Position numbers and translations under genes: made by a program
Assembly: GCA_002269645.1 (NCBI GenBank)
Contig: NIVC01000108.1
Span: forward strand, 310,001 to 374,000
Origin: Macrostomum lignano
Lineage: Eukaryota
Direction: 5' to 3'
Length of the DNA: 64,000 nucleotides
The notes under the pieces: generated by a model
The model's database searches: none
What the model saw: only the letters and a program-made list of their open reading frames with translations
What the model was told of the DNA's origin: nothing
Part shown: positions 1 through 64,000 of the stretch, one piece after another
How the letters are laid out: each line of letters opens with the position of its first letter
How positions within the stretch are numbered: the first letter of the stretch is position 1

Positions 1-1285
1 ATTTTACAGTAGGAATACTGCAATTAGCCACTTTCCGCCTGTCGAAGTACATATGTACCAAAGAGGGGGGGGGGTTTGCTGCGCCGGAACGGAACAACGC
101 AGGCACATGAAATTCAAGAGCACGAGCTGACTTTTTGTTGCGCACCTTCTCAAAAAAAGAATCAAGTCGCCAGCCCTCCGGACCGTCGAGATATTCGAGG
201 TCGGATTTTTCCCATAAGCGCCAGTGTATTCAGTACACCCTTGTGCGCCAATCAGCACTGACCTCAACTGCTGGACATTCTCAGCCAGTCTCTCAAGCAT
301 TCAGTCATCACCCCGACGCCGTGGGCACCCTCAGCAGATGGCACCAGGTGACTAGGACGTCCTGTTGCAACTATTCAAATATATATGTCAAATTTTTCTT
401 TTCAAGCTTCAATAATAAGCAAACCTCAACTGCTGGGTATTTTCAACTAGTTTCTCAAGCATTCGGTCGTCATTCAGCCTTCGTCGCGGCATCTTCAATG
501 AGACGAAACCATGACTATGAACACACAAAAGAGATTTAAAAAAATTCATTTTTAGCAGTTTTAGTACCTCTTACCTGATCTTCGATCAGCCCACACAGAA
601 AATTCGAAAATTTATTTTTTCTGAAAAGCACAAAACAACAACAGAAAATGAAATTTAAATTTTGATCAATTGATTTCTTGGTTGTTATCCAGCACGTTAC
701 TCTGAGTGCTGCACAGACATGAAGATGTTGTCACCGTTGCAGAGCCGCAGGCCAGCCGGTGTAGCTCCCGGTGTTAACAGCATCTTAGGCGCGACGTCCT
801 CGCCAAAGATGTTGCCAAATTCGGCAGCGCCGTGATAGAATCCGTCCAAGCAGAAAGCCACCGGCCCGTTGCTGACCAGCCGCAGTCTCTGAGAAATCGT
901 TCGCATCGCCGCGCCGAGTGGTTCAGTGTAGCGGACTTTGGTTGCTATGCTGAGCGTCCAGCGATTCAGGTTACGCGGACTGTAGCATTCGTTGCGGGCC
1001 AACGCGCCTGGTCGGGAGCTGGGTGTTGATGTTGAATGCTTGCCTTGTAACTTTGGCGAGCTCTTCACTAGTTAACTCTACTTGTGGAAATTTTCTGCAT
1101 GTCACTCCATTTTAACCCCCCCCCCCCCCCGGTGGACTGCTGCCTACTGCACCTACTGAATTAAAACTAAGTGAAAGAGGCGACCAAGCTAAACGAATGA
1201 CAGGAGCTCAACTTCTGCAACCTCTTAGACATGGCAATGCAGGGCATCCACCTGGCCCAGGAGATCATAGGGGAGATAAGAGTAG

Positions 1286-1810
1286 GGTCGCCCAGCAAGA
1301 GACAGGGGCTGCCCAGCAAGAGACAGGGGCTGCCCAGCAAAGACAGGTGCTGCCCAGCAAGAGACAGGGGTGCCCAGCAAGAGACAGGGCTTTCCAGCAA
1401 GAGACAGGGGCTGCGCAGCAAGAGACAGCTAGGGGCTGTCCAGCAAGAGACAGGGGTTGCCCAGCAAGAGACAGGGGCTGCCCAGCAAGAGACAGGGGCT
1501 GTCCAGCAAGAGACAGAGGCTGTCCAGCAAGAGACAGGGGCTGCCCAGCAAGAGACAGGGGCTGCCCAGCAAGAGACAGGCTAGGGGCTGTCCAGCAAGA
1601 GACAGGGACGACAAGCAAGAGACAGGGGCTGCCCAGCAAGAGACAGGGGCTGCCCAGCAAGAGACAGGGGCTGCCCAGCAAGAGACAGGGGCTGCCCAGC
1701 AAGAGACAGGGGCTGCCCAGCAAGAGACAGGGGCTGTCCAGCAAGAGACAGGGGCTGTCCAGCAAGAGACAGGGACGACAAGCAAGAGACAGGGGCTGCC
1801 CAGCAAGAGA
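1286..1810. repeat. ~21-bp minisatellite (GGGGCTGCCCAGCAAGAGACA)
   Basis: Direct reading; about 25 imperfect copies; explains the LPSKRQG/AQQETG pseudo-ORFs. Confidence 0.95.
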
Positions 1811-2073
1811 TAGAGTAGATTTGGAAATAATTTTAATTCAATGAATAGTTTTATTACTCGTAATACTATTTTATTTATTACACTATATTATTCGCTTATG
1901 TTTCCGAACAGGTATTCATGTAGTTTCAAAAAAGCTATAGGAGGAGGAATGTTGAAGTTAATCAACAGTTAAGCAGAAAAGTCTGAACTTATTTTCTGAA
2001 CGTCAGAAAATCCGGATTTTTGATTCGCTGGATCCCGCGCGATTACGAAAGCCCGGAAATTTGCAAGTCTTCA

Positions 2074-2319
2074 CTACAGATCCGTCTCGATCGGTATCTC
2101 CTCCGCGTCCGTCTCCTGCCGCTGCCCTGCTCTCTTCCGGCGCTCCAGCCAGCACCAGCGTCCTCGGCCACGCCCGTAGCAGTGACGCAGCACCAACACC
2201 GCCAGCAGCAGTAGTAGCATCAGGAGCGTGCAGACTGACATCCAGAATGCCGCTCTCGCCTGCAGCGCCACGTCGTCCAACTCCTTGAGCTGCTCTGAGT
2301 CCATGTCAGCCTGGTGCAT
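2074..2319 (-). CDS. Possible small single-pass membrane protein or exon
   Basis: ATG-initiated 81-aa ORF with GC-rich codons and one hydrophobic segment (AFWMSVCTLLMLLLLLAVLVL) followed by basic residues; no recognisable family. Confidence 0.3.
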   Translation of the reverse strand: MHQADMDSEQLKELDDVALQARAAFWMSVCTLLMLLLLLAVLVLRHCYGRGRGRWCWLERRKRAGQRQETDAEEIPIETDL

Positions 2320-2714
2320 TCTTATAATTAACTATTGGCTATAATGCCTATGAGCTCAACAAAACAGGCAAGACTGAAGCCACACGAGCTTAAATCAAGA
2401 GTCGCACCCTTCCCTCCCTCTCTCTCCGGGGCCCCTTCCCTGAATTTCGTATTTTTCAATCATTTTCCGCAGCCTAATTGTCAAACACAGTACCGTACTA
2501 CAGCGTAACAGCTCCAACGACCTTTCACTTTTCACCCACCAAGTTAAAACGCCATTCTCGCTTCTACGCACACAAAACCCGGCCTCTGCAATTTTGAGTC
2601 CGATATTGCATAAAGCAATGTGCTAATATGAATGGTAAGCAAATGTTAACCAAAATAAAGTGGTTTTCAACCCTGTGATGCATTTGTACATGCATATACC
2701 ATCTGGCAACCACT

Positions 2715-3450
2715 CCCCAACCCCTCCGTGGACAGGCACTCACACCTCAACCCCTCCGAGGACAGGCACTCACACCTCAACCCCTCCGTGGACAGGCACT
2801 CACACCTCAACCCCTCCGTGGACAGGCACTCACACCTCAACCCCTCCGTGGACAGGCACTCACACCCCAACCCCTCCGTGGACTGGCCCTCACACCCCAA
2901 CCCCTCCGTGGACTGCTGGCACTCACACCCCAACCTCTCCGTAGACTGCTGGCACTCACACCCAACCCCTCCATGGACTGCTGGCACTCACACCCCAACC
3001 CCTCCGTAGACTGCTGGCACTCACACCCAACCCCTCCGTAGACTGCTGGCACTCACACCCAACCCCTCCATGGACTGCTGGCACTCACACCCCAACCCCT
3101 CCGTAGACTGCTGGCACTCACACCCAACCCCTCCGTAGACTGCTGGCACTCACACCCCACCCCTCCGTGGACTGGCACTCACACCCCAACCCCTCCGTAG
3201 ACTGCTGGCCCTCACACCCCAACCCCTCCGTAGACTGCTGGCACTCACACCTCAACCCCTCCGTGGACAGGCACTCACACCTCAACCCCTCCGTGGACTG
3301 GCACTCACATCCCAACCCCTCCGTGGACAGGCACTCACACCTCAACCCCTCCGTGGACAGGCACTCACACCTCAACCCCTCCGTGGACAGGCACTCACAC
3401 CTCAACCCCTCCGTGGACAGGCACTCACACCTCAACCCCTCCGTGGACTG
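2715..3450. repeat. 30-33-bp minisatellite (CCAACCCCTCCGTGGACAGGCACTCACACC variants)
   Basis: Direct reading of tandem units. Confidence 0.95.
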
Positions 3451-4044
3451 GCAGATAAAGCACTTTCCTCAGCTGCCCTTACAAACATAATGTCACGAGA
3501 TGCTAGCGTTGGACTCGCAGAACATGCAGCCCCCGTCGGCCTCCCGAAGTCTTCAATTCAGCTGCACTGAAGCCCCTACCTTCTCCAATGAGCTGCCACA
3601 GCAACTGTCTGAAGTGTTTCCTGGGCGCCCGGAACACGATTAGCACCAGAGCTGCCGGCTCCACAACCGGCATCAGCATCGGTGGTGGCGGTGGCGACGG
3701 TGGTGGCGGTGGCTGCGGCTTTGCTGAGTTGCCGGCTTCCTTGGAGTTGCCACCCGAGGCCCTGCGGCCTCCGCTACCTCTCCGGCCCGGCCTCGGAGCC
3801 GGCATAGTCCGCGCGCTCTGTCGGGAGTCAGGCAAGAGGCAACGGCTTCTCGGCTCCTTCCAGTCAGTCCGGCAGCCATCAGCTGAATTGCCGACGCACC
3901 GAGCTTATGCGGAAGTTGCGCGTGATTGTTGCCATGCCTTTGTATCCCCGCGCTGATTGCCACAGACAGAATTCTTTCTTTCAGTTTCTAAAAGCGATGT
4001 TGGCTGAGGTTTGCTCAAGGTCACACCATTGATGTCTGTATTAG

Positions 4045-4502
<458 letters not shown>

Positions 4503-5019
4503 AGGCAGTGATGAAGGCAGGATTCTGAAGGTCATTCTGTACTGTGCCATCCGAGCCAGGAAAATTCGCAGAAAATTCCACTTGCCAAAGACCGAAAGCT
4601 CCGTGCAAACGGTTTTGTTTAGAAAACGACCTAAAAAGAAGAATAAAGTGCGAAATCTTTTCACAATGAATTCGGCCGCTCCTGATGCCGCAGCCGAGTC
4701 TCAGTTATGGAATTTCCATGTAATTCGGCCTCGATTCTGAAGTGGAAATTCTGCACTGCCTCGGACTTTGCCGGTCTGCCCCCCCCCCGCCCGCCACCGA
4801 CCCCACCGGGTTTTCCGGCCTTTCCCGCCCGCCGGCTGGGGTGGCTGTCTGGTCACGTGATATGCCCCCGGCTCAAACAGGCGAACGCCAGCTGGCTGTG
4901 CGTACAGAGCAGTCCCAGTCACTCGAGTCAGGCAGGCCCAGCGAACAAAGCAGTTAGGCTGCAGAGCTTTGCGCAGTCTTGTGAAAATTTGTTGGAGAAA
5001 GCAGAAGCTAAAAATGAGA

Positions 5020-6472
5020 AATGTCAGATTCCATAGGCCCTGTGTCAGATTCCCTAGACCCTGTGTTAGATTCCCTAGTCTCTGTGTCAGATTCTCTAGG
5101 CCCTGTGTCAGATTCCCTAGGCTGTGTCAGATTCCCTAGACCCTGTGTCAGATCCCCTATGCCCTGTGTCAGATTTCCTAGACCCTGTGTCAGATTTCCT
5201 AGACTTTGTTTCAGATTCCCTAGACCCTGTGTCAGATTCCTCAGACCCTGTGTCAAATTCCCTCGGCCCTGTGTCAGATTCCCTCTGCCCTGTGTCAGAT
5301 TCCCTAGACCCTGTGTCAGATTCCCTAGACTTTGTTTCAGATTCCCTAGACCCTGTGTCAGATTCCTCAGACCCTGTGTCAAATTCCCTCGGCCCTGTGT
5401 CAGATTCCCTCTGCCCTGTGTCAGAATCCCTAGACCCTGTGTCAGATTCTCTACGCTCTGTGTCAGATTCCATAAAAACTTTGTGTCAGATTCTCTAGGC
5501 TGTGTCAGATTCCCTAGACCCTGTGTCAGATTCCCTAGACCCTGTGTCAGATTCCCTAGTCTCTGTGTCAGATTCCCTAGACCCTGTGTCAGATTCCCTA
5601 TGCCCTGTGTCAGATTCCCTCTGCCCTGTGTCAGAATCCCTAGACCCTGTGTCAGATTCTCTACGCTCTGTGTCAGATTCCATAAAAACTTTGTGTCAGA
5701 TTCCCTAGACTTTGTGTCAGATTCCCTAGACCCTGTGTCAGATTCCCTAGACCCTTTGTCAGATTCCCTATGCCCTGTGTCAGATTTCCTAGACCCTGTG
5801 TCAGATTTCCTAGACTTGGTTTCAGATTCCCTCGGCCCTGTGTCAGATTCCCTCTGCCCTGTGTCAGAATCCATAGACCCTGTGTCAGATTCTCTACGCT
5901 CTGTGTCAGATTCCATAAACTTTGTGTCAGATTCTCTAGGCTGTGTCAGATTCCCCAGACCCTGTGTCAGATTCCCTAGACTTTGTGTCAGATTCCCTAG
6001 ACCCTGTGTCAGATTCCCTAGACCCTGTGTCAGATTCCCTAGGCTCTGTGTCAGATTCCATAAACTTTGTGTCAGATTCTCTAGGCTGTGTCAGATTCCC
6101 CATTCCCTGTGTCAGATTCCCTAGGCTCTGTGTCAGATTCCATAGACTTTGTGTCAGATTCCCTAGGCCTTGTGTCAGATTCCCTATGCCTTGTGTCAGA
6201 TTCCCTATGCCCTGTGTCAGATTCCCTAGACTTTTTGTCAGATTCCCTAGACCCTGTGTCAGATTCCCTAGACCCTGTGTCAGATTCCCTAGACCCTGTG
6301 TCAGATTCCCTAGGCCTTGTGTCAGATTCCCTAGACCCTGTATCAGATTCCCTAGACCCTGTGTCAGATTCCCTAGGCCTTGTGTCAGATTCCCTAGACC
6401 CTGTATCAGATTCCCTAGACCCTGTGTCAGATTCCCTATGCCCTGTGTCAGATTCCCTAGGCCCTGTGTCAG
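5020..6472. repeat. 21-bp minisatellite (CAGATTCCCTAGACCCTGTGT) with higher-order blocks
   Basis: About 69 units; some multi-unit blocks recur (e.g. ...CTCTACGCTCTGTGTCAGATTCCATAAA...). Confidence 0.97.
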
Positions 6473-7009
6473 ATTATCATTCGGACACTCGCACACCCCT
6501 GTGTCAAACGCTCTGCTTTGTGTCAGATGCTTCAATTGGAGATGTGCCAAAGCAAATACGCAAAAATTGCCAGAGACGGTCACAGGATCTCAGGATAGCA
6601 CGGTCTCAGGATAGGAAAGTTCAGATTCCAAACTATGGGCTCATTACTCGTACTTGGCCGCACTCGGCACACCGGCCGTGAGAAAAATCCGGTTCCAATT
6701 GTAGCAGAATCCTCCGCTAGGCAGCCCCCCAGGCCAGAACCCCCCCCCCCACATGACAGCAGCACGGCAAGTACGCTCAACCCCCCACCCCTCTGGCATG
6801 ATCATTTAAATAAAAATACATGAATCGCAAAACTTGCTAATTTTTCAGCTGCGTATTGGCTGTGCGGCCACGCGCGCGGTGCGTGACAGGGGGGTTTCTC
6901 CGCCTGCTCTGCCCGACACCCCCCGCAACCCCAAGCCCAAAAAAGTGGAGCTGCGGGCTGCCGTGTACGGAGGGCCAGCAAAGCGCGGAGGGGCGGCCGC
7001 TCTGAGCCG

Positions 7010-7018
7010 CATAAATAG
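7010..7018 (+). promoter_or_regulatory. TATA-like box upstream of PHGDH
   Basis: CATAAATAG about 95 nt upstream of the ATG at 7111 in a GC-rich context. Confidence 0.3.
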
Positions 7019-7110
7019 AACCCCGCTGAGGTGCGCCCTCTCTTGTCTCTCTCTCTCCATTCTCTAGTGAGTTCTTTCTAAGCCAGAAAAGTGCTCGGCA
7101 CCCTCGCACA

Positions 7111-8673
7111 ATGTCGGAATCCGCCGTCCAGTTCCCGCTCCGCCGCGTCTTGCTGAGTGACGACGTCGACCCCCGCTGCGTGGCCATCCTGGCCGACGCC
7201 GGCATCGACGCCCAGCTCAAGGTCGGCCTGGCACCCGACGCCCTGATCGCCGAGCTGACCTCCGGTGGCTACGAAGGCCTGGTGGTCCGGTCGGCAACCA
7301 AAGTCAACCGCCAGGTGCTCGAGGCCGCCACGGCTCTGCGCGTCGTCGGCCGCGCCGGCACTGGCGTCGACAACATCGACTTAAACGCGGCCAGCGAGCG
7401 CGGCGTCCTCGTGCTAAACGCGCCGGGAGGCAACACGGTCTCGGCCGCTGAGCACGCCTGCACCCTGCTGCTCGGCCTCACGCGCCGCGTCCACCTCGCC
7501 GACGCCTCGATGCGCGCCGGCCGCTGGGACCGGAAGAAATTCCTCGGCACGGAGCTGCACGGCAAGACGCTGGCGGTGGTCGGACTTGGTCGCATCGGCC
7601 GCGAGGTCGCCAACCGGATGCGCGCCTTCGGCATGCGAACCATCGGCTACGACCCCATGGTGACGCCCGAGCAGGCCAAGGAGTTCGGCGTCGAGTGGAT
7701 GGAGCTCGACAAGCTGTGGCCGGAGGCGGACGCCGTCACGCTGCATGTCCCGCTGCTGCCGCACACGGAGAATCTCGTCAACGCCCGCGTGTTGGCCAGC
7801 TGCCGACGCGGCGTCTTCATCATCAACGCTGCCCGCGGCGGCCTGGTGCAGGAGGCCGACCTGCTGGCCGCTCTCGAGTCCGGCCAGTGCGGCGGCGCCG
7901 GTCTCGACGTGTTCGCCGTGGAGCCGCCGCAGGACGCCCGGCTGCTGCAGCACGAGCGCGTGCTGACCACCCCGCACCTGGGCGCCTCCACCATCGAGGC
8001 GCAGAGTCGCGTCGCCGTGGAGATCGCCGAGCAGTTCGTCCGCCTGGCCCGCGGCGAGGGCGTCCACGGCGCCGTCAACGGCGAGGGCCTCGCCGCCAAT
8101 CCGGAGACCGCGGCCTGGCAACTGCTGGCGCGTCGACTGGCGCAGCTGGCAGCAGCCGGAGTCGCCGCTGGCCTCGCAGGACCGAACGGCGACCGCCTGC
8201 GCCTGCGGCTCCGCGCTCCGGCCGCCCTGGCCCGCCTGGCCCGCCCGCTGCAAGCGGCGGCGGCGGCTGGGGCGCTGGCCACTCGCGGCGAATCGCGCGG
8301 CCTCGTCGGCGCCGTGGCGGCGGCCAACAAGCAGGGCATCGACGTCGACTTCGAGGTGGCCGAGGCCGAGGTCGTCAAGAAGGGGGCAGCCGCGCCGACG
8401 ACCCTGGAGATCGACTGCCCGGACAGGCGGCCCGGCTGGTCGGTGGGAGGCGTCGGCTCCGGGCCCGCGCTGACCCGCTGCTGCGGCCGTGAGCTGTCCC
8501 AGCCGCTGGTGCTGGACGGCACCGTGGCGCTGCTGCAGGCTGGTGCCGCGCAGCTGCCCCCCGTCCAGCGCCTGCTGGCCGCCGCGCGCTCAGCCGATGG
8601 CAGCTGCGTCGTCTGCCGCCTGGACGGACCGGCGGCTGTCGAGGGCAGCCAGCTGTGCGTGACCTTCAGCTGA
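7111..8673 (+). CDS. PHGDH: D-3-phosphoglycerate dehydrogenase (intronless, 520 aa)
   Basis: Motifs VVRSATKV, VGRAGTGVDNID, NAPGGNTVSAAEH, Rossmann GLGRIG, INAARGG, DVFAVEPP and catalytic TPHLGAST. Confidence 0.96.
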   Translation: MSESAVQFPLRRVLLSDDVDPRCVAILADAGIDAQLKVGLAPDALIAELTSGGYEGLVVRSATKVNRQVLEAATALRVVGRAGTGVDNIDLNAASERGVLVLNAPGGNTVSAAEHACTLLLGLTRRVHLADASMRAGRWDRKKFLGTELHGKTLAVVGLGRIGREVANRMRAFGMRTIGYDPMVTPEQAKEFGVEWMELDKLWPEADAVTLHVPLLPHTENLVNARVLASCRRGVFIINAARGGLVQEADLLAALESGQCGGAGLDVFAVEPPQDARLLQHERVLTTPHLGASTIEAQSRVAVEIAEQFVRLARGEGVHGAVNGEGLAANPETAAWQLLARRLAQLAAAGVAAGLAGPNGDRLRLRLRAPAALARLARPLQAAAAAGALATRGESRGLVGAVAAANKQGIDVDFEVAEAEVVKKGAAAPTTLEIDCPDRRPGWSVGGVGSGPALTRCCGRELSQPLVLDGTVALLQAGAAQLPPVQRLLAAARSADGSCVVCRLDGPAAVEGSQLCVTFS

Positions 8674-10737
8674 ACCCTGTGTCCGCGATCGCGACCGGAG
8701 TTTTGACAGATCAAATCTAAATTTTTCTCCCTGGTGTTTTCCTTCCCTGTCTCTATGGCAACGGATTTCTCATTTAACTTATAAATTTTTAACGCATCGC
8801 AGGATCTGCAGGTCAGCACTCGACCTCCCTGTCTGAAATGGCAAAATATGTGCGATTAGAAAAGCTTTCATGATAAACTGCATGCGAATGCAAATAGAAG
8901 CTTTGCTGCCACAGAGCGATTTAAACTAAAAGTGGCCGACATTTTTGGTCTTGTTTGAGTCAATCCAGTCTGCGTGAACCATGAGCTGTCCGGAAATTGC
9001 CTATTTTGTTTGAATTCTCCTGGTTTACAAAAAATATAGCGAGAAATTGTGACTCACTCTGGACTGAGAGCATCGCTTTGTAGGAAATTGTTGTTTTGTG
9101 TCACTGATGCAAACTGATTGGACTCGGGGTAGCGGCAGCAGTTTGTGCCAACCTTGACACAGACAGACAGAATTTGGCGCACACACAGTTAAAATTTGTG
9201 TGGACAGCCTTCATACTTAGCTTAAAATCCGATACTACGAGCTAAAGACGATTGTTTCTGTCCGGTGGCGCATCTCTACAAAAAAAGTACAGTAATTTTT
9301 TATTCGATTCATTCTTAATTTTGACGAATTTTTATAGACTTTTGGGCAATTAGGCAACGGATTGAGATAAAAGCAGTTTATTGCAAGCATATTATAATAC
9401 AGTAGTTGGAATCGGGAGTGTTTTAAATGTTACGATAATTTTCTGCAAAAAAAGCTTGTCATCTCGATTTTAGTTCATCTTTATTGCTACGATCGCGAAT
9501 TAACTGTTTAATAATTACGGTAACTCATACAAAGTTTTATGCGAGTTTTATAACTGCTTTAAATATATTATTGTGAAAAAGAATTATAACAAAGATATAT
9601 AGAAATTTCTAAAGTTAAGGGTTAAGAACTTACTAGCCATATGCTAAAGGTTTTTATTTCTTAAAGAGTTCGTATAATTAAAATTTTATTTTAAAGTTGG
9701 GACTAGATTTGCTTCTATATCATACGGCGCAATTCCATTTGCAATATTATTGCACAAGCAGTAGAAACAATTTTACAATATTAAAATGGCAGCTTTAACA
9801 ACTGTTTCAACAGCTTAGCAAAATGCATTTAATCCGTGCTGCATAAGACCGTGTTTAACTTCAAACAAGATTCATCCATCACCTTGAAGGGCGCAGGATC
9901 TAAGCAAATATTCAACTTGATTTTCTCCGAGAGAGCCGCCACAGCAGCACGATGGGCAACTGTCAAATAAATTCACAACTCCATTTGAATGGAGCTTTTT
10001 GTTTTTTAAATTTCTTTGTTTAATTGAATTGACCCAAGCTTCTGAAAAATTGGGTGCTTTACATTTATGTCTTCATAAATCATAAGTCTAGTATGATGTT
10101 AAAATGCTTTATTAATTCATAAAAGCATACTTTATTTTCTAAGTCTGTTGTTTGAAATTTAAAAAATGAAAGTTAACTATTATAAAACAATCTTTTCCAA
10201 AGATCCAAATAACCTTAAGATTGTAAAAATGTTAAAAATATACTTTAAAATGTCCAAGACAATGATAAAATTCATTTTATATTTTAACACCCTGCAGTGT
10301 ACATGTACTTTAATCCAATTTCAGTGTCGTCCGTGACCTCATACTGACACGTGATGAGGGCGCGTAGCTTCCCGTCTTCGTGTCTGAGATAATAAATATC
10401 AGAGGCAGCATTTGGCAAATGCCCCGCTCCAATCTGGAGCATTTTTTCTACAGTTTATAATTACCTTAAAAAATTGAGTTTTCTTGGCAATTATTATCGC
10501 GCGGTGAGACAACACCGTTAAAATCCGATCAGAGCATTTCGGGAAAACCTACCTCCCCCTCCTTGAGAAAAAGATTAGGTAATTTTTTTAGAGTAGTTAC
10601 GAAACAAGGAGTTGGGGTTGGGTAGCCGGCTCGCGGAACTTTGCGATTGCCTATTTTTTATTTAACTTGAATTACTGTATGGCATTGCGGCCGTGTACTC
10701 GTATGTATTTAATAATTGTATGTTAGTAAATCTAAAT

Positions 10738-10741
<4 letters not shown>

Positions 10742-10796
<55 letters not shown>

Positions 10797-10804
10797 GCTA
10801 CTAC

Positions 10805-10868
<64 letters not shown>

Positions 10869-10881
10869 GCTACTACTACTG

Positions 10882-10919
<38 letters not shown>

Positions 10920-10920
10920 G

Positions 10921-10975
<55 letters not shown>

Positions 10976-11024
10976 TACTACTACTACTACTACTACTAAC
11001 TGCTACTACACCGGTACTACTACT
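10742..11024. repeat. (ACT)n trinucleotide microsatellite
   Basis: Direct reading; gives the poly-L/poly-T pseudo-ORFs. Confidence 0.98.
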
Positions 11025-11843
11025 ACATTCTCAAATGTATATTAAAATATTTATTTTGATTATCGTTTACTAATTTGAATCTTTATGCTACGAAATATAT
11101 TTCAAATTATAATTTTGGAAGATTATATCTTTAACAAAAAGCTTGAAAGAAAACTTAGTAGTTCTGATTTGAAAACGAAAATATACACAACTGGAGAATT
11201 AAAAAAGTTGAAACTGTTCAAACTAGCTCTGTTGCGAAATTAATAAACTACTACAAAAACCTTATTTCGTTCACTCTCGTTTTATTTATTACTTGAAAAA
11301 GCTTCTCAAAAGTAAATTCATTAGACGCGATTAAAAATGCAGCCGCGATAAAGAGAAGTGCATGCGCTCAATACTACTAATAAGCATATTTATTTGCATG
11401 AATGCCAGCTGCTAGACAGGAGTTGGACTAACTGTAAAAGAGTTAAAATAAAGTTGAGAATTTGTGTCCTGCAGCAATGAGGTCACTAAATATTCCTACA
11501 TGAAGTTGATGCAGAGAGGGATACCCAACAGGTAGCTGTTGGTGGGTACCAACAGGTACCCAACTACATGCATGTTTACAACGAACTGTGCGGGATAATT
11601 TAGTCCTAGCAATTGCACCACTGAAAATGTACTTACAACTGCCGAAAGTTTTAGTTGTCATGGCAACTAGGACAAGATATCTAGAGAATACATGCACACC
11701 CTATAGGATGTAAATTATTAACTAGTTAGACAGTTGTCATGACAACCATAAAGACAGAGCTAAGCTAATTAGAAAGAGACTATAAATCAGAGATTTGCTA
11801 TGGCAACCACAGGGACTCAGTTGCTACCGTTAAGGACTAAAAA

Positions 11844-14800
11844 TTAGGCAGTTGCCATGGCAACGCGGGCCGCGCCCCGGCCGCCGCTGTTGTTGCCAGT
11901 CCTGACAGTCCGGCTGCCGCCGGCCCCCAAGGCGACTGTCGTCCCGGCGCTTTCGCTGACGATGTCTTCGTCGTCGACGATCTCCTCCTCGTCCAGCGGA
12001 CCGCGCCGCCAGATGGCGATGGCGAGGTCGGGCGCGAGCGCCAGCAGGGGCACCGTGGCCAGCATCAGCCAGGCCGCGGGCTGCCGGTGCAGCTCGAAGA
12101 ACAGCCAGTAGAACGAGTGGTTCTCGTCGAAGATGTTCGTGTACATCGAGTTGTAGAAAGCGGCCTGCGGAGCGCAGATATGGGGAGAAATCATCGAAGT
12201 CAGTCGGAAATCATCAACTCAGCCAGTCAGAAATCATCAACTCAGTCAGTCGGAAATCATCAACTCAGTCAGTCGGAAATCATCAACTCAGCCAGTCGGA
12301 AATCATCAACTCAGCCAGTCGGAAATCATCGACTCAGCCAGTCGGAAATCATCAACTCAGCCAGTGGGAAATCATCAACTCAGCCAGTGGGAAATCATCA
12401 ACTCAGCCAGTCGGAAATCATCAACTCAGCCAGTCGGAAATCATCGACTCAGCCAGTCGGAAATCATCAACTCAGCCAGTGGGAAATCATCAACTCAGCC
12501 AGTGGGAAATCATCAACTCAGCCAGTGGGAAATCATCAACTCAGCCAGTCGGAAATCATCAACTCAGCCAGTGGGAAGTCACCCGGACGCACCAGCAGCG
12601 GGTAGCAGAGCACGGACAGCAGGAAGCTGAACACAACGATGGTGTGGAAGAACCGGGAGCACATGATCAGCTTGGTGTGGACGACAATGAGGAGACACTC
12701 GACCACCAGGGTGCCCAGCGCGCTCAGGCCGAAGCCGGAGATGCCCGGCCTGCCGATGTCGTCGTTGAGCCAGAAGACGGCCGCGTTGCCGTAGAAGCAG
12801 ACGCCGCTGTGCCAGAAGGCGGCGAGCATCCAGGCGAAGAAGCGGCGCCAGGACAGCGGCTCCACAGCCTTGCCGACCGCGTACAGGCGGGGCTCGCGGT
12901 ACAGGCGGGAGCGGGGCAGGTGCTGCTCGAACACGCCGTACACCAGGATGGGCATGGCCGTCAGGAAGGCGTTGTACGCGGCCAGAAAGAAAGAGTCGTA
13001 CAGACTGATGAGGTTGAAGCCGTTGTGCAGGGCGTAGAAAAACTGCGGCAGGGTGAAGGCCACATTCTTGTAGAAGAAGTACTGCACCAGCATGCTGAGC
13101 CTGTAGTAGAACAAGTGGCCGTGGAACAGCAGCAGCTTGCGGAGGTAGCGGAACCTGCGGGTGATTCACAGCTTCCGGTTGGAGTGGCTGCTGCAGTGAT
13201 ACCGGAAGTTACAGAAGGGAAGCTACAGGCCGAAAGCTATCGGAAGAAAGACCGGAAACTATCTACTGGAAGCTACAGACTGGAAGCTACAGAACGGAAG
13301 CTACAGACCAGAAACTACATACTGGAAGCTACAGGCTGAAAGATACAGACCGGAAGCTACAGACTGGAAACTACTGACCAGAGGCTACAGACCAGAGGCT
13401 ACAGACCGGAAGCTATAGACCGGAAGCTACAGACCGGAAGCTACAGACCAGAGGCTACAGACCGGAAGCTACAGACCAGAGGCTACAGACCAGAGGCTAC
13501 AGACCAGAGGCTACAGACCAGAGGCTACAGACCGGAAGCTACAGACAGGAAATGAAACGAGAAGCGAAAACGTTATAAATAACAACCAACTAAAAACTGC
13601 CATCAGAAACTACAAAATAAAACGACGAATCTGAACCTGTAAAACCGGAAACTACCAACCGGAAAAAACAAAACGAACTGAAGCTCCAATCTCACCTCCC
13701 CATGCAGTAGTCCGAATTAAGCGCGGCCGCTCGGCCCTCCTTGCCGTAGAGCCCGACACCCACGTGAGCCTCCTTGATCATGCTGACGTCGTTGGCGCCA
13801 TCGCCGATGGCGCAGGTGATCAGCGGCCACCTGCCGGAGTCATCGGCGGCGAGTTTGACGGCGGCCACGGTGCGCGACTTCTGGAGCGGCGTGCAGCGGC
13901 AGCAGAGAACGGCCGGGCTCTCGTCAGCCAGCCGCAGGAAGCGCCTACAGAGGTCACGGTCGTTGTCCCAGTCCGTCAGCATCTGCAGCGAGTCGCCCTC
14001 GACCACAATGCAGTAGTCGGCAACGCCGGGCCCGGAGCTCGCGGCGGCCGCCTCGGCGATGGTCAAGGCGGAGTCCACCGCCTCCCGGGTGCGGCAGCCG
14101 ACAATGCGAAGGCGGCGCATTCCGAGAGTCACGTGACCGGCAGCCAGGCTGATGTTCTCGGCAGTTTCCACCTGTGAAATAGGTTGGAGTGCGGCTTCTG
14201 GCTGGCAGCCAATCAGAATTCGAGTTCAGTAGCGGAGTGAGGTGGATGAAGTCAGCTGGCAGCCAATCAGAATTCGAGGTCAGTAGCGGAGTGAGGTGGA
14301 TGAAGTTAGCTGGCAGCCAATCAGCAATCGAGGTCAGTAGCGGAGTGAGGTGGATGAAGTTAGCTGGCAAGCCAATTAGCAATCGAGGTCAGTAATGGAG
14401 TGAGGTGGGTAAAGTTAGCTGGCAGCCAATCAGCAATCGAGGTCAGTAATGGAGTGAGGTGGGTGAAGTTAGGTGACAGGCAATCAGATATTTAAGGCAA
14501 CAGCTAGGGGGCAGGGGTCGCACCTTGTCACCCGTGAGGATCCAGACCCGGATGCCGGCCCGCCGGAGGTCGCTGATGCACTCCGGCACGCCGGCCTGCA
14601 GTTGGTCCTCCACAGCCGTGCAGCCCAGCAGCTGCAGGTCTTTCTCGACCGAGTCCGCGGCCTTCGTCAGCTTGGCCTCCCGATCGGCGAGGCTGGCCGA
14701 GGCCGCCTGCAGTTGCGCAGCGATTTGGTTGGCGTCCACCTGCGTCAGCCTCTTCCTGCCCACGACCAGCACGCGGAGGCCCTCCGCGCAGAAGTCGGCG

Positions 14801-17027
14801 ACGTGCTTGACGGTGACTTCCGTGCTGCCGCTGATGCATCGGGGCAGCATGGCGGTGTCGGCGCCCTTAGTGATGAGCCAGAGGACGCCCATGGGGTCGG
14901 AGACCACAACCGACATCCGCCTGCGGTCTGAGTCGAACTCGAGCACGTGCAGCAGCTGAGGTGGGCGGGGATTAAAATTTCTGAGGTTCCCAGAAATTCT
15001 TTGCCCCTCCTAGCAACTAGCAACCAATGTCTTTACCAGAGCAACTATACTATCCCAGCAGCCAATGCATTCTAGCTAGCAACAAATCTTTAATCGCCTA
15101 GCAACCAATTTGCTCATCTAGCAACTAGACATTATGCCTTTGCCTAGGAACCAAATCCTTTCGTCTAGCACCCAAATCCTTTCGCCTAGTAACCAAATCA
15201 TTTTGTCTAACAATCAAATTCTTTTCTTAATAACAACCATAAACTTCGACTAGCAACCAGATCTTTTTTGCCTAGCAACCAAATCCTTTTGCCTAGCAAC
15301 CAAACCGTTTCACCTAACAACTAAATAATTCTGCATAGCAACTAAACCCTTTAATCTAGCAACCAAATCCTTTCGCCTAGCAACCAAATCATTTCGCCTA
15401 GCAACCAAATCATTTCGCCTAGCAACAAAATTCTGATCACCTGGTAGTCCAGGCTGCGACCTCCGACCCCAACCGTCAGCTGGTTGCCCGTCCTGCCGCG
15501 GAAGGTGACGCCCAGCTTCCGGCAGCCGTCCAGCAGCGCCTTCTCGTCCGGTGAGCTGGCGTGGTAAACCAGGCGGCCGCTGTTGCCCGACCGCTCGGCC
15601 CGGGCCGTGTGGCAGAGGGCCAGGTGGGTGAGGAACTCCTGCTGCGCCGGCCCCAGCTGCTGCTTGCTGTTGTGGCTGGCCAGCAGGGAGCTGCCCTTCA
15701 GCGAGTACTTCACGCCGTTGATGGAGCAGCCGCGGAAGGTCATGATGTTCTCCGTGAGGGTGCCAGTCTTGTCGCAGAACAGGTGGTCAACGACGCCGAG
15801 CTCCTCAATGATTTCGGACGTGTTGGCCTTCGCCCAGTTGCTCGGGTCGTCGTCCGACATCCGGTGGAACATCTCGAGGTCGTGATCGATGAACATGGAG
15901 CAGAAGAACTTCTGCACCTCGATGGTGACCAGCATGGAGATGGGGATGATGTAGTGCATGATAATGAGCGCGTTCAGCGTCTCCTGGAAGTTCGGGCGCT
16001 TGAGCTGCTCGCCGGGCAGGAACCAGGCCTTGCTGATGGCGTCGGAGCGGGCAATGAGCAGGTTGCCCGCCACCAGCACGCAGGTGAGCAGCAGCAGCAG
16101 GCCGATCAGCACCAGCATGAAGCTGTTGAGTCTGGTGTCCACCACCGATCGCTTGGCCCGCGACCCCCTGGAGTTAAGGCCAACCTTCGTCTCCGAGCCG
16201 GTGTACAGCGCCAGGCCGTAGGCGAAGTTGGTGTTGCGGAGCACCGCGCCGCGCAGCAGGACATTGCTGGCATTCAGTGGGATGGAGGAGTGCGCCTGCG
16301 GCTTCACCAGCTGCAGCACGCCAGCGAAGCTGTAGAGGTCGGGCTTGGGCTGCTCGCAAACCACCTTGCCCAGCAGTTCGGAGCACAGCAGCCCCGCGTT
16401 CCGCAGTGACTTGGTGGCCTCGACGGCCCAGAAGGTCTTCAAGTTGGTCTCGCCGTCCAGATTGGCGGTGGTGACGAGGCACTCGCCGGAGTGCTGCGAG
16501 CTGGACAGCAGCAGCAGGTCACACGGGAAGCACTCGTTGCGGAACACCTTCACCAGGTCGCCCACGCGCAGCTGCTCGGAGCTGACCAGCTGGCTCTCGC
16601 CGTCCCGCACCACCCAAACGAGGGTCTTGTTGACTTTCCTGTCCTCCAGGTGGCGCAGCAGGTCCTCGTAGCCCTGCTTCACCATGGTGACCAGGATGAC
16701 GAAGGCCAGGGGCAGGATGGAGGCCATCTCGCTGACGGGCGTGTCAGTGGACAGCTGGATGATGCAGGCCACCAGGAAATAAAGGTTGGGCAGCCGGCTG
16801 ATCTGCTCCAGCAGGTTCAGCGGCAGGAAAGTGATGATGTTGTAGCGCGCGGTGGACACGGAGTTGTTGGGGTACTTCTCCGACTGGCCGATGCTTGGCT
16901 TGCCGTCCGGACCGGGCAGCTCGAAGTTGAGGTGGTTGATGTACACCGTGCGGAGCTCCGGGCGCGGCGACTCGCACAGCAGCTTTGGCTTAACCAGCTG
17001 CCACAGGGTCTCCAGGGGGCTCGCCAT
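11844..17027 (-). CDS. ATP11: P4-ATPase phospholipid flippase, ATP11 subfamily (5 exons, ~1125 aa)
   Basis: Exons 17027-15441, 14955-14524, 14171-13696, 13154-12593 and 12164-11844, all GT-AG and phase-consistent. Motifs DGETNLK, IIPISMLVTIEVQKF, phosphorylation site DKTGTLT, LTGDK|VETA (split by intron 2), GDGANDVSMI. Which ATP11 paralog (A/B/C) cannot be assigned. Confidence 0.93.
12190..12578. repeat. 23-bp minisatellite in ATP11 intron 4 (AAATCATCAACTCAGCCAGTCGG)
   Basis: Fills nearly the whole intron. Confidence 0.95.
13250..13550. repeat. 14-bp minisatellite in ATP11 intron 3 (CCGGAAGCTACAGA)
   Basis: Direct reading. Confidence 0.9.
14205..14470. repeat. ~58-60-bp tandem repeat in ATP11 intron 2
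   Basis: GCTGGCAGCCAATCAG...GAGGTCAGTAGCGGAGTGAGGTGGATGAAGTTA, about 4.5 copies. Confidence 0.9.
15010..15427. repeat. Degenerate ~21-bp repeat (CCTAGCAACCAAATC...) in ATP11 intron 1
   Basis: About 10 recognisable CTAGCAAC cores. Confidence 0.8.
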
Positions 17028-17511
17028 CGACAGTGACTGCGGTATGCGCTACAATGGTAGTCCTTGGCCGATTGGCTGCTAAGAATATGGATAAATGCTC
17101 AAATCAGTTGCTGCCACCTAGCTAGCTCTCAGCGGCGAAGGCAGCGACTGAACTAAGACACTTTTAGCCATAGACATGCCGAAGCATGGCAAGCAAGTCG
17201 AAAAAACTTCACTTGGGAATGCGTATGCTCAAGGGGAGATAAGAGTAATTTATACGAGTATAGCCAGCTTTATTGCATCACGTGGATCATTCAGCCACGC
17301 GACAAATGCACTCTGTAGGTATTGCCGACCCCGAGCATACACACACACAGTGTACAGCGGCCCGGACTTCCTCATATCCTCGTTACATGTACATACCCTG
17401 TGCCAGGTTCAAATCAGTTCGAAATACTGCTTAGAAGAATTCACAGTCCGTGCGATCCAAGTAATTAAATTCCTGTTTGTCGTGACTACCACGTTTGTCC
17501 TTTTGTCGCTC

Positions 17512-18548
17512 GTCAGTTCCGCTCAGCATCATATTGGCCCACCAGTTCCGCTCAGCATCATATTGGCCCACCAGTTCCGCTCAGCATCATATTGGCCCAC
17601 CAGTTCCGCTCAGCATCATATTGGCCCATCAGTTCCGCTCAGCATCATATTGGCCCATCAGTTCCGCTCAGCATCATATTGCTCCATCAGTTCCGCTCAG
17701 CATCAAATTGGCCCACCAGTTCCGCTCAGCATCATATTGGCCCACCAGTTCCGCTCAGCATCATATTGGCCCACCAGTTCCGCTCAGCATCATATTGGCC
17801 CACCAGTTCCGCTCAGCATCATATTGGCCCACCAGTTCCGCTCAGCATCATATTGGCCCACCAGTTCCGCTCAGCATCATATTGCTCCATCAGTTCCGCT
17901 CAGCATCATATTGGCCCACCAGTTCCGCTCAGCATCATATTGGCCCACCAGTTCCGCTCAGCATCATATTGCTCCATCAGTTCCGCTCAGCATCATATTG
18001 GCCCACCAGTTCCGCTCAGCATCATATTGGCCCACCAGTTCCGCTCAGCATCATATTGGACCACCAGTTCCGCTCAGCATCATATTGCCCCACCAGTTCC
18101 GCTCAGCATCATATTGGCCCACCAGTTCCGCTCAGCATCATATTGCTCCATCAGTTCCGCTCAGCATCATATTGGCCCACCAGTTCCGCTCAGCATCATA
18201 TTGCTCCATCAGTTCCGCTCAGCATCATTTTGCTCCATCAGTTCCGCTCAGCATCATTTTGCTCCATCAGTTCCGCTCAGCATCATATTGGCCCACCAGT
18301 TCCGCTCAGCATCATATTGGCCCACCAGTTCCGCTCAGCATCATAATTGCTCCACCAGTTCCGCTCAGCATCATAATTGCCCCACCAGTTCCGCTCAGCA
18401 TCATATTGGCCCACCAGTTCCGCTCAGCATCATAATTGCCCCATCAGTTCCGCTCAGCATCATAATTGCCCCACCAGTTCCGCTTAGCATCATATTGGCC
18501 CACCAGTTCCGCTCAGCATCATAATTGCCCCATCAGTTCCGCTCAGCA
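17512..18548. repeat. 29-bp minisatellite (CAGTTCCGCTCAGCATCATATTGGCCCAC)
   Basis: About 36 copies. Confidence 0.97.
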
Positions 18549-19109
18549 TCACACTGAAGCAAGAGAACCAGCGGCAATCTTTCTGTAAAAGCAACCAAAA
18601 ATCCAAAGATGTAACCATGATTTTTTCATAGTGAATTGCAAAAAAGCAGTTCGCGCGTGAAAAAGTAGGCATCAATTTTATTTAGTGAAGCTGTTCAAGT
18701 AAAGCCAGTGCAGGAGCCTCTCGGCCCGGTAAAAAAGGTATTTAGAAAAGGCAACCCAGTTGAGCAATTAAGGCGTGAATTCAGTTTTGACAACAGAAAA
18801 AATAGAAACATCCGCAGACTTCATCAGCAAAAGAGATAGAAAAAGTAAGGCAGTAAAGCGGAGATACTTGGTCGGGACAGGCGGAAGATTAAATTTTTCT
18901 GTGAAATCTGTGAAAGCGCAGTTCTTTTAGAAGCAGAGCAGAAAATGAGAATTTAAATTTATCAAGCAGAATCTGAAGAAGTCGCAAAGCCACAGCAATC
19001 AGGTCTCAGCAGAGAAAACAAATAAAAAACCCAGTTCGCACTCAGCAACTGTCTCTGGCCGAAACCGGCAAGCCAGGTGGCGCGCAGCTCCTCGGCGGGC
19101 CAGGCAGAT

Positions 19110-20438
19110 TCACCACTGCTGGGCAAAGTTCACCGACTGGAGATGCGGGACAGAAAATCACCATGGAGATGCCGCCCTGCTCTGCCATGCTTACACTGCT
19201 CTCCTGTCTCCCTCTCCCCTTTCCCTGCCTGGGTTTTTTGTGTCATAGGCATGCCATGACATGTCGAAATTGAAAATGGCATAACGGTTTTTTGCCATTA
19301 TGCCATTGCCAAATTGCCAATGCTGAATCCCCAACTCCAAATTTCAGTTTTGCTTTCGAAATCGAAAATGGCATAACGATTTTGACGAAAAAAATCCAGC
19401 TCCCCGGTCTTCCTCTCCCCTCTCTCCCTCTCCCTCTCTCCTGTCTCCCTCTCCCCTCTCTCCTGTCTCCCTCTCCCCTCTCTCCTGTCTCCCTCTCCCC
19501 TCTCTCCTGTCTCCCTCTCCCTCTCTCCTGTCTCCCTCTCCCCTCTCTCCTGTCTCCCTCTCCCTCTCTCCTGTCTCCCTCTCCCCTCTCTCCTGTCTCC
19601 CTCTCTCCAGTCTCCCTCTCCCTCTCTCCTGTCTCCCTCTCCCTCTCTCCTGTCTCCCTCTCCCTCTTTCCTGTCTCCCTCTCTCCAGTCTCCCTCTCCC
19701 TCTCTCCTGTCTCCCTCTCCCCTCTCTCCCTCTCCCTCTCTCCTGTCTCCCTCTCCCCTCTCTCCTGTCTCCCTCTCCCTCTCTCCTGTCTCCCTCTCCC
19801 CTCTCTCCTGTCTCCCTCTCCCTCTTTCCTGTCTCCCTCTCTCCTGTCTCCCTCTCTCCTGTCTCCCTCTCTCCTGTCTTCCTTTCCCCTCTCCCTTGTC
19901 TCCCCTCTCTCACCTGTCTCCCTCTCCCCTCTCTCCCCTATCTTCCTCTGCCGTGTCCCTCTCCTCTCTCTCCCCTGTCTCCCTCTTCCCCTTCTCCCCC
20001 GCACTCACTGAGAAGCGGTTCGGCAGCTTAGCCGAGTACCTCTCGTCCAGCTGCTGCTGGTAGCGGGCGCTCCTGCGCTGCCTGCGGAGCGAAGCGCAGA
20101 TTATATATATAATTAAAATAACTTCAATTATTGATTTTTACCTTGAAAGTTGCTAACTGCACTACTCAGTCTCTGGTAAGTAGTAAGCCGAGAATATTCA
20201 TTCAAACTCACCGTTCATCGTTACTGAGCCCAGTATAGGTGGCGCGCCAGACTCTGGTTGGAGAAATTTGTTAAGGGAAGACAAATTTTAGTGGAGACAG
20301 TAAATTTTGACAGGGAGTGGGACTCCTGGGACAGTGAGCGCTCACCCGTCATCGCAGGCTGGCACAGAGGCCGCATGCGGACGGTCAGAAGCCGCGGTGG
20401 CAGGCTTCTGGCTATTGCCGCAATCGGAGCTCGGAGCT

Positions 20439-20470
<32 letters not shown>

Positions 20471-20764
20471 AGGGCCCTGCAGACAATAAGATAAAGACAA
20501 TGCGCTTAGCTAAAGTGCAACACGCAGCTAAGGACGGATGCAGAGCAGAGACTGCTCAGAACACGCCATGCCTTGCAGTCAATCAGGAGGCAGATGGGGA
20601 ACTCATTTTGCTCATTAAAAACTTAAAAAAAACTTTTTTCATCAATCATATTCCTTTCTTAATCCCTATAATTGCCTCACCCGCTTCTGCAGCTGCTCGA
20701 ACGCCTTCTTGGCAAAGTGTCGCTCGCGTCGCCCGGCCTCCCAGTGGTCCTGATTGGCGTACAT
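19110..20764 (-). CDS. Unidentified small 5-exon protein (~118 aa; may have more 5' exons)
   Basis: Exons 20764-20681, 20476-20346, 20253-20212, 20081-20009 and 19136-19110 have consensus GTGAG donors, CAG acceptors and matching phases (0,2,2,0). Product: MYANQDHWEAGRRERHFAKKAFEQLQKR-GPAAAA...DDG-VWRATYTGLSNDER-QRRSARYQQQLDERYSAKLPNRFS-SVNFAQQW*. Confidence 0.55.
19410..20000. repeat. CT-rich low-complexity repeat (CTCTCCTGTCTCC) in an intron
   Basis: Direct reading. Confidence 0.95.
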
Positions 20765-20816
20765 GGCTGTGCGGCTGCAACTGGGGCGGGTGGCACCTGC
20801 TGCGCTGCAGCTGAGA

Positions 20817-22752
20817 ATTGCTAATCCAGCCTATCATGGATTGCTAATCCAGCCTATCATGGATTGCTAATCCAGCCTATCATGGATTGCTAATCCAGCC
20901 TATCATGGATTGCTAATCCAGCCTATCATGGATTGCTAATCCAGCCTATCATGGATTGCTAATCCAGCCTATCATGGATTGCTAATCCAGCCTATCATGG
21001 ATTGCTAATCTAGCCTATCATGGGTGCAGGAATAGAATGGATTGCTAATCTAGCCTATCATGGATGCAGGAATAGAATGGATTGCTAATCTAGCCTATCA
21101 TGGGTGCAGGAATAGAATGGATTGCTAATCTAGCCTATCATGGGTGCAGGAATAGAATGGATTGCTAATCTAGCCTATCATGGATGCAGGAATAGAATGG
21201 ATTGCTAATCTAGCCTATCATGGGTGCAGGAATAGAATGGATTGCTAATCTAGCCTATCATGGATGCAGGATTAGAATGGATTGCTAATCTAGCCTATCA
21301 TGGGTGCAGGAATAGAATGGGTTGCTAATCTAGCCTATCATGGATGCAGGAATAGAATGGATTGCTAATCTAGCCTATCATGGGTGCAGGAATAGAATGG
21401 GTTGCTAATCCAGCCTATCATGGATGCAGGAATAGAATGGATTGCTAATCTAGCCTATCATGGATGCAGGAATAGAATGGATTGCTAATCTAGCCTATCA
21501 TGGGTGCAGGAATAGAATGGATTGCTAATCTAGCCTATCATGGGTGCAGGAATAGAATGGATTGCTAATCTAGCCTATCATGGATGCAGGAATAGAATGG
21601 ATTGCTAATCTAGCCTATCATGGGTGCAGGAATAGAATGGATTGCTAATCTAGCCTATCATAGGTGCAGGAATAGAATGGGTTGCTAATCTAGCCTATCA
21701 TGGATGCAGGAATAGAATGGATTGCTAATCTAGCCTATCATGGGTGCAGGAATAGAATGGATTGCTAATCTAGCCTATCATGGGTGCAGGAATAGAATGG
21801 ATTGCTAATCTAGCCTATCATGGGTGCAGGAATAGAATGGATTGCTAATCTAGCCTATCATGAGTGCAGGAATAGAATGGATTGCTAATCTAGCCTATCA
21901 TGGATGCAGGAATAGAATGGATTGCTAATCTAGCCTATCATGGGTGCAGGAATAGAATGGATTGCTAATCTAGCCTATCATGGGTGCAGGAATAGAATGG
22001 ATTGCTAATCTAGCCTATCATGGATGCAGGAATAGAATGGATTGCTAATCTAGCCTATCATGGATGCAGGAATAGAATGGATTGCTAATCTAGCCTATCA
22101 TGGATGCAGGAATAGAATGGGTTGCTAATCTAGCCTATCATGGGTGCAGGAATAGAATGGATTGCTAATCTAGCCTATCATGGATGCAGGAATAGAATGG
22201 ATTGCTAATCTAGCCTATCATGGGTGCAGGAATAGAATGGATTGCTAATCTAGCCTATCATGGATGCAGGAATAGAATGGATTGCTAATCTAGCCTATCA
22301 TGGGTGCAGGAATAGAATGGATTGCTAATCTAGCCTATCATGGGTGCAGGAATAGAATGGATTGCTAATCTAGCCTATCATGGATGCAGGAATAGAATGG
22401 ATTGCTAATCTAGCCTATCATGGATGCAGGAATAGAATGGATTGCTAATCTAGCCTATCATGGATGCAGGAATAGAATGGGTTGCTAATCTAGCCTATCA
22501 TGGGTGCAGGAATAGAATGGATTGCTAATCTAGCCTATCATGGATGCAGGAATAGAATGGATTGCTAATCTAGCCTATCATGGGTGCAGGAATAGAATGG
22601 ATTGCTAATCTAGCCTATCATGGATGCAGGAATAGAATGGATTGCTAATCTAGCCTATCATGGGTGCAGGAATAGAATGGATTGCTAATCTAGCCTATCA
22701 TGGGTGCAGGAATAGAATGGATTGCTAATCCAGCCTATCATGGATGCAGGAA
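20817..22752. repeat. 40-bp minisatellite (ATTGCTAATCTAGCCTATCATGGATGCAGGAATAGAATGG) with a 23-bp truncated variant at the left end
   Basis: About 43 40-mers preceded by about 8 23-mers. Confidence 0.97.
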
Positions 22753-23434
22753 TAAAATTGATCTAGGCTATATGGCCGGGCTGCGGGGCTGTAGACACTG
22801 CGAGGCTGAAGGTTTAAAGTCGAAAAGACGCACTGAAGAGCAGAGCAGGTGAGAAACAGAATAAAGTGTTTAATTTTTGCTGACAGCAGGGCGCCAATAA
22901 ACTGCAGAAAAGTGACAGAGATGGCCGAAGCCAGGCTTCCGCTGGAGAAAACTGAGGCGGGATAGGCAGTTTTTGTTTTCAATTTCACATAATAAAAAAT
23001 GGGGAAAAATTGGGGGCAGAAAAACTGTGCAAATGCAACGAGATGTAGAAAAAATGTGCCATAAACTTGTAGGCCGCTAGGAGTGCCCGCCTGAGGCAAA
23101 ATATAAACTATAGATATTAATACTAGGCAAAGCTGATAGAAAAAGGCTAACGTATGAAAAAACAAGCATAGAATATAAACAGAGCCTTAAAAAACTTGGC
23201 AAAAACATGGCGAACTGAAGTAAACTTGAATAAATAAATAAATAAATAAATAGGAAAAAAGCAGCACTTGCTCTCGGCCCTCTTAACAGCTTTAATTTGA
23301 AGCAGCCATCACCGCCCAGGCAGCGAGAAAAACTACAGAAACAAACGGGACAGTAAAATTGAAGAAGCGGCTGCAGATGGGACTCCCTGTGTCTGCTGAG
23401 CCTCTGGCTGCTGCACAGCTACAGCTAAGCTTTC

Positions 23435-24445
23435 AGGGGCAGGGGTGACAGGCGGGAGTGAGAGCCGGAGTGACAGGCGGGAGTGAGGCCGGAGTGACAG
23501 GCGGGAGTGAGAGGCGGGAGTGAGGCCGGAGTGACAGGCGGGAGTGAGAGGCGGGAGTGACAGGCGGGAGTGAGAGGCGGGAGTGACAGGCGGGAGTGAG
23601 AGGCGGGAGTGAGAGGCCGGAGTGACAGGCGGGAGTGAGAGGCCGGAGTGACAGGCGGGAGTGAGAGGCGGGAGTGAGAGGCGGGAGTGAGGCGTGAGTG
23701 AGAGGCGGGAGTGAGGCGGGAGTGAGAGGCGTGAGTGAGAGGCGGGAGTGAGAGGCGGGAGTGAGGCGTGAGTGAGAGGCGGGAGTGAGAGGCGGGAGTG
23801 AGAGGCGGGAGTGAGAGGCCGGAGTGACAGGCGGGAGTGAGAGGCCGGAGTGACAGGCGGGAGTGAGAGGCGGGAGTGAGAGGCGGGAGTGAGAGGCGGG
23901 AGCGAGGCGGGAGTGAGAGGCGGGAGTGAGAGGCGGGAGTGAGAGGCGGGATTGAGAGGCGGGATTGAGAGGCGGGAGTGAGGCGGGAGTGAGAGGCGGG
24001 AGTGAGAGGCGGGATTGAGAGGCGGGATTGAGAGGCGGGAGTGAGAGGCGGGAGTGAGGCGGGAGTGAGAGGCGGGAGTGAGAGGCGGGAGTGAGAGGCG
24101 GGAGTGAGGCGTGAGTGAGAGGCGGGAGTGAGGCCGGAGTGACAGGCGGGAGTGAGAGGCGGGAGTGAGGCCGGAGTGACAGGCGGGAGTGAGAGGCGGG
24201 AGTGACAGGCGGGAGTGAGAGGCGGGAGTGACAGGCGGGAGTGAGAGGCGGGAGTGAGAGGCCGGAGTGACAGGCGGGAGTGAGAGGCCGGAGTGACAGG
24301 CGGGAGTGAGAGGCGGGAGTGAGAGGCGGGAGTGAGAGGCGGGAGTGAGAGGCGGGAGTGAGGCGGGAGTGAGAGGCGGGAGTGAGAGGCGGGAGTGAGG
24401 CGGGAGTGAGAGGCGGGAGTGAGAGGCGGGAGTGAGAGGCGGGAT
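23435..24445. repeat. 13-15-bp G-rich minisatellite (GAGGCGGGAGTGA)
   Basis: Direct reading. Confidence 0.96.
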
Positions 24446-24552
24446 GAGCTAGAGTGTTTAGAATGGCCCAAGCAAGTCGTGACCGCAGATCCAACAAGCG
24501 ACAGCAGGACGGCGGCGCCAAAGGCCAGGGAATCCGCAACTACCAAAAGCCT

Positions 24553-25038
24553 TCAAACGCCCGCCGCCTTCGCTCCAGAGGTCTTGGACTTCCGCAGCGA
24601 CGGCAATTTTTTCGTTGGCGGCATCGACGACGGCAACGGCTGCCGGCGGCGTTTCTCGCATTGCTCCGCGGCCGCGCCGACGGGTCGCTTCCTGCGGAGA
24701 AGCCGGAATGTCTCCGTGATGCTCAGCTGCAACATCGGCTGCCGAACGAGCGCCTGCTGCGCCTCTGGTGGGTTTTGGTGCACCTTGACTGCGCCGGCGC
24801 AGCCGCTGCTGCTGTAGAAAGTCGGCAGCTCGACGGCGGCCGGCTGCAGCGGCCCGTAGGCGGCGGCGATCGCAGCGGAATCCGCGGCCTCCATCGCCGT
24901 CAAGTCCGCTTTGAACTGCTCGGCGATGCCGGCTGACGTCGCGGCGCGGTCGGAGCGGCGGCTGTCGAACACGATCCGGCGGCGGGGGTTGGAGGGGCCG
25001 CTGGGCGACGAAGGCAGGGGCGGCGACAGGTGCTGCAT
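24553..25038 (-). CDS. Candidate Cip/Kip (p21/p27/Dacapo-like) CDK inhibitor, 161 aa
   Basis: Order and size resemble Cip/Kip proteins: RRRIVF (cyclin-binding RxL/F-like), helix FKADLTAMEAA, LPTFY (cf. p27 LPEFY), C-terminal QLSITETF-RLLRRKR (PIP-degron-like). The frame stays open upstream to a CAG acceptor at 25087-25089. Confidence 0.5.
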   Translation of the reverse strand: MQHLSPPLPSSPSGPSNPRRRIVFDSRRSDRAATSAGIAEQFKADLTAMEAADSAAIAAAYGPLQPAAVELPTFYSSSGCAGAVKVHQNPPEAQQALVRQPMLQLSITETFRLLRRKRPVGAAAEQCEKRRRQPLPSSMPPTKKLPSLRKSKTSGAKAAGV

Positions 25039-25099
25039 GCTGAGCTGGACAGCGGCTCTCGGCTGGAACTGGAGGGCGGCCGGAGTCTGGGGATTGGAG

Positions 25100-25450
25100 G
25101 CGATTTTCTTGAGGACTGGAGGCGATTTTCCTGATTTTCTTGAGGACTGGGGGCGATTTTCCTGAAGACAGGGGGCGCTTTTCCTGAAGACAGGGGGCGC
25201 TTTTCCTGAAGACTGGGGGCGCTTTTCCTGAAGACTGGGGGCGCTTTTCCTGAAGACTGGGGGCGCTTTTCCTGAAGACTGGGGCGATTTTCCTGAAGAC
25301 AGGGGACGATTTTCCTGAAGACAGGGGACGATTTTCCTGAAGACAGGGGACGATTTTCCTGAAGACAGGGGGCGATTTTCCTGAAGACAGGGGCGATTTT
25401 CCTGAAGACAGGGGCGATTTTCCTGAAAACTGGGGGGGGCGATTTTCCTG
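25100..25450. repeat. 20-21-bp minisatellite (GGCGATTTTCCTGAAGACAGG)
   Basis: Direct reading. Confidence 0.92.
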
Positions 25451-26032
25451 GGTACAAGAAGTGATTTTCCTGGGGACTGGGAGGATTTCATTGGGGAATG
25501 AGGGCAATTCTAGCAGGGCTTTCTAGCAAATAAACAGTGAATAAAAAACATGCGATGAACGAATCAGAAAATTGAGCTGCACCCAAGGTTTACTATGTAC
25601 TTTGGCAGCGGTGTGAGCCAGCAAAACAGTAAGCAGTGACGCTCTCAGTCAATGAGTTCAGGCGATCACAAAGCCGGTAAAAGCAAATAACAAAGCTATA
25701 CAGCTAAAGTATTCGAATCCCATAAAAAGACAAATGACTAGACGAAACCCCAGAATTCCCAGCTTTTCTATTTAATAAATAAATACGAGAATCCAGTTTA
25801 AGTTGGGGAATCCTAATCTGATTTGAAGAATCCCAATCAAAGCTGGGGAATCCCTATCGAAGTTAGGGAATCCCAATCGAAGCGGGGAAATCTGAGTTGG
25901 CGAATCCAATCTGAGTTGGGAAATCCCAATCTAATTGAGGAAATCAGAGTTGGGGAATCCCAATCTGAGTTGGGGAATCCAATCAGAAGTGGGAAATCCC
26001 AATGAATCCCAAGGAATCATAATCACGCTCTC

Positions 26033-28760
26033 TCAAGCGGACTTGGACCAGACAAGGCGGTGCTGCCCGGCGCCCAGTAGCAGCGGCTCGGTGCTCCAGC
26101 CTGCCTTTGACAGCGCGCCCAGAAAGTCCGGCATCAGCCGCTCGGCCGTGGCGGCAGCGGCCGCATCGCCAGCCCGAAGCTCGGAGCAGCCGCCGACGGC
26201 GTCAAACAGTTTCGGCCGGGTCCTGGCCAGGTGGATCAGCTCGCACTGGAAGACGGCCAGCAGCTGATCAGCGGAGGTCGCGTCCTCGGCCAGAACCACA
26301 TAGTAGCTCGACGCTCCGGTGAAGACGGCGAGCCGCCGGTGCCGCTGCTGGCGAAGGCCGTCGACGAGGCGGTCGGCAGGCAGCGCGGCGGCAGGGGCGC
26401 TCAGTGGGCAGCCGAGGCGGAGCGGCGCGGCGCAGGAGCGGAGCAGCGGCTCGGACTGGTTCACCTCGGCGACCCCGGAGCAGGCGCGGCCGCCACTGGC
26501 CACGAAGCTGACAACCACCAGGTGAAGCCGGCTGGGGTTCAGCGTTTCCATGGCAACGGAGCGGACGGCGCGCCAATTAAAGTACAGGTGGCCAAAGGTG
26601 AACAGCAGGTAGGCGAGCACGGCTGCTCCGCCAGTGATGAGCGGCACGAAGGCCAAATTGAACAGCAGGGCGAACAGGTTCACCAGCGTCTCCTGGGATG
26701 AGTCCTTAGCCGACACGTCCGCCATGTTGTGCCTGCGCGCCTGGGGAGCGGGAGGGGACTTGGGTGAGCCCGCAGTTTACCTGGTCGATTTTTACGCTAC
26801 ATTAATTTACAGATTTATTCGCGATTCTCATCATAGGATGAGGCGATTCTCATCAAGGGATCAGGCTATTCTCATCAGGGGATCAGGCGATTCTCATCAG
26901 GGGATCAGGTGATTCTCATCAGGGGATCAGGCGATTCTCATCAGGGGATCAGGTGATTCTCATCAGGGGATCAGGCGATTCTCATCAGGGGATCAGGCGA
27001 TTCTCATCAGGGGATCAGGTGATTCTCATCAGGGGATCAGATGATTCTCATCAGGGGATCAGGTGATTCTCATCAGGGGATCAGGTGATTTTCATCAGGG
27101 GATATGTGATTCTCATCAGGGGATCAGGTGATTCTCATCAGGGGATCAGGTGATTCTTATCAGGGGATCAGGTGATTATCGGGAATCGAGGAAAATGAGT
27201 CAATTTCTCCATCTGAGATCTTCAGTCATCAGAGCCAGCACCCTGGGCGCACACCTGGTGCATCGTGAGCGCCGCCCTGGTGGCGCCGCCGCAAACTCCA
27301 ACCAGCGACAGCAGCACGGAGGCGACGCACAGGACGGCAGCCACGGTAGGCGAGCCGGGCGGCCCGGCCAGCGGGCAGAGCAGCTGCATCAGGATGGCCA
27401 AGTCGTTCAGCACATCCGCCAGCAGCCGGTAGCGCTTGCAGTCCCAGTCCAGAGCGGTGCCGTACAGCCAGGCGAACAGGATGCGGCCCACCATGCCGCA
27501 GCCGTCGCGCAGCAGCCAGGCGAGGGTGGCGGCCGCCACCGAGGCGCCCTGGTCGCCGACACCGTAGCCGGTCAGGACGGCCCGGCCGGCCAGGGCGCCT
27601 GTGACAGAGGAGCAGAAGGCCTGGGCGGTGTCCCACATCTGGTAGGTCAGGTAGTCCGCAGACACCGAGTCCGGGTAGCCCTGCGGCAGGAAGACGTCCT
27701 GAAGATCGGGATGAGGGAGAGACGAGGTTGCGCTCTGATGACCTGGTGGATGGCAAGGATGGCTTGATCAGGTGGATTGGAATTAAGGCCAGAATTAGCT
27801 CAGTTGGGAATAGGGATCAGGGATTAGCTCGTGGAAGTTGGGATCAGAGGATTAGCTCAGGTGGAGATTGGGATCAGAGGATTAGCTCAGGTGGAGATTG
27901 GGATCAGAGGATTAGCTCAGGTGGAGATTGGGATTAGGGGATTAGCTCAGATGGAAACTGGGATCAGAGGATTTTTTCAGGTGGAAATTGGGATCAGAGG
28001 ATTTGTTCAGGTGGAAACTGGGATCAGAGGATTTGTTCAGGTGGAAACTGGGATCAGAGGATTTGTTCAGGTGGAAACTGGGATCAGAGGATTAGTTTAG
28101 GTGGAAATTGGGATCAGAGGATTTGTTCAGGTGGAAATTGGGATCAGAGGATTTGTTCAGGTGGAAACTGGGATCAGAGGATTTGTTCAGGTGGAAATTG
28201 GGATCAGAGGATTAGTTCAGGTGGAAACTGGGATCAGAGGATTTGTTCAGGTGGAAACTGGGATCAGAGGATTTGTTCAGGTGGAAACTGGGATCAGAGG
28301 ATTTGTTCAGGTGGAAACTGGGATCAGAGGATTTGTTCAGGTGGAAACTGGGATCAGAGGATTTGTTCAGGTGGAAACTGGGATCAGAGGATTTGTTCAG
28401 GTGGAAACTGGGATCAGAGGATTTGTTCAGGTGGAAACTGGGATCAGAGGATTAGTTTAGGTGGAAATTGGGATCAGAGGATTAGCTCAGGCGGAAATTG
28501 GGATCAGAGGATTAGCTCAGAAATATATTAAGAACAGCGAACAGGGCATTAACTCAGGTAGAAACTGGAATCAGGGGATTCGGGGGAAGAGCAGCCTACT
28601 ACAAACAGCAATCTTAATCTCGTACCTTGGCGGTGCTAACAAAGCCGTCAAACTTTCGTTTTTTGCCTTTGATGAGCAACTTCTGCTGCGTGAGAACATA
28701 TTCTGTTGCTTCACTGGAGCTGTCAGTAACTTCCTTTAGTAACAGCGGCTCCGCAGTCAT
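26033..28760 (-). CDS. RUSF1: RUS1/RUSF1 (C16orf58, DUF647) family protein, paralog A (428 aa)
   Basis: Exons 28760-28626 (135 nt), 27698-27255 (444 nt) and 26740-26033 (708 nt), all phase 0. Motifs VFLPQGYPDSVSADYLTYQMWD, WLLRDGCGMVGRILFA, RYRLLADVLND, GATRAALTMHQ|ARRHNMADVSAKDSSQETLVNL, VAMETLNPSRL. Confidence 0.92.
26840..27180. repeat. 22-bp minisatellite in RUS1-A intron 2 (GATTCTCATCAGGGGATCAGGT)
   Basis: Direct reading. Confidence 0.93.
27810..28520. repeat. 30-bp minisatellite in RUS1-A intron 1 (GGGATCAGAGGATTTGTTCAGGTGGAAACT)
   Basis: About 23 copies. Confidence 0.96.
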
Positions 28761-28927
28761 CGCAGTTGCAGCAGGGATCTACCAGGCCACTGGGAATCAG
28801 CTTCGAATGCAAGTATTGCTTGCTGAAAATTGTAGCCACTTTTTGATATGCTATAATGCATACTACTTATACTAACACAGGTAGCAAGTATAATTTAAAT
28901 TTACAAGTATGATTTGTACATCATTAA

Positions 28928-29828
28928 CTACCTACAACTCTATCTAAACTGCCTACAGCTCTACCTAAACTGCCTACAGCTCTACCTAAACTAACTACAG
29001 CTCTACCTAAACTAACTACAGCTCTACCTAAACTAACTACAGCTCTACCTAAACTAACTACAGCTCTACCTAAACTAACTACAGCTCTACCTAAACTGCC
29101 TACAGCTCTACCTAAACTGCCTACAGCTCTACCTAAACTGCCTACAGCTCTACCTAAACTGCCTACAGCTCTACCTAAACTGCCTACAGCTCTACCTAAA
29201 CTGCCTACAGCTCTATCTAAACTGCCTACAGCTCTACCTAAACTGCCTACAGCTCTACCTAAACTGCCTACAGCTCTACCTAAACTGCCTACAGCTCTAC
29301 CTAAAGTAACTACAGTTCTACCTAAACTGCCTACAGCTCTACCTAAACTGCCTACAGCTCTATCTAAACTGCCTACAGCTCTACCTAAACTGCCTACAGC
29401 TCTATCTAAACTGCCTACAGCTCTACCTAAACTGCCTACAGCTCTACCTAAAGTAACTACAGTTCTACCTAAACTGCCTACAGCTCTACCTAAACTGCCT
29501 ACAGCTCTACCTAAACTGCCTACAGCTCTACCTAAACTGCCTACAGCTCTACCTAAACTGCCTACAGCTCTATCTAAACTGCCTACAGCTCTACCTAAAC
29601 TGCCTACAGTTCTACCTAAACTGCCTACAGCTCTACCTAAACTGCCTACAGCTCTACCTAAACTGCCTACAGCTCTACCTAAACTGCCTACAGCTCTACC
29701 TAAACTAACTACAGCTCTACCTAAACTAACTACAGCTCTACCTAAACTAACTACAGCTCTACCTAAACTAACTACAGCTCTACCTAGACTGCCTACAGCT
29801 CTACCTAAACTACCTGTAGGTCTATCTA
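28928..29828. repeat. 21-bp minisatellite (CTACAGCTCTACCTAAACTGC)
   Basis: About 43 copies upstream of RUS1-A. Confidence 0.97.
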
Positions 29829-30244
29829 AGCACGACAAAGCAAGACGAAAAGCTTCCTGAACTTAATAAAGATCTGCAGCAGAGAAAGCATGCAGGCAGC
29901 AAATGCTGTTGTGTTGCGGCAGTCAGAAAAGGTGGAAATCCAAAAGCCAACAGTAAAATTGGTAAGGCGCGTGGCTGTACAATCAAACTTTAGGACTAAA
30001 AAATTTCCTAATCTGCTCAAGTAATATTCACGCAAAAATGGTAAAAACGATAAGAATATTCAGCACAAAATTTTCTGATAATTAATGAAACTCGAAAACG
30101 ATAATAGTGAATAACAGCAATAACAGTAACAATAAATTTTCTAACAGTCCCTGTAGTAATTTTTTGAATCCCATGCGCACTTGTGTGCGAAATCAAAAGC
30201 GATACGAGTATGAATTTAACAGTTAGAGTAGGAAGCTTGAGACT

Positions 30245-30490
30245 GGGAATCCCATGACGGGAATCCTAATCCTGCGATAGGGGAATCCCAATCCTGCGAT
30301 AGGGGAATCCCAATCCTAAGACATAGGGGAATCACAATCCTGCGATAGGGGAATCCCAATCCTGCGATAGGGGAATCCCAATCCTGCGATAGAGGAATCC
30401 CAATCCTGCGATAGGGGAATCCTATTCCTGCGATAGGGGAATCCCAATCTTGCGATAAGGGAATTCCAATCCTAAGACAGGGGAATCCAA
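30245..30490. repeat. ~22-bp repeat (GGGGAATCCCAATCCTGCGATA) 3' of RUS1-B
   Basis: Shares the GGGAATCCCAATC seed with the degenerate repeat 3' of RUS1-A (25800-26010). Confidence 0.85.
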
Positions 30491-30605
30491 ATCTTCTGAC
30501 TTACACATTGGACGGAAAATCGTGATGCATGTAAAAGGGATCTCAAATAACATCGCATCAATACAGTGGTAAATCAAAATAGGGAGCCAGTGGGGCTGTG
30601 CCAGT

Positions 30606-33600
30606 TTAGAAGGACTTGGACCAGGTCAGGCGGTGCTGCCCGGCGCCCAGTAGCAGCGGCTCGGTGCTCCAGCCTGCCTTTGACAGCGCGCCCAGAAAGT
30701 CCGGCATCAGCCGCTCGGCCGTGGCGGCAGCGGCCGCATCGCCAGCCCGAAGCTCGGAGCAGCCGCCGATGGCGTCAAACAGTTTCGGCCGGGTCCTGGC
30801 CAGGTGGATCAGCTCGCACTGGAAGACGGCCAGCAGCTGATCAGTGGAGGTCGCGTCCTCGGCCAGAACCGCATAGTAGCTCGACGCTCCGGTGAAGACG
30901 GCGAGCCGCCGGTGCCGCTGCTGGCGAAGGCCGTCGACGAGGCGGTCGGCAGGCAGCGCGGCGGCAGGGGCGCTCAGTGGGCAGCCGAGGCGGAGCGGCG
31001 CGGCGCAGGAGCGGAGCAGCGGCTCGGACTGGTTCACCTCGGCGACCCCAGAGCAGGCGCGGCCGCCACTGGCCACGAAGCTGACAACCACCAGGTGAAG
31101 CCGGCTGGGGTTCAGCGTTTCCATGGCAACGGAGCGGACAGCGCACCAATTGCCAAATATATGACCGGAGGTGAAAATGATGAAGACTGGGACGGCCACC
31201 GGGCCAGTGATGAGCGGCACGAAGGTCAGGTTGACTACCAGCTCCACCAGGTTCACCAGCGTCTCCTGGGATGCGTCCTTCGCCGACACGTCCGCCATGT
31301 TGTGCTGGCGGGCCTGGGGAATTGAGGAGACGAATCCGGAGATTAAAATTGAAGATTAAGATTGTAATTGTAGCAGGCTTGAACAATGCAATTTTTGACA
31401 ATAACCTTTAAAGCCTGGTTCACATTTCCGCAAATAGCTGACGCTCACAGCTAATAGCTGATTTTCAGAAATCAACTAGCTCAGCGCGACCACTACTAGC
31501 GGGTGCTACTATCGCCCTCAAATAGATGCATCGCCATGCAGTTCAATTTAACCCGCGAAGATAATAGGCAATATTTGACCCTTGGCCACTGTTACGAGTA
31601 TATAAAGTAATTCAGTCTAGTGCTAGCCCTATCTGTGCTTCGGACAGGGCGTTTTCAATCTAAGAAATCTTGACCAGAAAGCCGTGACCAGCTTTCAGAT
31701 TTCAAACATGCTTTCACGAGCCAAGAAGCTACTGCTACTGGCAATCGTAACGATACTGCAACATCGTAGGCTGATCAGGCAAGGCCGCCGCCCTAGGCGA
31801 TGGTGGCGGAGACCGAGTCATCAACGAAGAGAAGAGCTTGGCGAGTTTGCCGGATTGATCCCACATCTGCGAGATAGAGACTCGGAGATGTACTTCAAGT
31901 ATATGCGCATGCGCCCGGCTCGGTTTGAGCATCTGCTTTCACTGGTTGCAACCAAACTCTCCAGGCCATGTGCAAGAAGAGAGGCCGTTCCGGCAGAGGA
32001 GAAGCTAATGATGACGCTTTGCTACCTGGCTTCGGGTTGCAGCCAAGCCGACTTGTCGTTTCGATTTGGCCGAGGACGCTCTACTGTGTCAGGGGTCGTG
32101 TTCGAGACTGCGATTGCCATCTACGACAAGCTGGCGTCAACATATCTAAAGTTTCCTGCATCTGCAGAAGAATGGAAAGCAATCGCTGGTGGATTCTGGG
32201 AAAAGTGGCATTTTCCGAACTGCCTCGGTGCAATTGACGGCAAGCATTTCAAGGTTCATTGTCCAAGAAACACCGGCTCGCAGTACTTCAATTACAAGCA
32301 ACAGTTCAGCTCACTGGTACTCGCCATGTGCGACAGTAACTACATCTTCACGTACATAGAGAGTGGCAGCGCAGGGAGAGAAGGAGACGCTGGAGTCTTC
32401 TCACGTTCAGCCTTGTACGCTGGATTGAAGTCTGGATCGGTGAAAGTCCCGGAGCCTTCCTGCATTTCTGGCAGCAGCCTCGTCATGCCATTTGCAATTG
32501 TCGGTGATGAGGCTTTCCCGCTGAAGAATTATCTCATGCGCCCATTCCCTGGGCGCGGCGGAATGGTACCATTGGACTACAAGACGCAAGTGTTCAACTA
32601 CCGGCTGTCTCGAGCAAGACGCACAATTGAGAATGCGTTTGGAATCCTGGTGACTCTTCCTGCGGCCTGTCATAGCGAGAATCGATCACGTTGAGGCCTT
32701 TATTCGGTGCGCATTCGTACTGCATAACTTCATGCGAATAGAGGACGAGGCCAACATTACAGCAGCTCGGTCCTACATGCCACCTGGAAGTGTTGACCAG
32801 GAACTGCCCACCGGCCAGGTACAGGAGGGTTCATGGAGATCCACCGTGACAGGCAGCGTCGGGGTAATGCCAGCCCGGAATCTGGGTGGAAATCGAAGCA
32901 GCGCCTCCGCTTGGGAGCAACAGATGCTGCTAAGGGACTTCTTCGTCAGCCCCAATGGTGCCATTCCATGGCAGAGCGCAATGATACATGTACCTACTGA
33001 TGATAATCGATAATACTGTTGATGAATCATTAATTTATTCCGCATGTTTATTTCGCATACAGAACGTGAATTTATGAGCTAATTTTGTGGAAATTTCAAA
33101 CAAGGCGGAGAGAAAGTACAATGCTGCAACAGAAAGTAATCCAAACTCGTAAATAAATTGACAAGACTGTGGAGACAATATTTTCAACATATTCATTTAT
33201 GATTTCATTATATTTTCTGTCTCTCTCGATCTCTGCAATTGCTCTCTGACACGCACAATGCAATCTGGTCATGAAAAAGGAAAAAAGATTTGCTTCTAGT
33301 TTGCAAAATATTGCACTCTATCGCTTTTATCTCACGCACTTCTAGGAGTCATTGGGAGGTGTGACCGTGGATATGATGGAGCCGAGCATGTCGTCGAAGG
33401 AAGCTGATCCAGCAGCGGCATCAGCGGCAGGCTCAGTTCGGATGGCAACGCTTCGGGGCAGGCCGTGGAGTTGGATTGTGAACAACTCGCTCCGCAGGTG
33501 CGCCATGGCATAGTCGCGCTCAATTTGCGTTGGAAGCCGACGGATGGCCTGTCCAATTGCTTGGCCAAAGGAGGCATATTCGTCCTCATCTTTTGTCAGT

Positions 33601-36600
33601 TGCTGAGTCAACTGGCTGAGGGCAGTATCCAGCTTTGATGCTTCTGTTGCAGTTGCCTTTCTGGCCTTCTTTGGCGCACTTTCCGCAAACTCTCGCATTG
33701 ACGCCTCACTGGGGTCAGTTGTTGCAGCCTGGGCCTCTGCTCGACTGGACTGTTGCGCCTCATCATTGACCGAGGTTGCCTGCTGAGAGGGTCCAGCAGA
33801 TCCCACAGCTACAAGTTCTGGTGTGGGCGGAGGCACATTTGAGGTAGTATCGCCAATGTAGTCACACTTGTCCAGGAAGTTCATGCGACTGTATATTCCC
33901 AACCGCCTGGGAGTAGGCTTGACCGCACTCCCACTCGGAAGCTTGCTTCCACGCCGGAAAACAAACTAGTTACGCTTGAGACCTTGAAACCGCTTGAGGC
34001 ACCAAGTTGCATCCTTGCCCAAAGTCTCAGCGATCTGATTCCATGCGCTGGTTTTCGCCTGCTGATCCTTGAATTTTCGGCTTGAGATGTTGTAGACAAC
34101 TTCATGTTTGGCAACTTCATCTATCAGAGTTGCATCCAACTCCGGAGTCTCGTGTGACAAGTCGGACATTTCCAGGTATCAAGTTGTGTGGAGTTTGGGG
34201 TGAAGAATAGAGCATGGTTCTATTCGTTTCATATAGCCTCCAGCTGTGCTCCTGTCTGGTTGCGCAAGAAATTGTCTGTACTCATTGTACAGTGAGCAGT
34301 GAGCAATGACACAATCGTTTAAATTTACTGTACGCCTACCCCTGCCATCCATGCTGCAGAAGCGGACAACTCAAAGCAAGGAGTTGTGAGTGTTTATGTG
34401 AATGGGGTGCATTTCGGTTTCGTTTGCCATGCATAAAATTGAAAGTTATATTGTCCTTTCTAGTTCTAATGAATAGAACCAAATAAAATCACTATTAGAG
34501 TCCGCCAGGAGCGGCGGACTTTCGGATAGTAGAGCTGCGCACGGATAGTAGCGTTCGCAATCAGCTGGTAGCGGCGGCGAACAGCTATTAGTTTGAAGCA
34601 CGGAGCTATTTGCGGAAATGTGAACCAGGCTTAAGATGTTAAATCGTGTTGAAGAATTCTCAAGCCGATGCCTCCCACCATTCGCTGACATCGCAGGCAC
34701 CCTACCGGCTCCTGTTTTACAATAATTGTATCTAACTGACAGCGTATTTAACAGACTGGCCGACACCCCCGGGAGGCTTGAGTTCCTTCCTTGGCCTTAG
34801 GCTGCTAACTCTAATTCCCCACCCAGTTATCGACCATGGGACACGAAACCGCCACGACACCTCGACGCGACATCTCGTGAATGTCCCTGTGAAACCCATT
34901 GGCTACGGACACACCTGGTGCATAGTAAACACACCTGATGCATAGTAAACACACCTGGTGCATAGTAAACACACCTGGTGCATAGTAAACACACCTGATG
35001 CATAGTAAACACACCTGGTGCATAGTAAACACACCTGATGTATAGTAAACACACCTGGTGCATAGTAAACACACCTGGTGCATAGTAAACACACCTGATG
35101 CATAGTAAACACACCTGGTGCATAGTAAACACACCTGGTGCATAGTAAACACACCTGATGTATAGTAAACACACCTGGTGCATAGTAAACACACCTGTTG
35201 CATAGTAAACACACCTGGTGCATAGTAAACACACCTGGTGCATAGTAAACACACCTGGTGCATAGTAAACACACCTGGTGCATAGTAAACACACCTGGTG
35301 CATAGTAAACACACCTGGTGCATATTAAACACACCTGGTGCATAGTAAACACACTTGATGTATAGTAAACACACCTGGTGCATAGTAAACACACCTGGTG
35401 CATAGTAAACACACCTGGTGCATGGTAAACACACCTGGTGCATAGTAAACACACCTGGTGCATAGTAAACACACCTGATGTATAGTAAACACACCTGGTG
35501 CATAGTAAACACACCTGGTGCATAGTAAACACACCTGGTGCATGGTAAACACACCTGGTGCATAGTAAACACACCTGGTGCATAGTAAACACACCTGGTG
35601 CATAGTAAACACACCTGGTGCATAGTAAACACACCTGGTGCATAGTAAACACACCTGATGTATAGTAAACACACCTGGTGCATAGTAAACACACCTGGTG
35701 CATAGTAAACACACCTGATGCATAGTAAACACACCTGGTGCATAGTAAACACACCTGGTGCATAGTAAACACACCTGGTGCATAGTAAACACACCTGGTG
35801 CATAGTAAACACACCTGGTGCATAGTAAACACACTTGATGTATAGTAAACACACCTGGTGCATAGTAAACACACCTGGTGCATAGTAAACACACCTGGTG
35901 CATGGTAAACACACCTGGTGCATAGTAAACACACCTGGTGCATAGTAAACACACCTGGTGCATAGTAAACACACCTGGTGCATAGTAAACACACCTGGTG
36001 CATAGTAAACACACCTGGTGCATAGTAAACACACCTGATGTATAGTAAACACACCTGGTGCATAGTAAACACACCTGGTGCATAGTAAACACACCTGATG
36101 CATAGTAAACACACCTGGTGCATGGTAAACACACCTGGTGCATGGTAAACACACCTGGTGCATAGTAAACACACCTGGTGCATAGTGAACACACCTGGTG
36201 CATAGTAAACACACCTGGTGCATAGTAAACACACCTGGTGCATAGTAAACACACCTGATGTATAGTAAACACACCTGGTGCATAGTAAACACACCTGGTG
36301 CATAGTAAACACACCTGATGTATAGTAAACACACCTGGTGCATAGTAAACACACCTGGTGCATAGTAAACACACCTGATGCATAGTAAACACACCTGGTG
36401 CATGGTAAACACACCTGGTGCATGGTAAACACACCTGGTGCATAGTAAACACACCTGGTGCATAGTGAACACACCTGGTGCATAGTAAACACACCTGGTG
36501 CATAGTAAACACACCTGGTGCATAGTAAACACACCTGATGTATAGTAAACACACCTGGTGCATAGTAAACACACCTGATGCATAGTAAACACACCTGGTG

Positions 36601-37455
36601 CATAGTAAACACACCTGATGCATAGTAAACACACCTGGTGCATAGTAAACACACCTGGTGCATAGTAAACACACCTGGTGCATAGTAAACGCGGCTCTGG
36701 TGGCGCCGCCGCAGACGGTGACCAGCGCTAGCGTCACGGAGGCGATGCACAGGACGGCGACTACAGCGGGCGAGCCGGGCGGCCCGGCCAGCGGGCAGAG
36801 CAGCTGTATCAGGATGGCCAAGTCGTTCAGCACATCCGCCAGCAGCCGGTAGCGCTTGCAGTCCCAGTCCAGAGCGGTGCCATACAGCCAGGCGAACAGG
36901 ATGCGGCCCACCATGCCGCAGCCGTCGCGCAGCAGCCAGGCGAGGGTGGCGGCCGCCACCGATGCGCCCTGGTCGCCGACACCGTAGCCGGTCAGGACGG
37001 CCCGGCTGGCCAGGGCGCTGGTAAGGGAGCTGCAGAAGGCCTGGGCGGTGTCCCAAATCTGGTAGGTCAGGTAGTCAGCGGACACCGAGTCCGGGTAGCC
37101 CTGCGGCAGGAAGACGTCCTGCGGCGGGGTTACGGGAATTGGCTTGAGCTTGTTGTGGAACGCTGCTGAGATTTGGTGCATAAGAAAAGGATCGGCTTAG
37201 ACTTGGGTTACTGAATTAGGGAGAATTAAAGTAGGATTTGCTTAAATTTTGCAGAAATCAAGGAAGTCAAATGGATTTGAGGCAACAGAGAATTATTGAT
37301 TGAGTTGTTTAACAGCTTACCTTAGCAGTGCTAACTAAGCTATCAAGCTTTAATTTTTTGCTTTTGGTGACCAGCTTCTGATTGGTAAGAACATATTCTG
37401 TTGGTTCATTGGAGCCAACATATGTTTCTTGAAGCAGATATGATTGTGTAAGCAT
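30606..37455 (-). CDS. RUSF1: RUS1/RUSF1 family protein, paralog B (428 aa)
   Basis: Exons 37455-37321 (135 nt), 37118-36675 (444 nt) and 31313-30606 (708 nt), identical in length to paralog A. Intron 2 holds a splice-donor array and a Harbinger transposon. Confidence 0.9.
31708..33013 (+). pseudogene. Harbinger DDE transposase, frameshifted near the C-terminus
   Basis: ATG at 31708; motifs CLGAIDGKH, IVGDEAFPL, FNYRLSRARRTIENAFGIL. The conserved continuation (FLRPVIARIDHVEAFIRCAFVLHNF) lies in another frame after ~32650. Confidence 0.85.
33342..34169 (-). pseudogene. Harbinger MADF(-BESS-like) DNA-binding protein with an in-frame stop
   Basis: MADF-like LIDEVAKHEVVYNISSRKFKDQQAKTSAWNQIAETLG..CLKRFQGLKRN* (TAG at 33966-33968) continues in the same frame to 33342, including the BESS-like DEYASFGQAIGQAIRRLP segment. 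Confidence 0.8.
34911..36690. repeat. 20-bp tandem array (~89 copies) of the RUS1-B exon 2/intron 2 junction
   Basis: Minus-strand unit TTTACTATGCACCAG|GTGTG equals the last 15 exon nt plus the first 5 intron nt. Confidence 0.97.
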
Positions 37456-37954
37456 CTTGCTTGCACAGATGCCAATGGATAGTTTATTAAATGAAACTCA
37501 TACCTCTGCTGAAATTATGGAAAAACATAGTCTGGCAAAATTAGTTGAAACAAAAAAGCATGCCAATACTAAGAAAAGCCGAACTTTTAAAAGATATAAA
37601 ACATTCTGCTAACATAAACTGACAAATGACACTTTTTATAAACATCTACCATATTTAGCTAATGCCTTAGTAGAAAAATATTAGAAATACTTCATGGCAA
37701 TGGCAATTAGGGCCCACATTTTAATAGTGATGACCTTTGCTGAAGAAGAGTGCATTAGTTTTTGAGCCTTTTGTGGAAATGCAATAACTTATAGGCAATT
37801 GCTCAATGAGGAAGAGCATAAAGCATATGTGTAAAAAGTGCAAAACAAAAAATAGATAGTAATATGATGCGATGATAATAGTATCGCCTTTATAGTCTAA
37901 ACTCTAGAATATGTCATTTATTGTTAAAATAACTATACAAACTGATATTTTCCT

Positions 37955-38335
37955 ATCCCAGGCCACACTGGTTTCCTTGGCAATGAGCATGCTGACCAGC
38001 TGGCCAAGGCTGGCTTTGCTGGCACATTACTGGGGCCAGGCACAGCGGCTGCACTTCCGCCTTGGTGATAATTCCCATGTTAAGTGCTGGGCTGATTCTA
38101 AGCATCTCTGTGGATAGCACAACACCTGGAATCGCAGACAATCCCCTGTCACTCTTCCTTCCTGCATAGAGCCTTCCTCAGGCTTAACTGCAGAGACTTC
38201 AGAGCAGTTAGCATGACCTTCTCTGGGCATAGATGCTTCTCTTGCCACTGCTTCTTTCAGGGCCAGGTACCCAGAGTGGTGCCTTCTGCCCCTCAGGCAG
38301 TGAAAACACTGACCACTTTATCTGCTACTGTCTGT
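37955..38335 (+). mobile_element. Degenerate non-LTR retrotransposon 3' fragment (RNase H plus CCHC-like region)
   Basis: 37955-38014 translates IPGHTGFLGNEHADQLAKAG (RNase H C-terminal motif); ~38281-38330 gives AFCPSGSENTDHFICYC (C-terminal zinc-knuckle-like); stops and frameshifts lie between. Confidence 0.6.
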
Positions 38336-40550
38336 GTGAAAACTCTTCACCAGGGCCAGGCTTGTTTACCTGGGCCAAACTTAGTTTTCCCCAAAATTTG
38401 CAAGCCTGAGAGCATCCCACTGCTTGCCTAGTACCTTAGGGACATAGGATGAGCTGATTTCTTCCTTACTGCTAGTGAGAAAGACTGCCCTGCAGGCAAG
38501 ACCAATGGGTCTCCCTAAGCAACATTGCTTCAATGGAAGTCATTGGTTGCCAGGTACTAGCAGAATGGGCAGTCTCTTTTATCTCCTTGCTATATCCACT
38601 GGACACCCATGCAGCTAAGTCAAGTAAGTCAAGAAAATATTTAGCCTATGCCATGAAATTCATCTTATCACTATTACTAAAATACACTTTAAATCTTATA
38701 AAAATATCTATTGTTTAGGCTTATTATGAAAATGACTATCTGACAACAAAATGTCTATAATAGAATGACTTGTCACTAAAAAAACCTATATCCAATTGAT
38801 ATTTGGTCCCAAAAATAGAAGTTTAAGTTTTAAACCACCAGTTTTAAATGCCTCATCAGCTACTTAGTACTACTACTTAGGTGTTTTTTCAGGTAGGCAT
38901 TTTTGCGACTTCCTTGGTTGGCCACCAAATCAGTTGGCCAGATCAGCCAACTGTTACACATGTATACATGTATGTATACTTGTGCATATATGTTTTTTAT
39001 TTGAATGCACCCCACAGACAGCAACATTTCATTTTTAGCCAATAAGAAATTTAACTTAGATTGGATTAGTTGGTAGTTCAACACAAAGCAATCAATGATG
39101 CAAAAAAAATTGCACTTCTTTTTTGCACTTATTAAACTAAGTGCTAAGCTTAATAGGCTAAATTTCAATAACTAGTCTTCTAGCACCAATGTGCATTAGC
39201 AAAAAATAGTCTTGTACTAATAGTCTTCTTATTTTGGGCTATAGCCTTAATATAATGATATAATAGCAAAAGCTATCAAATCTTGCTAACCAAACAGTAG
39301 TGTTTAGAGTTAGGGTTAGGGAACAAGCAGGCATGAAAGCAAATATATAATATTGCATATAGATAGAGCTAATCAAGTGTTATATCTAAGCTTTTAACTA
39401 TGATAGAAATATTATTTCCTATACAAACTTCTTGATTTTTCTTATAAAATATTGGACTTGCTCTTATTTTATTCTTATATTTATTAAAAAATGTGAAACA
39501 AATCTAGGAACTAAACAAATAGCAAAAACCTTTTTTCCAAATACCAAATAAAAATATCAAATGACTGTCAGCATAATTTATAATCTGCTATGTTCAGTTG
39601 ATTTATAATTCATAAGTAGCTATATAAACATTTTTTATATGTAAAGATATAGAATTAGAAGTTTGACATAATTTGCTTTTTGTAGCTTTGTTTTATTTAG
39701 ACTAGTATTACAGTTCAAAAGTTATAAGTATTTAAAGTTTAAAACCATGATAGGACCTTCTTATAGAATGACCCTTACAGCTTGTTTTCTTATAGACCTA
39801 ATGATAATATTGCTTTGAAAAAATGGGAAACTGCATTAAATTTAATATTTTCTTTATTTTTAGTAACAAAAGCACAATACTAGTTTCATAATCAAATCTC
39901 AAACAACCTAGTAATTATTTTCTACATAGCTTAAGGGAAATATCAATTCAGATTCAACTGGAAAGGTCCAACAACCATCACATATGTAAACAATTAATAA
40001 CACTTACATTAAAACATTGACATGACACCCTAAATTATGTCAGAAATACAGCCATAAATTTTCAATTTTTATTAGAAAAGATACCATCCTAAAATAAATT
40101 CCCCATATATAAAATTAAAAAGTACTGTAAAGTTTTGTTTGCATCTAAAATCTTTATAAAATCTACAATAAAAAATCTGTTGCTGGATTGTCTGTCATCT
40201 GATTGTCTTGAATTGGGCTCTTCGAGACACTTGCAAGCTTAGCTTAAGGCTGTTTCACACTGCCATCAAATAAGACGAAATTTCGTATGATCACACAATT
40301 TGTAAATCAATTCCTTTGATCAAATTTGTAAATCAAAGATTCCTTTGTGCATTGGTCGTGTGAGTTAGTTGGTGGCTTGTTTGATGGGGTGTGTATGTGA
40401 GTGAATGATATAATCAAGGACCACTAGAAGAAGGACGGGACACTTAGTTTCTTGGAAAATTTATTAAAGGCTGATCTTCTAGTGGTCCTCTCACTTGGAT
40501 AAGGATATACAATATATAATTCGCGCGAGTTTAGAAATGCGTTTTTAAAT

Positions 40551-40929
40551 GGGTCTCCCTAAAACACGCACCGCACCGCCCCGACCGCTACACATTATAA
40601 CATTTTTTGTCAATGCAGTATTTTGATTGCAAAGAAAACTATTTGTTGTAAGAGTAACAGAATAACTAAATTTAATTATTACCTTAAATATTATTATTAT
40701 TTTTCATATTCACGTTTGCATTATTAAATTATATTATTATTATTTTATTAATATTATTATTAATATAACTTATTATACACCGAATTTAATATTTCAAAGT
40801 AAAAAAACTAAATTTAATAAAAGCTTGAAGCTTAACATAAAACATATTTTGAACTGTCTTCAGCTATAGTCCAATTTGTTTTAACGTGTAGCGCTGTGGG
40901 GCGGGGCGGTGCGTGTTTTAGGGAGACCC
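40551..40929. mobile_element. MITE-like element
   Basis: 24-bp terminal inverted repeat GGGTCTCCCTAAAACACGCACCGC / GCGGTGCGTGTTTTAGGGAGACCC around an AT-rich core; TSD not resolved. Confidence 0.7.
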
Positions 40930-40930
40930 T

Positions 40931-41190
40931 GGGCCTTTTCATATTGCTTGCTCTGGTTCCAGAACCAGAACCAATTAGTGAAGTATAACTTTTTGTCTCC
41001 ATAACTAGACGGAGATACGTACTATAAAGTTTTTATTATTGAATGACAATGGCCAAGAAGAAAGTGAAAAATTGTGCTAAGTTAGGTTGTTAAGGCAGTC
41101 AAATATTAACAGAGTTTAATAGTTATACTGCTGTTTTTCTTGGAATTCCGAACCGATTCTGGTTCTGGAATTGGTAATATGAAAAGGCCC
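40931..41190. mobile_element. Second, abutting MITE-like element
   Basis: 15-bp TIR GGGCCTTTTCATATT / AATATGAAAAGGCCC with subterminal CCAGAACC inverted motifs; TSD not resolved. Confidence 0.6.
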
Positions 41191-41767
41191 CCTTTTTAAA
41201 TTGTATCTATGCATTTTAGTAGCATAATAAAACAAAGTTAAACTACTTGTTTGTACACATGTCAAGAAAACAAATAAGTCAAATTTGAAATGGTTAAAAA
41301 AATTAACTTCATTGTAAAAATATGAATATTTGGTTTATTTTTCGTGTGAAGAGTGTGTATTTTAAATATAATTTAGTACCTCATGATTAAAAATCTCACG
41401 TACGTACGTCTAACTCAGTAGTGTGTGCCGTCATATTCATAATATCCTAACCTTACTGATGAGATGATTGTAGCTCCTATCCATATCCATGCTACTTTGT
41501 GTTCAAAGCTGGAATTGCAGTGATTTCATTTACATTCATACAACAGTGCGAAAATGATTACCAATGATAAAAAGTCGCTTTCTTTTCTCAGTCCCTCTTG
41601 TTGTTGGGCTACTTAAATTTAAAGGTTCGATCAATCATTAAGATAGCAAGAACTTTTTTTTGTTGGCTAGCCTTCCTTGGGCTTGAAGCTGACTGTATAT
41701 TGAGATTACGTTCAGCTTTCTCATTGCCTTCGCCCTTATGACAGTCAACTAGCATCAGCCAGAAAGG

Positions 41768-44700
41768 ATGAATGAGAGCAAGCATAGGCCAAACGGAGAA
41801 TATGGTTACCATTACCATGCTCCAACAAGTAGCAGAACGAATTTTCGAAAAGAGCAGAACGCTTCTCTGACAAAATCAACAGAATCTTTTAATAGAGCTT
41901 CTGGGCAAAATCAACGCCAAAACACACGCATAAATAATGCTGGAAACAGAACAATCCAAGGCTCAGATGAATCTGTGACTGGTATGGCATCTGGTCAAGG
42001 CCAAGATTGGTCAAACTCTTCAAAGAAAGGACCATGGAATAAGCAATATTCACCAAATATTGATACAATTGGCTTAAACCCTACAATGGATACAAAGAAA
42101 GAAAAGGTAATCTTTAAAAAATTAAAGTGAAACTTTCTTTTTATTTCTTTAAAATTTTTGTTTTATGTTTTCTTTAAAGTTTAAGCAAAGCACAATTCTG
42201 TTTTGTCTCCCTTTTGGCCTTGGTTATAAATATTTGTTTTAATCAATAGTTTTTTAGTTAATTATATTAAAAATATATATCTTTCTTATTAGGCAGTGCT
42301 TATCCCCACGGTACCGTAGGAATAATTTCTGTCTTATTCCAACGGTACCGTGCGAATAATTTTCTGTTTATCCGCACGGCACACTGAGGAGATAGCTGCC
42401 CTATCTTCTACATATGCCGTGTGGGAAGTTTAGTACATACGATTTGAGTGCAGTATAACAACTTTGTTGAATTATTGTTGAATAAGTATACAGAAGGGTA
42501 TCAGTAAAGCAGAATAACACGCATTTACACATGCATATACTAGTCTAGAACTGATTCGAGTTTATACATCATCAAGATCAACAGCTTCTTAGTATCCTCA
42601 GTTCAAATTCCCTTTCAATAAGCTATAAACTATTCACGCACAGCATATGTAGCAGATAAAAACCGATAGGGCAGCTAGTAAAGCAGAGGGAATAAAACAG
42701 AGGACGTGTAGGGCAGCTATCTCGTCAGTGTGCCGTGCGGATAAGCAGAAAATTGTTCGCACGGTACCGTTGGAATAAGACAGAAATTATTCCTACGGTA
42801 CCGTGCGGATAAGCACTGCCTTCTTATTAATAGTATTATCCCATAGGAAGGACTATAACCTATACCAAATTATATTCTAATAGCATAATATATACTTTGT
42901 AATCGCCTTTCCTTGGCTTATTGATATAAGCTCTCTAAGTGGCCCTTTTTTATATATATATTTTATCATATTATATATACAATCTTTAATTTGGGTATAC
43001 AAATTAAGTTTCAACAAAAAAAGAACATAGTTGGCTCTATTGGAATTCTTTTGTTTTGCTTCTCCCTTTCCTATTGCCTTTTCTGTTTATTTTATTTTTC
43101 TTTCCTTCATTTTCCCTTGACTCATTTCTTCATTGTTTATTGTTTCTGATTAAGGGAAGAGGCAATTTTATAACCTAATTTTGGCTAATAGTCCTTTCAA
43201 CTAGGCTTAGCTAATCTCAATTGTTCAGCCAGGTGTTTTGCATATATGACCCTTGTATAGAGCCTTTGCTTTTTAAATAATAAATTGACTACACCTTTTC
43301 AATTTTAGCCTAGCAGCAGCAACAAGGAGATGCAGTCTGTGGCCAAATATATAGTTAAAAAGGTGAGAATTGTTTTAATTAGCAGAAATATATAGGCATT
43401 TTAGCATCAAATATCTTCAGTTAACTGAATTTATAATAACAATGTCTTCAACAGCGAGACCAGCATAAAGAAGCCAGTCCCAGTGGCCAGCTGGCTCAGC
43501 AATACAAGGACGAATCACCAGGTCCTGAACCTGCTGCCACTGCTGGTGGAGAGGCAGAGTGGCCCAGCCTGCAGCAACCACAGCGGCTGTCCCGCCCAGC
43601 TCGCAGTGTCGCCACCGCCTCAGCACCAGTCTCCACTGCATCACCAACTCGCCTCGCCCACCTGCAAGAGCTACCACTGCCGCCGGCTCCACTGACGCTG
43701 GTGACACCAAGTGGCAAATTTGTTGATGAGGCCCAGCGCCAGGAGTTCCAGGAATACCTGGACCCGACAAACACCAACTTCAGTGTTGTTGGCGTGCTGG
43801 GGCTGCAGGTAGCTAATTTAGAATATTTTCGAAATTTATATCTAGCATAGAAATAGAAGCACTGATACTCCTGATCTGCTGTAAAGTGTACAGCTTATAC
43901 TTGTACAGTACTTGCAGGCTAGAGGTCAGGTAAGAATAGGATCAATTGTTTTTGATCAATGGGATCAATGGATTTTAGCGATCACGAGATCGGGAATGTA
44001 ATCCGAATCAAGGGATTGGGATGGGATCCCGGGATTGGGATGGGATCCCGGGATTGGGATGGGATCCAGGGATTGGTATGGGATTGGGATCCTGGGATGG
44101 GGATGGGATCGGGATGGAATGGGATCTCGGGATCAGGATGGAATTGGGATCCCGGGATGGGGATGTGATCGGGATCCCGGGATCGGGATGGAATGGTATC
44201 CTGGGATCGGGATGGAATGGGATCCTGGGATCGGGATGGAATGGGATCCTGGGATCGGGATGGAATGGGATCTCGGGATCAGGATGGAATTGGGATCCCG
44301 GGATGGGGATGTGATCGGGATCCCGGGATCGGGATGGAATGGGATCCTGGGATCGGGATGGAATGGGATCCTGGGATCGGGATGGAATGGGATCCTGGGA
44401 TCGGGATGGAATGGGATCCTGGGATTGGGATGGAATGGGATCCCGTCTTTCTCTAGTGTTAGTACTGTGGGGAGTCGCTCCCTTGTTTGTATCTTACCGC
44501 CTCTTAGAGCTGCCGAGCTGCAACGGGGAGAACTGGACTCCTTGAGCTCAGCTTTATTGAACAATGGCACTTCTGTTGCTATGCAAGTGTTGAAGGTCCC
44601 AAAAGTCCGCCAGGCTCACCGTAATCATGACCGCGTGTTGCTTATAGACATCTGCAAATTGCATGTCCCTCAACCCCTTCCCCTGACAGTCCTCGGGCAA

Positions 44701-45839
44701 GTCCAGCCTGCTCAACTCGCTGCTGCTCGGCCGCCTGCCAGGCCAGGAGGAGCCACCGGCCGGCCGGGCCTTCGCCGTTGAAAGCCTAGACAACCTGCTG
44801 GGCAACGCGCACCGCACCAGGGGCGTGCAGCTGCAGACAACGCCTGAGCGGGCCTTCCTGCTCGACTGCGAGGCCCTGCTGGCTCTGTCCAGCGCCGAGG
44901 CGCTCATCCAGGCCGCCGCTAGCGAACGGCGTGGCGGCGGCAACAGCGGTGCCGGCTCCACCGGCGCCAACGCCGGCCAATCCGACTTCATCACAGTTGA
45001 GACCGGCGCCACAATGCACGGCATCCAACTCAGCGCCTTCCTCATGTCCGCCTGCCACCTCCTGCTGGTGGTGGCTGACGGCTGGCCGGACCCGGACCTG
45101 CTCCGCCTGCTGCTCGCCGCCGACATGCTGCGGCCTGCCGTGCTGGACGACACCGGCTTTCAGCCCCGTGTGATCTTTGTGCTGAACCGGACACCGGCCG
45201 ACGCCGGGCCCGCGCCCGCCCGCCTGCGCGAACTGCTGGCCGGCCTGTTTGAGGGGGCCGCCTTCCGGCTCGATGCCGGCAGCGTCTTCTGCCTGCCGCT
45301 GCTGGACGAAGACTGTCCGGGTGAGGGCTGTGACTGTCCGGGTGATGACTGACTGACTGGTGAGGGCTGTGACTGTCCGGGTGAGGGCTGTGACTGTCCA
45401 GATGAGGGCTGTGACTGTCCGGGTGAGGGCTGTGATTTTCCGGTTGGGCCGGTTTGTTGCAGCACAGTGAAGATAAATTTTCTTTCTCAACATGCTCGCC
45501 GATCTCATGACTCATTCTGCCAGACTCGGCGGCGGCCATCGAGTACACCGAGGAGCTGGAGCGGCTGCGCAAGCTGATTCTCACGTCTCCCAGGCACCAC
45601 ATGCTGCGCCAGGACCTGTTCAACGAGAAAGTCTGGTAGGAGTTGGCTGATCGATATTCAAATATTTATTTAATATCGCGTTTTATGCAATCCCTTTACT
45701 GTTAGTAGAGTCAGCAGGGCTTTGATTTGCTTTCTTATCTTGCCTTCCCCTTCTCTGCAGGCTGGACTTTGCCGCCGAAGTGTGGGAGAACATTGAGAAG
45801 TCCGTCATGCTAGCCGAGTACCACAGGCTGATCGGGTGA
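41768..45839 (+). CDS. SMG9: SMG9 nonsense-mediated decay factor (6 exons, ~522 aa)
   Basis: Exons 41768-42106, 43309-43362, 43455-43808, 44690-45320, 45524-45635 and 45761-45839, phase-consistent. P-loop VVGVLGLQ|SSGKS; HGIQLSAFLMSACHLLLVV; C-terminus FNEKVWLDFAAEVWENIEKSVMLAEYHRLIG*. The first two exons are less certain. Confidence 0.88.
42292..42820. mobile_element. Mutator-like non-autonomous element (long TIR) in SMG9 intron 1
   Basis: ~110-bp near-perfect TIRs starting GGCAGTGCTTATCC; 9-bp TSD TTCTTATTA at 42283-42291 and 42821-42829. Confidence 0.9.
43995..44445. repeat. GGGAT-based ~24-bp minisatellite in SMG9 intron 3
   Basis: Direct reading (GGGATCCTGGGATCGGGATGGAAT). Confidence 0.92.
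45311..45445. repeat. 21-bp tandem repeat of the SMG9 exon 4/intron 4 junction
   Basis: Unit GACTGTCCGG|GTGAGGGCTGT, about 6 copies. Confidence 0.85.
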
Positions 45840-46659
45840 GGCTGGGAGATTTGCCAGAGATGAGAAACCGGCAAAAGCTGCCGTCTTTGTTCTGGCGAAG
45901 CAGCCGCTGCCTGCCGCGTCCTTCGCATCGCCATAATCTGGCGGGCGGCCTCCGCGCGCGTGTCCGCGAGCCCGGCAGGAGCGGCAGCTGCCCCGGCCCT
46001 GGCAACAGCCCATTATCTAACTGACCGCCCCCTTTTCACGGGACGGTGTTGGGCGAAAGACGGCTGCTAATTAATGCCGCGGGCCGCGCCGACTCCTCTC
46101 TGTAATCTGCGAACTGAGGCAGGAGCTGAGAGGCGGTCAGCTCGGAGTTTTTCCCTCTCTTGTGTTGCCGACGCCCCCCTTTGCTGCTCAACTGTCCCTC
46201 ATCCGTGCTCTCGTGTGCCGCGTTTCTTTACTCAAGTCTGCTTTTGCCCCCTCTCCCCCTACCCAGTCCGATTTGTGCTCGTCAATATTCGGCTGATTTG
46301 CAGTGATTTATCGAACCCCGGAGACAAGTTGATTCCTACAGTTGTCTTATCTGATAGTAAATTTGATTGACAGATTGTCTGTCCTTGGTGTGACTCTTAT
46401 TGGCATCACTTAAGCTGCTTGGCTCTGCCGTGTTTCCACTACTATTACTAGTATGTTTGTTCTGATGTTTATCAACAAATAAAAAAACTAACCTAATCTG
46501 CCATTGCATCCCATTATGTCTGCTTGCAATTGCATGTTTCTTCTGCTGTCAGTTTCTTTTGACTCGGTCGTGTGACCAATTGCCGAAATTTGTGTCGCCT
46601 AAATTAATGTGAAAGCGTCTTCTAGGCCTCTGAAATGATAACTCACCTTTAAGGTTTGA

Positions 46660-47420
46660 GCACTTCACCGTGATCATATGTATGAAGTTCACTGTGATCA
46701 TATGTAAGAAGTTACTGTGATCGTGTGTGAGTAGTTCACTGTGATCGTGTGTGAGTAGTTCACTGTGATCATGTGTGAGTAGTTCGCTGTGATCAAGTGT
46801 GAGCAGTTCACTGATCATGTGTGAGCAGTTCACTGATCATGTGTGAGCAGTTCACTGATCATGTGTGAGCAGTTCACTGATCATGTGTAAGCAGTTCACT
46901 GTGATCATGTGTGAGCAGTTCACTGTGATCATGTGTGAGCAGTTCACTGATCATGTGTGAGCAGTTCACTGATCATGTGTGAGCAGTTCACTGATCATGT
47001 GTAAGCAGTTCACTGTGATCATGTGTGAGCAGTTCACTGTGATCATGTGTGAGCAGTTCACTGATCATGTGTGAGCAGTTCACTGTGATCATATGTAAGA
47101 AGTTCACTGTGATCATGTGTAAGCAGTTCACCGTGATCATGTGTAAGAAGTTCACTGTGATCATGTGTGAGCAGTTCACTGTGATCATGTGTGAGCAGTT
47201 CACTGTGATCATGTGTAAGCAGTTCACTGTGATCATGTGTGAGCAGTTCGCTGTGATCATGTGTGAGCAGTTCGCTGTGATCATGTGTGAGCAGTTTGCT
47301 GTGATCATGTGTGAGCAGTTCGCTGTGATCATGCGTGAGCAGTTCACTGTGTGATCATATGTAAGAAGTTCACTGTGATGTGTGAGCAGTTCACTGAAAA
47401 TGTGAGCAGTTCACTAATAA
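46660..47420. repeat. 21-24-bp minisatellite (GTGATCATGTGTGAGCAGTTCACT)
   Basis: Direct reading. Confidence 0.95.
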
Positions 47421-50400
47421 ATCGTGAGCACATGTTAGCGTAGGCGGTTCAGAAAGCTACAGATAAAACTGTCTCATTCCATTTTTCCGGTCGCTAATTG
47501 CGATAAGTTCAGACTGCGCCCCGCCCCTCCAGATAACTCTGGCTCCGGACTGCCGCGCTGCAGTCGCCGTGTTTGCTGAGCCCTCCAATCTTCTAGAGTC
47601 CTCTTGAGAGGCGGAGGTCCTCACCAGTTGCCATGCAGGCGGGCCAGCAGCATATTTGCTTAATTATCAAAACGCTGCGCGCAGTGGACTGTCGCAATTT
47701 CGTTTAAACCGCCAGTCGGCGACCTCTTTAGCCTCAACTGTGAGTGGCCGTCTCCACTGCGCTGCCTCGCACCTCTGTCAGTCTGCTCAAGTGTGCCGAC
47801 CCCGCCCCGGCCTCTGATTGATCCCAGCTCAAAAATCGCTGACCATCTTGAGTCCACTCGGATCGTTAGCCGTTGCCCCCTGGGGGCGAAGAGGCTGGGA
47901 AAAGCGGTTGCCAAGTGGGGGGGGGGCCGAGACTGCTGTCGACCTCCGCCTACCCTCAGTGCACTCGGCCCAGTGTTTCCGGGCCGCATGAGAGTGATCG
48001 ATCGCTGCTGTCCCGCAGCTGCCCGTCCGCCCGACTCGCTGCGCCTCACACTGGGGGGGCGGCCCTGCAGCTGAATGTGTGAGAAGGCGGCTGCTACAGG
48101 TACAGTGCGATGGAATGCACCACTGCCGCAGAATGCCATGAATATGAATGTCTGTGCATCGGCTATCTCCGCACAGCCGCAGCTCTGCACACTGGGGGAC
48201 GGTCTAATCTCCATCCGAATCTCGCCCACAGGCCTCTGGATAGCAGGCCGGGATCCGGCGCTGCATCTCTGCTGCTGCTCCCGGAGCTGGAATTTTTCTG
48301 CTTCTGCTGTGCAGCGGCACAGGATATTGGCCCCTGTTGCCGAGCCTCGCTTAACTTCCGGTTCTGGGGGATCAGGGAGTTGGCTATTTCTCACGAGCGG
48401 GCCCGGGAGTCGAGAGCACTGCTGGCTGTTGCTGCTGGGGGAAGCGGCGGATCGCGCTTGAGCAGCAAAAGTGCAATCCGGATTTGGGAAGTGAAAGGGA
48501 GGAGAGGTCGAGATCGGGGGGAGGCAAGCGGGCTTGGGAGCGGGATATCGGGGAGCATGGGGAATTGGGATTCCAGAGCCGGCGGGTGTACTCGGGGCCC
48601 CCGGCCCATGCAGATAGAATCTGTTCCCAGGCGGAACCCGGCAGTTGGATGCTCAGCTGGCCGGTCTCTTCTCCCATTGTCCACGCCGTCATCCCGCGGA
48701 TTAGCGCCGCTGCCGCCGCGAAATCCCCGTCGGGGACGCGAGAGCCACGCGGGGATTGCGAGCGGCGCGGAAAACCACGAGAGGGGGGGGGGGAGAACGC
48801 CGGGGCAAAAAAATTGGGATGAAGCTCTGCAGCAGCCGTGGCGGCGATTGCTTTGCATATTCCAATCTGCGATGTCTTCGGCCCTGCTGGAGAAATTGAT
48901 ACAGCGGCGCCGGCTTCCGCATTGCTTCGCACCCTGAGAGAGAGAGAGGGGGAACGGAGAACGCTTGAAAATTAGCAGTGCGTGCCGCTGTTTGCAGAGG
49001 AGCGCCAGCGCTGGGTATTGGAGTTGTGCTGGGGTCTGCTGTGAAACTCGAGAGAGATAGGGCTGGCTTGTGTTGGGGGGGGGGTCTGGACCGAGCTGTG
49101 AGAGGCTCCGAGCACGAGTCTCGAGACTCGCATGAGGCACGTGCAAACCTGCGGCCCAGCTCGCAGTCACTCCTCACCTCCCCAGCTGCATCGGGGGTCA
49201 ACCTCTCGGCTGTTCCCTCCCGCACTTCCCCCTCTGCATTCCGAATTCCCAGCACCTTTGTGTGTGTCCCCTTCCTTCCCGCGTGTCCGCGGCCGTCCCA
49301 CGCAGAGCCGCCTCTGCCCCTCCACCGACAGCCTCGGATGCTGCGCAGCCTGGCCAGAGCTGATGGAGAGCGGGGAGAGTCCGCACCCCCCGCCCGCGTG
49401 TCTCCGCCGCCCGGAAAATGAGCTAAAAATGAGAGCGAAGATGAGGCGGCCGGCTCTGTGCGGCTGCAATCAGGATGGGTGGGGGAGCGCAACTCGAAGC
49501 CCCAGCCACTCTTTCTGCGGGAACATGTCCCAGCATCTGCGCCTCATCTCTCCACCCCTATCCGCCTATTTCTCTTCCCTCCATACCCAGGGCTATCCGC
49601 AGCCAACAGTCGAGGCTCGAGCTGAATCAGCTTCTCACAGTACTTGACAGCGGCCCGACACCCCGCCTCGCCCGCTGCCGGGTGTCATCGCCCAGCATCC
49701 TCTTCTTCGCCTCGAGCCCGTATCCAGCCGCTTGCCCGGGCCCCCCCGCCCCGCAACAAGCTGAGACCAGTCTGCTTTCGCATCTCTCTCCCTCTCTCGC
49801 CCCCGCCCTCCGCCTGAGCGCCCCTCTGTCGTAGGCGCTGCAGACTCGCCATTTGCTGCCTCCCTCCACCGGCCCGGTCAGAACCGGCGCAGGGGATTGG
49901 GGAGGAGGGGCAGATCCTCAGCTCCCCCGCTCTGTCCGCTCCGCCCTCCCCGCCCGCAGGCCGCGGCGACCCACCAGCAACCCCAGCTTCGACCCGTTTC
50001 TTAAGTCTTCCCTCGCCGACTCGCGGCCGGTCGGGAAACTTGTTCAGCACTGCAGCGCTGGCCGAGGGGCAACTCGGCTGAGAGCGAGCGAGAGGCTTCT
50101 TCCAGCAGACTCTGCGATCGGGACGGCCTGCAAACTCTCGCAACTTCTGGAGTCCAGCCAGCCGACGAGGTGGCAAGTGGAGGCCGAGTTGAGAATCCAC
50201 TTGGCATTTTGGAAGCTGAGTGAGTCTGCTTGCAACTGTTTACAAAGACTTAGTTCAAAGTTCATTCAAGCGAAGGCTCTGAGGCTGGTTCGCCAGAAAC
50301 TTGAAGCAGCTCCGTTGCCAATGCGCAAAAATAATCGTAGGCACTGACACGCAGCCCACACGAGAGATGGAGAGAGAGAGAGAGAGCTTCTCCTAGGAGA

Positions 50401-50803
50401 GCAAAGACTTCCTAAGAGAGCCCATGGCATTCTCCGGGCCCAGAAGTCCGTGGGTGAGCCGGTTTGCGCAGAGAAAAGTGCATCTTAGACCGGCATGTCG
50501 CCTTCCTGAGCTGCGGCACGGCAGGAAGTGGCGGGGGGGGGCGGGGAGCTGAAGACAGGGAGTGGGTCAAGTAGAGAGGAAATTATCCTAAGGGAGTTAT
50601 CATTAAGGGAATTTTATTGGCAGGCTTTCATTGGGGTTTGTAGTCGGGACTCGTTTATCATACCGTAACTTTTCGGGGGTAACGATTAGAGGGTATTTTC
50701 GTCAGGGCTTATCACGGGTGTTCTACAATATTTCTCAGGAGGCATTTTATGAGACTTTATCCTGAGATGGACATTTATGTGGGTATTTCGTCAGGAGTAT
50801 TTA

Positions 50804-51769
50804 TGTTGTGACCTGCGTCACAGTGCTCCCTTGGTGCAAGTGCACTTTGATAGTTGTTGACTTTGGTAGTTGATTATTGTTACCCCCCCCCCCCGGCTCA
50901 AGCCAGTCTGGAGCTATGAGCCCTTTGGCTGAGCCTCTGCTCTCTTTCTCTCTCTCTCTCGCCTTGGCTGTTTAGCCCTTTGGCTAGCCGTGCTGATTGG
51001 CTGGGCCTCTGCTCTCTCTCCCTCTCCCTGGCCGTGCGCGCTTTCACCCTCCCCTCGCCGCAGCCAATCAGCTGTCAATCAGCTCCATTGTTTAAGCCCT
51101 TTCTCCCCCCCCTTGTTTGCGCCCCTGCCCCTTTTTACTCGTTATTTAAGGCGACGCTCAGACCCCGCCCCTTTTCTCACCGTGCCTGCGCCCATTTGCG
51201 CCCACCGCGATAAATAAACGAACGTGACCAGCGATCAGCCGTAAAGACGGTCTCTTACTGCGAAGACTCAATTTATTGCAATCGATCGGCCTTCCCGTGT
51301 ATGAGTGCTATAATCGACCCGGCCCGGTAAGCTGTCGAGACAATTGCCTGTGTTCCTCGGGGTCGCTCTCCTGATCTCTCTCTCTCTCACTCTCTCCTCA
51401 GTCTGACTCACCAGGCTGTCGAGTGGCCGACCGCCCGCAGCCCTCTCTCTCTTCCTTGACTCACCAGGCTGTCGAGTGGCCGCCCGCCCACAGCCCTCTC
51501 TCTTTTCCTTGATTCACCAGGCTGTCGAGTGGCCGACCGCCCGCAGCCCTCTCTCTCTTCCTTGACTCACCAGGCTGTCGAGTGGCCGCCTGCCCACAGC
51601 CGCCCCTCCCCTCTCTCTCGACTTCTCAACCTTGACCTCCCCCCGAAGTGTCCGTACGCCTCGGGGTCGCCGATCGAGCTCGTAAGCCCTGGGCAGTCTA
51701 GTACCCGAACCCCGACACCGCTACCCGTCGCCCAACCCGGCCGTGCCAGCGAGGAAGGGGGATACAACA
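50804..51769 (+). repeat. 5' LTR (966 bp)
   Basis: TG...CA ends; four copies of an internal 53-bp repeat (51405, 51458, 51511, 51564). Confidence 0.96.
51238..51280 (+). other. Spliced-leader-like sequence within the 5' LTR
   Basis: GCCGTAAAGACGGTCTCTTACTGCGAAGACTCAATTTATTGCA matches, from memory, the Macrostomum lignano SL exon lacking only its terminal TG; TAAATAAA at 51211-51218. Confidence 0.8.
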
Positions 51770-51770
51770 T

Positions 51771-51788
51771 TGGCGCCCGAACAGGGAC
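51771..51788 (+). promoter_or_regulatory. Primer-binding site complementary to tRNA-Lys(UUU)
   Basis: TGGCGCCCGAACAGGGAC, 1 nt after the LTR; this is the classic 18-nt tRNA-Lys3 PBS sequence. Confidence 0.92.
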
Positions 51789-51812
51789 TGCTCAGTTTGC
51801 TTGTGAGCTGTC

Positions 51813-52793
51813 ATGGCGAATGTGGACGAACTGATTCGGCTGCTAGCCGAGCGTCTGCGAGCGGATGGACCAGCCCAGCCACCGAGACTCCCGAAGCCCG
51901 TGAAGTACACGTCAAGCATGAATTTTCGACTCTGGCTGCGCTCTTTCAACGCTTATTGCGACTCCGCCGAGATTGACGAGGAGCATCGCCGCGAGCACTT
52001 GATGAGCATGCTGGATCTCGCTACGGCGTACGCTGCGGTCGATAATCTGAACCTGCCGGGACCCGACGATCCTGTGGATCCGCTGGACTACGAGGGATTC
52101 ACCGCCCGGTTGGAGGCTCGCTTCTCCCGGTACCGGACAGAGCAGGACAGCAAGGTCGAGCTAAAAACCCGAGATCAGAAGGATGGCGAGTCGTTGGAGG
52201 CCTACGCAGATGCTCTCCTTGAACTGGTGCGCTGTGCCTACCCGGCGGCAACTGCCGAGCTGCAGGACGACCTCGCGAAGGATCGCTTCATGCAAGGTGT
52301 GAGACTCTCCGACCTCCAGCGAGAGAAGCTCTACCTGCAGCAGCCCGAAGGTCTGGTGGCAGCACAACGCGCGGTGAGGCAGCTCGAGGCGGCGTCCAAG
52401 GCGGCGAAGGGACCGAGATCGGCTGGAGCAACTGGCAGCGGCCACCGAGGAGTCTTCGTGGTGAGCGGCGCGGCGGAATCTGTGCCTCGGGAGGATGGAG
52501 CCTACTCCCAAGAAAAGGACAAAGAGCTCGAGGAGTTGAAGAAACTGGTGAGGCAGCTTCAAGGCAAAGTGGTTCAGCTCGAGTCGCTGAGAGCGGAACC
52601 GCATAGCAGCGCCGCAGCTCGACCGACCGACTCCGACGAAGGCGACCATCAGAAGCCTCGACGAACGGGAGGAATTCGCTGCTTCTTCTGCAACAAGCCA
52701 GGGCACATCGCGACTAACTGCCCAACCCGTCAGCAACAGGGAAACGGCAAGGGGAACTTCCGCAGGGGCGAGGGAGTTCCGCCGAGACAGTAG
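51813..52793 (+). CDS. gag: Gag (326 aa)
   Basis: Retrotransposon capsid-like region (LKTRDQKDGESLEAYADALLELVRCAYP) and CCHC knuckle CFFCNKPGHIATNC. Confidence 0.93.
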   Translation: MANVDELIRLLAERLRADGPAQPPRLPKPVKYTSSMNFRLWLRSFNAYCDSAEIDEEHRREHLMSMLDLATAYAAVDNLNLPGPDDPVDPLDYEGFTARLEARFSRYRTEQDSKVELKTRDQKDGESLEAYADALLELVRCAYPAATAELQDDLAKDRFMQGVRLSDLQREKLYLQQPEGLVAAQRAVRQLEAASKAAKGPRSAGATGSGHRGVFVVSGAAESVPREDGAYSQEKDKELEELKKLVRQLQGKVVQLESLRAEPHSSAAARPTDSDEGDHQKPRRTGGIRCFFCNKPGHIATNCPTRQQQGNGKGNFRRGEGVPPRQ

Positions 52794-52842
52794 AGGCCCC
52801 AACCCGAGACGAAGATGCAGCCCCGGAGCGACGTGCAGCAGG

Positions 52843-55800
52843 ATGCCGGCGGACTGCTCAAGAGATAGAGATCAACCTGCAACAGCTTTTAATCCCGTGT
52901 CAATCTACGTGTCGGTAAAAATTGGCGAGATTGAGTTGCCGTGTCTGTTGGATTCGGGCTCGGTCATGTCGCTGGTGAACGAGAGGACCTGGCGGCAGTT
53001 GAGCAAGTCGGTTCGAGTTGAACTCAGCCCTTCGGAAACCCACCTGATCTCAGCGAACGGAACTCCCATGAATGTGTTAGGATGCGCGTCGCTTCCCCTA
53101 CAGTTCGGATCAGAAACTTTACAGACGCCAATTGCGGTGGTCCAAGGGGTCGGCTACGAACTGTTGCTAGGCACCGACTTCTTACGCCGCCACCGGTGCC
53201 AAATCGATTTCGCCGGAGGAGTTTTCCGCGTGAACGGTTCACGTGTGCCAATCCGAGAGACCAAGCACAAACCAGTCGTCTGCCGGTTGTACCTGAACGA
53301 AAACTTGATCATTCCGGCCAATCACGAACGGACCGTCTCAGCCAGGATTCGGAGAACAGCGACACAGAATTCCGGAGTGCTTGGCGTCGCCGAGCCAGAC
53401 GAAAAACTGAAGAGCGATGAGAGACCAATGCTAGCCAGGAGCGTCTGCCTCATCCAGCAGGGCAACACCCTACCAGTTCACTTCGCGAATGTCACGGACT
53501 CCGAGCTGCGGCTGCGGAAGGGAGCTGTCATCGGCTGGTTTCGACCATCAGATCCGGCTCAAGAGGTTCTGGTAGCCAGCATCGAAGAGCAAGCGTCGGT
53601 TTTACGACCCAGCTGCGATCCATGGGACCCAGAGGCGGCACTGAACCAGCACGGCTCCAAGCAGCTCACGGGGGCAGACAAAGCGAGCTTCCTAAGATTG
53701 GTGAATCGATACGCAGATGTTTTCGCAGAGAGTACAGCGCGCCTCGGGACGACGGACATCGTGCAGCATGAAATTGAGACCACCGGAACAGCCGTAAAAC
53801 AGCCTCCGCGACGGCTACCGCCACATTGGCGCGGCGAAGTCGACCGACAAATCGACGAGCTTTTGGCAACGAAGATGATTGAACCGACCCAATCGCCGTG
53901 GAGTTCGCCAGTGGTCTGTGTCCGTAAGAAGAATGGGGAACTGCGACTGTGTGTCGACTACAGGGAGTTGAATCAACGAACTGTCAAGGACGCCATAGCA
54001 ATCCCGCGTGTCGATGACGCACTTGAAGCGCTCGGAGGTGCGGCTGTATTTTCGACGCTCGACCTGTGCTCCGGCTATTGGCAAGTTAAGGTCAAAAGGG
54101 AGGATCAAGAAAAGACTGCTTTTGTCATTCCGCATCGGGGGCAATTCGCGTTCAAGGTGCTGCCCTTCGGATTGACCAATGCGCCGGCGACATTCACAAG
54201 GTTGATGAATATGGTACTACACGACCTTCTGTGGAAAATGGCGCTCGTCTACATCGACGATATCATCATTTGGTCCCGAACTGTCAGCGAGCATCTAACG
54301 AATCTCGAGGCGGTATTCCAGCGCCTGCGCGCAGCCAACTTGAGGCTAAAGCCATCTAAGTGCAGATTCCTGGCCGATGAGGTCAAATTCCTTGGCCACG
54401 TCGTGTCAAAGGACGGAATCGATGTCGACCCGGAGAAGATCAAGGAAGTCCGTGACTGGAGCATTCCAAGAAATGCAAAAGACCTTCAGTCGTTCCTGGG
54501 TCTGGCTGGTTACTACCGAAACTTCATACCAGAATTCTCGATAGTCGCTGCACCACTTTTTGATCTGACAAAGAAAGACAAGCCGTTCAGTTGGAGAGAG
54601 GAACACGATGAGGCCTTCAAAAAGCTGAAAGAAGAATTGACCGGTTGCCGCGTGATGGCCTACCCGAACTTCGACCCCACGGCTGGTGAGTTCATCTTGG
54701 ATACCGATGGAAGTACCCGACAGGGTCTCGGAGCAGTCTTGTCGCAGGTACAAGAAGACGGGTCAGAGCGGGTTATTGCGTACGGGAGTCGGCGTCTGCA
54801 AGGGGCCGAATTCAACTATTGCACGACACGAATCGAGCTCCTGGCGCTGGTGACATTCGCAGAGAGGTTCCGGTACTATCTACTTGGCCGGAGGTTCCGG
54901 GTGCGCACCGACCACGCAAGTCTGCAGTGGCTCCGAAGTATGAGGCAGCCGGAAGGCCAGTTGGCTCGGTGGATGGAGAGGTTGGCGCCATTCGACTTCG
55001 CAGTGGAGCATCGGCCAGGGGCGCGTCATCAGAATGCGGACGCGCTGTCACGCAAGCCGCCGCGACGACATCCCGAAATGGATAACTGCCCGTCGTGCCG
55101 GACTGATGACCTCCCCGGGGTCAGGGTAACGACGCTGCTCGGGTTGCTCAGCCGAGATGAGCTGGCAGCAGCACAAGCTGTGGACAACGACATCGCTCCA
55201 GTTTACCAGTCGATGCACGCCGGCCGAGCAAACGAAGAGCCACCTGGGGGTGCGTCACCAACGACCCGAGCCATCTGGGCACAAAAGCCTCGGCTGGAAA
55301 TTGTGGACAACACCCTCGTCATCAAGGATCTGGGACATCACCCACCGCGGGCTGTTCTCCCGAAGAAATTGATCCCCGACGCTCTGCAGACGCTGCACTC
55401 TGGACCAGGAGGTGGACACTTCGGCGTAGCAAAGACTCTGGAGAAAGTCAGGAACCGATTCTGGAGACCCGGCTTGAAGCGAGAGGTCGAGGAGTTTGTG
55501 CGAAGGTGTGACGACTGTAACCGGAGCAAGCCCGGGATGCGGCGGAAGGCCCCATTGGAGCCGATTCCCAGCAGCCATGTGTTTGAAAGAGTGATGGTGG
55601 ATTTGATTGGACCACTGCCAACCAGCGTCCGAGGCAACAAATACATACTGACGATGCAGGACGCGTTCAGTAAGTGGCCAGTGGCAGTACCGGTGCCAGA
55701 TCAGACGGCCAGCACCTGTGCAAGGGCAATGCTCGAGGAGTGGGTCTGTCACTACGGAGCCCCAGGAACAATCCACTCGGATCAGGGAGCCAATTTCGAG

Positions 55801-56715
55801 TCGCAATTGATCGGCCAGCTGTGCGAAAGTCTGAATATCCGAAAGACGCGTACGACCGCCTATCACCCCTCTGGAAACGGCCAAGTGGAAAGCTTCAATA
55901 AGACGCTGACTGCAGTGATCCGGGCGCACCTGGTGAAGGAGCCGGATCAGAGGCGGTGGGACGAATTCGTTGCCCCGGCGCTCATGGCGTATCGCTCCAG
56001 TGTGCACCGCGGCACCGGCTACTCACCCTTCTTCCTTCTGCATGGTCGCGAGATGTCTCTGCCAGTTGACTTGGGAGTGGCGCGCCCACTGGACATCGAA
56101 CCGTACTGCGAGGAAGTCCAGAACCTGCGGGAGACGCTCGTGGAAGCCCATCGGGTGGTGCGTGAGAGAATAACGTCATATCAACGAGTGCAGAAAGACT
56201 GGTACGACCGGAAGGTGAAGGGTCGAGAATTCGTGGCTGGCGACGAGGTGTTTGTCTACAACCCCGTGTTGAAGGCCGGTGCCAAAGCGAAGCTCCACTC
56301 ACCCTGGACCGGACCTGCCGTAGTTCTCGAGAAGCTGTCGGAGACGCGCTATAGGATTCGACAGGAAGGTCGACGGAAGCCGATCAAGGTGGTGCACTTT
56401 AACAACCTCCTGCCTCGGTACCGGAAGTACCCGGTCGACGGCACCGGTGGCCCTCGGCGTCCTGCACCAAGGAGGTACCACCCAGGTCCTGCTCAAGAGA
56501 CGGAATCCGTCAGGGAGGACTCGCAGGAATCGGACGATGAGGATGAGGAGCGATGGTGGCGACATTCCGGGCGGGTTCGAGAGGAGGGAGAACCAATGGA
56601 TGTGCAGCAGCCAGGAGTGCAGCCGCAGCCGGAAGCGCCAGTTGAAGTCATCGAAGGTCGACCCCAGAGGGATCGAAGGGTTCCGCAGCGTTATGGAACG
56701 CCCGTTTATTATTAA
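52843..56715 (+). CDS. pol: Pol polyprotein: protease, RT, RNase H, integrase
   Basis: LLDSGS protease; RLCVDYRELN, LPFGLTNAPATF and YIDD for RT; RNase H LDTDGS..EL..DHASL; integrase HHCC (H..GGH..CDDC), DLIGP/SDQG/VESFNK and a GPY/F-like SPWTGP. Confidence 0.96.
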   Translation: MPADCSRDRDQPATAFNPVSIYVSVKIGEIELPCLLDSGSVMSLVNERTWRQLSKSVRVELSPSETHLISANGTPMNVLGCASLPLQFGSETLQTPIAVVQGVGYELLLGTDFLRRHRCQIDFAGGVFRVNGSRVPIRETKHKPVVCRLYLNENLIIPANHERTVSARIRRTATQNSGVLGVAEPDEKLKSDERPMLARSVCLIQQGNTLPVHFANVTDSELRLRKGAVIGWFRPSDPAQEVLVASIEEQASVLRPSCDPWDPEAALNQHGSKQLTGADKASFLRLVNRYADVFAESTARLGTTDIVQHEIETTGTAVKQPPRRLPPHWRGEVDRQIDELLATKMIEPTQSPWSSPVVCVRKKNGELRLCVDYRELNQRTVKDAIAIPRVDDALEALGGAAVFSTLDLCSGYWQVKVKREDQEKTAFVIPHRGQFAFKVLPFGLTNAPATFTRLMNMVLHDLLWKMALVYIDDIIIWSRTVSEHLTNLEAVFQRLRAANLRLKPSKCRFLADEVKFLGHVVSKDGIDVDPEKIKEVRDWSIPRNAKDLQSFLGLAGYYRNFIPEFSIVAAPLFDLTKKDKPFSWREEHDEAFKKLKEELTGCRVMAYPNFDPTAGEFILDTDGSTRQGLGAVLSQVQEDGSERVIAYGSRRLQGAEFNYCTTRIELLALVTFAERFRYYLLGRRFRVRTDHASLQWLRSMRQPEGQLARWMERLAPFDFAVEHRPGARHQNADALSRKPPRRHPEMDNCPSCRTDDLPGVRVTTLLGLLSRDELAAAQAVDNDIAPVYQSMHAGRANEEPPGGASPTTRAIWAQKPRLEIVDNTLVIKDLGHHPPRAVLPKKLIPDALQTLHSGPGGGHFGVAKTLEKVRNRFWRPGLKREVEEFVRRCDDCNRSKPGMRRKAPLEPIPSSHVFERVMVDLIGPLPTSVRGNKYILTMQDAFSKWPVAVPVPDQTASTCARAMLEEWVCHYGAPGTIHSDQGANFESQLIGQLCESLNIRKTRTTAYHPSGNGQVESFNKTLTAVIRAHLVKEPDQRRWDEFVAPALMAYRSSVHRGTGYSPFFLLHGREMSLPVDLGVARPLDIEPYCEEVQNLRETLVEAHRVVRERITSYQRVQKDWYDRKVKGREFVAGDEVFVYNPVLKAGAKAKLHSPWTGPAVVLEKLSETRYRIRQEGRRKPIKVVHFNNLLPRYRKYPVDGTGGPRRPAPRRYHPGPAQETESVREDSQESDDEDEERWWRHSGRVREEGEPMDVQQPGVQPQPEAPVEVIEGRPQRDRRVPQRYGTPVYY

Positions 56716-56742
56716 GAGCGGACGTGAGTGCGTGCGCAATGT

Positions 56743-56975
56743 CGCGTCATCTCCTGCGTCATAAATAATTGGTTCGAAGCATCATCCGCGTCATCACCTG
56801 CGTCATCAACATTTGGTTCGAAGCATCATCCGCGTCATCACCTGCGTCATCAACATTTGGTTCGAAGCATCATCCGCGTCATCACCTGCGTCATCAACAT
56901 TTGGTTCGAAGCATCATCCGCGTCATCACCTGCGTCATCAACATTTGGTTCGAAGCATCGTCTGCGTCATCACCC
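56743..56975. repeat. 44-bp tandem repeat between pol and ORF3
   Basis: CGCGTCATCACCTGCGTCATCAACATTTGGTTCGAAGCATCATC, about 5 copies. Confidence 0.92.
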
Positions 56976-57179
56976 GCGTTATTGAAAACTGGGCTCGTGT
57001 TATTGCCTCTGCTTCACAAACAAAAATATATATTTCCCCTCTTAAGGCCCGTCAGGGAGGTCCCACCTGCCCAACCCTGCCATCAGGGATGAAGGATCGG
57101 CGCCCCAAAGAGGCTCGAAGGAACCATTGCCCTGCTCTCAAAAGTGAGTCGTGGTTGTTGCAGGCACTGCTTTCCGGGC

Positions 57180-58061
57180 ATGGACCTCTACGCCGAGTTT
57201 GGTGTCAGCCCCTTCGCGACGGAGGAGGAGCTGCGACGTGCGTACCGCCGTGAGAGCCTGCGACGGCACCCCGACAAGTGTGGACCCGGTGGAACGGAGA
57301 ATTTCCAGAGGCTGCAGCATGCGAGTGCGGTCCTGCTGTGTCCGTTTCGACGAGCGCTGTACGACCGGTTCGGGCAGGATGCCGTTAGCAACCCGCTCGA
57401 GTGCGCCCGGTATTTTGTCCCGCCGGATGGGATGTGCGTCCCGGAGGAGTTTGTCGTAACGATTGAAGACGAAACAGAAGAGTCAGACGAGGACAGGGAG
57501 TCGGAAGGAAGCGAGCGTGGTGGTTGCGGCGGCGAGGAGACTGCTCAGAGCTGCTGTGAAATCACGCAGTCAGAGGAAGAAGAGCTCTTGAATGAATTCG
57601 ACGGCGAAACTTCGATGTCAGAAGACGAACCGGAGCTCGTCATCGACCAACGGGAGTCGCCAGCGTGGCTGATGAGGAGCGAGCCGAGTACCGAGGTGGA
57701 ATACACCTGGAGCGGGGAGGCAACGCAGCGAAGAGCTCGAATCCGGTCGGAGCTTCGGCACGCTTTGTTGTCGGGGAGTCCAGCTGCGATGTTCCGGCTT
57801 TTGACTGAAATGGTGGGACTGTGCGGCAGCGAGCGGCTGGATCATCGACGCGAAATCGCCGAGCTTTTGGCTCAGACTGTCAAGTTCATTCTCCGTGACA
57901 TCAGCGCCAAGTGTCGGGGTCATGCTCGGCGTGTCTGGCGGCGGCCTGCCTTCAAGCGAAGCACTCGGTTCGTCATGAGTGTTGCGATCCCTCAGTTTGA
58001 ACTAATCGACGGAGGACGCGTGTTGGGGTTGTTGCGCCGGGCGGCGGAGGTGGCGGTCTAG
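57180..58061 (+). CDS. ORF3: J-domain (DnaJ/Hsp40-type) protein, 293 aa, encoded inside the retrotransposon
   Basis: DLYAEFGVSPFATEEELRRAYRRESLRRHPDK...ENFQRLQHASAVLLCPFRRALYDRFG is a complete J-domain with HPD at 57267-57275, followed by an acidic linker and a predicted helical C-terminal domain; intact ORF. Confidence 0.88.
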   Translation: MDLYAEFGVSPFATEEELRRAYRRESLRRHPDKCGPGGTENFQRLQHASAVLLCPFRRALYDRFGQDAVSNPLECARYFVPPDGMCVPEEFVVTIEDETEESDEDRESEGSERGGCGGEETAQSCCEITQSEEEELLNEFDGETSMSEDEPELVIDQRESPAWLMRSEPSTEVEYTWSGEATQRRARIRSELRHALLSGSPAAMFRLLTEMVGLCGSERLDHRREIAELLAQTVKFILRDISAKCRGHARRVWRRPAFKRSTRFVMSVAIPQFELIDGGRVLGLLRRAAEVAV

Positions 58062-58189
58062 GGGGTTCTGGGGCAGGATGCCAGGGCGGGCAAGAGACCT
58101 TCACTCCTTCATTTCATCCCATCTCTCCTCTGATCGTCGTTGTGATCCCTCTGTTTGGCACTGGGAGCGGCCCCGAAGGAAGGGCGGGG

Positions 58190-58400
58190 AACACTCTCGG
58201 CCATGCCCGGCGCTCTCGGTCGTTGCCCGGCATTCTCGGCCGCTGCCCGGCATTCTCGGCCGCTGTCCGGCACTCTCGGCCATGCCCGGCGTTCTCGGTC
58301 GCTGCCCGGCATTCTCGGCCGCTGCCCGGCATTCTCGGCCGTGCCCGGTGTTCTCGGCCTGTCCGACATCCTCGGCCCCTGTCCTGCGCTCTCGGCCGCT
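58190..58400. repeat. ~20-bp GC-rich repeat (GCTGCCCGGCATTCTCGGCC) in the element's 3' UTR
   Basis: Direct reading. Confidence 0.85.
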
Positions 58401-58490
58401 GCCTGACACTCTTGGTCTCTTTCATTCAGTTTCATTTCATTACATTTTTTTTCATTTTCATTCAGTCAAAGCGCGTCGTTTTCTTTTTTT

Positions 58491-58501
58491 AGGGGGGAGG
58501 G
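58491..58501 (+). promoter_or_regulatory. Polypurine tract
   Basis: AGGGGGGAGGG preceded by a T-run, directly abutting the 3' LTR. Confidence 0.9.
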
Positions 58502-59358
58502 TGTTGTGACCTGTGTCACAGTGCTCCCTTGGTGCAAGTGCACTTTGATAGTTGTTGACTTTGGTAGTTGATTATTGTTACCCCCCCCCCGGCTCAAGCC
58601 AGTCTGGAGCTATGAGCCCTTTGGCTGAGCCTCTGCTCTCTTTCTCTCTCTCGCCTTGGCTGTTTAGCCCTTTGGCTAGCCGTGCTGATTGGCTGGGCCT
58701 CTGCTCTCTCTCCCTCTCCCTGGCCGTGCGCGCTTTCACCCTCCCCTCGCCGCAGCCAATCAGCTGTCAATCAGCTCCATTGTTTAAGCCCTTTCTCCCC
58801 CCCCCTTGTTTGCGCCCCTGCCCCTTTTTACTCGTTATTTAAGGCGACGCTCAGACCCCGCCCCTTTTCTCACCGTGCCTGCGCCCATTTGCGCCCACCG
58901 CGATAAATAAACGAACGTGACCAGCGATCAGCCGTAAAGACGGTCTCTTACTGCGAAGACTCAATTTATTGCAATCGATCGGCCTTCCCGTGTATGAGTG
59001 CTATAATCGACCCGGCCCGGTAAGCTGTCGAGACAATTGCCTGTGTTCCTCGGGGTCGCTCTCCTGATCTCTCTCTCTCTCTCACTCTCTCCTCAGTCTG
59101 ACTCACCAGGCTGTCGAGTGGCCGACCGCCCGCAGCCCTCTCTCTCTTCCTTGACTCACCAGGCTGTCGAGTGGCCGCCTGCCCACAGCCGCCCCTCCCC
59201 TCTCTCTCGACTTCTCAACCTTGACCTCCCCCCGAAGTGTCCGTACGCCTCGGGGTCGCCGATCGAGCTCGTAAGCCCTGGGCAGTCTAGTACCCGAACC
59301 CCGACACCGCTACCCGTCGCCCAACCCGGCCGTGCCAGCGAGGAAGGGGGATACAACA
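58502..59358 (+). repeat. 3' LTR (857 bp)
   Basis: Near-identical to the 5' LTR but with two rather than four 53-bp internal repeats; SL-like copy at 58931-58973. Confidence 0.96.
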
Positions 59359-59662
59359 TTTACTCAAGATTATTTCTTCGGAGGTATTTCCTCGGGGTAT
59401 TTCCTCAGGGGTATTTCCTCGGGGTATTTCTTCAGGGGCATTTCCTCGGGAGTATTTCTTCGGTGGTATTTCCTCTTGAGTATTTCCTCAGAGGTATTTC
59501 TTCAGGGGTATTTCGTCAGGGGTATTTCGTCAGGGGTATATCCTAAGGGTTATTTCCTTAGGAGTATTTCCTAAAGGTAATCAGTCGGTGGTGGGGGTGA
59601 ACGGAAGGTCAGCTGCTCAGCCTTCGCCTCCAACCGTCTCGGAATTGCAGCGCACTCGCGAC

Positions 59663-60340
59663 ATGGTGGACCGCGAGCTGCTAAACGTTGTGTGGGTGAC
59701 GGCCTCTGTGGTGGCGGGCACGGGCACCACCCTGATCGCCCTGGTGCTCATCTGCAAGGTCACTCAGCGCTGCCGGCTACGCTGCCGTCGTCGAAAAATT
59801 AAAGGCAGCGGCGGTCGCGGCCTCCCAGACAATGCAGACACAGCCTGTTGCTGCTGCTGCTGCGGCAGCGGCGGCGGAGCTGACAGCTTCGGCCGATCGT
59901 CCACCGCTGTCTACGACGCCGCCCGGACTGGCAATAAGCCGGCGATGGACACCTTCGACGACTTTCTGCAGCGGTCCTTCAGCCCTGGCGGCCACGCGGA
60001 GGCCCTGGCCCAGTCCAGTCAACAGCAGCTGCCGCCGCCGCAGCAGCCGCAAGCGCAGCCGAGACCGCCGCCGCCGCCGCAGCCACAGCCGCTGCCGCAG
60101 CCGCAGATTGCGGCAGGCGCGTCGTCCAATGCGGCCGCTGCGGCGGCGGCGGCTGCAGCGGCGGCGGCAGCAGCCTCAGCAAATCGGCAGTCAGGAACCC
60201 CGACAGCGCCGAAACCGCCCCTCGTTGGTGCGGGCTCCATGCCGCATCAGCAGCCGCAATACCAGCAGCGGACTTCGCCAATGATTGGCTCGCCGCGTCA
60301 GACCCCGCCGCAGCTGCAGCTGCAATCGCAGAGTCTGCAT

Positions 60341-60378
<38 letters not shown>

Positions 60379-60412
60379 TCAACAGCAACAGCAGTACCTT
60401 CAACAACAACAA

Positions 60413-60457
<45 letters not shown>

Positions 60458-61183
60458 TACCTGCAGCAGTACCCGTCAAAGGATTCTCAGGCGCTCCTCA
60501 ACCAGATTGTCGGCGCCCAGCAGCCACAGCTGACGCATCCCGGCCTGGCGCCCAACCGCATTTCCCGACAGCCGACGCAGCCACCGCCGCAGCAGCAGCA
60601 GCAGCTGCTCGGCCATCACCGCTCCATGGCGATGCTGCACGGACCATCGCAGCCTCCGCAGCAGCAGCCGCAGCCCCCGACTTCGATGTCACCACTGCGT
60701 GGCCGCATGCCAGTCGGCCTGGCGAGGCACCAGTCGGACGCCGCCGTGGCTGCCTACGCGTACGCGGTGCGGGAGGCCGCAGCGGCCGCCGCCGCAGTCA
60801 GCGTCGACCTGCAGTCCATGCCGCCGTCGGCCTACGAGCAGCACCAGCACCTGCTGCAGCGGCACCACCGGCCCATGGCCTTCGAGATCTGCGAGAGCGA
60901 CTGCGACCGGTACAGCGACCTCAGTCTGGGCGGTGGCGGCTCCGGCGGCGGCAACCACCTGGACGGTGTCGGGAGCGCCGTCGAGAAGGCAGCGAAACCG
61001 CCCACATCAGTCGCCGTCGCCTTCAACTACGACACGTACGACACCGAGTGGCCGCTGAACAGCTACGTGCGACCTGGCGCAGTCGCCGGCTTCCACGAAG
61101 GCGTTCAGGCCCGCTGCCACCCCGCCAGGAGGGGCCACATCCTCTTCGGCCGGGGCACCGGCCGCTTCACCGGCAACTTGTGA
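59663..61183 (+). CDS. Single-pass membrane protein (or large exon) with a poly-Q/poly-A/Pro-rich cytoplasmic tail
   Basis: Long GC3-rich ORF; TM-like VVWVTASVVAGTGTTLIALVLIC followed by a basic stop-transfer segment (RCRLRCRRRK); phase-0 acceptor TTGCAG at 59645-59650 just upstream; family unknown. Confidence 0.65.
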
Positions 61184-61544
61184 TCGGCGAGGCCTCTGAT
61201 TGCTCAACTCGCAGCCCGGACTCCCAGGTGAGCAGAGTGGAGTGTCCGAGTTTTCGATTGCAGGGTTTGACTTGGCCGACTTGTAGAGCTTTTGTATGGC
61301 CCTGGCTTAACGCCATCGGGCACACAGCCTGCGCTGAGGCAATTCTGCCCATTCCACGGACTCCTGCGCTAATAGCGTACGCAGACACGCACTCACACAC
61401 GCGCTCACACAGGGTGCACAGCGCCTCTGTACATAATCGTCAAGTATGTGCACTCTGTGCCTTGGGGGTTGGCGGTCCTCATGAGTTGTGAATCTTCCCC
61501 AAAAGAATGCGGAAGTAAACAGAATCGAGCTTGTGAACCTCAGT

Positions 61545-61930
61545 GTTGCGAACTTTGAACCTCAGGGTCGAACTTGTTAATCTCAGAGTCGAACTTGTTA
61601 ATCTCAGAGTCGAACTTGTGAATCTCAGGGTCGAACTTGTGAACCTCAGGGTCGAACTTGTGAACCTCAGGGTCGAACTTGTGAATCTCAGGGTCGAACT
61701 TGTGAATCTCAGGGTCGAACTTGTGGATCTCAGGGTCGAACTTGTGAATCTCAGGGTCGAACTTGTGGATCTCAGGGTCGAACTTGTGAACCTCAGGGTC
61801 GAACTTGTGAACCTCAGGGTCGAACTTGTGAACCTCAGGGTCGAACTTGTGAATCTCAGGGTCGAACTTGTGAATCTCAGGGTCGAACTTGTGGATCTCA
61901 GGGTCGAACTTGTGAATCTCAGGGTCGAAC
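61545..61930. repeat. 21-bp minisatellite (CAGGGTCGAACTTGTGAATCT)
   Basis: About 18 copies. Confidence 0.96.
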
Positions 61931-62859
61931 ATGCACAAGAATTTCCGGACTGGTAAAAAAGTTGTGTCCAAATTCTAGATTGTCCGACCTGAAGTCCAGA
62001 TTCTGGATCACAGGTGTCCGACATGCCAGTCTCTGTGTCCGGTTTCTAGATCATACGGTGTGCCGCTGTAGTCAGACCATTGCAGGTACCAAATTTGATG
62101 CAGCGGCACCTGTCAGTGATCTATCTGAGCCCCTCGAAAATCCCGAGAAAAGGCAGTTTTATAGTTAGCACAGTCTGTTTTGATGCACGACGATATCTAT
62201 GAAAATTTACAGATTTTTATCCCTTTATTTTCTCTACATACTACTGATACGAATTTGGACAGTAGTGCACTGCGATAATGCGGCCAGCCAAAGTTTTGCA
62301 ATTTTTCTCATCCCCATCTCTGGCCCCGCAGGACCTCGGGCGGCTCGCGGCCCGAACCTCAGCGGCTTCGTGAGACTTTAATTTTTTGTCAGTCGAGCGG
62401 CGAACTCCAAAATCAGTCGGCTCTCGACGCGGTAGAGTGAAACCCATCGCTCGTTGATTTCCGTGACTTTCTCTTTCAGAAGATTTTCTTGTGCAATTGG
62501 CACTTTCTTCAAAAATCGTTCGTGATAGCGCAGTTTCTGAGCTTCACTCTTTGCTAGCAAAGTCTTCCTGACCCCCCCCCCGTTGCCCGCCTCACCCGCC
62601 CTCTTCATTCTTTCCCGTCTGTTTCTTGGCCTGGCTGCCGCAACTCTTAGATCCTCATCTTCAGTTTCTCAGCAAAACAAAACAAAGACCAGCGAGACAC
62701 GGGCAGGCAGAGCCCGATTTCTAGCTGTTGAAATCGCGGTGACTGTAGGAGTGCGGTTGCTATTTTGTGCAAGGCAAGCTGACTGCAGCAGCAGCTCCAT
62801 CACGGTGCAGTCTGCCAGTATGTACAGAGAATCTCGGGGTTCCCGGGGGGGGGGTCGAG

Positions 62860-63441
62860 TCAGCTGCTGTCCAGAGTCTTCATCGACTGCGACTGACCTC
62901 CGGTTGAGGCTGCGGTCGCTGGCGGGTTCTGGAAATCGAACTTCTGACCTCCGCCGGCCACAAACGTTGAATCCTCGTCAGCAGCCTCCAGCTGCGGCGG
63001 CTCTGGCGGCTGCTGCGTCTGCCCGAAGGAAGCTCCCGGACAGCGGGCCGACAACTCCTCGTCCACCTCTTGGATTTCCTGGAAGGTGACCGGCTGCGTC
63101 TTGTAGCGCTCCTGCCGCGCCCGCCGGGCCGCCTTGCCGCGCTGTGGCCGCCGGCGCAGCGGCACCGCCACCTCGTTGACGCCGGCAGCCGCGGCGGCCG
63201 CCACCGCTGCCGCAGCGCCAGGGGCGGCCGGTCTCGGATTGAAGTAGAGCGGGTCCGCCACCACCGACCGCTTCGAAGCCGCGGCGGCGGCGACGGCTGC
63301 AGCAACCGCAGCCGACGTTGCCTCCGAAGCGGCGTCAAGTTGATGGCGCCGGCGAACCGGATTCGGGCTGCGGAAGACGGGCGGCGGCACCCGTGGCGGG
63401 AAAATGTCGTCGCAGCCGCCCGCTGCCCCCGGCGCGTCCAT
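62860..63441 (-). CDS. Unknown Ala/Pro-rich protein, 193 aa, with an RYKTQPVTFQEIQEVDEE motif
   Basis: ATG at 63441, GC-rich codon usage like the confirmed genes, poly-Ala tracts and one conserved-looking motif. Confidence 0.55.
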   Translation of the reverse strand: MDAPGAAGGCDDIFPPRVPPPVFRSPNPVRRRHQLDAASEATSAAVAAAVAAAAASKRSVVADPLYFNPRPAAPGAAAAVAAAAAAGVNEVAVPLRRRPQRGKAARRARQERYKTQPVTFQEIQEVDEELSARCPGASFGQTQQPPEPPQLEAADEDSTFVAGGGQKFDFQNPPATAASTGGQSQSMKTLDSS

Positions 63442-64000
63442 GGCTGACTGGCCGCCTGCTTGACTGGCTTGACTCGAGTGTCGCGTTCGTCCGCTTGGCC
63501 GGGCCGGTGCGCGCAGGAGGAGCTCCGGCCGGGAGCGGGGGCGGAGGCGGCGCTTATTTAAAAAGGCGAAAGGAGGCACAGGGGGATTGGCTTCGTTCAA
63601 TCCTCAGCCTCTTCGCTTCTCTGAAGGGTTGGAGTTGGGGATGGCGCCTACTTTGATGGGGCAGAGAGGCTGGAAGGTGCAATCGTCGCTCGCCGGCAGG
63701 GGCGGGTGGGGGCAAACAGAGGAGGGAAAGCAGAGGCTGCGCTGGCGCCTCCTCCCTTAACTCGCAGCGATCGGCAGCCCCCGCGGGCCGTCAGGGCGCA
63801 TACATAATCTTCTTCAGCCTGCTTCATCTTCTTCCTTTCTTGCGCATCCGCCCACTCCCAGAAATCCGAACTTTTTTTTCGCCACAGCCTCCTCGCCATC
63901 GCCTGTTTTGCCCCGGCTCCCCGTCAGTCCCCGCCCTGTTTCCCCCGGGCTTTGACTCACGGGCTCCCGGCGCGTGTTGCGCCTGCGGATTGAGGCGCAT

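Follow-up and report, generated by a model that had tools for sequence, protein, structure and literature searches.

A predicted LTR-to-ORF3 splice in J-domain-bearing Ty3/Gypsy elements of Macrostomum lignano

How might a long terminal repeat (LTR) retrotransposon express a gene that lies downstream of its own pol frame? The question is raised by an element in a 64,000-nucleotide stretch of the Macrostomum lignano genome (contig NIVC01000108.1, positions 310,001 to 374,000; here called the window), where a third open reading frame (ORF3) encoding a J-domain protein follows gag and pol. An initial reading made from this sequence only had proposed that an ATG in the 5' LTR is joined by splicing, in frame, to ORF3. 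We examined that proposal using related elements, protein models and assembled RNA contigs.

The element, its relatives and its ORF3 protein

The window element is a Ty3/Gypsy LTR retrotransposon of M. lignano whose ORF3 encodes a J domain with an HPD motif. LTRs, a target duplication, a primer-binding site (PBS, which we take to be of the tRNA-Lys type) and a polypurine tract are all present, and gag is followed by a pol frame in the order PR-RT-RH-INT (Table 1). Transcription is predicted to start approximately 30 nt downstream of the TATA-like box. An Rfam scan of positions 50700–59500 returned one match only, which was judged to be due to chance.

Table 1. Observed and predicted features of the element (positions in the window)
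Feature	Position	Strand	Remark
Target duplication, 4 nt	50800–50803 / 59359–59362		
5' LTR, 966 nt, TG...CA	50804–51769	+	
TATA-like box	51143–51149	+	similar box in all seven lineages
AATAAA poly(A) signal	51213–51218	+	upstream of SL copy, ATG and donor
Spliced-leader (SL) exon copy, 43 nt	51238–51280	+	
Predicted exon 1, coding part (8 codons + 2 nt)	51301–51326	+	
Predicted splice donor GTAAGC	51327–51332	+	
Predicted intron, 5.8 kb (remaining U5, PBS, gag, pol)	51327–57163	+	inferred from sites and conservation
Second GTAAGC, in U5	51682–51687	+	no counterpart in sister LTR L048
PBS	51771–51788	+	
gag (zinc knuckle, Retrotrans_gag/PNMA-like)	51813–52793	+	
pol open frame (PR-RT-RNaseH-INT)	52591–56715	+	
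Predicted splice acceptor	57154–57163	+	
16 nt preceding ORF3 Met	57164–57179	+	Cys-Phe-Pro-Gly retained in sister family
ORF3, 293 aa	57180–58061	+	
Polypurine tract	58486–58501	+	
3' LTR with own SL segment, ATG and donor	58502–59358	+	

A genome search with ORF3 gave 153 matches, later searches added further families, and 100 stretches of up to 10 kb were taken from the M. lignano genome for comparison (word-index searches missed most relatives). In a midpoint-rooted RT tree of 28 rows, the ORF3-bearing elements stand apart from six outgroup rows, which form a single cluster, with support of 100/99. The former fall into seven lineages (A/A', comprising the window family A and its sister A'; B; C/I; D/H; G; J/K; and E/F) at about 57–64% RT identity to the window, and ORF3 occupies the same position in all seven. 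Families H and I, which have no clean LTR, stand outside the seven-lineage table; H belongs to lineage D and I to lineage C. In family K (L147–149) a GTAAGT donor is retained, but no J ORF can be recognised. Among the outgroup elements, which lack ORF3, the nearest LTR (L152/L153) matches Mlig-id38 of the Gmr1/Osvaldo cluster described from M. lignano (PMC12801592); the outgroup alone could be tied to a named family, and reference RTs are not among the 28 rows of the tree. Five further loci (L079–L082 and L087) resemble host DnaJ genes, have no gag/pol match and were dropped as element copies.

The ORF3 protein comprises a J domain with its HPD motif (residues 2–62), an acidic linker and a five-helix C-terminal domain (from position 57708), and its structure model shows the J domain connected by a disordered linker to a helical bundle. 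The Pfam DnaJ match lies above the cut-off (E = 1.2e-12) and the model matches the J fold with a Z score of 10.5 and an rmsd of 1.3 over 69 residues; together with the HPD, this fold is that of a class C-like J-domain protein. The HPD is present in 10 of 11 aligned ORF3s and is missing in family J. Pfam detected no env family in ORF3, finding DnaJ instead: the frame is not env, and the element does not belong among the env-bearing Gypsy elements (errantiviruses).

The C-terminal domain is modelled confidently (pLDDT 92) and is specific to the clade. The best Z score in structure comparisons was 8.4, below the level that is meaningful for helical bundles; Foldseek returned no match at E ≤ 0.001 in the PDB or viral sets, and an Atlas search with the window domain came back blank. 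An identity as DnaJ-X (PF14308) found no support: an Atlas lead (0.77) went with an hhalign probability of 0.1%, against a two-sequence profile, and Pfam gave no match in eight ORF3 members. Elsewhere in the protein, the acidic linker carries (V/I)xISDDE motifs, presumably SIM-like, in families B, C, E and F (with a loose match only in the window), a chromodomain is inserted in lineage D/H (E = 9e-9), and family J has an added TatD-like domain (E = 5.5e-5, below Pfam's cut-off).

For five of six pairs, dN/dS of ORF3 lies between 0.05 and 0.24 (the sixth pair is saturated), values which indicate that purifying selection acts on ORF3 as a gene of the element and which bear out that part of the earlier suggestion of an expressed element gene. 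The family D frame is annotated at NCBI as a separate 328-aa gene that starts at the predicted Met after the AG, an indirect point in favour of the splice. A profile search recovered nine proteins, namely two from M. lignano, six ORF3-like proteins from Logan/JGI (at most 76% identical to the M. lignano loci) and one repetitive, weak match that was dropped; the same C-terminal domain is found in the six public-assembly proteins and in one cluster member. Because ORF3-like proteins occur in these other public assemblies, the family likely extends beyond the M. lignano genome. A metagenome scan with P0127 returned nothing, and another returned 80 loci whose matches all fall within query residues 1–157, largely in the J domain.

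Predicted splice sites and their conservation

The LTR ATG at 51301 is followed by the donor CCG/GTAAGC (the slash marks the predicted boundary; G at 51327), and the acceptor, ...TTGCAG/G at 57163/57164, precedes the ORF3 ATG at 57180. The 26 nt of coding exon 1 and the 16 nt that follow the acceptor add up to 42 nt, which places the LTR ATG in the ORF3 frame. Checked against the sequence and by arithmetic, the coordinates, donor, acceptor and frame of the sequence-only reading are all correct, and the PBS (51771–51788) falls within the predicted intron, as it had stated. On unspliced RNA the same ATG opens a nine-codon uORF whose TAA stop lies inside the donor. By itself, this single donor–acceptor pair is weak evidence for a splice, since half of the AGs between the pol stop and ORF3 (9 of 18) are in frame and the LTR contains a second donor-like GTAAGC at 51682; frame agreement is expected by chance one time in three, and 41% of shuffled sequences place a YAG no more than 16 nt from the start. 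The pair appears to exceed chance only through conservation across diverged families. Within family A, 14 of 16 loci match exactly in exon 1 and donor and all 16 in the acceptor, but this says little, the copies being nearly identical.

Across the diverged families, a GTRAG donor located 156–240 nt past the TATA box is found in the LTRs of all seven lineages and all ten representatives, as is an AG located 0–16 nt before ORF3. Shuffling gives expectations per lineage of 0.07–0.19 for the donor and 0.36–0.49 for the acceptor; the corresponding products (1e-6 and 3e-3) are optimistic, in that the limits for the donor were chosen once the data had been inspected and the lineages share their sites by descent. 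In four outgroup LTRs without ORF3, GTAAG is found in none and GTGAG after the TATA box in one. The initial reading had proposed conservation of donor, acceptor and phase as a test, and in the diverged families all three are conserved, as expected of elements with a spliced accessory ORF3.

Conservation of phase provides, in our comparison, the strongest evidence for the predicted splice. The sister family A' differs from the window by a pS of 0.68, with synonymous sites near-saturated. Its LTR presents an ATG, 23 nt (seven codons plus 2 nt) and then a GTGAGC donor (CG/GTGAGC), giving phase 2 as do the 26 nt of the window; the 3-nt indel between the two first exons leaves phase intact. ATG and donor are present in four of five A' loci (L048, L050, L142 and L143), the donor having been lost in L141. 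The J domain of A' starts with Leu rather than Met in all three ORF3 copies (L047–L049), and the only in-frame ORF3 start found is the LTR ATG, which on unspliced RNA opens a uORF with its TGA stop inside the donor. The Cys-Phe-Pro-Gly codons after the acceptor are kept in A' with synonymous changes, changes among A' copies are mostly synonymous, and nucleotide similarity between window and sister begins at 57158, at the acceptor, in three of three sister copies. Against the prediction, exon 1 sits within a U5 that is broadly homologous, and it is not the top-scoring island (score 30, reached by 3 of 2000 shuffles, with five background windows scoring higher).

Families E and F have no Met at the J-domain start. 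Their three different donor contexts share a final A, and TG comes next after the acceptor; because there is no other Met, the start codon (A/TG) is predicted to be made only by splicing. B and G, which have no need of it, likewise show an A at donor position −1. In the other families the ATG of ORF3 lies directly after the AG (B, C and D), 1 nt after it (G) or 7 nt after it (J). One splice layout would therefore be combined with three start-codon solutions: an LTR ATG (A and A'), a split A/TG (E and F), and an own ATG 0–7 nt past the AG (B, C, D, G and J). The start in the LTR that had first been proposed is strengthened as the sole in-frame start found in A' and is narrowed to the A/A' lineage, the remaining families having a non-coding first exon or the split codon. 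Other points count against the prediction: all translated ORF3 copies of A', E and F are decayed or truncated, an upstream ATG in L065 is open and out of frame, and family G has two closed uORFs. The splice layout appears general across the clade, and the LTR ATG and SL copy specific to lineages.

Any single match of donor, acceptor and frame is common, and the arrangement might in principle have come about by chance around a passively carried fragment of a host DnaJ gene. The purifying selection estimated for ORF3 largely refutes that reading; the shared position of ORF3 in seven lineages and its clade-specific C-terminal domain also speak against it, and we find it scarcely credible.

RNA contigs and alternative routes to ORF3

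The RNA data are assembled contigs from four of 24 listed runs, from four studies, mapped on positions 50804–58501; the RNA status of the runs was guessed, and the SL copy is covered to a depth of 27,000–93,000, as would fit mRNA libraries. Contigs cover the element, spanning the acceptor unbroken in all four runs and the donor in X4; this shows that unspliced element sequence is present and suggests that spliced RNA does not predominate in the samples. The junction 51326>57164, the absence of which had been named as a refutation of the splice, is not among the joints listed for any of the four contig sets, and this weighs most heavily against the prediction; contigs drop rare forms, so this result does not show that the junction is absent, nor can the depths of ORF3 and pol be ranked from them. 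Joints between the SL and positions 53185, 56604, 57921, 57990 and 58302 were rejected as 20–22-nt matches from other trans-spliced genes, at non-AG places. No retro-copied spliced form was found: all 24 loci with the exon-2 start, at 20 distinct places, have the genomic acceptor context (the other six of 30 loci lacked the probe).

Upstream of the LTR ATG, positions 51238–51280 are identical over 43 nt to the exon of a true SL RNA gene (L113); the spliced leader sequence of M. lignano has been published (PMC8629364). The copy begins 19 nt past the AATAAA and ends 20 nt before the ATG, the spacing that the sequence-only reading had given for what it called an SL mimic. It was rejected as an SL RNA gene, as recognised by an SL exon ending in ATG, a donor directly after it and an Sm site: the last 2 nt of the SL exon and the SL intron are missing, and the true genes are L113–L120. 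The copy is confined to family A. Since the sister and other families do without it, it seems incidental to the splice and not needed for it; the family A LTR may have taken up the host spliced leader at the poly(A) site, most readily by reverse transcription of a trans-spliced RNA.

Alternatively, SL trans-splicing at the predicted acceptor could release ORF3 from the long RNA, in the way a downstream operon gene is released. Some 30% of M. lignano genes are trans-spliced, at an acceptor motif (YTNCAG) that the window acceptor fits (PMC8629364), and spliced Cer1 mRNA of C. elegans is described both with and without SL1 (PMC3315495). Of the nine families tabulated, B, C and D would have the SL ATG in frame with ORF3; in the six others (A, A', E, F, G and J) it would fall in a different frame, and A', E and F among these have no other Met. 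No joint between the SL and 57164 is among those listed for the four contig sets, and trans-splicing leaves the conserved LTR donor unexplained; we regard it as a very improbable route.

A further possibility is that the LTR donor is kept for binding of U1 snRNP and suppression of the 5' poly(A) site, with ORF3 translated from its own ATG on a transcript from an internal promoter. The donor lies approximately 110 nt past the AATAAA, foamy viruses use U1 binding at their LTR donor in this manner (PMC3694450), a TATA-like run is located near 57026, family K has a donor without a recognised J ORF, and no junction is listed in the RNA contigs. This reading would nevertheless leave unexplained why an AG is conserved where ORF3 begins, why the indel preserves phase and why some families have no Met. 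On a transcript from within the element, moreover, ribosomes would first reach the ATG at 57089, whose frame is not that of ORF3 and overlaps its start. U1 suppression may also coexist with splicing, and we see only a slim chance that it accounts for the donor in place of splicing.

The splice could also be real in the clade while the window family starts at Met 57180, its LTR ATG being a relic, or uses the 51682 donor, a variant that falls under the best explanation and is compatible with it. The start context is weak at 51301 (T at −3) and strong at 57180, a Met beside the acceptor is used in most lineages, and exon 1 in the 5' LTR of L039 is 1 nt shorter. Such a start does not account for the 16 nt before the Met, which keep Cys-Phe-Pro-Gly between A and A' despite the near-saturated synonymous distance, and nothing in L048 corresponds to the 51682 donor. 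We consider this variant unlikely. As a separate observation, the stronger context of family A's own Met means that its LTR ATG may be dispensable there.

We consider it very likely, from the cross-family comparison, that ORF3 is translated from a minor cis-spliced RNA in which LTR donor 51326 is joined to acceptor 57164, and it is probable, with less assurance, that the LTR ATG serves as the start in the window family. In this mechanism, transcription would start in the 5' LTR and read past the poly(A) signal. Most of the RNA would remain unspliced, serving as genome and as the source of gag and pol, and would contain the LTR ATG only as the nine-codon uORF. A fraction would be spliced, with removal of the PBS, gag and pol, and, having lost its PBS, this RNA would offer no site at which reverse transcription could be primed. 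In the window family the spliced RNA would give ORF3 a 14-residue N-terminal extension, with leaky scanning to the stronger Met 57180 possible, and the LTR donor may additionally help to keep the 5' poly(A) site silent, in the manner of foamy viruses.

Known systems and the possible role of ORF3

Spliced accessory genes are already known in LTR elements. The env gene of Drosophila gypsy is similarly located 3' of pol and expressed from a spliced RNA, with a start codon made by splicing (AT/G, versus the A/TG predicted in E and F), but its donor lies in the gag region, whereas the M. lignano donor lies inside the LTR, upstream of the PBS (gypsy: PMC2585583). The gypsy cargo is a fusogen, unlike the J-domain protein of M. 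lignano. Cer1 of C. elegans, also a Gypsy element, makes the non-env accessory protein CERV from a spliced mRNA, with the genomic RNA skipping the splice sites; in contrast to ORF3, CERV is a five-exon product that includes exons in the gag frame and serves to export genomic RNA, and no J domain is mentioned in the available portions of its descriptions (PMC10309623, PMC3315495). LTR elements of bdelloid rotifers have captured non-env ORF3s (GDSL, DEDDy), typically expressed from spliced messages, with no occurrence of DnaJ in the accessible text of PMC5408684; family J of M. lignano adds a TatD-like nuclease. The major splice donor of foamy viruses is likewise located inside both LTRs, but upstream of the poly(A) signal (PMC3694450), whereas that of M. 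lignano lies about 110 nt downstream.

In the available main text of the survey of M. lignano LTR elements (PMC12801592), DnaJ, ORF3 and splicing go unmentioned, and the available text of PMC13524379 names neither DnaJ nor Macrostomum. The expression table of the former contains 13 DnaJ matches, at least two of them in one host-gene row. Our literature search, which mostly covered papers outside subscription (and not the 2020 classification paper on the elements of this species), found no J-domain ORF3 or cargo in an LTR retrotransposon, leaving this cargo without a found precedent.

J proteins bring Hsp70 to clients, and in the polyomavirus T antigen, produced from a spliced viral mRNA, an N-terminal J domain with HPD is joined to a client-binding part. 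The resemblance to ORF3 is by description only, and the T antigen belongs to a DNA virus. From what is established for J proteins, the ORF3 protein would most likely use its HPD to recruit host Hsp70 to a client held by the helical domain. Because of the chromodomain and the SIM-like motifs, we favour the release of nuclear silencing complexes as its job over the chaperoning of Gag/Pol assembly; the former is put forward tentatively, at somewhat short of an even chance, and the latter seems rather doubtful. Equally doubtful is a more elaborate proposal, in which the clade would have domesticated an Hsp70 co-chaperone as a counter-silencing factor, combining a spliced mRNA that cannot be copied, a J protein aimed at SUMO-marked or methylated chromatin, the stripping of repressors by Hsp70, and uptake of the SL by the LTR; the element would then be a transposon counterpart to polyomavirus T antigen.

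Some annotated 'host' J proteins of M. lignano (Mlig001265g8/g11) would be element genes, and a J-domain cargo may help an element to use or disarm host proteins. If confirmed, ORF3 would represent a young accessory gene, shared by multiple element families in a transgenesis-ready worm, with which chaperone use and silencing evasion by transposons could be studied.

Origin of the spliced-leader copy in the LTR

Inspection of the window LTR revealed an AATAAA motif followed, after 19 nucleotides, by the first base of the spliced-leader (SL) copy, a position that would correspond to the predicted end of the element's genomic RNA. The copy begins at the same base as the SL-derived genomic copies L098 and L111. 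These two belong to a set of loci (L097-L099 and L111) in which sequence foreign to the SL genes is attached to a full SL exon, and which are likely processed retrocopies of trans-spliced mRNAs. The start at the predicted RNA end and the first base shared with L098 and L111 both fit capture of the leader by a reverse-transcription strand jump off a trans-spliced RNA.

Comparison of the sister family (A') LTRs revealed no SL copy. In three of them (L142, L143 and L050) the seven nucleotides ending with the LTR ATG are identical to the last seven of the spliced leader; this match may be due to chance, since L048 and L141 deviate there.

Features of the window element and of a related family
Feature	Location	Remark
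AATAAA and SL copy	51213-51280	compared with true SL RNA genes L113-L120
44-nt tandem repeats	56720-56990	between pol and ORF3
~20-nt tandem repeats	58200-58400	3' of ORF3
Family J	L121-L127, L137	multi-copy; ORF3 of 558 aa

ORF3 in related lineages

Similar repeat arrays likewise flank ORF3 in the sister family. The family J ORF3 combines an HPD-less J domain with the helical domain and with a nuclease domain of TatD-like type; L155 (lineage E/F) likewise contains a TatD-like remnant. The ORF3s of families D/H (L084-L090, L083) contain a chromodomain; under the names Mlig001265g8/g11, NCBI lists them as hypothetical genes of the host. In family K (L147-L149) a GTAAGT donor is retained and no J ORF is recognisable.

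Copy variation and the 3' LTR

Individual copies differ: the L031 5' LTR is missing its TATA-to-donor region, L039 has a one-base difference in exon 1 between its two LTRs, and the L043 ORF3 lacks its Met. The window itself differs from the RNA contigs by one-base indels at 52845 (four of four runs) and 57055 (three of four), which may represent an allele or assembly error.

An open frame of 567 codons lies at 59480-61183, downstream of the 3' LTR. Because the ATG and donor are repeated in that LTR (58994-59025), read-through RNA from it could be spliced into host exons.

Follow-up and report, generated by a model that had tools for sequence, protein, structure and literature searches.

Sequences derived from the spliced leader (SL) have been met in mobile elements before. 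In a 2025 study of the SL RNA genes of parasitic flatworms, 597 loci linked to mobile elements, 'primarily LTR and LINE', were discarded, and these carried partial leaders only (PMC12582326). Given this report of partial SLs in flatworm LTR and LINE elements, an earlier note on the DNA studied here is out of date in knowing of no description of an SL in LTR elements. The origin proposed for the partial leaders, reverse transcription of SL-bearing RNA, is the same as the one favored below (PMC12582326). Relict SLs from retroposed trans-spliced RNAs are also on record in dinoflagellates, as that study cites them (Slamovits & Keeling 2008, cited in PMC12582326).

In Macrostomum lignano, a flatworm that is free-living, about 30% of the genes are trans-spliced and about 15% lie in operons (PMC8629364). 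The consensus SL of this species is the 44-nt sequence CCGTAAAGACGGTCTCTTACTGCGAAGACTCAATTTATTGCATG (Grudniewska et al. 2016, PMC5173321), of which Ustyantsev and Berezikov (2021) used the last 35 nt (PMC8629364). The SL RNA gene comprises 109 nt; its donor is GTAAG, and two hairpins enclose an Sm-like site (PMC8629364). Because the search for SL genes in that work demanded a 100% match to the 35-mer, copies without the terminal TG, such as those described here, would have been missed. When an 'SL RNA' of M. lignano was first reported, the sequence was one that maps to a protein-coding gene, at its 5′ end (PMC8629364), and therefore genome-encoded copies of the SL have already caused confusion in this species. 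A survey of the LTR retrotransposons of M. lignano, a species for which LTR-reporter transgenesis is available, does not mention the SL (PMC12801592).

Here we describe copies of the SL exon in the two LTRs of one element. The window, that is the whole stretch of DNA analyzed, comprises 64,000 nt of M. lignano contig NIVC01000108.1 (assembly GCA_002269645.1, positions 310,001 to 374,000). The motif is probably a retro-captured relic of the host SL exon that became fixed in the LTR of a young M. lignano Ty3/gypsy element and is tolerated there as a passenger.

Both copies are housed by an intact Ty3/gypsy (Metaviridae) LTR retrotransposon of 8.6 kb (Table 1). Its two LTRs differ from each other by about 3 substitutions, a few small indels and two additional 53-nt repeat units in the 5′ LTR, and the insertion is therefore young. 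The Pfam matches follow the Ty3/gypsy order (zf-CCHC, RVT_1, RT_RNaseH, Integrase_H2C2, rve). Since the pol frame shares 203 nt with the end of gag, pol is likely to be expressed via a frameshift. The primer-binding site is presumably of the tRNA-Lys3 type, as in HIV-1. One segment of pol shows 100% identity with M. lignano BOX15_Mlig001877g1, by which the host is recognized; no exact protein is on record for gag, pol or ORF3 of the window. Heat-shock elements were not found in the window LTR, nor were further copies of the element inside the window.

Table 1. Features of the SL-bearing element, in window coordinates; a slash marks a boundary within a sequence
Feature	Position	Strand	Remarks
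5′ target-site duplication, TTTA (4 bp)	50800-50803	.	
5′ LTR	50804-51769	+	966 nt, TG...CA ends
CCAAT boxes CCAATCAG and CAATCAG	51064-51082	+	about 75 nt upstream of TATTTAAGG; same spacing in L001
TATTTAAGG box, then ...CTCAG.CCC	51143-51151 (5′ LTR), 58836-58844 (3′ LTR)	+	block conserved in SL-less L001
TAAATAAA TATA-like box	51211-51218	+	contains the only AATAAA of the LTR
AATAAA hexamer	51213-51218 (5′ LTR), 58906-58911 (3′ LTR)	+	
SL-exon copy, 5′ LTR	51238-51280	+	G + SL nt 1-42; without terminal TG, without GTAAG donor
SL-exon copy, 3′ LTR	58931-58973	+	identical to the 5′ LTR copy
LTR/SL junctions			CAGCGATCAGCCGTAAAG and TTTATTGCAATCGATCGGCC
GTAAG, 5′-splice-site-like	51327-51331	+	47 nt past the SL copy; a second near 51688
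53-nt tandem repeats in U5	51375-51608	+	4 units in 5′ LTR, 2 in 3′ LTR, 6 in L011
Primer-binding site TGGCGCCCGAACAGGGAC	51771-51788	+	adjoins 5′ LTR; same in L001, L002 and L014
gag, 326 aa, CCHC zinc knuckle	51813-52793	+	Pfam zf-CCHC
pol, PR-RT-RNaseH-IN	52843-56715	+	frame open from 52591
ORF3, N-terminal DnaJ (J) domain	57180-58061	+	acceptor-like TTGTTGCAG/G upstream
Polypurine tract AGGGGGGAGGG	58491-58501	+	adjoins 3′ LTR
3′ LTR	58502-59358	+	857 nt, TG...CA ends
3′ target-site duplication, TTTA (4 bp)	59359-59362	.	

The 43-mer GCCGTAAAGACGGTCTCTTACTGCGAAGACTCAATTTATTGCA (GCCGTAAAGACGG...TTGCA) is present exactly twice in the window, each time on the plus strand, while none is expected from shuffled sequences. 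Both sites lie within true LTRs, as the earlier note had reported, and the copies are in sense orientation, on the same strand as gag and pol. The motif is also, as that note proposed, the SL exon of M. lignano: when positions 51239-51282 are aligned with the published 44-mer, 42 of the 44 bases match, and the two mismatches are the last two bases. Thus, the LTR copy represents 43 of the 45 nt made up by the G and the 44-nt SL, and is exact over its length. The SL AUG is a conserved feature of flatworm SLs. In the LTR, the sequence reads ...TTGCA/ATCG, so the terminal TG and with it the AUG are missing, along with the GT of the donor. This absence, likewise claimed before, is evident both in the LTR sequence itself and by comparison with real SL genes.

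Two such genes were available for comparison. The first, L008, was the single genomic contig recovered when metagenome contigs were scanned with a 22-mer of the SL. The second, L010, is a contaminant contig among prokaryotic genome contigs. Rfam contains no flatworm SL family, and its sole match was to a U1 snRNA gene that lies beside the SL gene in L010. Five further metagenome contigs (L004-L007 and L009) are transcript-like: in each, ...TTGCATG is joined to a different exon, always as GCATG/exon. Both genes read ...cttt/GCCGTAAAG...TTGCATG/GTAAGACACC..., with GCCGTAAAGACGG opening the exon and the GTAAG donor following it. Downstream of the donor, both have two hairpins and an Sm-like site, AUUUUUAG. 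Folding gave the expected three hairpins for L008 and L010 (z = -3.3 and -4.6, respectively). In contrast, the equivalent 109 nt of the LTR (51238-51346) show no SL-RNA-like fold (z = +0.66) and contain no Sm-like site of the A(U)nG type.

The homology between the LTR and the genes is limited to the G that precedes CCGT and SL nt 1-42. Upstream of that G the sequences are unrelated, cttt in both genes versus gcgatca in the LTR. This 5′ limit of homology is a G that is conserved in both genes at a T/G pyrimidine-purine step, and it is probable, from this sequence context, that the G is position +1 of the SL RNA. The 3′ limit falls 2 nt short of the splice junction, GCATG/. None of the promoter, donor, intron, Sm site or hairpins of the SL gene was found in the LTR copy. 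These boundaries point to an exon-only copy captured from RNA, rather than to a copy of the gene or a working SL gene; it is the exon-only extent together with the sense orientation that argues for RNA as the source. Therefore, the earlier suggestion that the SL was captured by reverse transcription of an SL-bearing RNA is supported.

The same comparison bears on the idea that an SL RNA gene, functional or variant, resides in the LTR and gives its leader to other RNAs in trans-splicing, a parallel to the transcribed 5S gene in the LTRs of Cassandra. The nearly complete SL exon and the GTAAG located 47 nt downstream could be taken in its favor. However, there is no GT at the end of the exon, no Sm-like site and no upstream sequence in common with the genes, and the fold scores of the LTR and of the genes lie far apart. 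We regard such a gene as exceedingly improbable.

The motif is not confined to the window. Contig NIVC01003073.1 of the same assembly (GCA_002269645.1) contains, at the locus of BOX15_Mlig001877g1, a second copy of the element family (L011), the internal region of which is 99.5% identical to that of the window element. Its flanks are unrelated to those in the window, and its 5′ junction is different (...GTACATG/TGTTG). The 5′ LTR of L011 holds the same 43-mer with the same two junctions, as might be asked of a motif that is kept in other copies of the family; its 3′ LTR ends at the contig end before the position of the motif. Since the junctions are identical at an unrelated locus, the sequences indicate that the motif was inherited through retrotransposition, being already in the LTR of the common ancestor of at least two independent insertions. 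By the same comparison, the SL-bearing LTR has been transcribed, reverse-transcribed and integrated in at least one full round. Three other sources, namely chance similarity, an artefact of the assembly, and copying at the DNA level from an SL RNA gene (by gene conversion or insertion), would each account for the presence of the motif and for nothing beyond it. Against chance stand the 43/43 match and the expectation of zero, against an artefact the occurrence in both LTRs and in a second contig, and against DNA copying the coincidence of the limits with the ends of the RNA exon and the lack of flanking gene sequence. Explanations of this kind have next to no chance of being correct.

Beyond M. 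lignano, a search for gag homologues recovered only three relatives, at about 44% identity. L001 and L014 (environmental sample) have the same primer-binding site and the same gag-pol-DnaJ layout as the window element, with gag about 44% and pol 45-46% identical. The M. lignano SL is absent from the LTRs of both. Because these two relatives are SL-less, the capture appears, on the sequences at hand, to be confined to that branch of the clade which lives in M. lignano. Two other candidates were set aside: the M. lignano family L012, the pol of which is 46% identical, is uninformative as it has no recognizable LTR or SL, and L013, from an ENA assembly, is too distant. A composite query of the ORF3 and pol termini found no additional M. 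lignano fragments. In viral contigs, scans gave no match to the SL, to gag or to a 28-mer specific to the LTR.

In the classical arrangement of an LTR, transcription starts upstream and R contains the poly(A) signal. For the window element, the positions of U3, R and U5 were placed from motifs alone, and the geometry would suit a poly(A) signal as well as a TATA box. The first base of the TAAATAAA box does lie 27 nt before the motif (51211 vs 51238), as the earlier note had observed, and the single AATAAA hexamer in this box compares with 0.016 expected in the LTR by composition. A CA at 51236-51237, which is 18-19 nt past AATAAA, stands directly before the SL (CA/G), and an Inr-like TCAG occupies positions 51235-51238. 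The U-rich sequence GGTCTCTTACTG falls 12-24 nt past the putative cleavage site, within the first part of the SL.

The relatives offer some guidance on how these motifs may be read. In them, the A/T box is followed by GTGAGT or GTAAGT at a distance of about 80 nt. The only A/T box of L014 is AGAATAAATAGGG; an Inr-like CTCATCC comes about 31 nt on and GTAAGT about 50 nt further, and its AATAAATAG box has the look of the TATA box of this relative. In L001, CATTTAAGG is followed by CCAGACC at about 30 nt and by GTGAGT about 50 nt later. The CCAAT and ATTTAAGG..CTCAG.CCC block, along with its spacing, is common to the window LTR and L001. From ATTTAAGG to the CGGCC...GTGAGTG block there are 68 nt in L001 versus 143 nt in the window, so that the window has about 72 extra nt, which correspond to a 29-nt AATAAA segment plus the 43-nt SL; the alignment of the two LTRs is reliable only at the promoter block and the CGGCC...GTGAGTG block, and does not fix the sequence that preceded the insertion. 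The L001 LTR has no canonical poly(A) hexamer, and therefore this clade may do without one, which counts against a need for AATAAA as the poly(A) signal.

Two positions of the transcription start can be derived from these data. From the conservation with L001 of the CCAAT and TATTTAAGG block, transcription is predicted to begin near 51175, some 60 nt before the motif, and R would measure about 60 nt and hold the poly(A) signal. The SL would then lie inside the leader, at or near the R/U5 border. We find this placement plausible, although short of probable. Alternatively, TAAATAAA may be the TATA box, with transcription starting at the first base of the SL or a few nt from it. The spacing of 27 nt and the Inr-like TCAG suit such a start, and the capture of an RNA 5′ end would naturally fall at the U3/R border. 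Moreover, L014 and L001 have similar distances from box to Inr-like motif and donor, and the position of the window GTAAG past the SL would suit an SL that was joined onto the ancestral 5′ end. On the other side, the LTR has no poly(A) hexamer other than the one in this box, the use of which would leave an R of at most about 10 nt; the CA stands at a suitable cleavage position, the U-rich stretch of the SL is placed where a downstream element would be expected, and the window box homologous to the TATA of L001 is the upstream TATTTAAGG, not TAAATAAA. A start at the SL is thus possible, but we are inclined to doubt it.

It has also been suggested that element RNAs with a genome-encoded SL mimic trans-spliced mRNAs, and so gain in translation, export, stability or escape from silencing. 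The conservation of the motif in two copies is in keeping with this idea and with a start at the SL. However, the SL AUG is missing, and the LTR-type junction was seen in none of the six SL-containing metagenome contigs, a very small sample. A Pol II transcript of an LTR without an Sm site is expected to bear an m7G rather than a TMG cap, as hypermethylation is Sm-dependent. Because the LTR copy has no Sm site, any mimicry would be in sequence only and not in the cap. That a benefit of this kind would be demonstrated seems to us unlikely. The same low expectation applies to the fuller version. In it, the LTR promoter, or the SL DNA acting as initiator, would set the start at the first base of the SL, all genomic and mRNA copies of the element would bear the host leader with no need of trans-splicing, and this hard-wired 5′ identity tag of host mRNAs would be of benefit in translation, nuclear export or evasion of small-RNA surveillance.

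The motif could instead have been kept as a cis element that serves the retrotransposon itself. It might provide the poly(A) site with a U-rich downstream element, or act as an initiator or intragenic promoter element. In Ascaris, the SL sequence acts as a promoter element for its own gene. The position of GGTCTCTTACTG relative to the putative cleavage site is consistent with the first of these roles, and the central 470 nt of the LTR, which include the SL, are invariant among the three full LTRs. However, the three LTRs have only 7 substitution columns in total, and therefore this invariance carries no statistical weight. Furthermore, the SL-less relatives cope without the motif. A cis function is in our opinion improbable, and nothing in the sequence indicates any function of the motif.

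We therefore return to the relic of a captured SL exon. Under this explanation, the RNA of the element, or an RNA packaged with it, would have had the SL at its 5′ end, and the simplest source would be SL trans-splicing of the leader of the element. The reverse transcriptase of the element would have copied this leader up to the end of the SL. Irregular strand transfer to a full-length template could then have placed the SL in the LTR, after which normal replication would transmit it. If the poly(A) site of the 5′ LTR was used, the downstream fragment may have been rescued by addition of an SL, as in the processing of operons. In this case AATAAA at 51213 would be the poly(A) signal, and the R/U5 border, directly past the site of cleavage, would be where the SL begins. 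A place just past a poly(A) site is also what one would expect if an RNA is cleaved as in operons and then receives an SL.

One further event would have to be assumed for the missing TG, either the loss of 2 nt by deletion or a (microhomology) switch at GCA. Between 51170 and 51812, the leader contains 1 ATG versus 5.7 expected (P about 0.02), and with such avoidance of AUG the loss of the SL AUG would be favored. Some observations run counter to this explanation. First, the copy stops at GCA and not at GCATG, so that a simple trans-splice junction needs this additional event. Second, no A-run is present between the putative cleavage site and the SL. Third, the TATA-like AATAAATAG box of L014, and the 47 nt from the SL end to GTAAG, which resemble the start-to-donor distance of about 50 nt in the relatives, favor a start at the SL. 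On the two sides of the SL, a direct repeat (CGATCAGCCGT / CGATCGGCCTT, 9/11) had the look of a signature of microhomology or target duplication; it was rejected, as about 30% of the control window pairs equal it.

As a relic, the motif provides a clean, datable case in which SL trans-splicing met retrotransposition. It would mean that the RNA of an LTR element, or an RNA packaged alongside it, bore the host leader, and that the chimeric LTR stayed capable of replication. There are also practical consequences. Copies of the SL in LTRs can pass for SL RNA genes or trans-splice sites when SL reads are mapped, and searches that demand a 100% match to the full SL overlook them, the last two bases being absent. 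If it is true that transcripts start at the SL, the element would represent a new strategy by which mobile elements imitate host mRNAs.

Several known systems share features with this locus. The Ty3/gypsy element Cer1 of C. elegans has RNA that is itself trans-spliced to SL1 (PMC3315495), which is the first step needed for a capture. In Cer1, however, a subgenomic RNA receives the SL post-transcriptionally, whereas here the SL is encoded in the LTR. Cassandra TRIM elements, with a 5S rRNA sequence in their LTRs (PMC10853983, PMC7215508), likewise propagate the sequence of a host small RNA within an LTR. Unlike the SL copy, which retains the exon only, Cassandra keeps the internal Pol III promoter of 5S and presumably makes use of it.

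Template switching of the reverse transcriptase gives rise to U6/L1 and other chimeric retrocopies of the snRNA-mRNA type. In these, an snRNA is fused from its exact 5′ end to a retroelement or mRNA, which offers an alternative route to a similar structure. However, such chimeras are LINE-mediated, dead-end pseudogenes, whereas the chimera described here is within a replicating LTR. The non-LTR elements SLACS, CZAR, CRE and NeSL-1 insert into SL RNA genes. They resemble our case in the association of a retroelement with the SL, but here the SL piece lies within an element that is flanked by ordinary DNA. Non-LTR elements that target SL genes are mentioned in PMC3636483.

The closest parallel is with the partial leaders of parasitic flatworms (PMC12582326). 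This kind of scar is already known in flatworms, and the window LTR is an unusually clean example of it. The loci in that study were a by-product of filtering, given without anatomy and from parasitic hosts. In contrast, the copy described here comes from a free-living flatworm and is nearly full-length and exact. Both LTRs of an intact element have it, at a defined site beside the TATA-like/poly(A) box, and at least two insertions have inherited it.

The third open reading frame (ORF3) of the young, intact Ty3/gypsy element, which has an N-terminal DnaJ (J) domain, is common to the element and two of its distant relatives from an environmental sample, L001 (32% identity, E 2e-17) and L014, and also occurs in the M. 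lignano UniRef model A0A1I8H0P8. This shared DnaJ-domain frame defines a Ty3/gypsy lineage with an Hsp70 co-chaperone-like gene. In a quick literature search, no description of a DnaJ-ORF3 Ty3/gypsy lineage was found. M. lignano is reported to have LTR elements that respond to heat shock, and the DnaJ-ORF3 may be linked to them.

The primer-binding site (PBS) is kept across the clade of the element (window, L001, L014 and the further sequence L002); that of another compared sequence, L003, differs from these four. The PBS of the element is the same 18 nt as the tRNA-Lys3 PBS of HIV-1. In L014 (positions 1-1000), a single LTR joins the ORF3 end and PPT to the PBS and gag, so that this contig shows either elements in tandem, a one-LTR circle or a collapsed assembly. 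The three LTRs examined do not have equal numbers of the 53-nt tandem repeat of U5: the two in the window have 4 and 2 copies, and the one from L011, a second family copy at an unrelated locus (NIVC01003073.1), has 6.

Two genuine SL RNA genes were found in public contigs labelled 'metagenome' (L008) and 'Flavobacteriaceae MAG' (L010, JAGQZA010000190.1). Both exons are the M. lignano SL without any difference, and the two introns differ from one another at positions in loops and in stems. The L010 contig, which is AT-rich and carries a U1 snRNA gene beside its SL RNA gene, is clearly flatworm contamination in a bacterial MAG. Among the host features elsewhere in the window, the tRNA-Asn(att) is probably intron-containing or a pseudogene.

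Coordinates of the features in the window and in the compared sequences
Feature	Sequence	Positions	Strand
PBS	window	51771-51788	
PBS	L001	820-837	
PBS	L002	122-139	
PBS	L014	973-990	
ORF3, N-terminal DnaJ domain	window	57180-58061	+
ORF3	L001	5865-6659	
ORF3	L014	6003-7094	
Acceptor-like TTGTTGCAG|G, directly 5′ of ORF3 ATG	window	57144-57180	
53-nt tandem repeat, U5 of 5′ LTR, 4 copies	window	51375-51608	
53-nt tandem repeat, U5 of 3′ LTR, 2 copies	window	59070-59197	
53-nt tandem repeat, U5 of LTR, 6 copies	L011	8220-8530	
Pol-ORF3 interval inside element: 44-nt tandem repeat, about 6 copies	window	56699-57026	
Downstream flank, about 2 kb from element: 21-nt tandem repeat, about 25 copies	window	61472-61996	
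SL RNA gene	L008	615-723	
SL RNA gene	L010	1589-1697	
U1 snRNA gene	L010	1121-1283	
2-hydroxyacid dehydrogenase ORF	window	7111-8673	+
P4-ATPase (flippase), N-terminal exon	window	15351-17027	-
UVB_sens_prot/RUS-domain ORF, then low-complexity repeat	window	35325-37181	-
tRNA-Asn(att), 94 nt (ARAGORN)	window	39095-39188	-

The acceptor-like sequence before ORF3, together with donor-like GTAAG motifs that the LTR and leader carry at 51327 and about 51688, suggests that ORF3 could be expressed from a subgenomic mRNA, either spliced or SL trans-spliced. Such a subgenomic mRNA would resemble that of Cer1, the C. elegans Ty3/gypsy element whose RNA is SL trans-spliced (PMC3315495).

Follow-up and report, generated by a model that had tools for sequence, protein, structure and literature searches.

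A J-domain gene in the env position of a clade of Ty3/Gypsy retrotransposons of Macrostomum lignano

Env-bearing Gypsy elements such as Drosophila gypsy and Osvaldo express their third open reading frame (ORF3) from a spliced subgenomic mRNA. In a different setting, the J-domains of T antigens remodel the Rb-E2F complex. To our knowledge, transposon-encoded proteins that counter host defences are few, and the best known of them come from plants (VANC). The third frame of a Gypsy-type element need not be env: the bdelloid rotifer elements Juno and Vesta are reported to have non-env ORF3s that code for a DEDDy exonuclease or a GDSL esterase (PMC5408684). Here, we describe an ORF3 that codes for a J-domain protein.

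The window, which is the whole 64,000-nt stretch of Macrostomum lignano DNA that was analyzed, contains a complete young Ty3/Gypsy element at positions 50804-59358. It was assigned to Ty3/Gypsy on the basis of its LTR pair, primer-binding site (PBS), polypurine tract (PPT), and target-site duplication (TSD), and of a gag gene followed by protease, reverse transcriptase (RT), RNase H, and integrase in that order. Comparison of the two LTRs (966 versus 857 nt) gave 853 matches and 1 mismatch, plus repeat-number indels. We labeled the ORF3 lineages A to H, and this element represents family A. Its features are as follows.

50800-50803 (no strand): left TSD, 4 bp; other family A copies have different 4-bp TSDs
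50804-51769 (plus strand): 5' LTR, 966 nt, TG...CA, from the LTR comparison
51248-51280 (plus strand): spliced-leader (SL)-like 33-mer in the 5' LTR, matching published SL bases 1-33 of 35, with the terminal ATG not preserved
51301-51326 (plus strand): predicted coding part of the upstream exon of an ORF3 mRNA, inferred from an ATG 26 nt before the donor, phase 2
51327-51332 (plus strand): predicted splice donor (GTAAG type) in the LTR, from a frame-compatibility scan
51771-51788 (plus strand): PBS, next to the 5' LTR
51813-52793 (plus strand): gag (Retrotrans_gag-like, zf-CCHC), from domain matches
52591-56715 (plus strand): pol frame, 1374 codons, overlapping the gag end; protease, RT, RNase H, and integrase from domain matches
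56743-56979 (no strand): 44-nt tandem array, 5.4 copies, in the pol-ORF3 gap, from repeat analysis
57158-57163 (plus strand): predicted splice acceptor, 16 nt ahead of the ORF3 ATG; sister family D has an acceptor at the corresponding position
57180-58061 (plus strand): ORF3, 293 aa when read from its own ATG and 307 aa with the predicted splice, from translation and Pfam
57180-57371 (plus strand): J-domain, aa 1-64, with the HPD at 57267-57275, from Pfam, AlphaFold2, and PDB matches
57372-57491 (plus strand): folded J-domain extension, aa 65-104, conserved across ORF3 lineages, from AlphaFold2
57453-57470 (plus strand): SUMO-interacting-motif (SIM)-like stretch, aa 92-97, a weak candidate
57492-57713 (plus strand): acidic, mostly disordered linker, aa 105-178; site of the chromodomain insertion in family G
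57714-58055 (plus strand): basic five-helix C-terminal domain (CTD), aa 179-292, found only in ORF3 homologues
58195-58403 (no strand): 20-nt tandem array in the ORF3-PPT gap, from repeat analysis
58491-58501 (plus strand): PPT, adjoining the 3' LTR
58502-59358 (plus strand): 3' LTR, 857 nt, 106 nt shorter in its own 53-nt repeat array
59359-59362 (no strand): right TSD, 4 bp, flanking the 3' LTR

We take the PBS at 51771-51788 to be of the tRNA-Lys type. Pfam gave no match to a chromodomain at the integrase end of the pol of this element, which therefore does not have chromovirus architecture. Each unit of the 44-nt array at 56743-56979 holds two TGCGTCA motifs, which we assume to be AP-1/CRE-like, and an AT-rich stretch follows about 150 nt before ORF3; in this family only, the array could act as an internal enhancer or promoter. 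As for the host sequence around the element, an exon with a GTPase-like P-loop start is located upstream, at 44554-45352, and resembles SMG8/SMG9-type proteins. About 300 nt past the 3' LTR, a host frame (59660-61183) codes for a hydrophobic N-terminal segment and long polyQ/polyA tracts. The insertion point is a 14-nt tandem array just upstream of this frame.

The initial annotation of this DNA had reported an intact 293-aa frame with a complete J-domain between the integrase and the PPT, inside the TSD-bounded unit. Our analysis confirmed both statements. The translation of 57180-58061 gives 293 aa and a stop. The frame follows the pol stop (56715), precedes the PPT (58491-58501), and is enclosed by the two LTRs (50804-51769 and 58502-59358) and their 4-bp TSD. 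Pfam DnaJ (PF00226) matched aa 2-62 with an E value of 1.2e-12 and 48.2 bits, compared to a cut-off of 27.8. The HPD is at aa 30-32, and HPDK is invariant in 10 of the 10 rows of the ORF3 alignment. With a score over the cut-off, the four-helix J fold, and the HPD, ORF3 belongs to the J-domain family; the best PDB sequence matches of the domain were DNAJB1, DNAJB2, DNAJB6, and DnaJ (E about 1e-23). ORF3 thus has the features of a working J-domain, from which stimulation of Hsp70 is predicted. Judging from J-protein biochemistry, the HPD-bearing ORF3 proteins are likely to be working Hsp70 adaptors. The view that ORF3 is not Env also held: the maximum 19-residue hydropathy was 1.09 in this copy, with no transmembrane or signal-like stretch, and 0.7 to 1.45 in the 10 ORF3 rows, and no env Pfam match was found.

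An AlphaFold2 model built on the 10-row alignment recovered the acidic linker and the basic helical C-terminal domain that had been described from the sequence. The J-domain and its extension occupy aa 1-104 (block pLDDT of 89 to 96 up to aa 90 and of 72 beyond), followed by the disordered acidic linker (aa 105-172) and the five-helix CTD (aa 179-292). Modeled alone, the CTD reached a pLDDT of 91.9 and a pTM of 0.83. It contains 23 K/R versus 11 D/E residues. The structure search that had been suggested for this domain did not place it in a known family; neither sequence nor structure gave a convincing match, the B12-binding cap four-helix bundle being among the candidates compared. The CTD is a putative new small helical domain family. 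A profile of it, searched against 1.84 billion representative proteins, gave 9 matches: 2 M. lignano models, 4 Logan proteins, 2 JGI proteins, and 1 HEAT-repeat false positive. The outside (Logan and JGI) proteins are 33 to 76% identical to lineages B, C, and G, and one has the same chromodomain as family G. In the genome and profile searches, the CTD was found nowhere beyond these elements and ORF3-like proteins.

Searching the genome with ORF3 gave 153 matches, of which 14 (this copy counted) were full length and stop free at 99 to 100% identity and many were at 30 to 60%; because the assembly is redundant, these counts set a ceiling on the number of loci. Of the 8 family A copies examined, 6 are flanked by matching 4-bp TSDs at different sites, and these copies are therefore separate insertions. 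Among 30 non-A loci, 23 had their own pol directly upstream of the ORF3 match (13 of these inside an LTR pair), 3 were host DNAJ genes, and 4 had no pol of their own in range. Many ORF3 copies are broken; others, down to 30% identity, have kept an intact frame throughout the clade. Families A, C, and G, all with ORF3, are among the clade's youngest and have some of its highest copy numbers.

We built an RT plus RNase H tree of 32 rows, taken from the ORF3 matches and from 20 unfamiliar loci among the best 150 RT matches. All ORF3 families fell into one clade (UFBoot 97) with two subclades, A/D/B/F/G/C (UFBoot 100) and E/H together with one ORF3-less family (UFBoot 99). The four outgroup loci of this tree had no ORF3. 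A J-domain phylogeny had been proposed as a way to find the host donor. In our tree of 40 rows, the transposon J-domains formed a single clade (UFBoot 92), and no host donor stood out: the nearest host branch, which we take to be DNAJC21-like, had a UFBoot of only 73. On these trees, ORF3 traces to a single origin in the clade. A J-domain was also seen at the N terminus of a multicopy intronless frame of about 1450 codons (L071:726-5072, L072:4745-9091, and L073:705-4826), which has no other Pfam match and is unrelated to ORF3 outside the J-domain. A further observation concerns families C and B, in which tandem arrays between gag and protease (L033:2190-2870 and L086:2623-3303) leave the pol frame open and add up to about 230 low-complexity residues.

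Selection on ORF3 was measured with pairwise codon models in 16 pairs, five of which were unsaturated. Omega was 0.215 for B/B' (dS 0.14, p 7e-7), 0.156 for C/C2 (dS 1.4), and 0.35 for the E pair (p 0.006). Two family F pairs had omega values of 0.32 and 0.56, which were not significant (p 0.057 and 0.2). In the eleven saturated pairs (dS above 4), omega was below 0.08, a value informative only in its direction. When the J-domain, the extension, the linker or chromodomain, and the CTD were analyzed separately, all 20 domain-by-pair tests, of which many were saturated, gave an omega of <1. In B/B', pol had an omega of 0.29 at the same dS, so the constraint on ORF3 there matches that on pol. The 13 copies compared within family A have 6 synonymous variants and the same number of nonsynonymous ones, one of which changes the HPD; these were too few to test, and comparison of this family was possible only with D, which is saturated. 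These codon models show purifying selection on ORF3 across the clade, and ORF3 is almost certainly a selected accessory gene. The many broken copies, the loss of ORF3 from some lineages, and the scarcity of family A variants would be in agreement with ORF3 being a fragment of a host DNAJ gene that was transduced recently and evolves neutrally. We give this explanation next to no probability: the multicopy test that had been proposed for a single neutral copy gave an omega of 0.16 to 0.35 in three unsaturated pairs, frames are intact at 30% identity, and the CTD is restricted to these elements and ORF3-like proteins. The selection and distribution data together refute neutral transduction.

In all lineages, a YAG or AG is present at or shortly before the start of the J-domain. 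In family A, the acceptor ending at 57163 is matched by a GTAAG donor at 51327, which is preceded at 26 nt by an open ATG (phase 2). It is the only one to fit among 30 GT sites of the 3' portion of the family A LTR, and the spacing is kept in 6 of 7 copies. Family D has the same arrangement, as pieced together from an LTR and an acceptor of different copies. In the D and E copies, ORF3 itself lacks an ATG; in E and E2, the final A of the donor exon would be joined to a TG following the acceptor, so that a splice would create the start codon. Donors are present in B, C, F, and G, where an ATG belonging to ORF3 coincides with the acceptor or follows it by 1 nt, and no fitting donor was found in family H. 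The frame-compatible donors and acceptors of A, D, E, and E2 predict an env-style subgenomic ORF3 mRNA, and the family A protein is probably 14 residues longer (307 aa), with its start in the LTR exon. RNA contigs of four SL-rich runs cover the family A element through ORF3. No ORF3 splice junction was listed in the contigs of four such runs each for A and G, and contigs of this kind drop rare forms. The family G ORF3 is an annotated protein of the M. lignano annotation, which is described as built from RNA-seq (PMC5730564).

The core of ORF3 consists of the J-domain, the acidic linker, and the basic five-helix domain, and additional modules are swappable. In family G, a chromodomain is inserted in the linker (Pfam, 47.7 bits), with Swi6 and HP1 as its best PDB matches. 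In the PDB alignment, it has only two of the three cage aromatics, at what we take to be the cage positions. Families E and H have a TatD-like fold appended (35.3 and 22.3 bits), which by inspection, and at positions that we assume to be catalytic, lacks most of the catalytic residues. A SIM-like motif occurs in 8 of 12 ORF3 lineages and is absent from both chromodomain lineages. Its pattern was chosen after the sequences had been seen, and its shuffle p values are 0.04 to 0.10 per lineage; it was matched by only 2 of 6 held-out outside homologues, and in family A it sits in an AlphaFold helix. We treat this motif as a lead only. The intact 571-aa ORF3 of family H (L075:7260-8972, L133, L134, and L135) joins the CTD to a J-like domain lacking the HPD and to a degenerate TatD fold. 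This family is young and abundant, with 16 rows of one RT score, and 2 of the retrieved loci are intact. Recruitment of Hsp70 is therefore not the sole selected function, because family H keeps ORF3 but has lost the HPD.

As a working proposal, held at somewhat less than even confidence, we suggest that the ORF3 product is a nuclear Hsp70 adaptor that loosens silencing complexes at chromatin. ORF3 would likely be made from its own spliced mRNA; the HPD would recruit host Hsp70, and the rest of the protein would set the target. The basic helical domain, with the HP1-like chromodomain (family G) or the acidic SIM-like linker (most others), would guide the protein to H3K9-methylated or SUMO-rich chromatin, where Hsp70 would remodel bound repressors and loosen the complexes that silence the element. 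The remodeling would resemble that of Rb-E2F by T-antigen J-domains. Such a diffusible product could also serve copies without the gene. Precedents are VANC (PMC6719617) and SILENZIO, a host J-protein with a part in transposon silencing (PMC10651127). Three points led us to rank silencing chromatin first: an HP1-type reader is the only module whose specificity is known, the CTD has a basic charge, and movement of the cassette between backbones is independent of gag-pol. As read from its sequence, the chromodomain of the sister lineage points to chromatin rather than to Gag particles; it fits integration targeting equally well. A more ambitious version, which we find rather doubtful as a whole, sees ORF3 as a modular chaperone platform against silencing. 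Its interchangeable readers (HP1-type chromodomain, SUMO-binding linker, and pseudo-nuclease fold) would steer Hsp70 to heterochromatin and pull silencing complexes off the elements, and the gene would be expressed from a spliced env-style mRNA and swapped like viral accessory genes.

J-proteins are established to dismantle oligomeric complexes, as auxilin does with clathrin. ORF3 might accordingly serve replication or integration, by directing Hsp70 to the Gag particles or the intasome of the same element for assembly, uncoating, or release after strand transfer, while its chromodomain would steer integration in trans as the integrase chromodomains of chromoviruses do in cis (10.64898/2026.05.21.726589). 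The pol of this element has no chromodomain match, so a separate reader could supply the targeting; a spliced mRNA of the env type would also be expressed together with gag-pol. We nevertheless judge this role unlikely on account of how ORF3 is exchanged and lost. The mosaic L065 is 90 to 95% identical to C through gag-pol and 66 to 73% identical over ORF3. In L067 and L078, gag-pol is 88 to 95% identical to G, most of ORF3 is 60 to 64% identical, and identity then returns to 93 to 94%; L069 shows the same switch against B at the 3' end. The switch back to backbone identity lies within the CTD in L067, L078, and L069. Overall, ORF3 cassettes that are 60 to 73% identical reside on gag-pol backbones that are 90 to 95% identical, which is hard to reconcile with a tight, required Gag or integrase partner. 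This pattern is the one expected of a factor that faces host targets and not the element's own proteins. A required partner is equally hard to reconcile with ORF3-less families that have young LTR pairs. The D-lineage element L124 (LTRs 99.5% identical) has no ORF3, and neither have L127, L129, and L131 (98.7 to 99.6%). L136 (6488-7030) and L137, whose LTRs are >99% identical, have lost the J-domain and CTD but retain the final 180 codons of the TatD-like tail. Four retrieved loci were truncated or interrupted and were uninformative on the absence of ORF3. ORF3 is dispensable in cis in several young families, and the ORF3-less families either do without it or use it in trans.

The chromatin modules that would allow ORF3 to loosen silencing would serve silencing just as well. 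ORF3 could help to silence or poison its own or related elements or could act as a decoy, given the dead TatD fold and the HPD-less family H, which is abundant and keeps ORF3 with degenerate J and TatD domains. SILENZIO, a host J-protein that acts in transposon silencing in the Arabidopsis MBD5/6 complex, offers a model in the account given in PMC10651127, and broad anti-silencing has been argued to be costly to transposons (PMC6719617). Against this, ORF3 is carried by some of the youngest and most numerous families of the clade (A, C, and G), and we consider such self-restraint improbable.

The SL-like 33-mer is present in both LTRs (51248-51280 and 58941-58973), about 35 nt past the LTR AATAAA and shortly before the predicted ORF3 start exon. 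It matches the first 33 of the 35 bases of the published M. lignano SL (PMC8629364). The initial annotation had linked ORF3 to this SL mimic, a link that did not survive comparison of the families: the 33-mer was present in 7 of the 8 family A copies, compared with none of 19 loci from the remaining ORF3 families. Since it is confined to family A, the SL-like sequence is not coupled to ORF3. The 33-mer draws a huge depth of SL contigs in RNA runs and would mislead counts of family A expression.

Other M. lignano LTR families are reported to be heat induced through heat-shock elements (HSEs; PMC12801592), and J-domains are found in many DNA viruses. ORF3 might thus act on general host physiology, by titrating Hsp70 and so tuning the heat-shock response or by a T-antigen-like release of cell-cycle brakes in stem cells. 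Conversely, a canonical HSE was found in 0 of 12 LTRs of the ORF3 clade and once in an outgroup LTR (L138:731-1070, in a locus oriented along pol), and the reported heat induction is therefore not extended to this clade by the HSE route. The outgroup element may be the heat-induced Gmr1/Osvaldo family of PMC12801592. Nothing was found in support of the cell-cycle targeting that had been suggested at the outset, and inspection of the ORF3 translation showed no LxCxE motif. We hold such a role in host physiology to be highly improbable. Our tentative preference stays with an adaptor that loosens silencing complexes.

The clade-wide J-domain ORF3 is a real gene under selection and appears to be unpublished: the literature searched, in which coverage of subscription journals was thin, contained no description of a J-domain ORF in an LTR retrotransposon. 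The word DnaJ has 0 occurrences in the main text of PMC5408684; DnaJ, Hsp40, J-domain, and ORF have 0 occurrences in the main text of PMC12801592, in whose supplements DnaJ appears only in host-gene annotation rows of one table. If the proposed role is correct, no Hsp70 adaptor encoded by a retrotransposon would have been known before ORF3, which would also be one of the rare proteins that suppress transposon silencing in an animal. The clade has retained this putative co-chaperone over deep divergence, fitted it with chromatin and nucleic-acid-type modules, and passed it from backbone to backbone; it offers a direct handle on transposon counter-defence in an animal amenable to RNAi and transgenesis. 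Any of the targets considered (silencing, integration, or particle handling) would represent a new use of the env slot. Many of the M. lignano gene models named "J domain-containing" are transposon cargo.

Compared with the systems introduced above, ORF3 shares with env-bearing Gypsy elements (Drosophila gypsy and Osvaldo) its place as a third ORF after the integrase, splice signals (here predicted) at the corresponding points, with the donor in the 5' leader and the acceptor where the ORF begins, a 4-bp TSD, and a PBS presumably of the tRNA-Lys type; in family E, the start codon is predicted to be made by the splice. Unlike them, it codes for no signal peptide, transmembrane segment, or fusion protein, and its splice is a predicted one. 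Viral J-proteins, among them the polyomavirus T antigens as we know them, likewise combine a parasite-encoded HPD J-domain with a dedicated targeting region in a class C-like layout, and the database matches for the J-domain included DnaJ proteins of giant-virus, phage, and baculovirus origin. ORF3 differs in residing on a retrotransposon, in having no homology to them outside the J-domain, and in lacking both LxCxE and a helicase. Host class A/B J-proteins share only the J-domain with ORF3, in which Pfam detected no G/F region, zinc finger, or DnaJ_C and which is thus not a class A/B Hsp40. In Juno and Vesta, as here, a host-like domain was captured in the env slot of invertebrate Gypsy-type elements, is present in some families and missing in others, and is shared as a module (PMC5408684). 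Unlike those, the M. lignano cargo is an Hsp70 co-chaperone by its domains, combined with a helical domain unique to it and with exchangeable chromodomain or TatD modules, and purifying selection on it is shown. VANC of VANDAL (PMC6719617) and the DAM-LTR/EpiLTR elements and chromoviruses (10.64898/2026.05.21.726589) resemble ORF3 as accessory transposon proteins with chromatin-facing modules and a proposed role in counter-silencing or targeting. Whereas these systems, to which ORF3 has no sequence relation, are described as using demethylation, methyltransferases, or an integrase-fused chromodomain, the ORF3 chromodomain is carried on a separate, putative chaperone adaptor.
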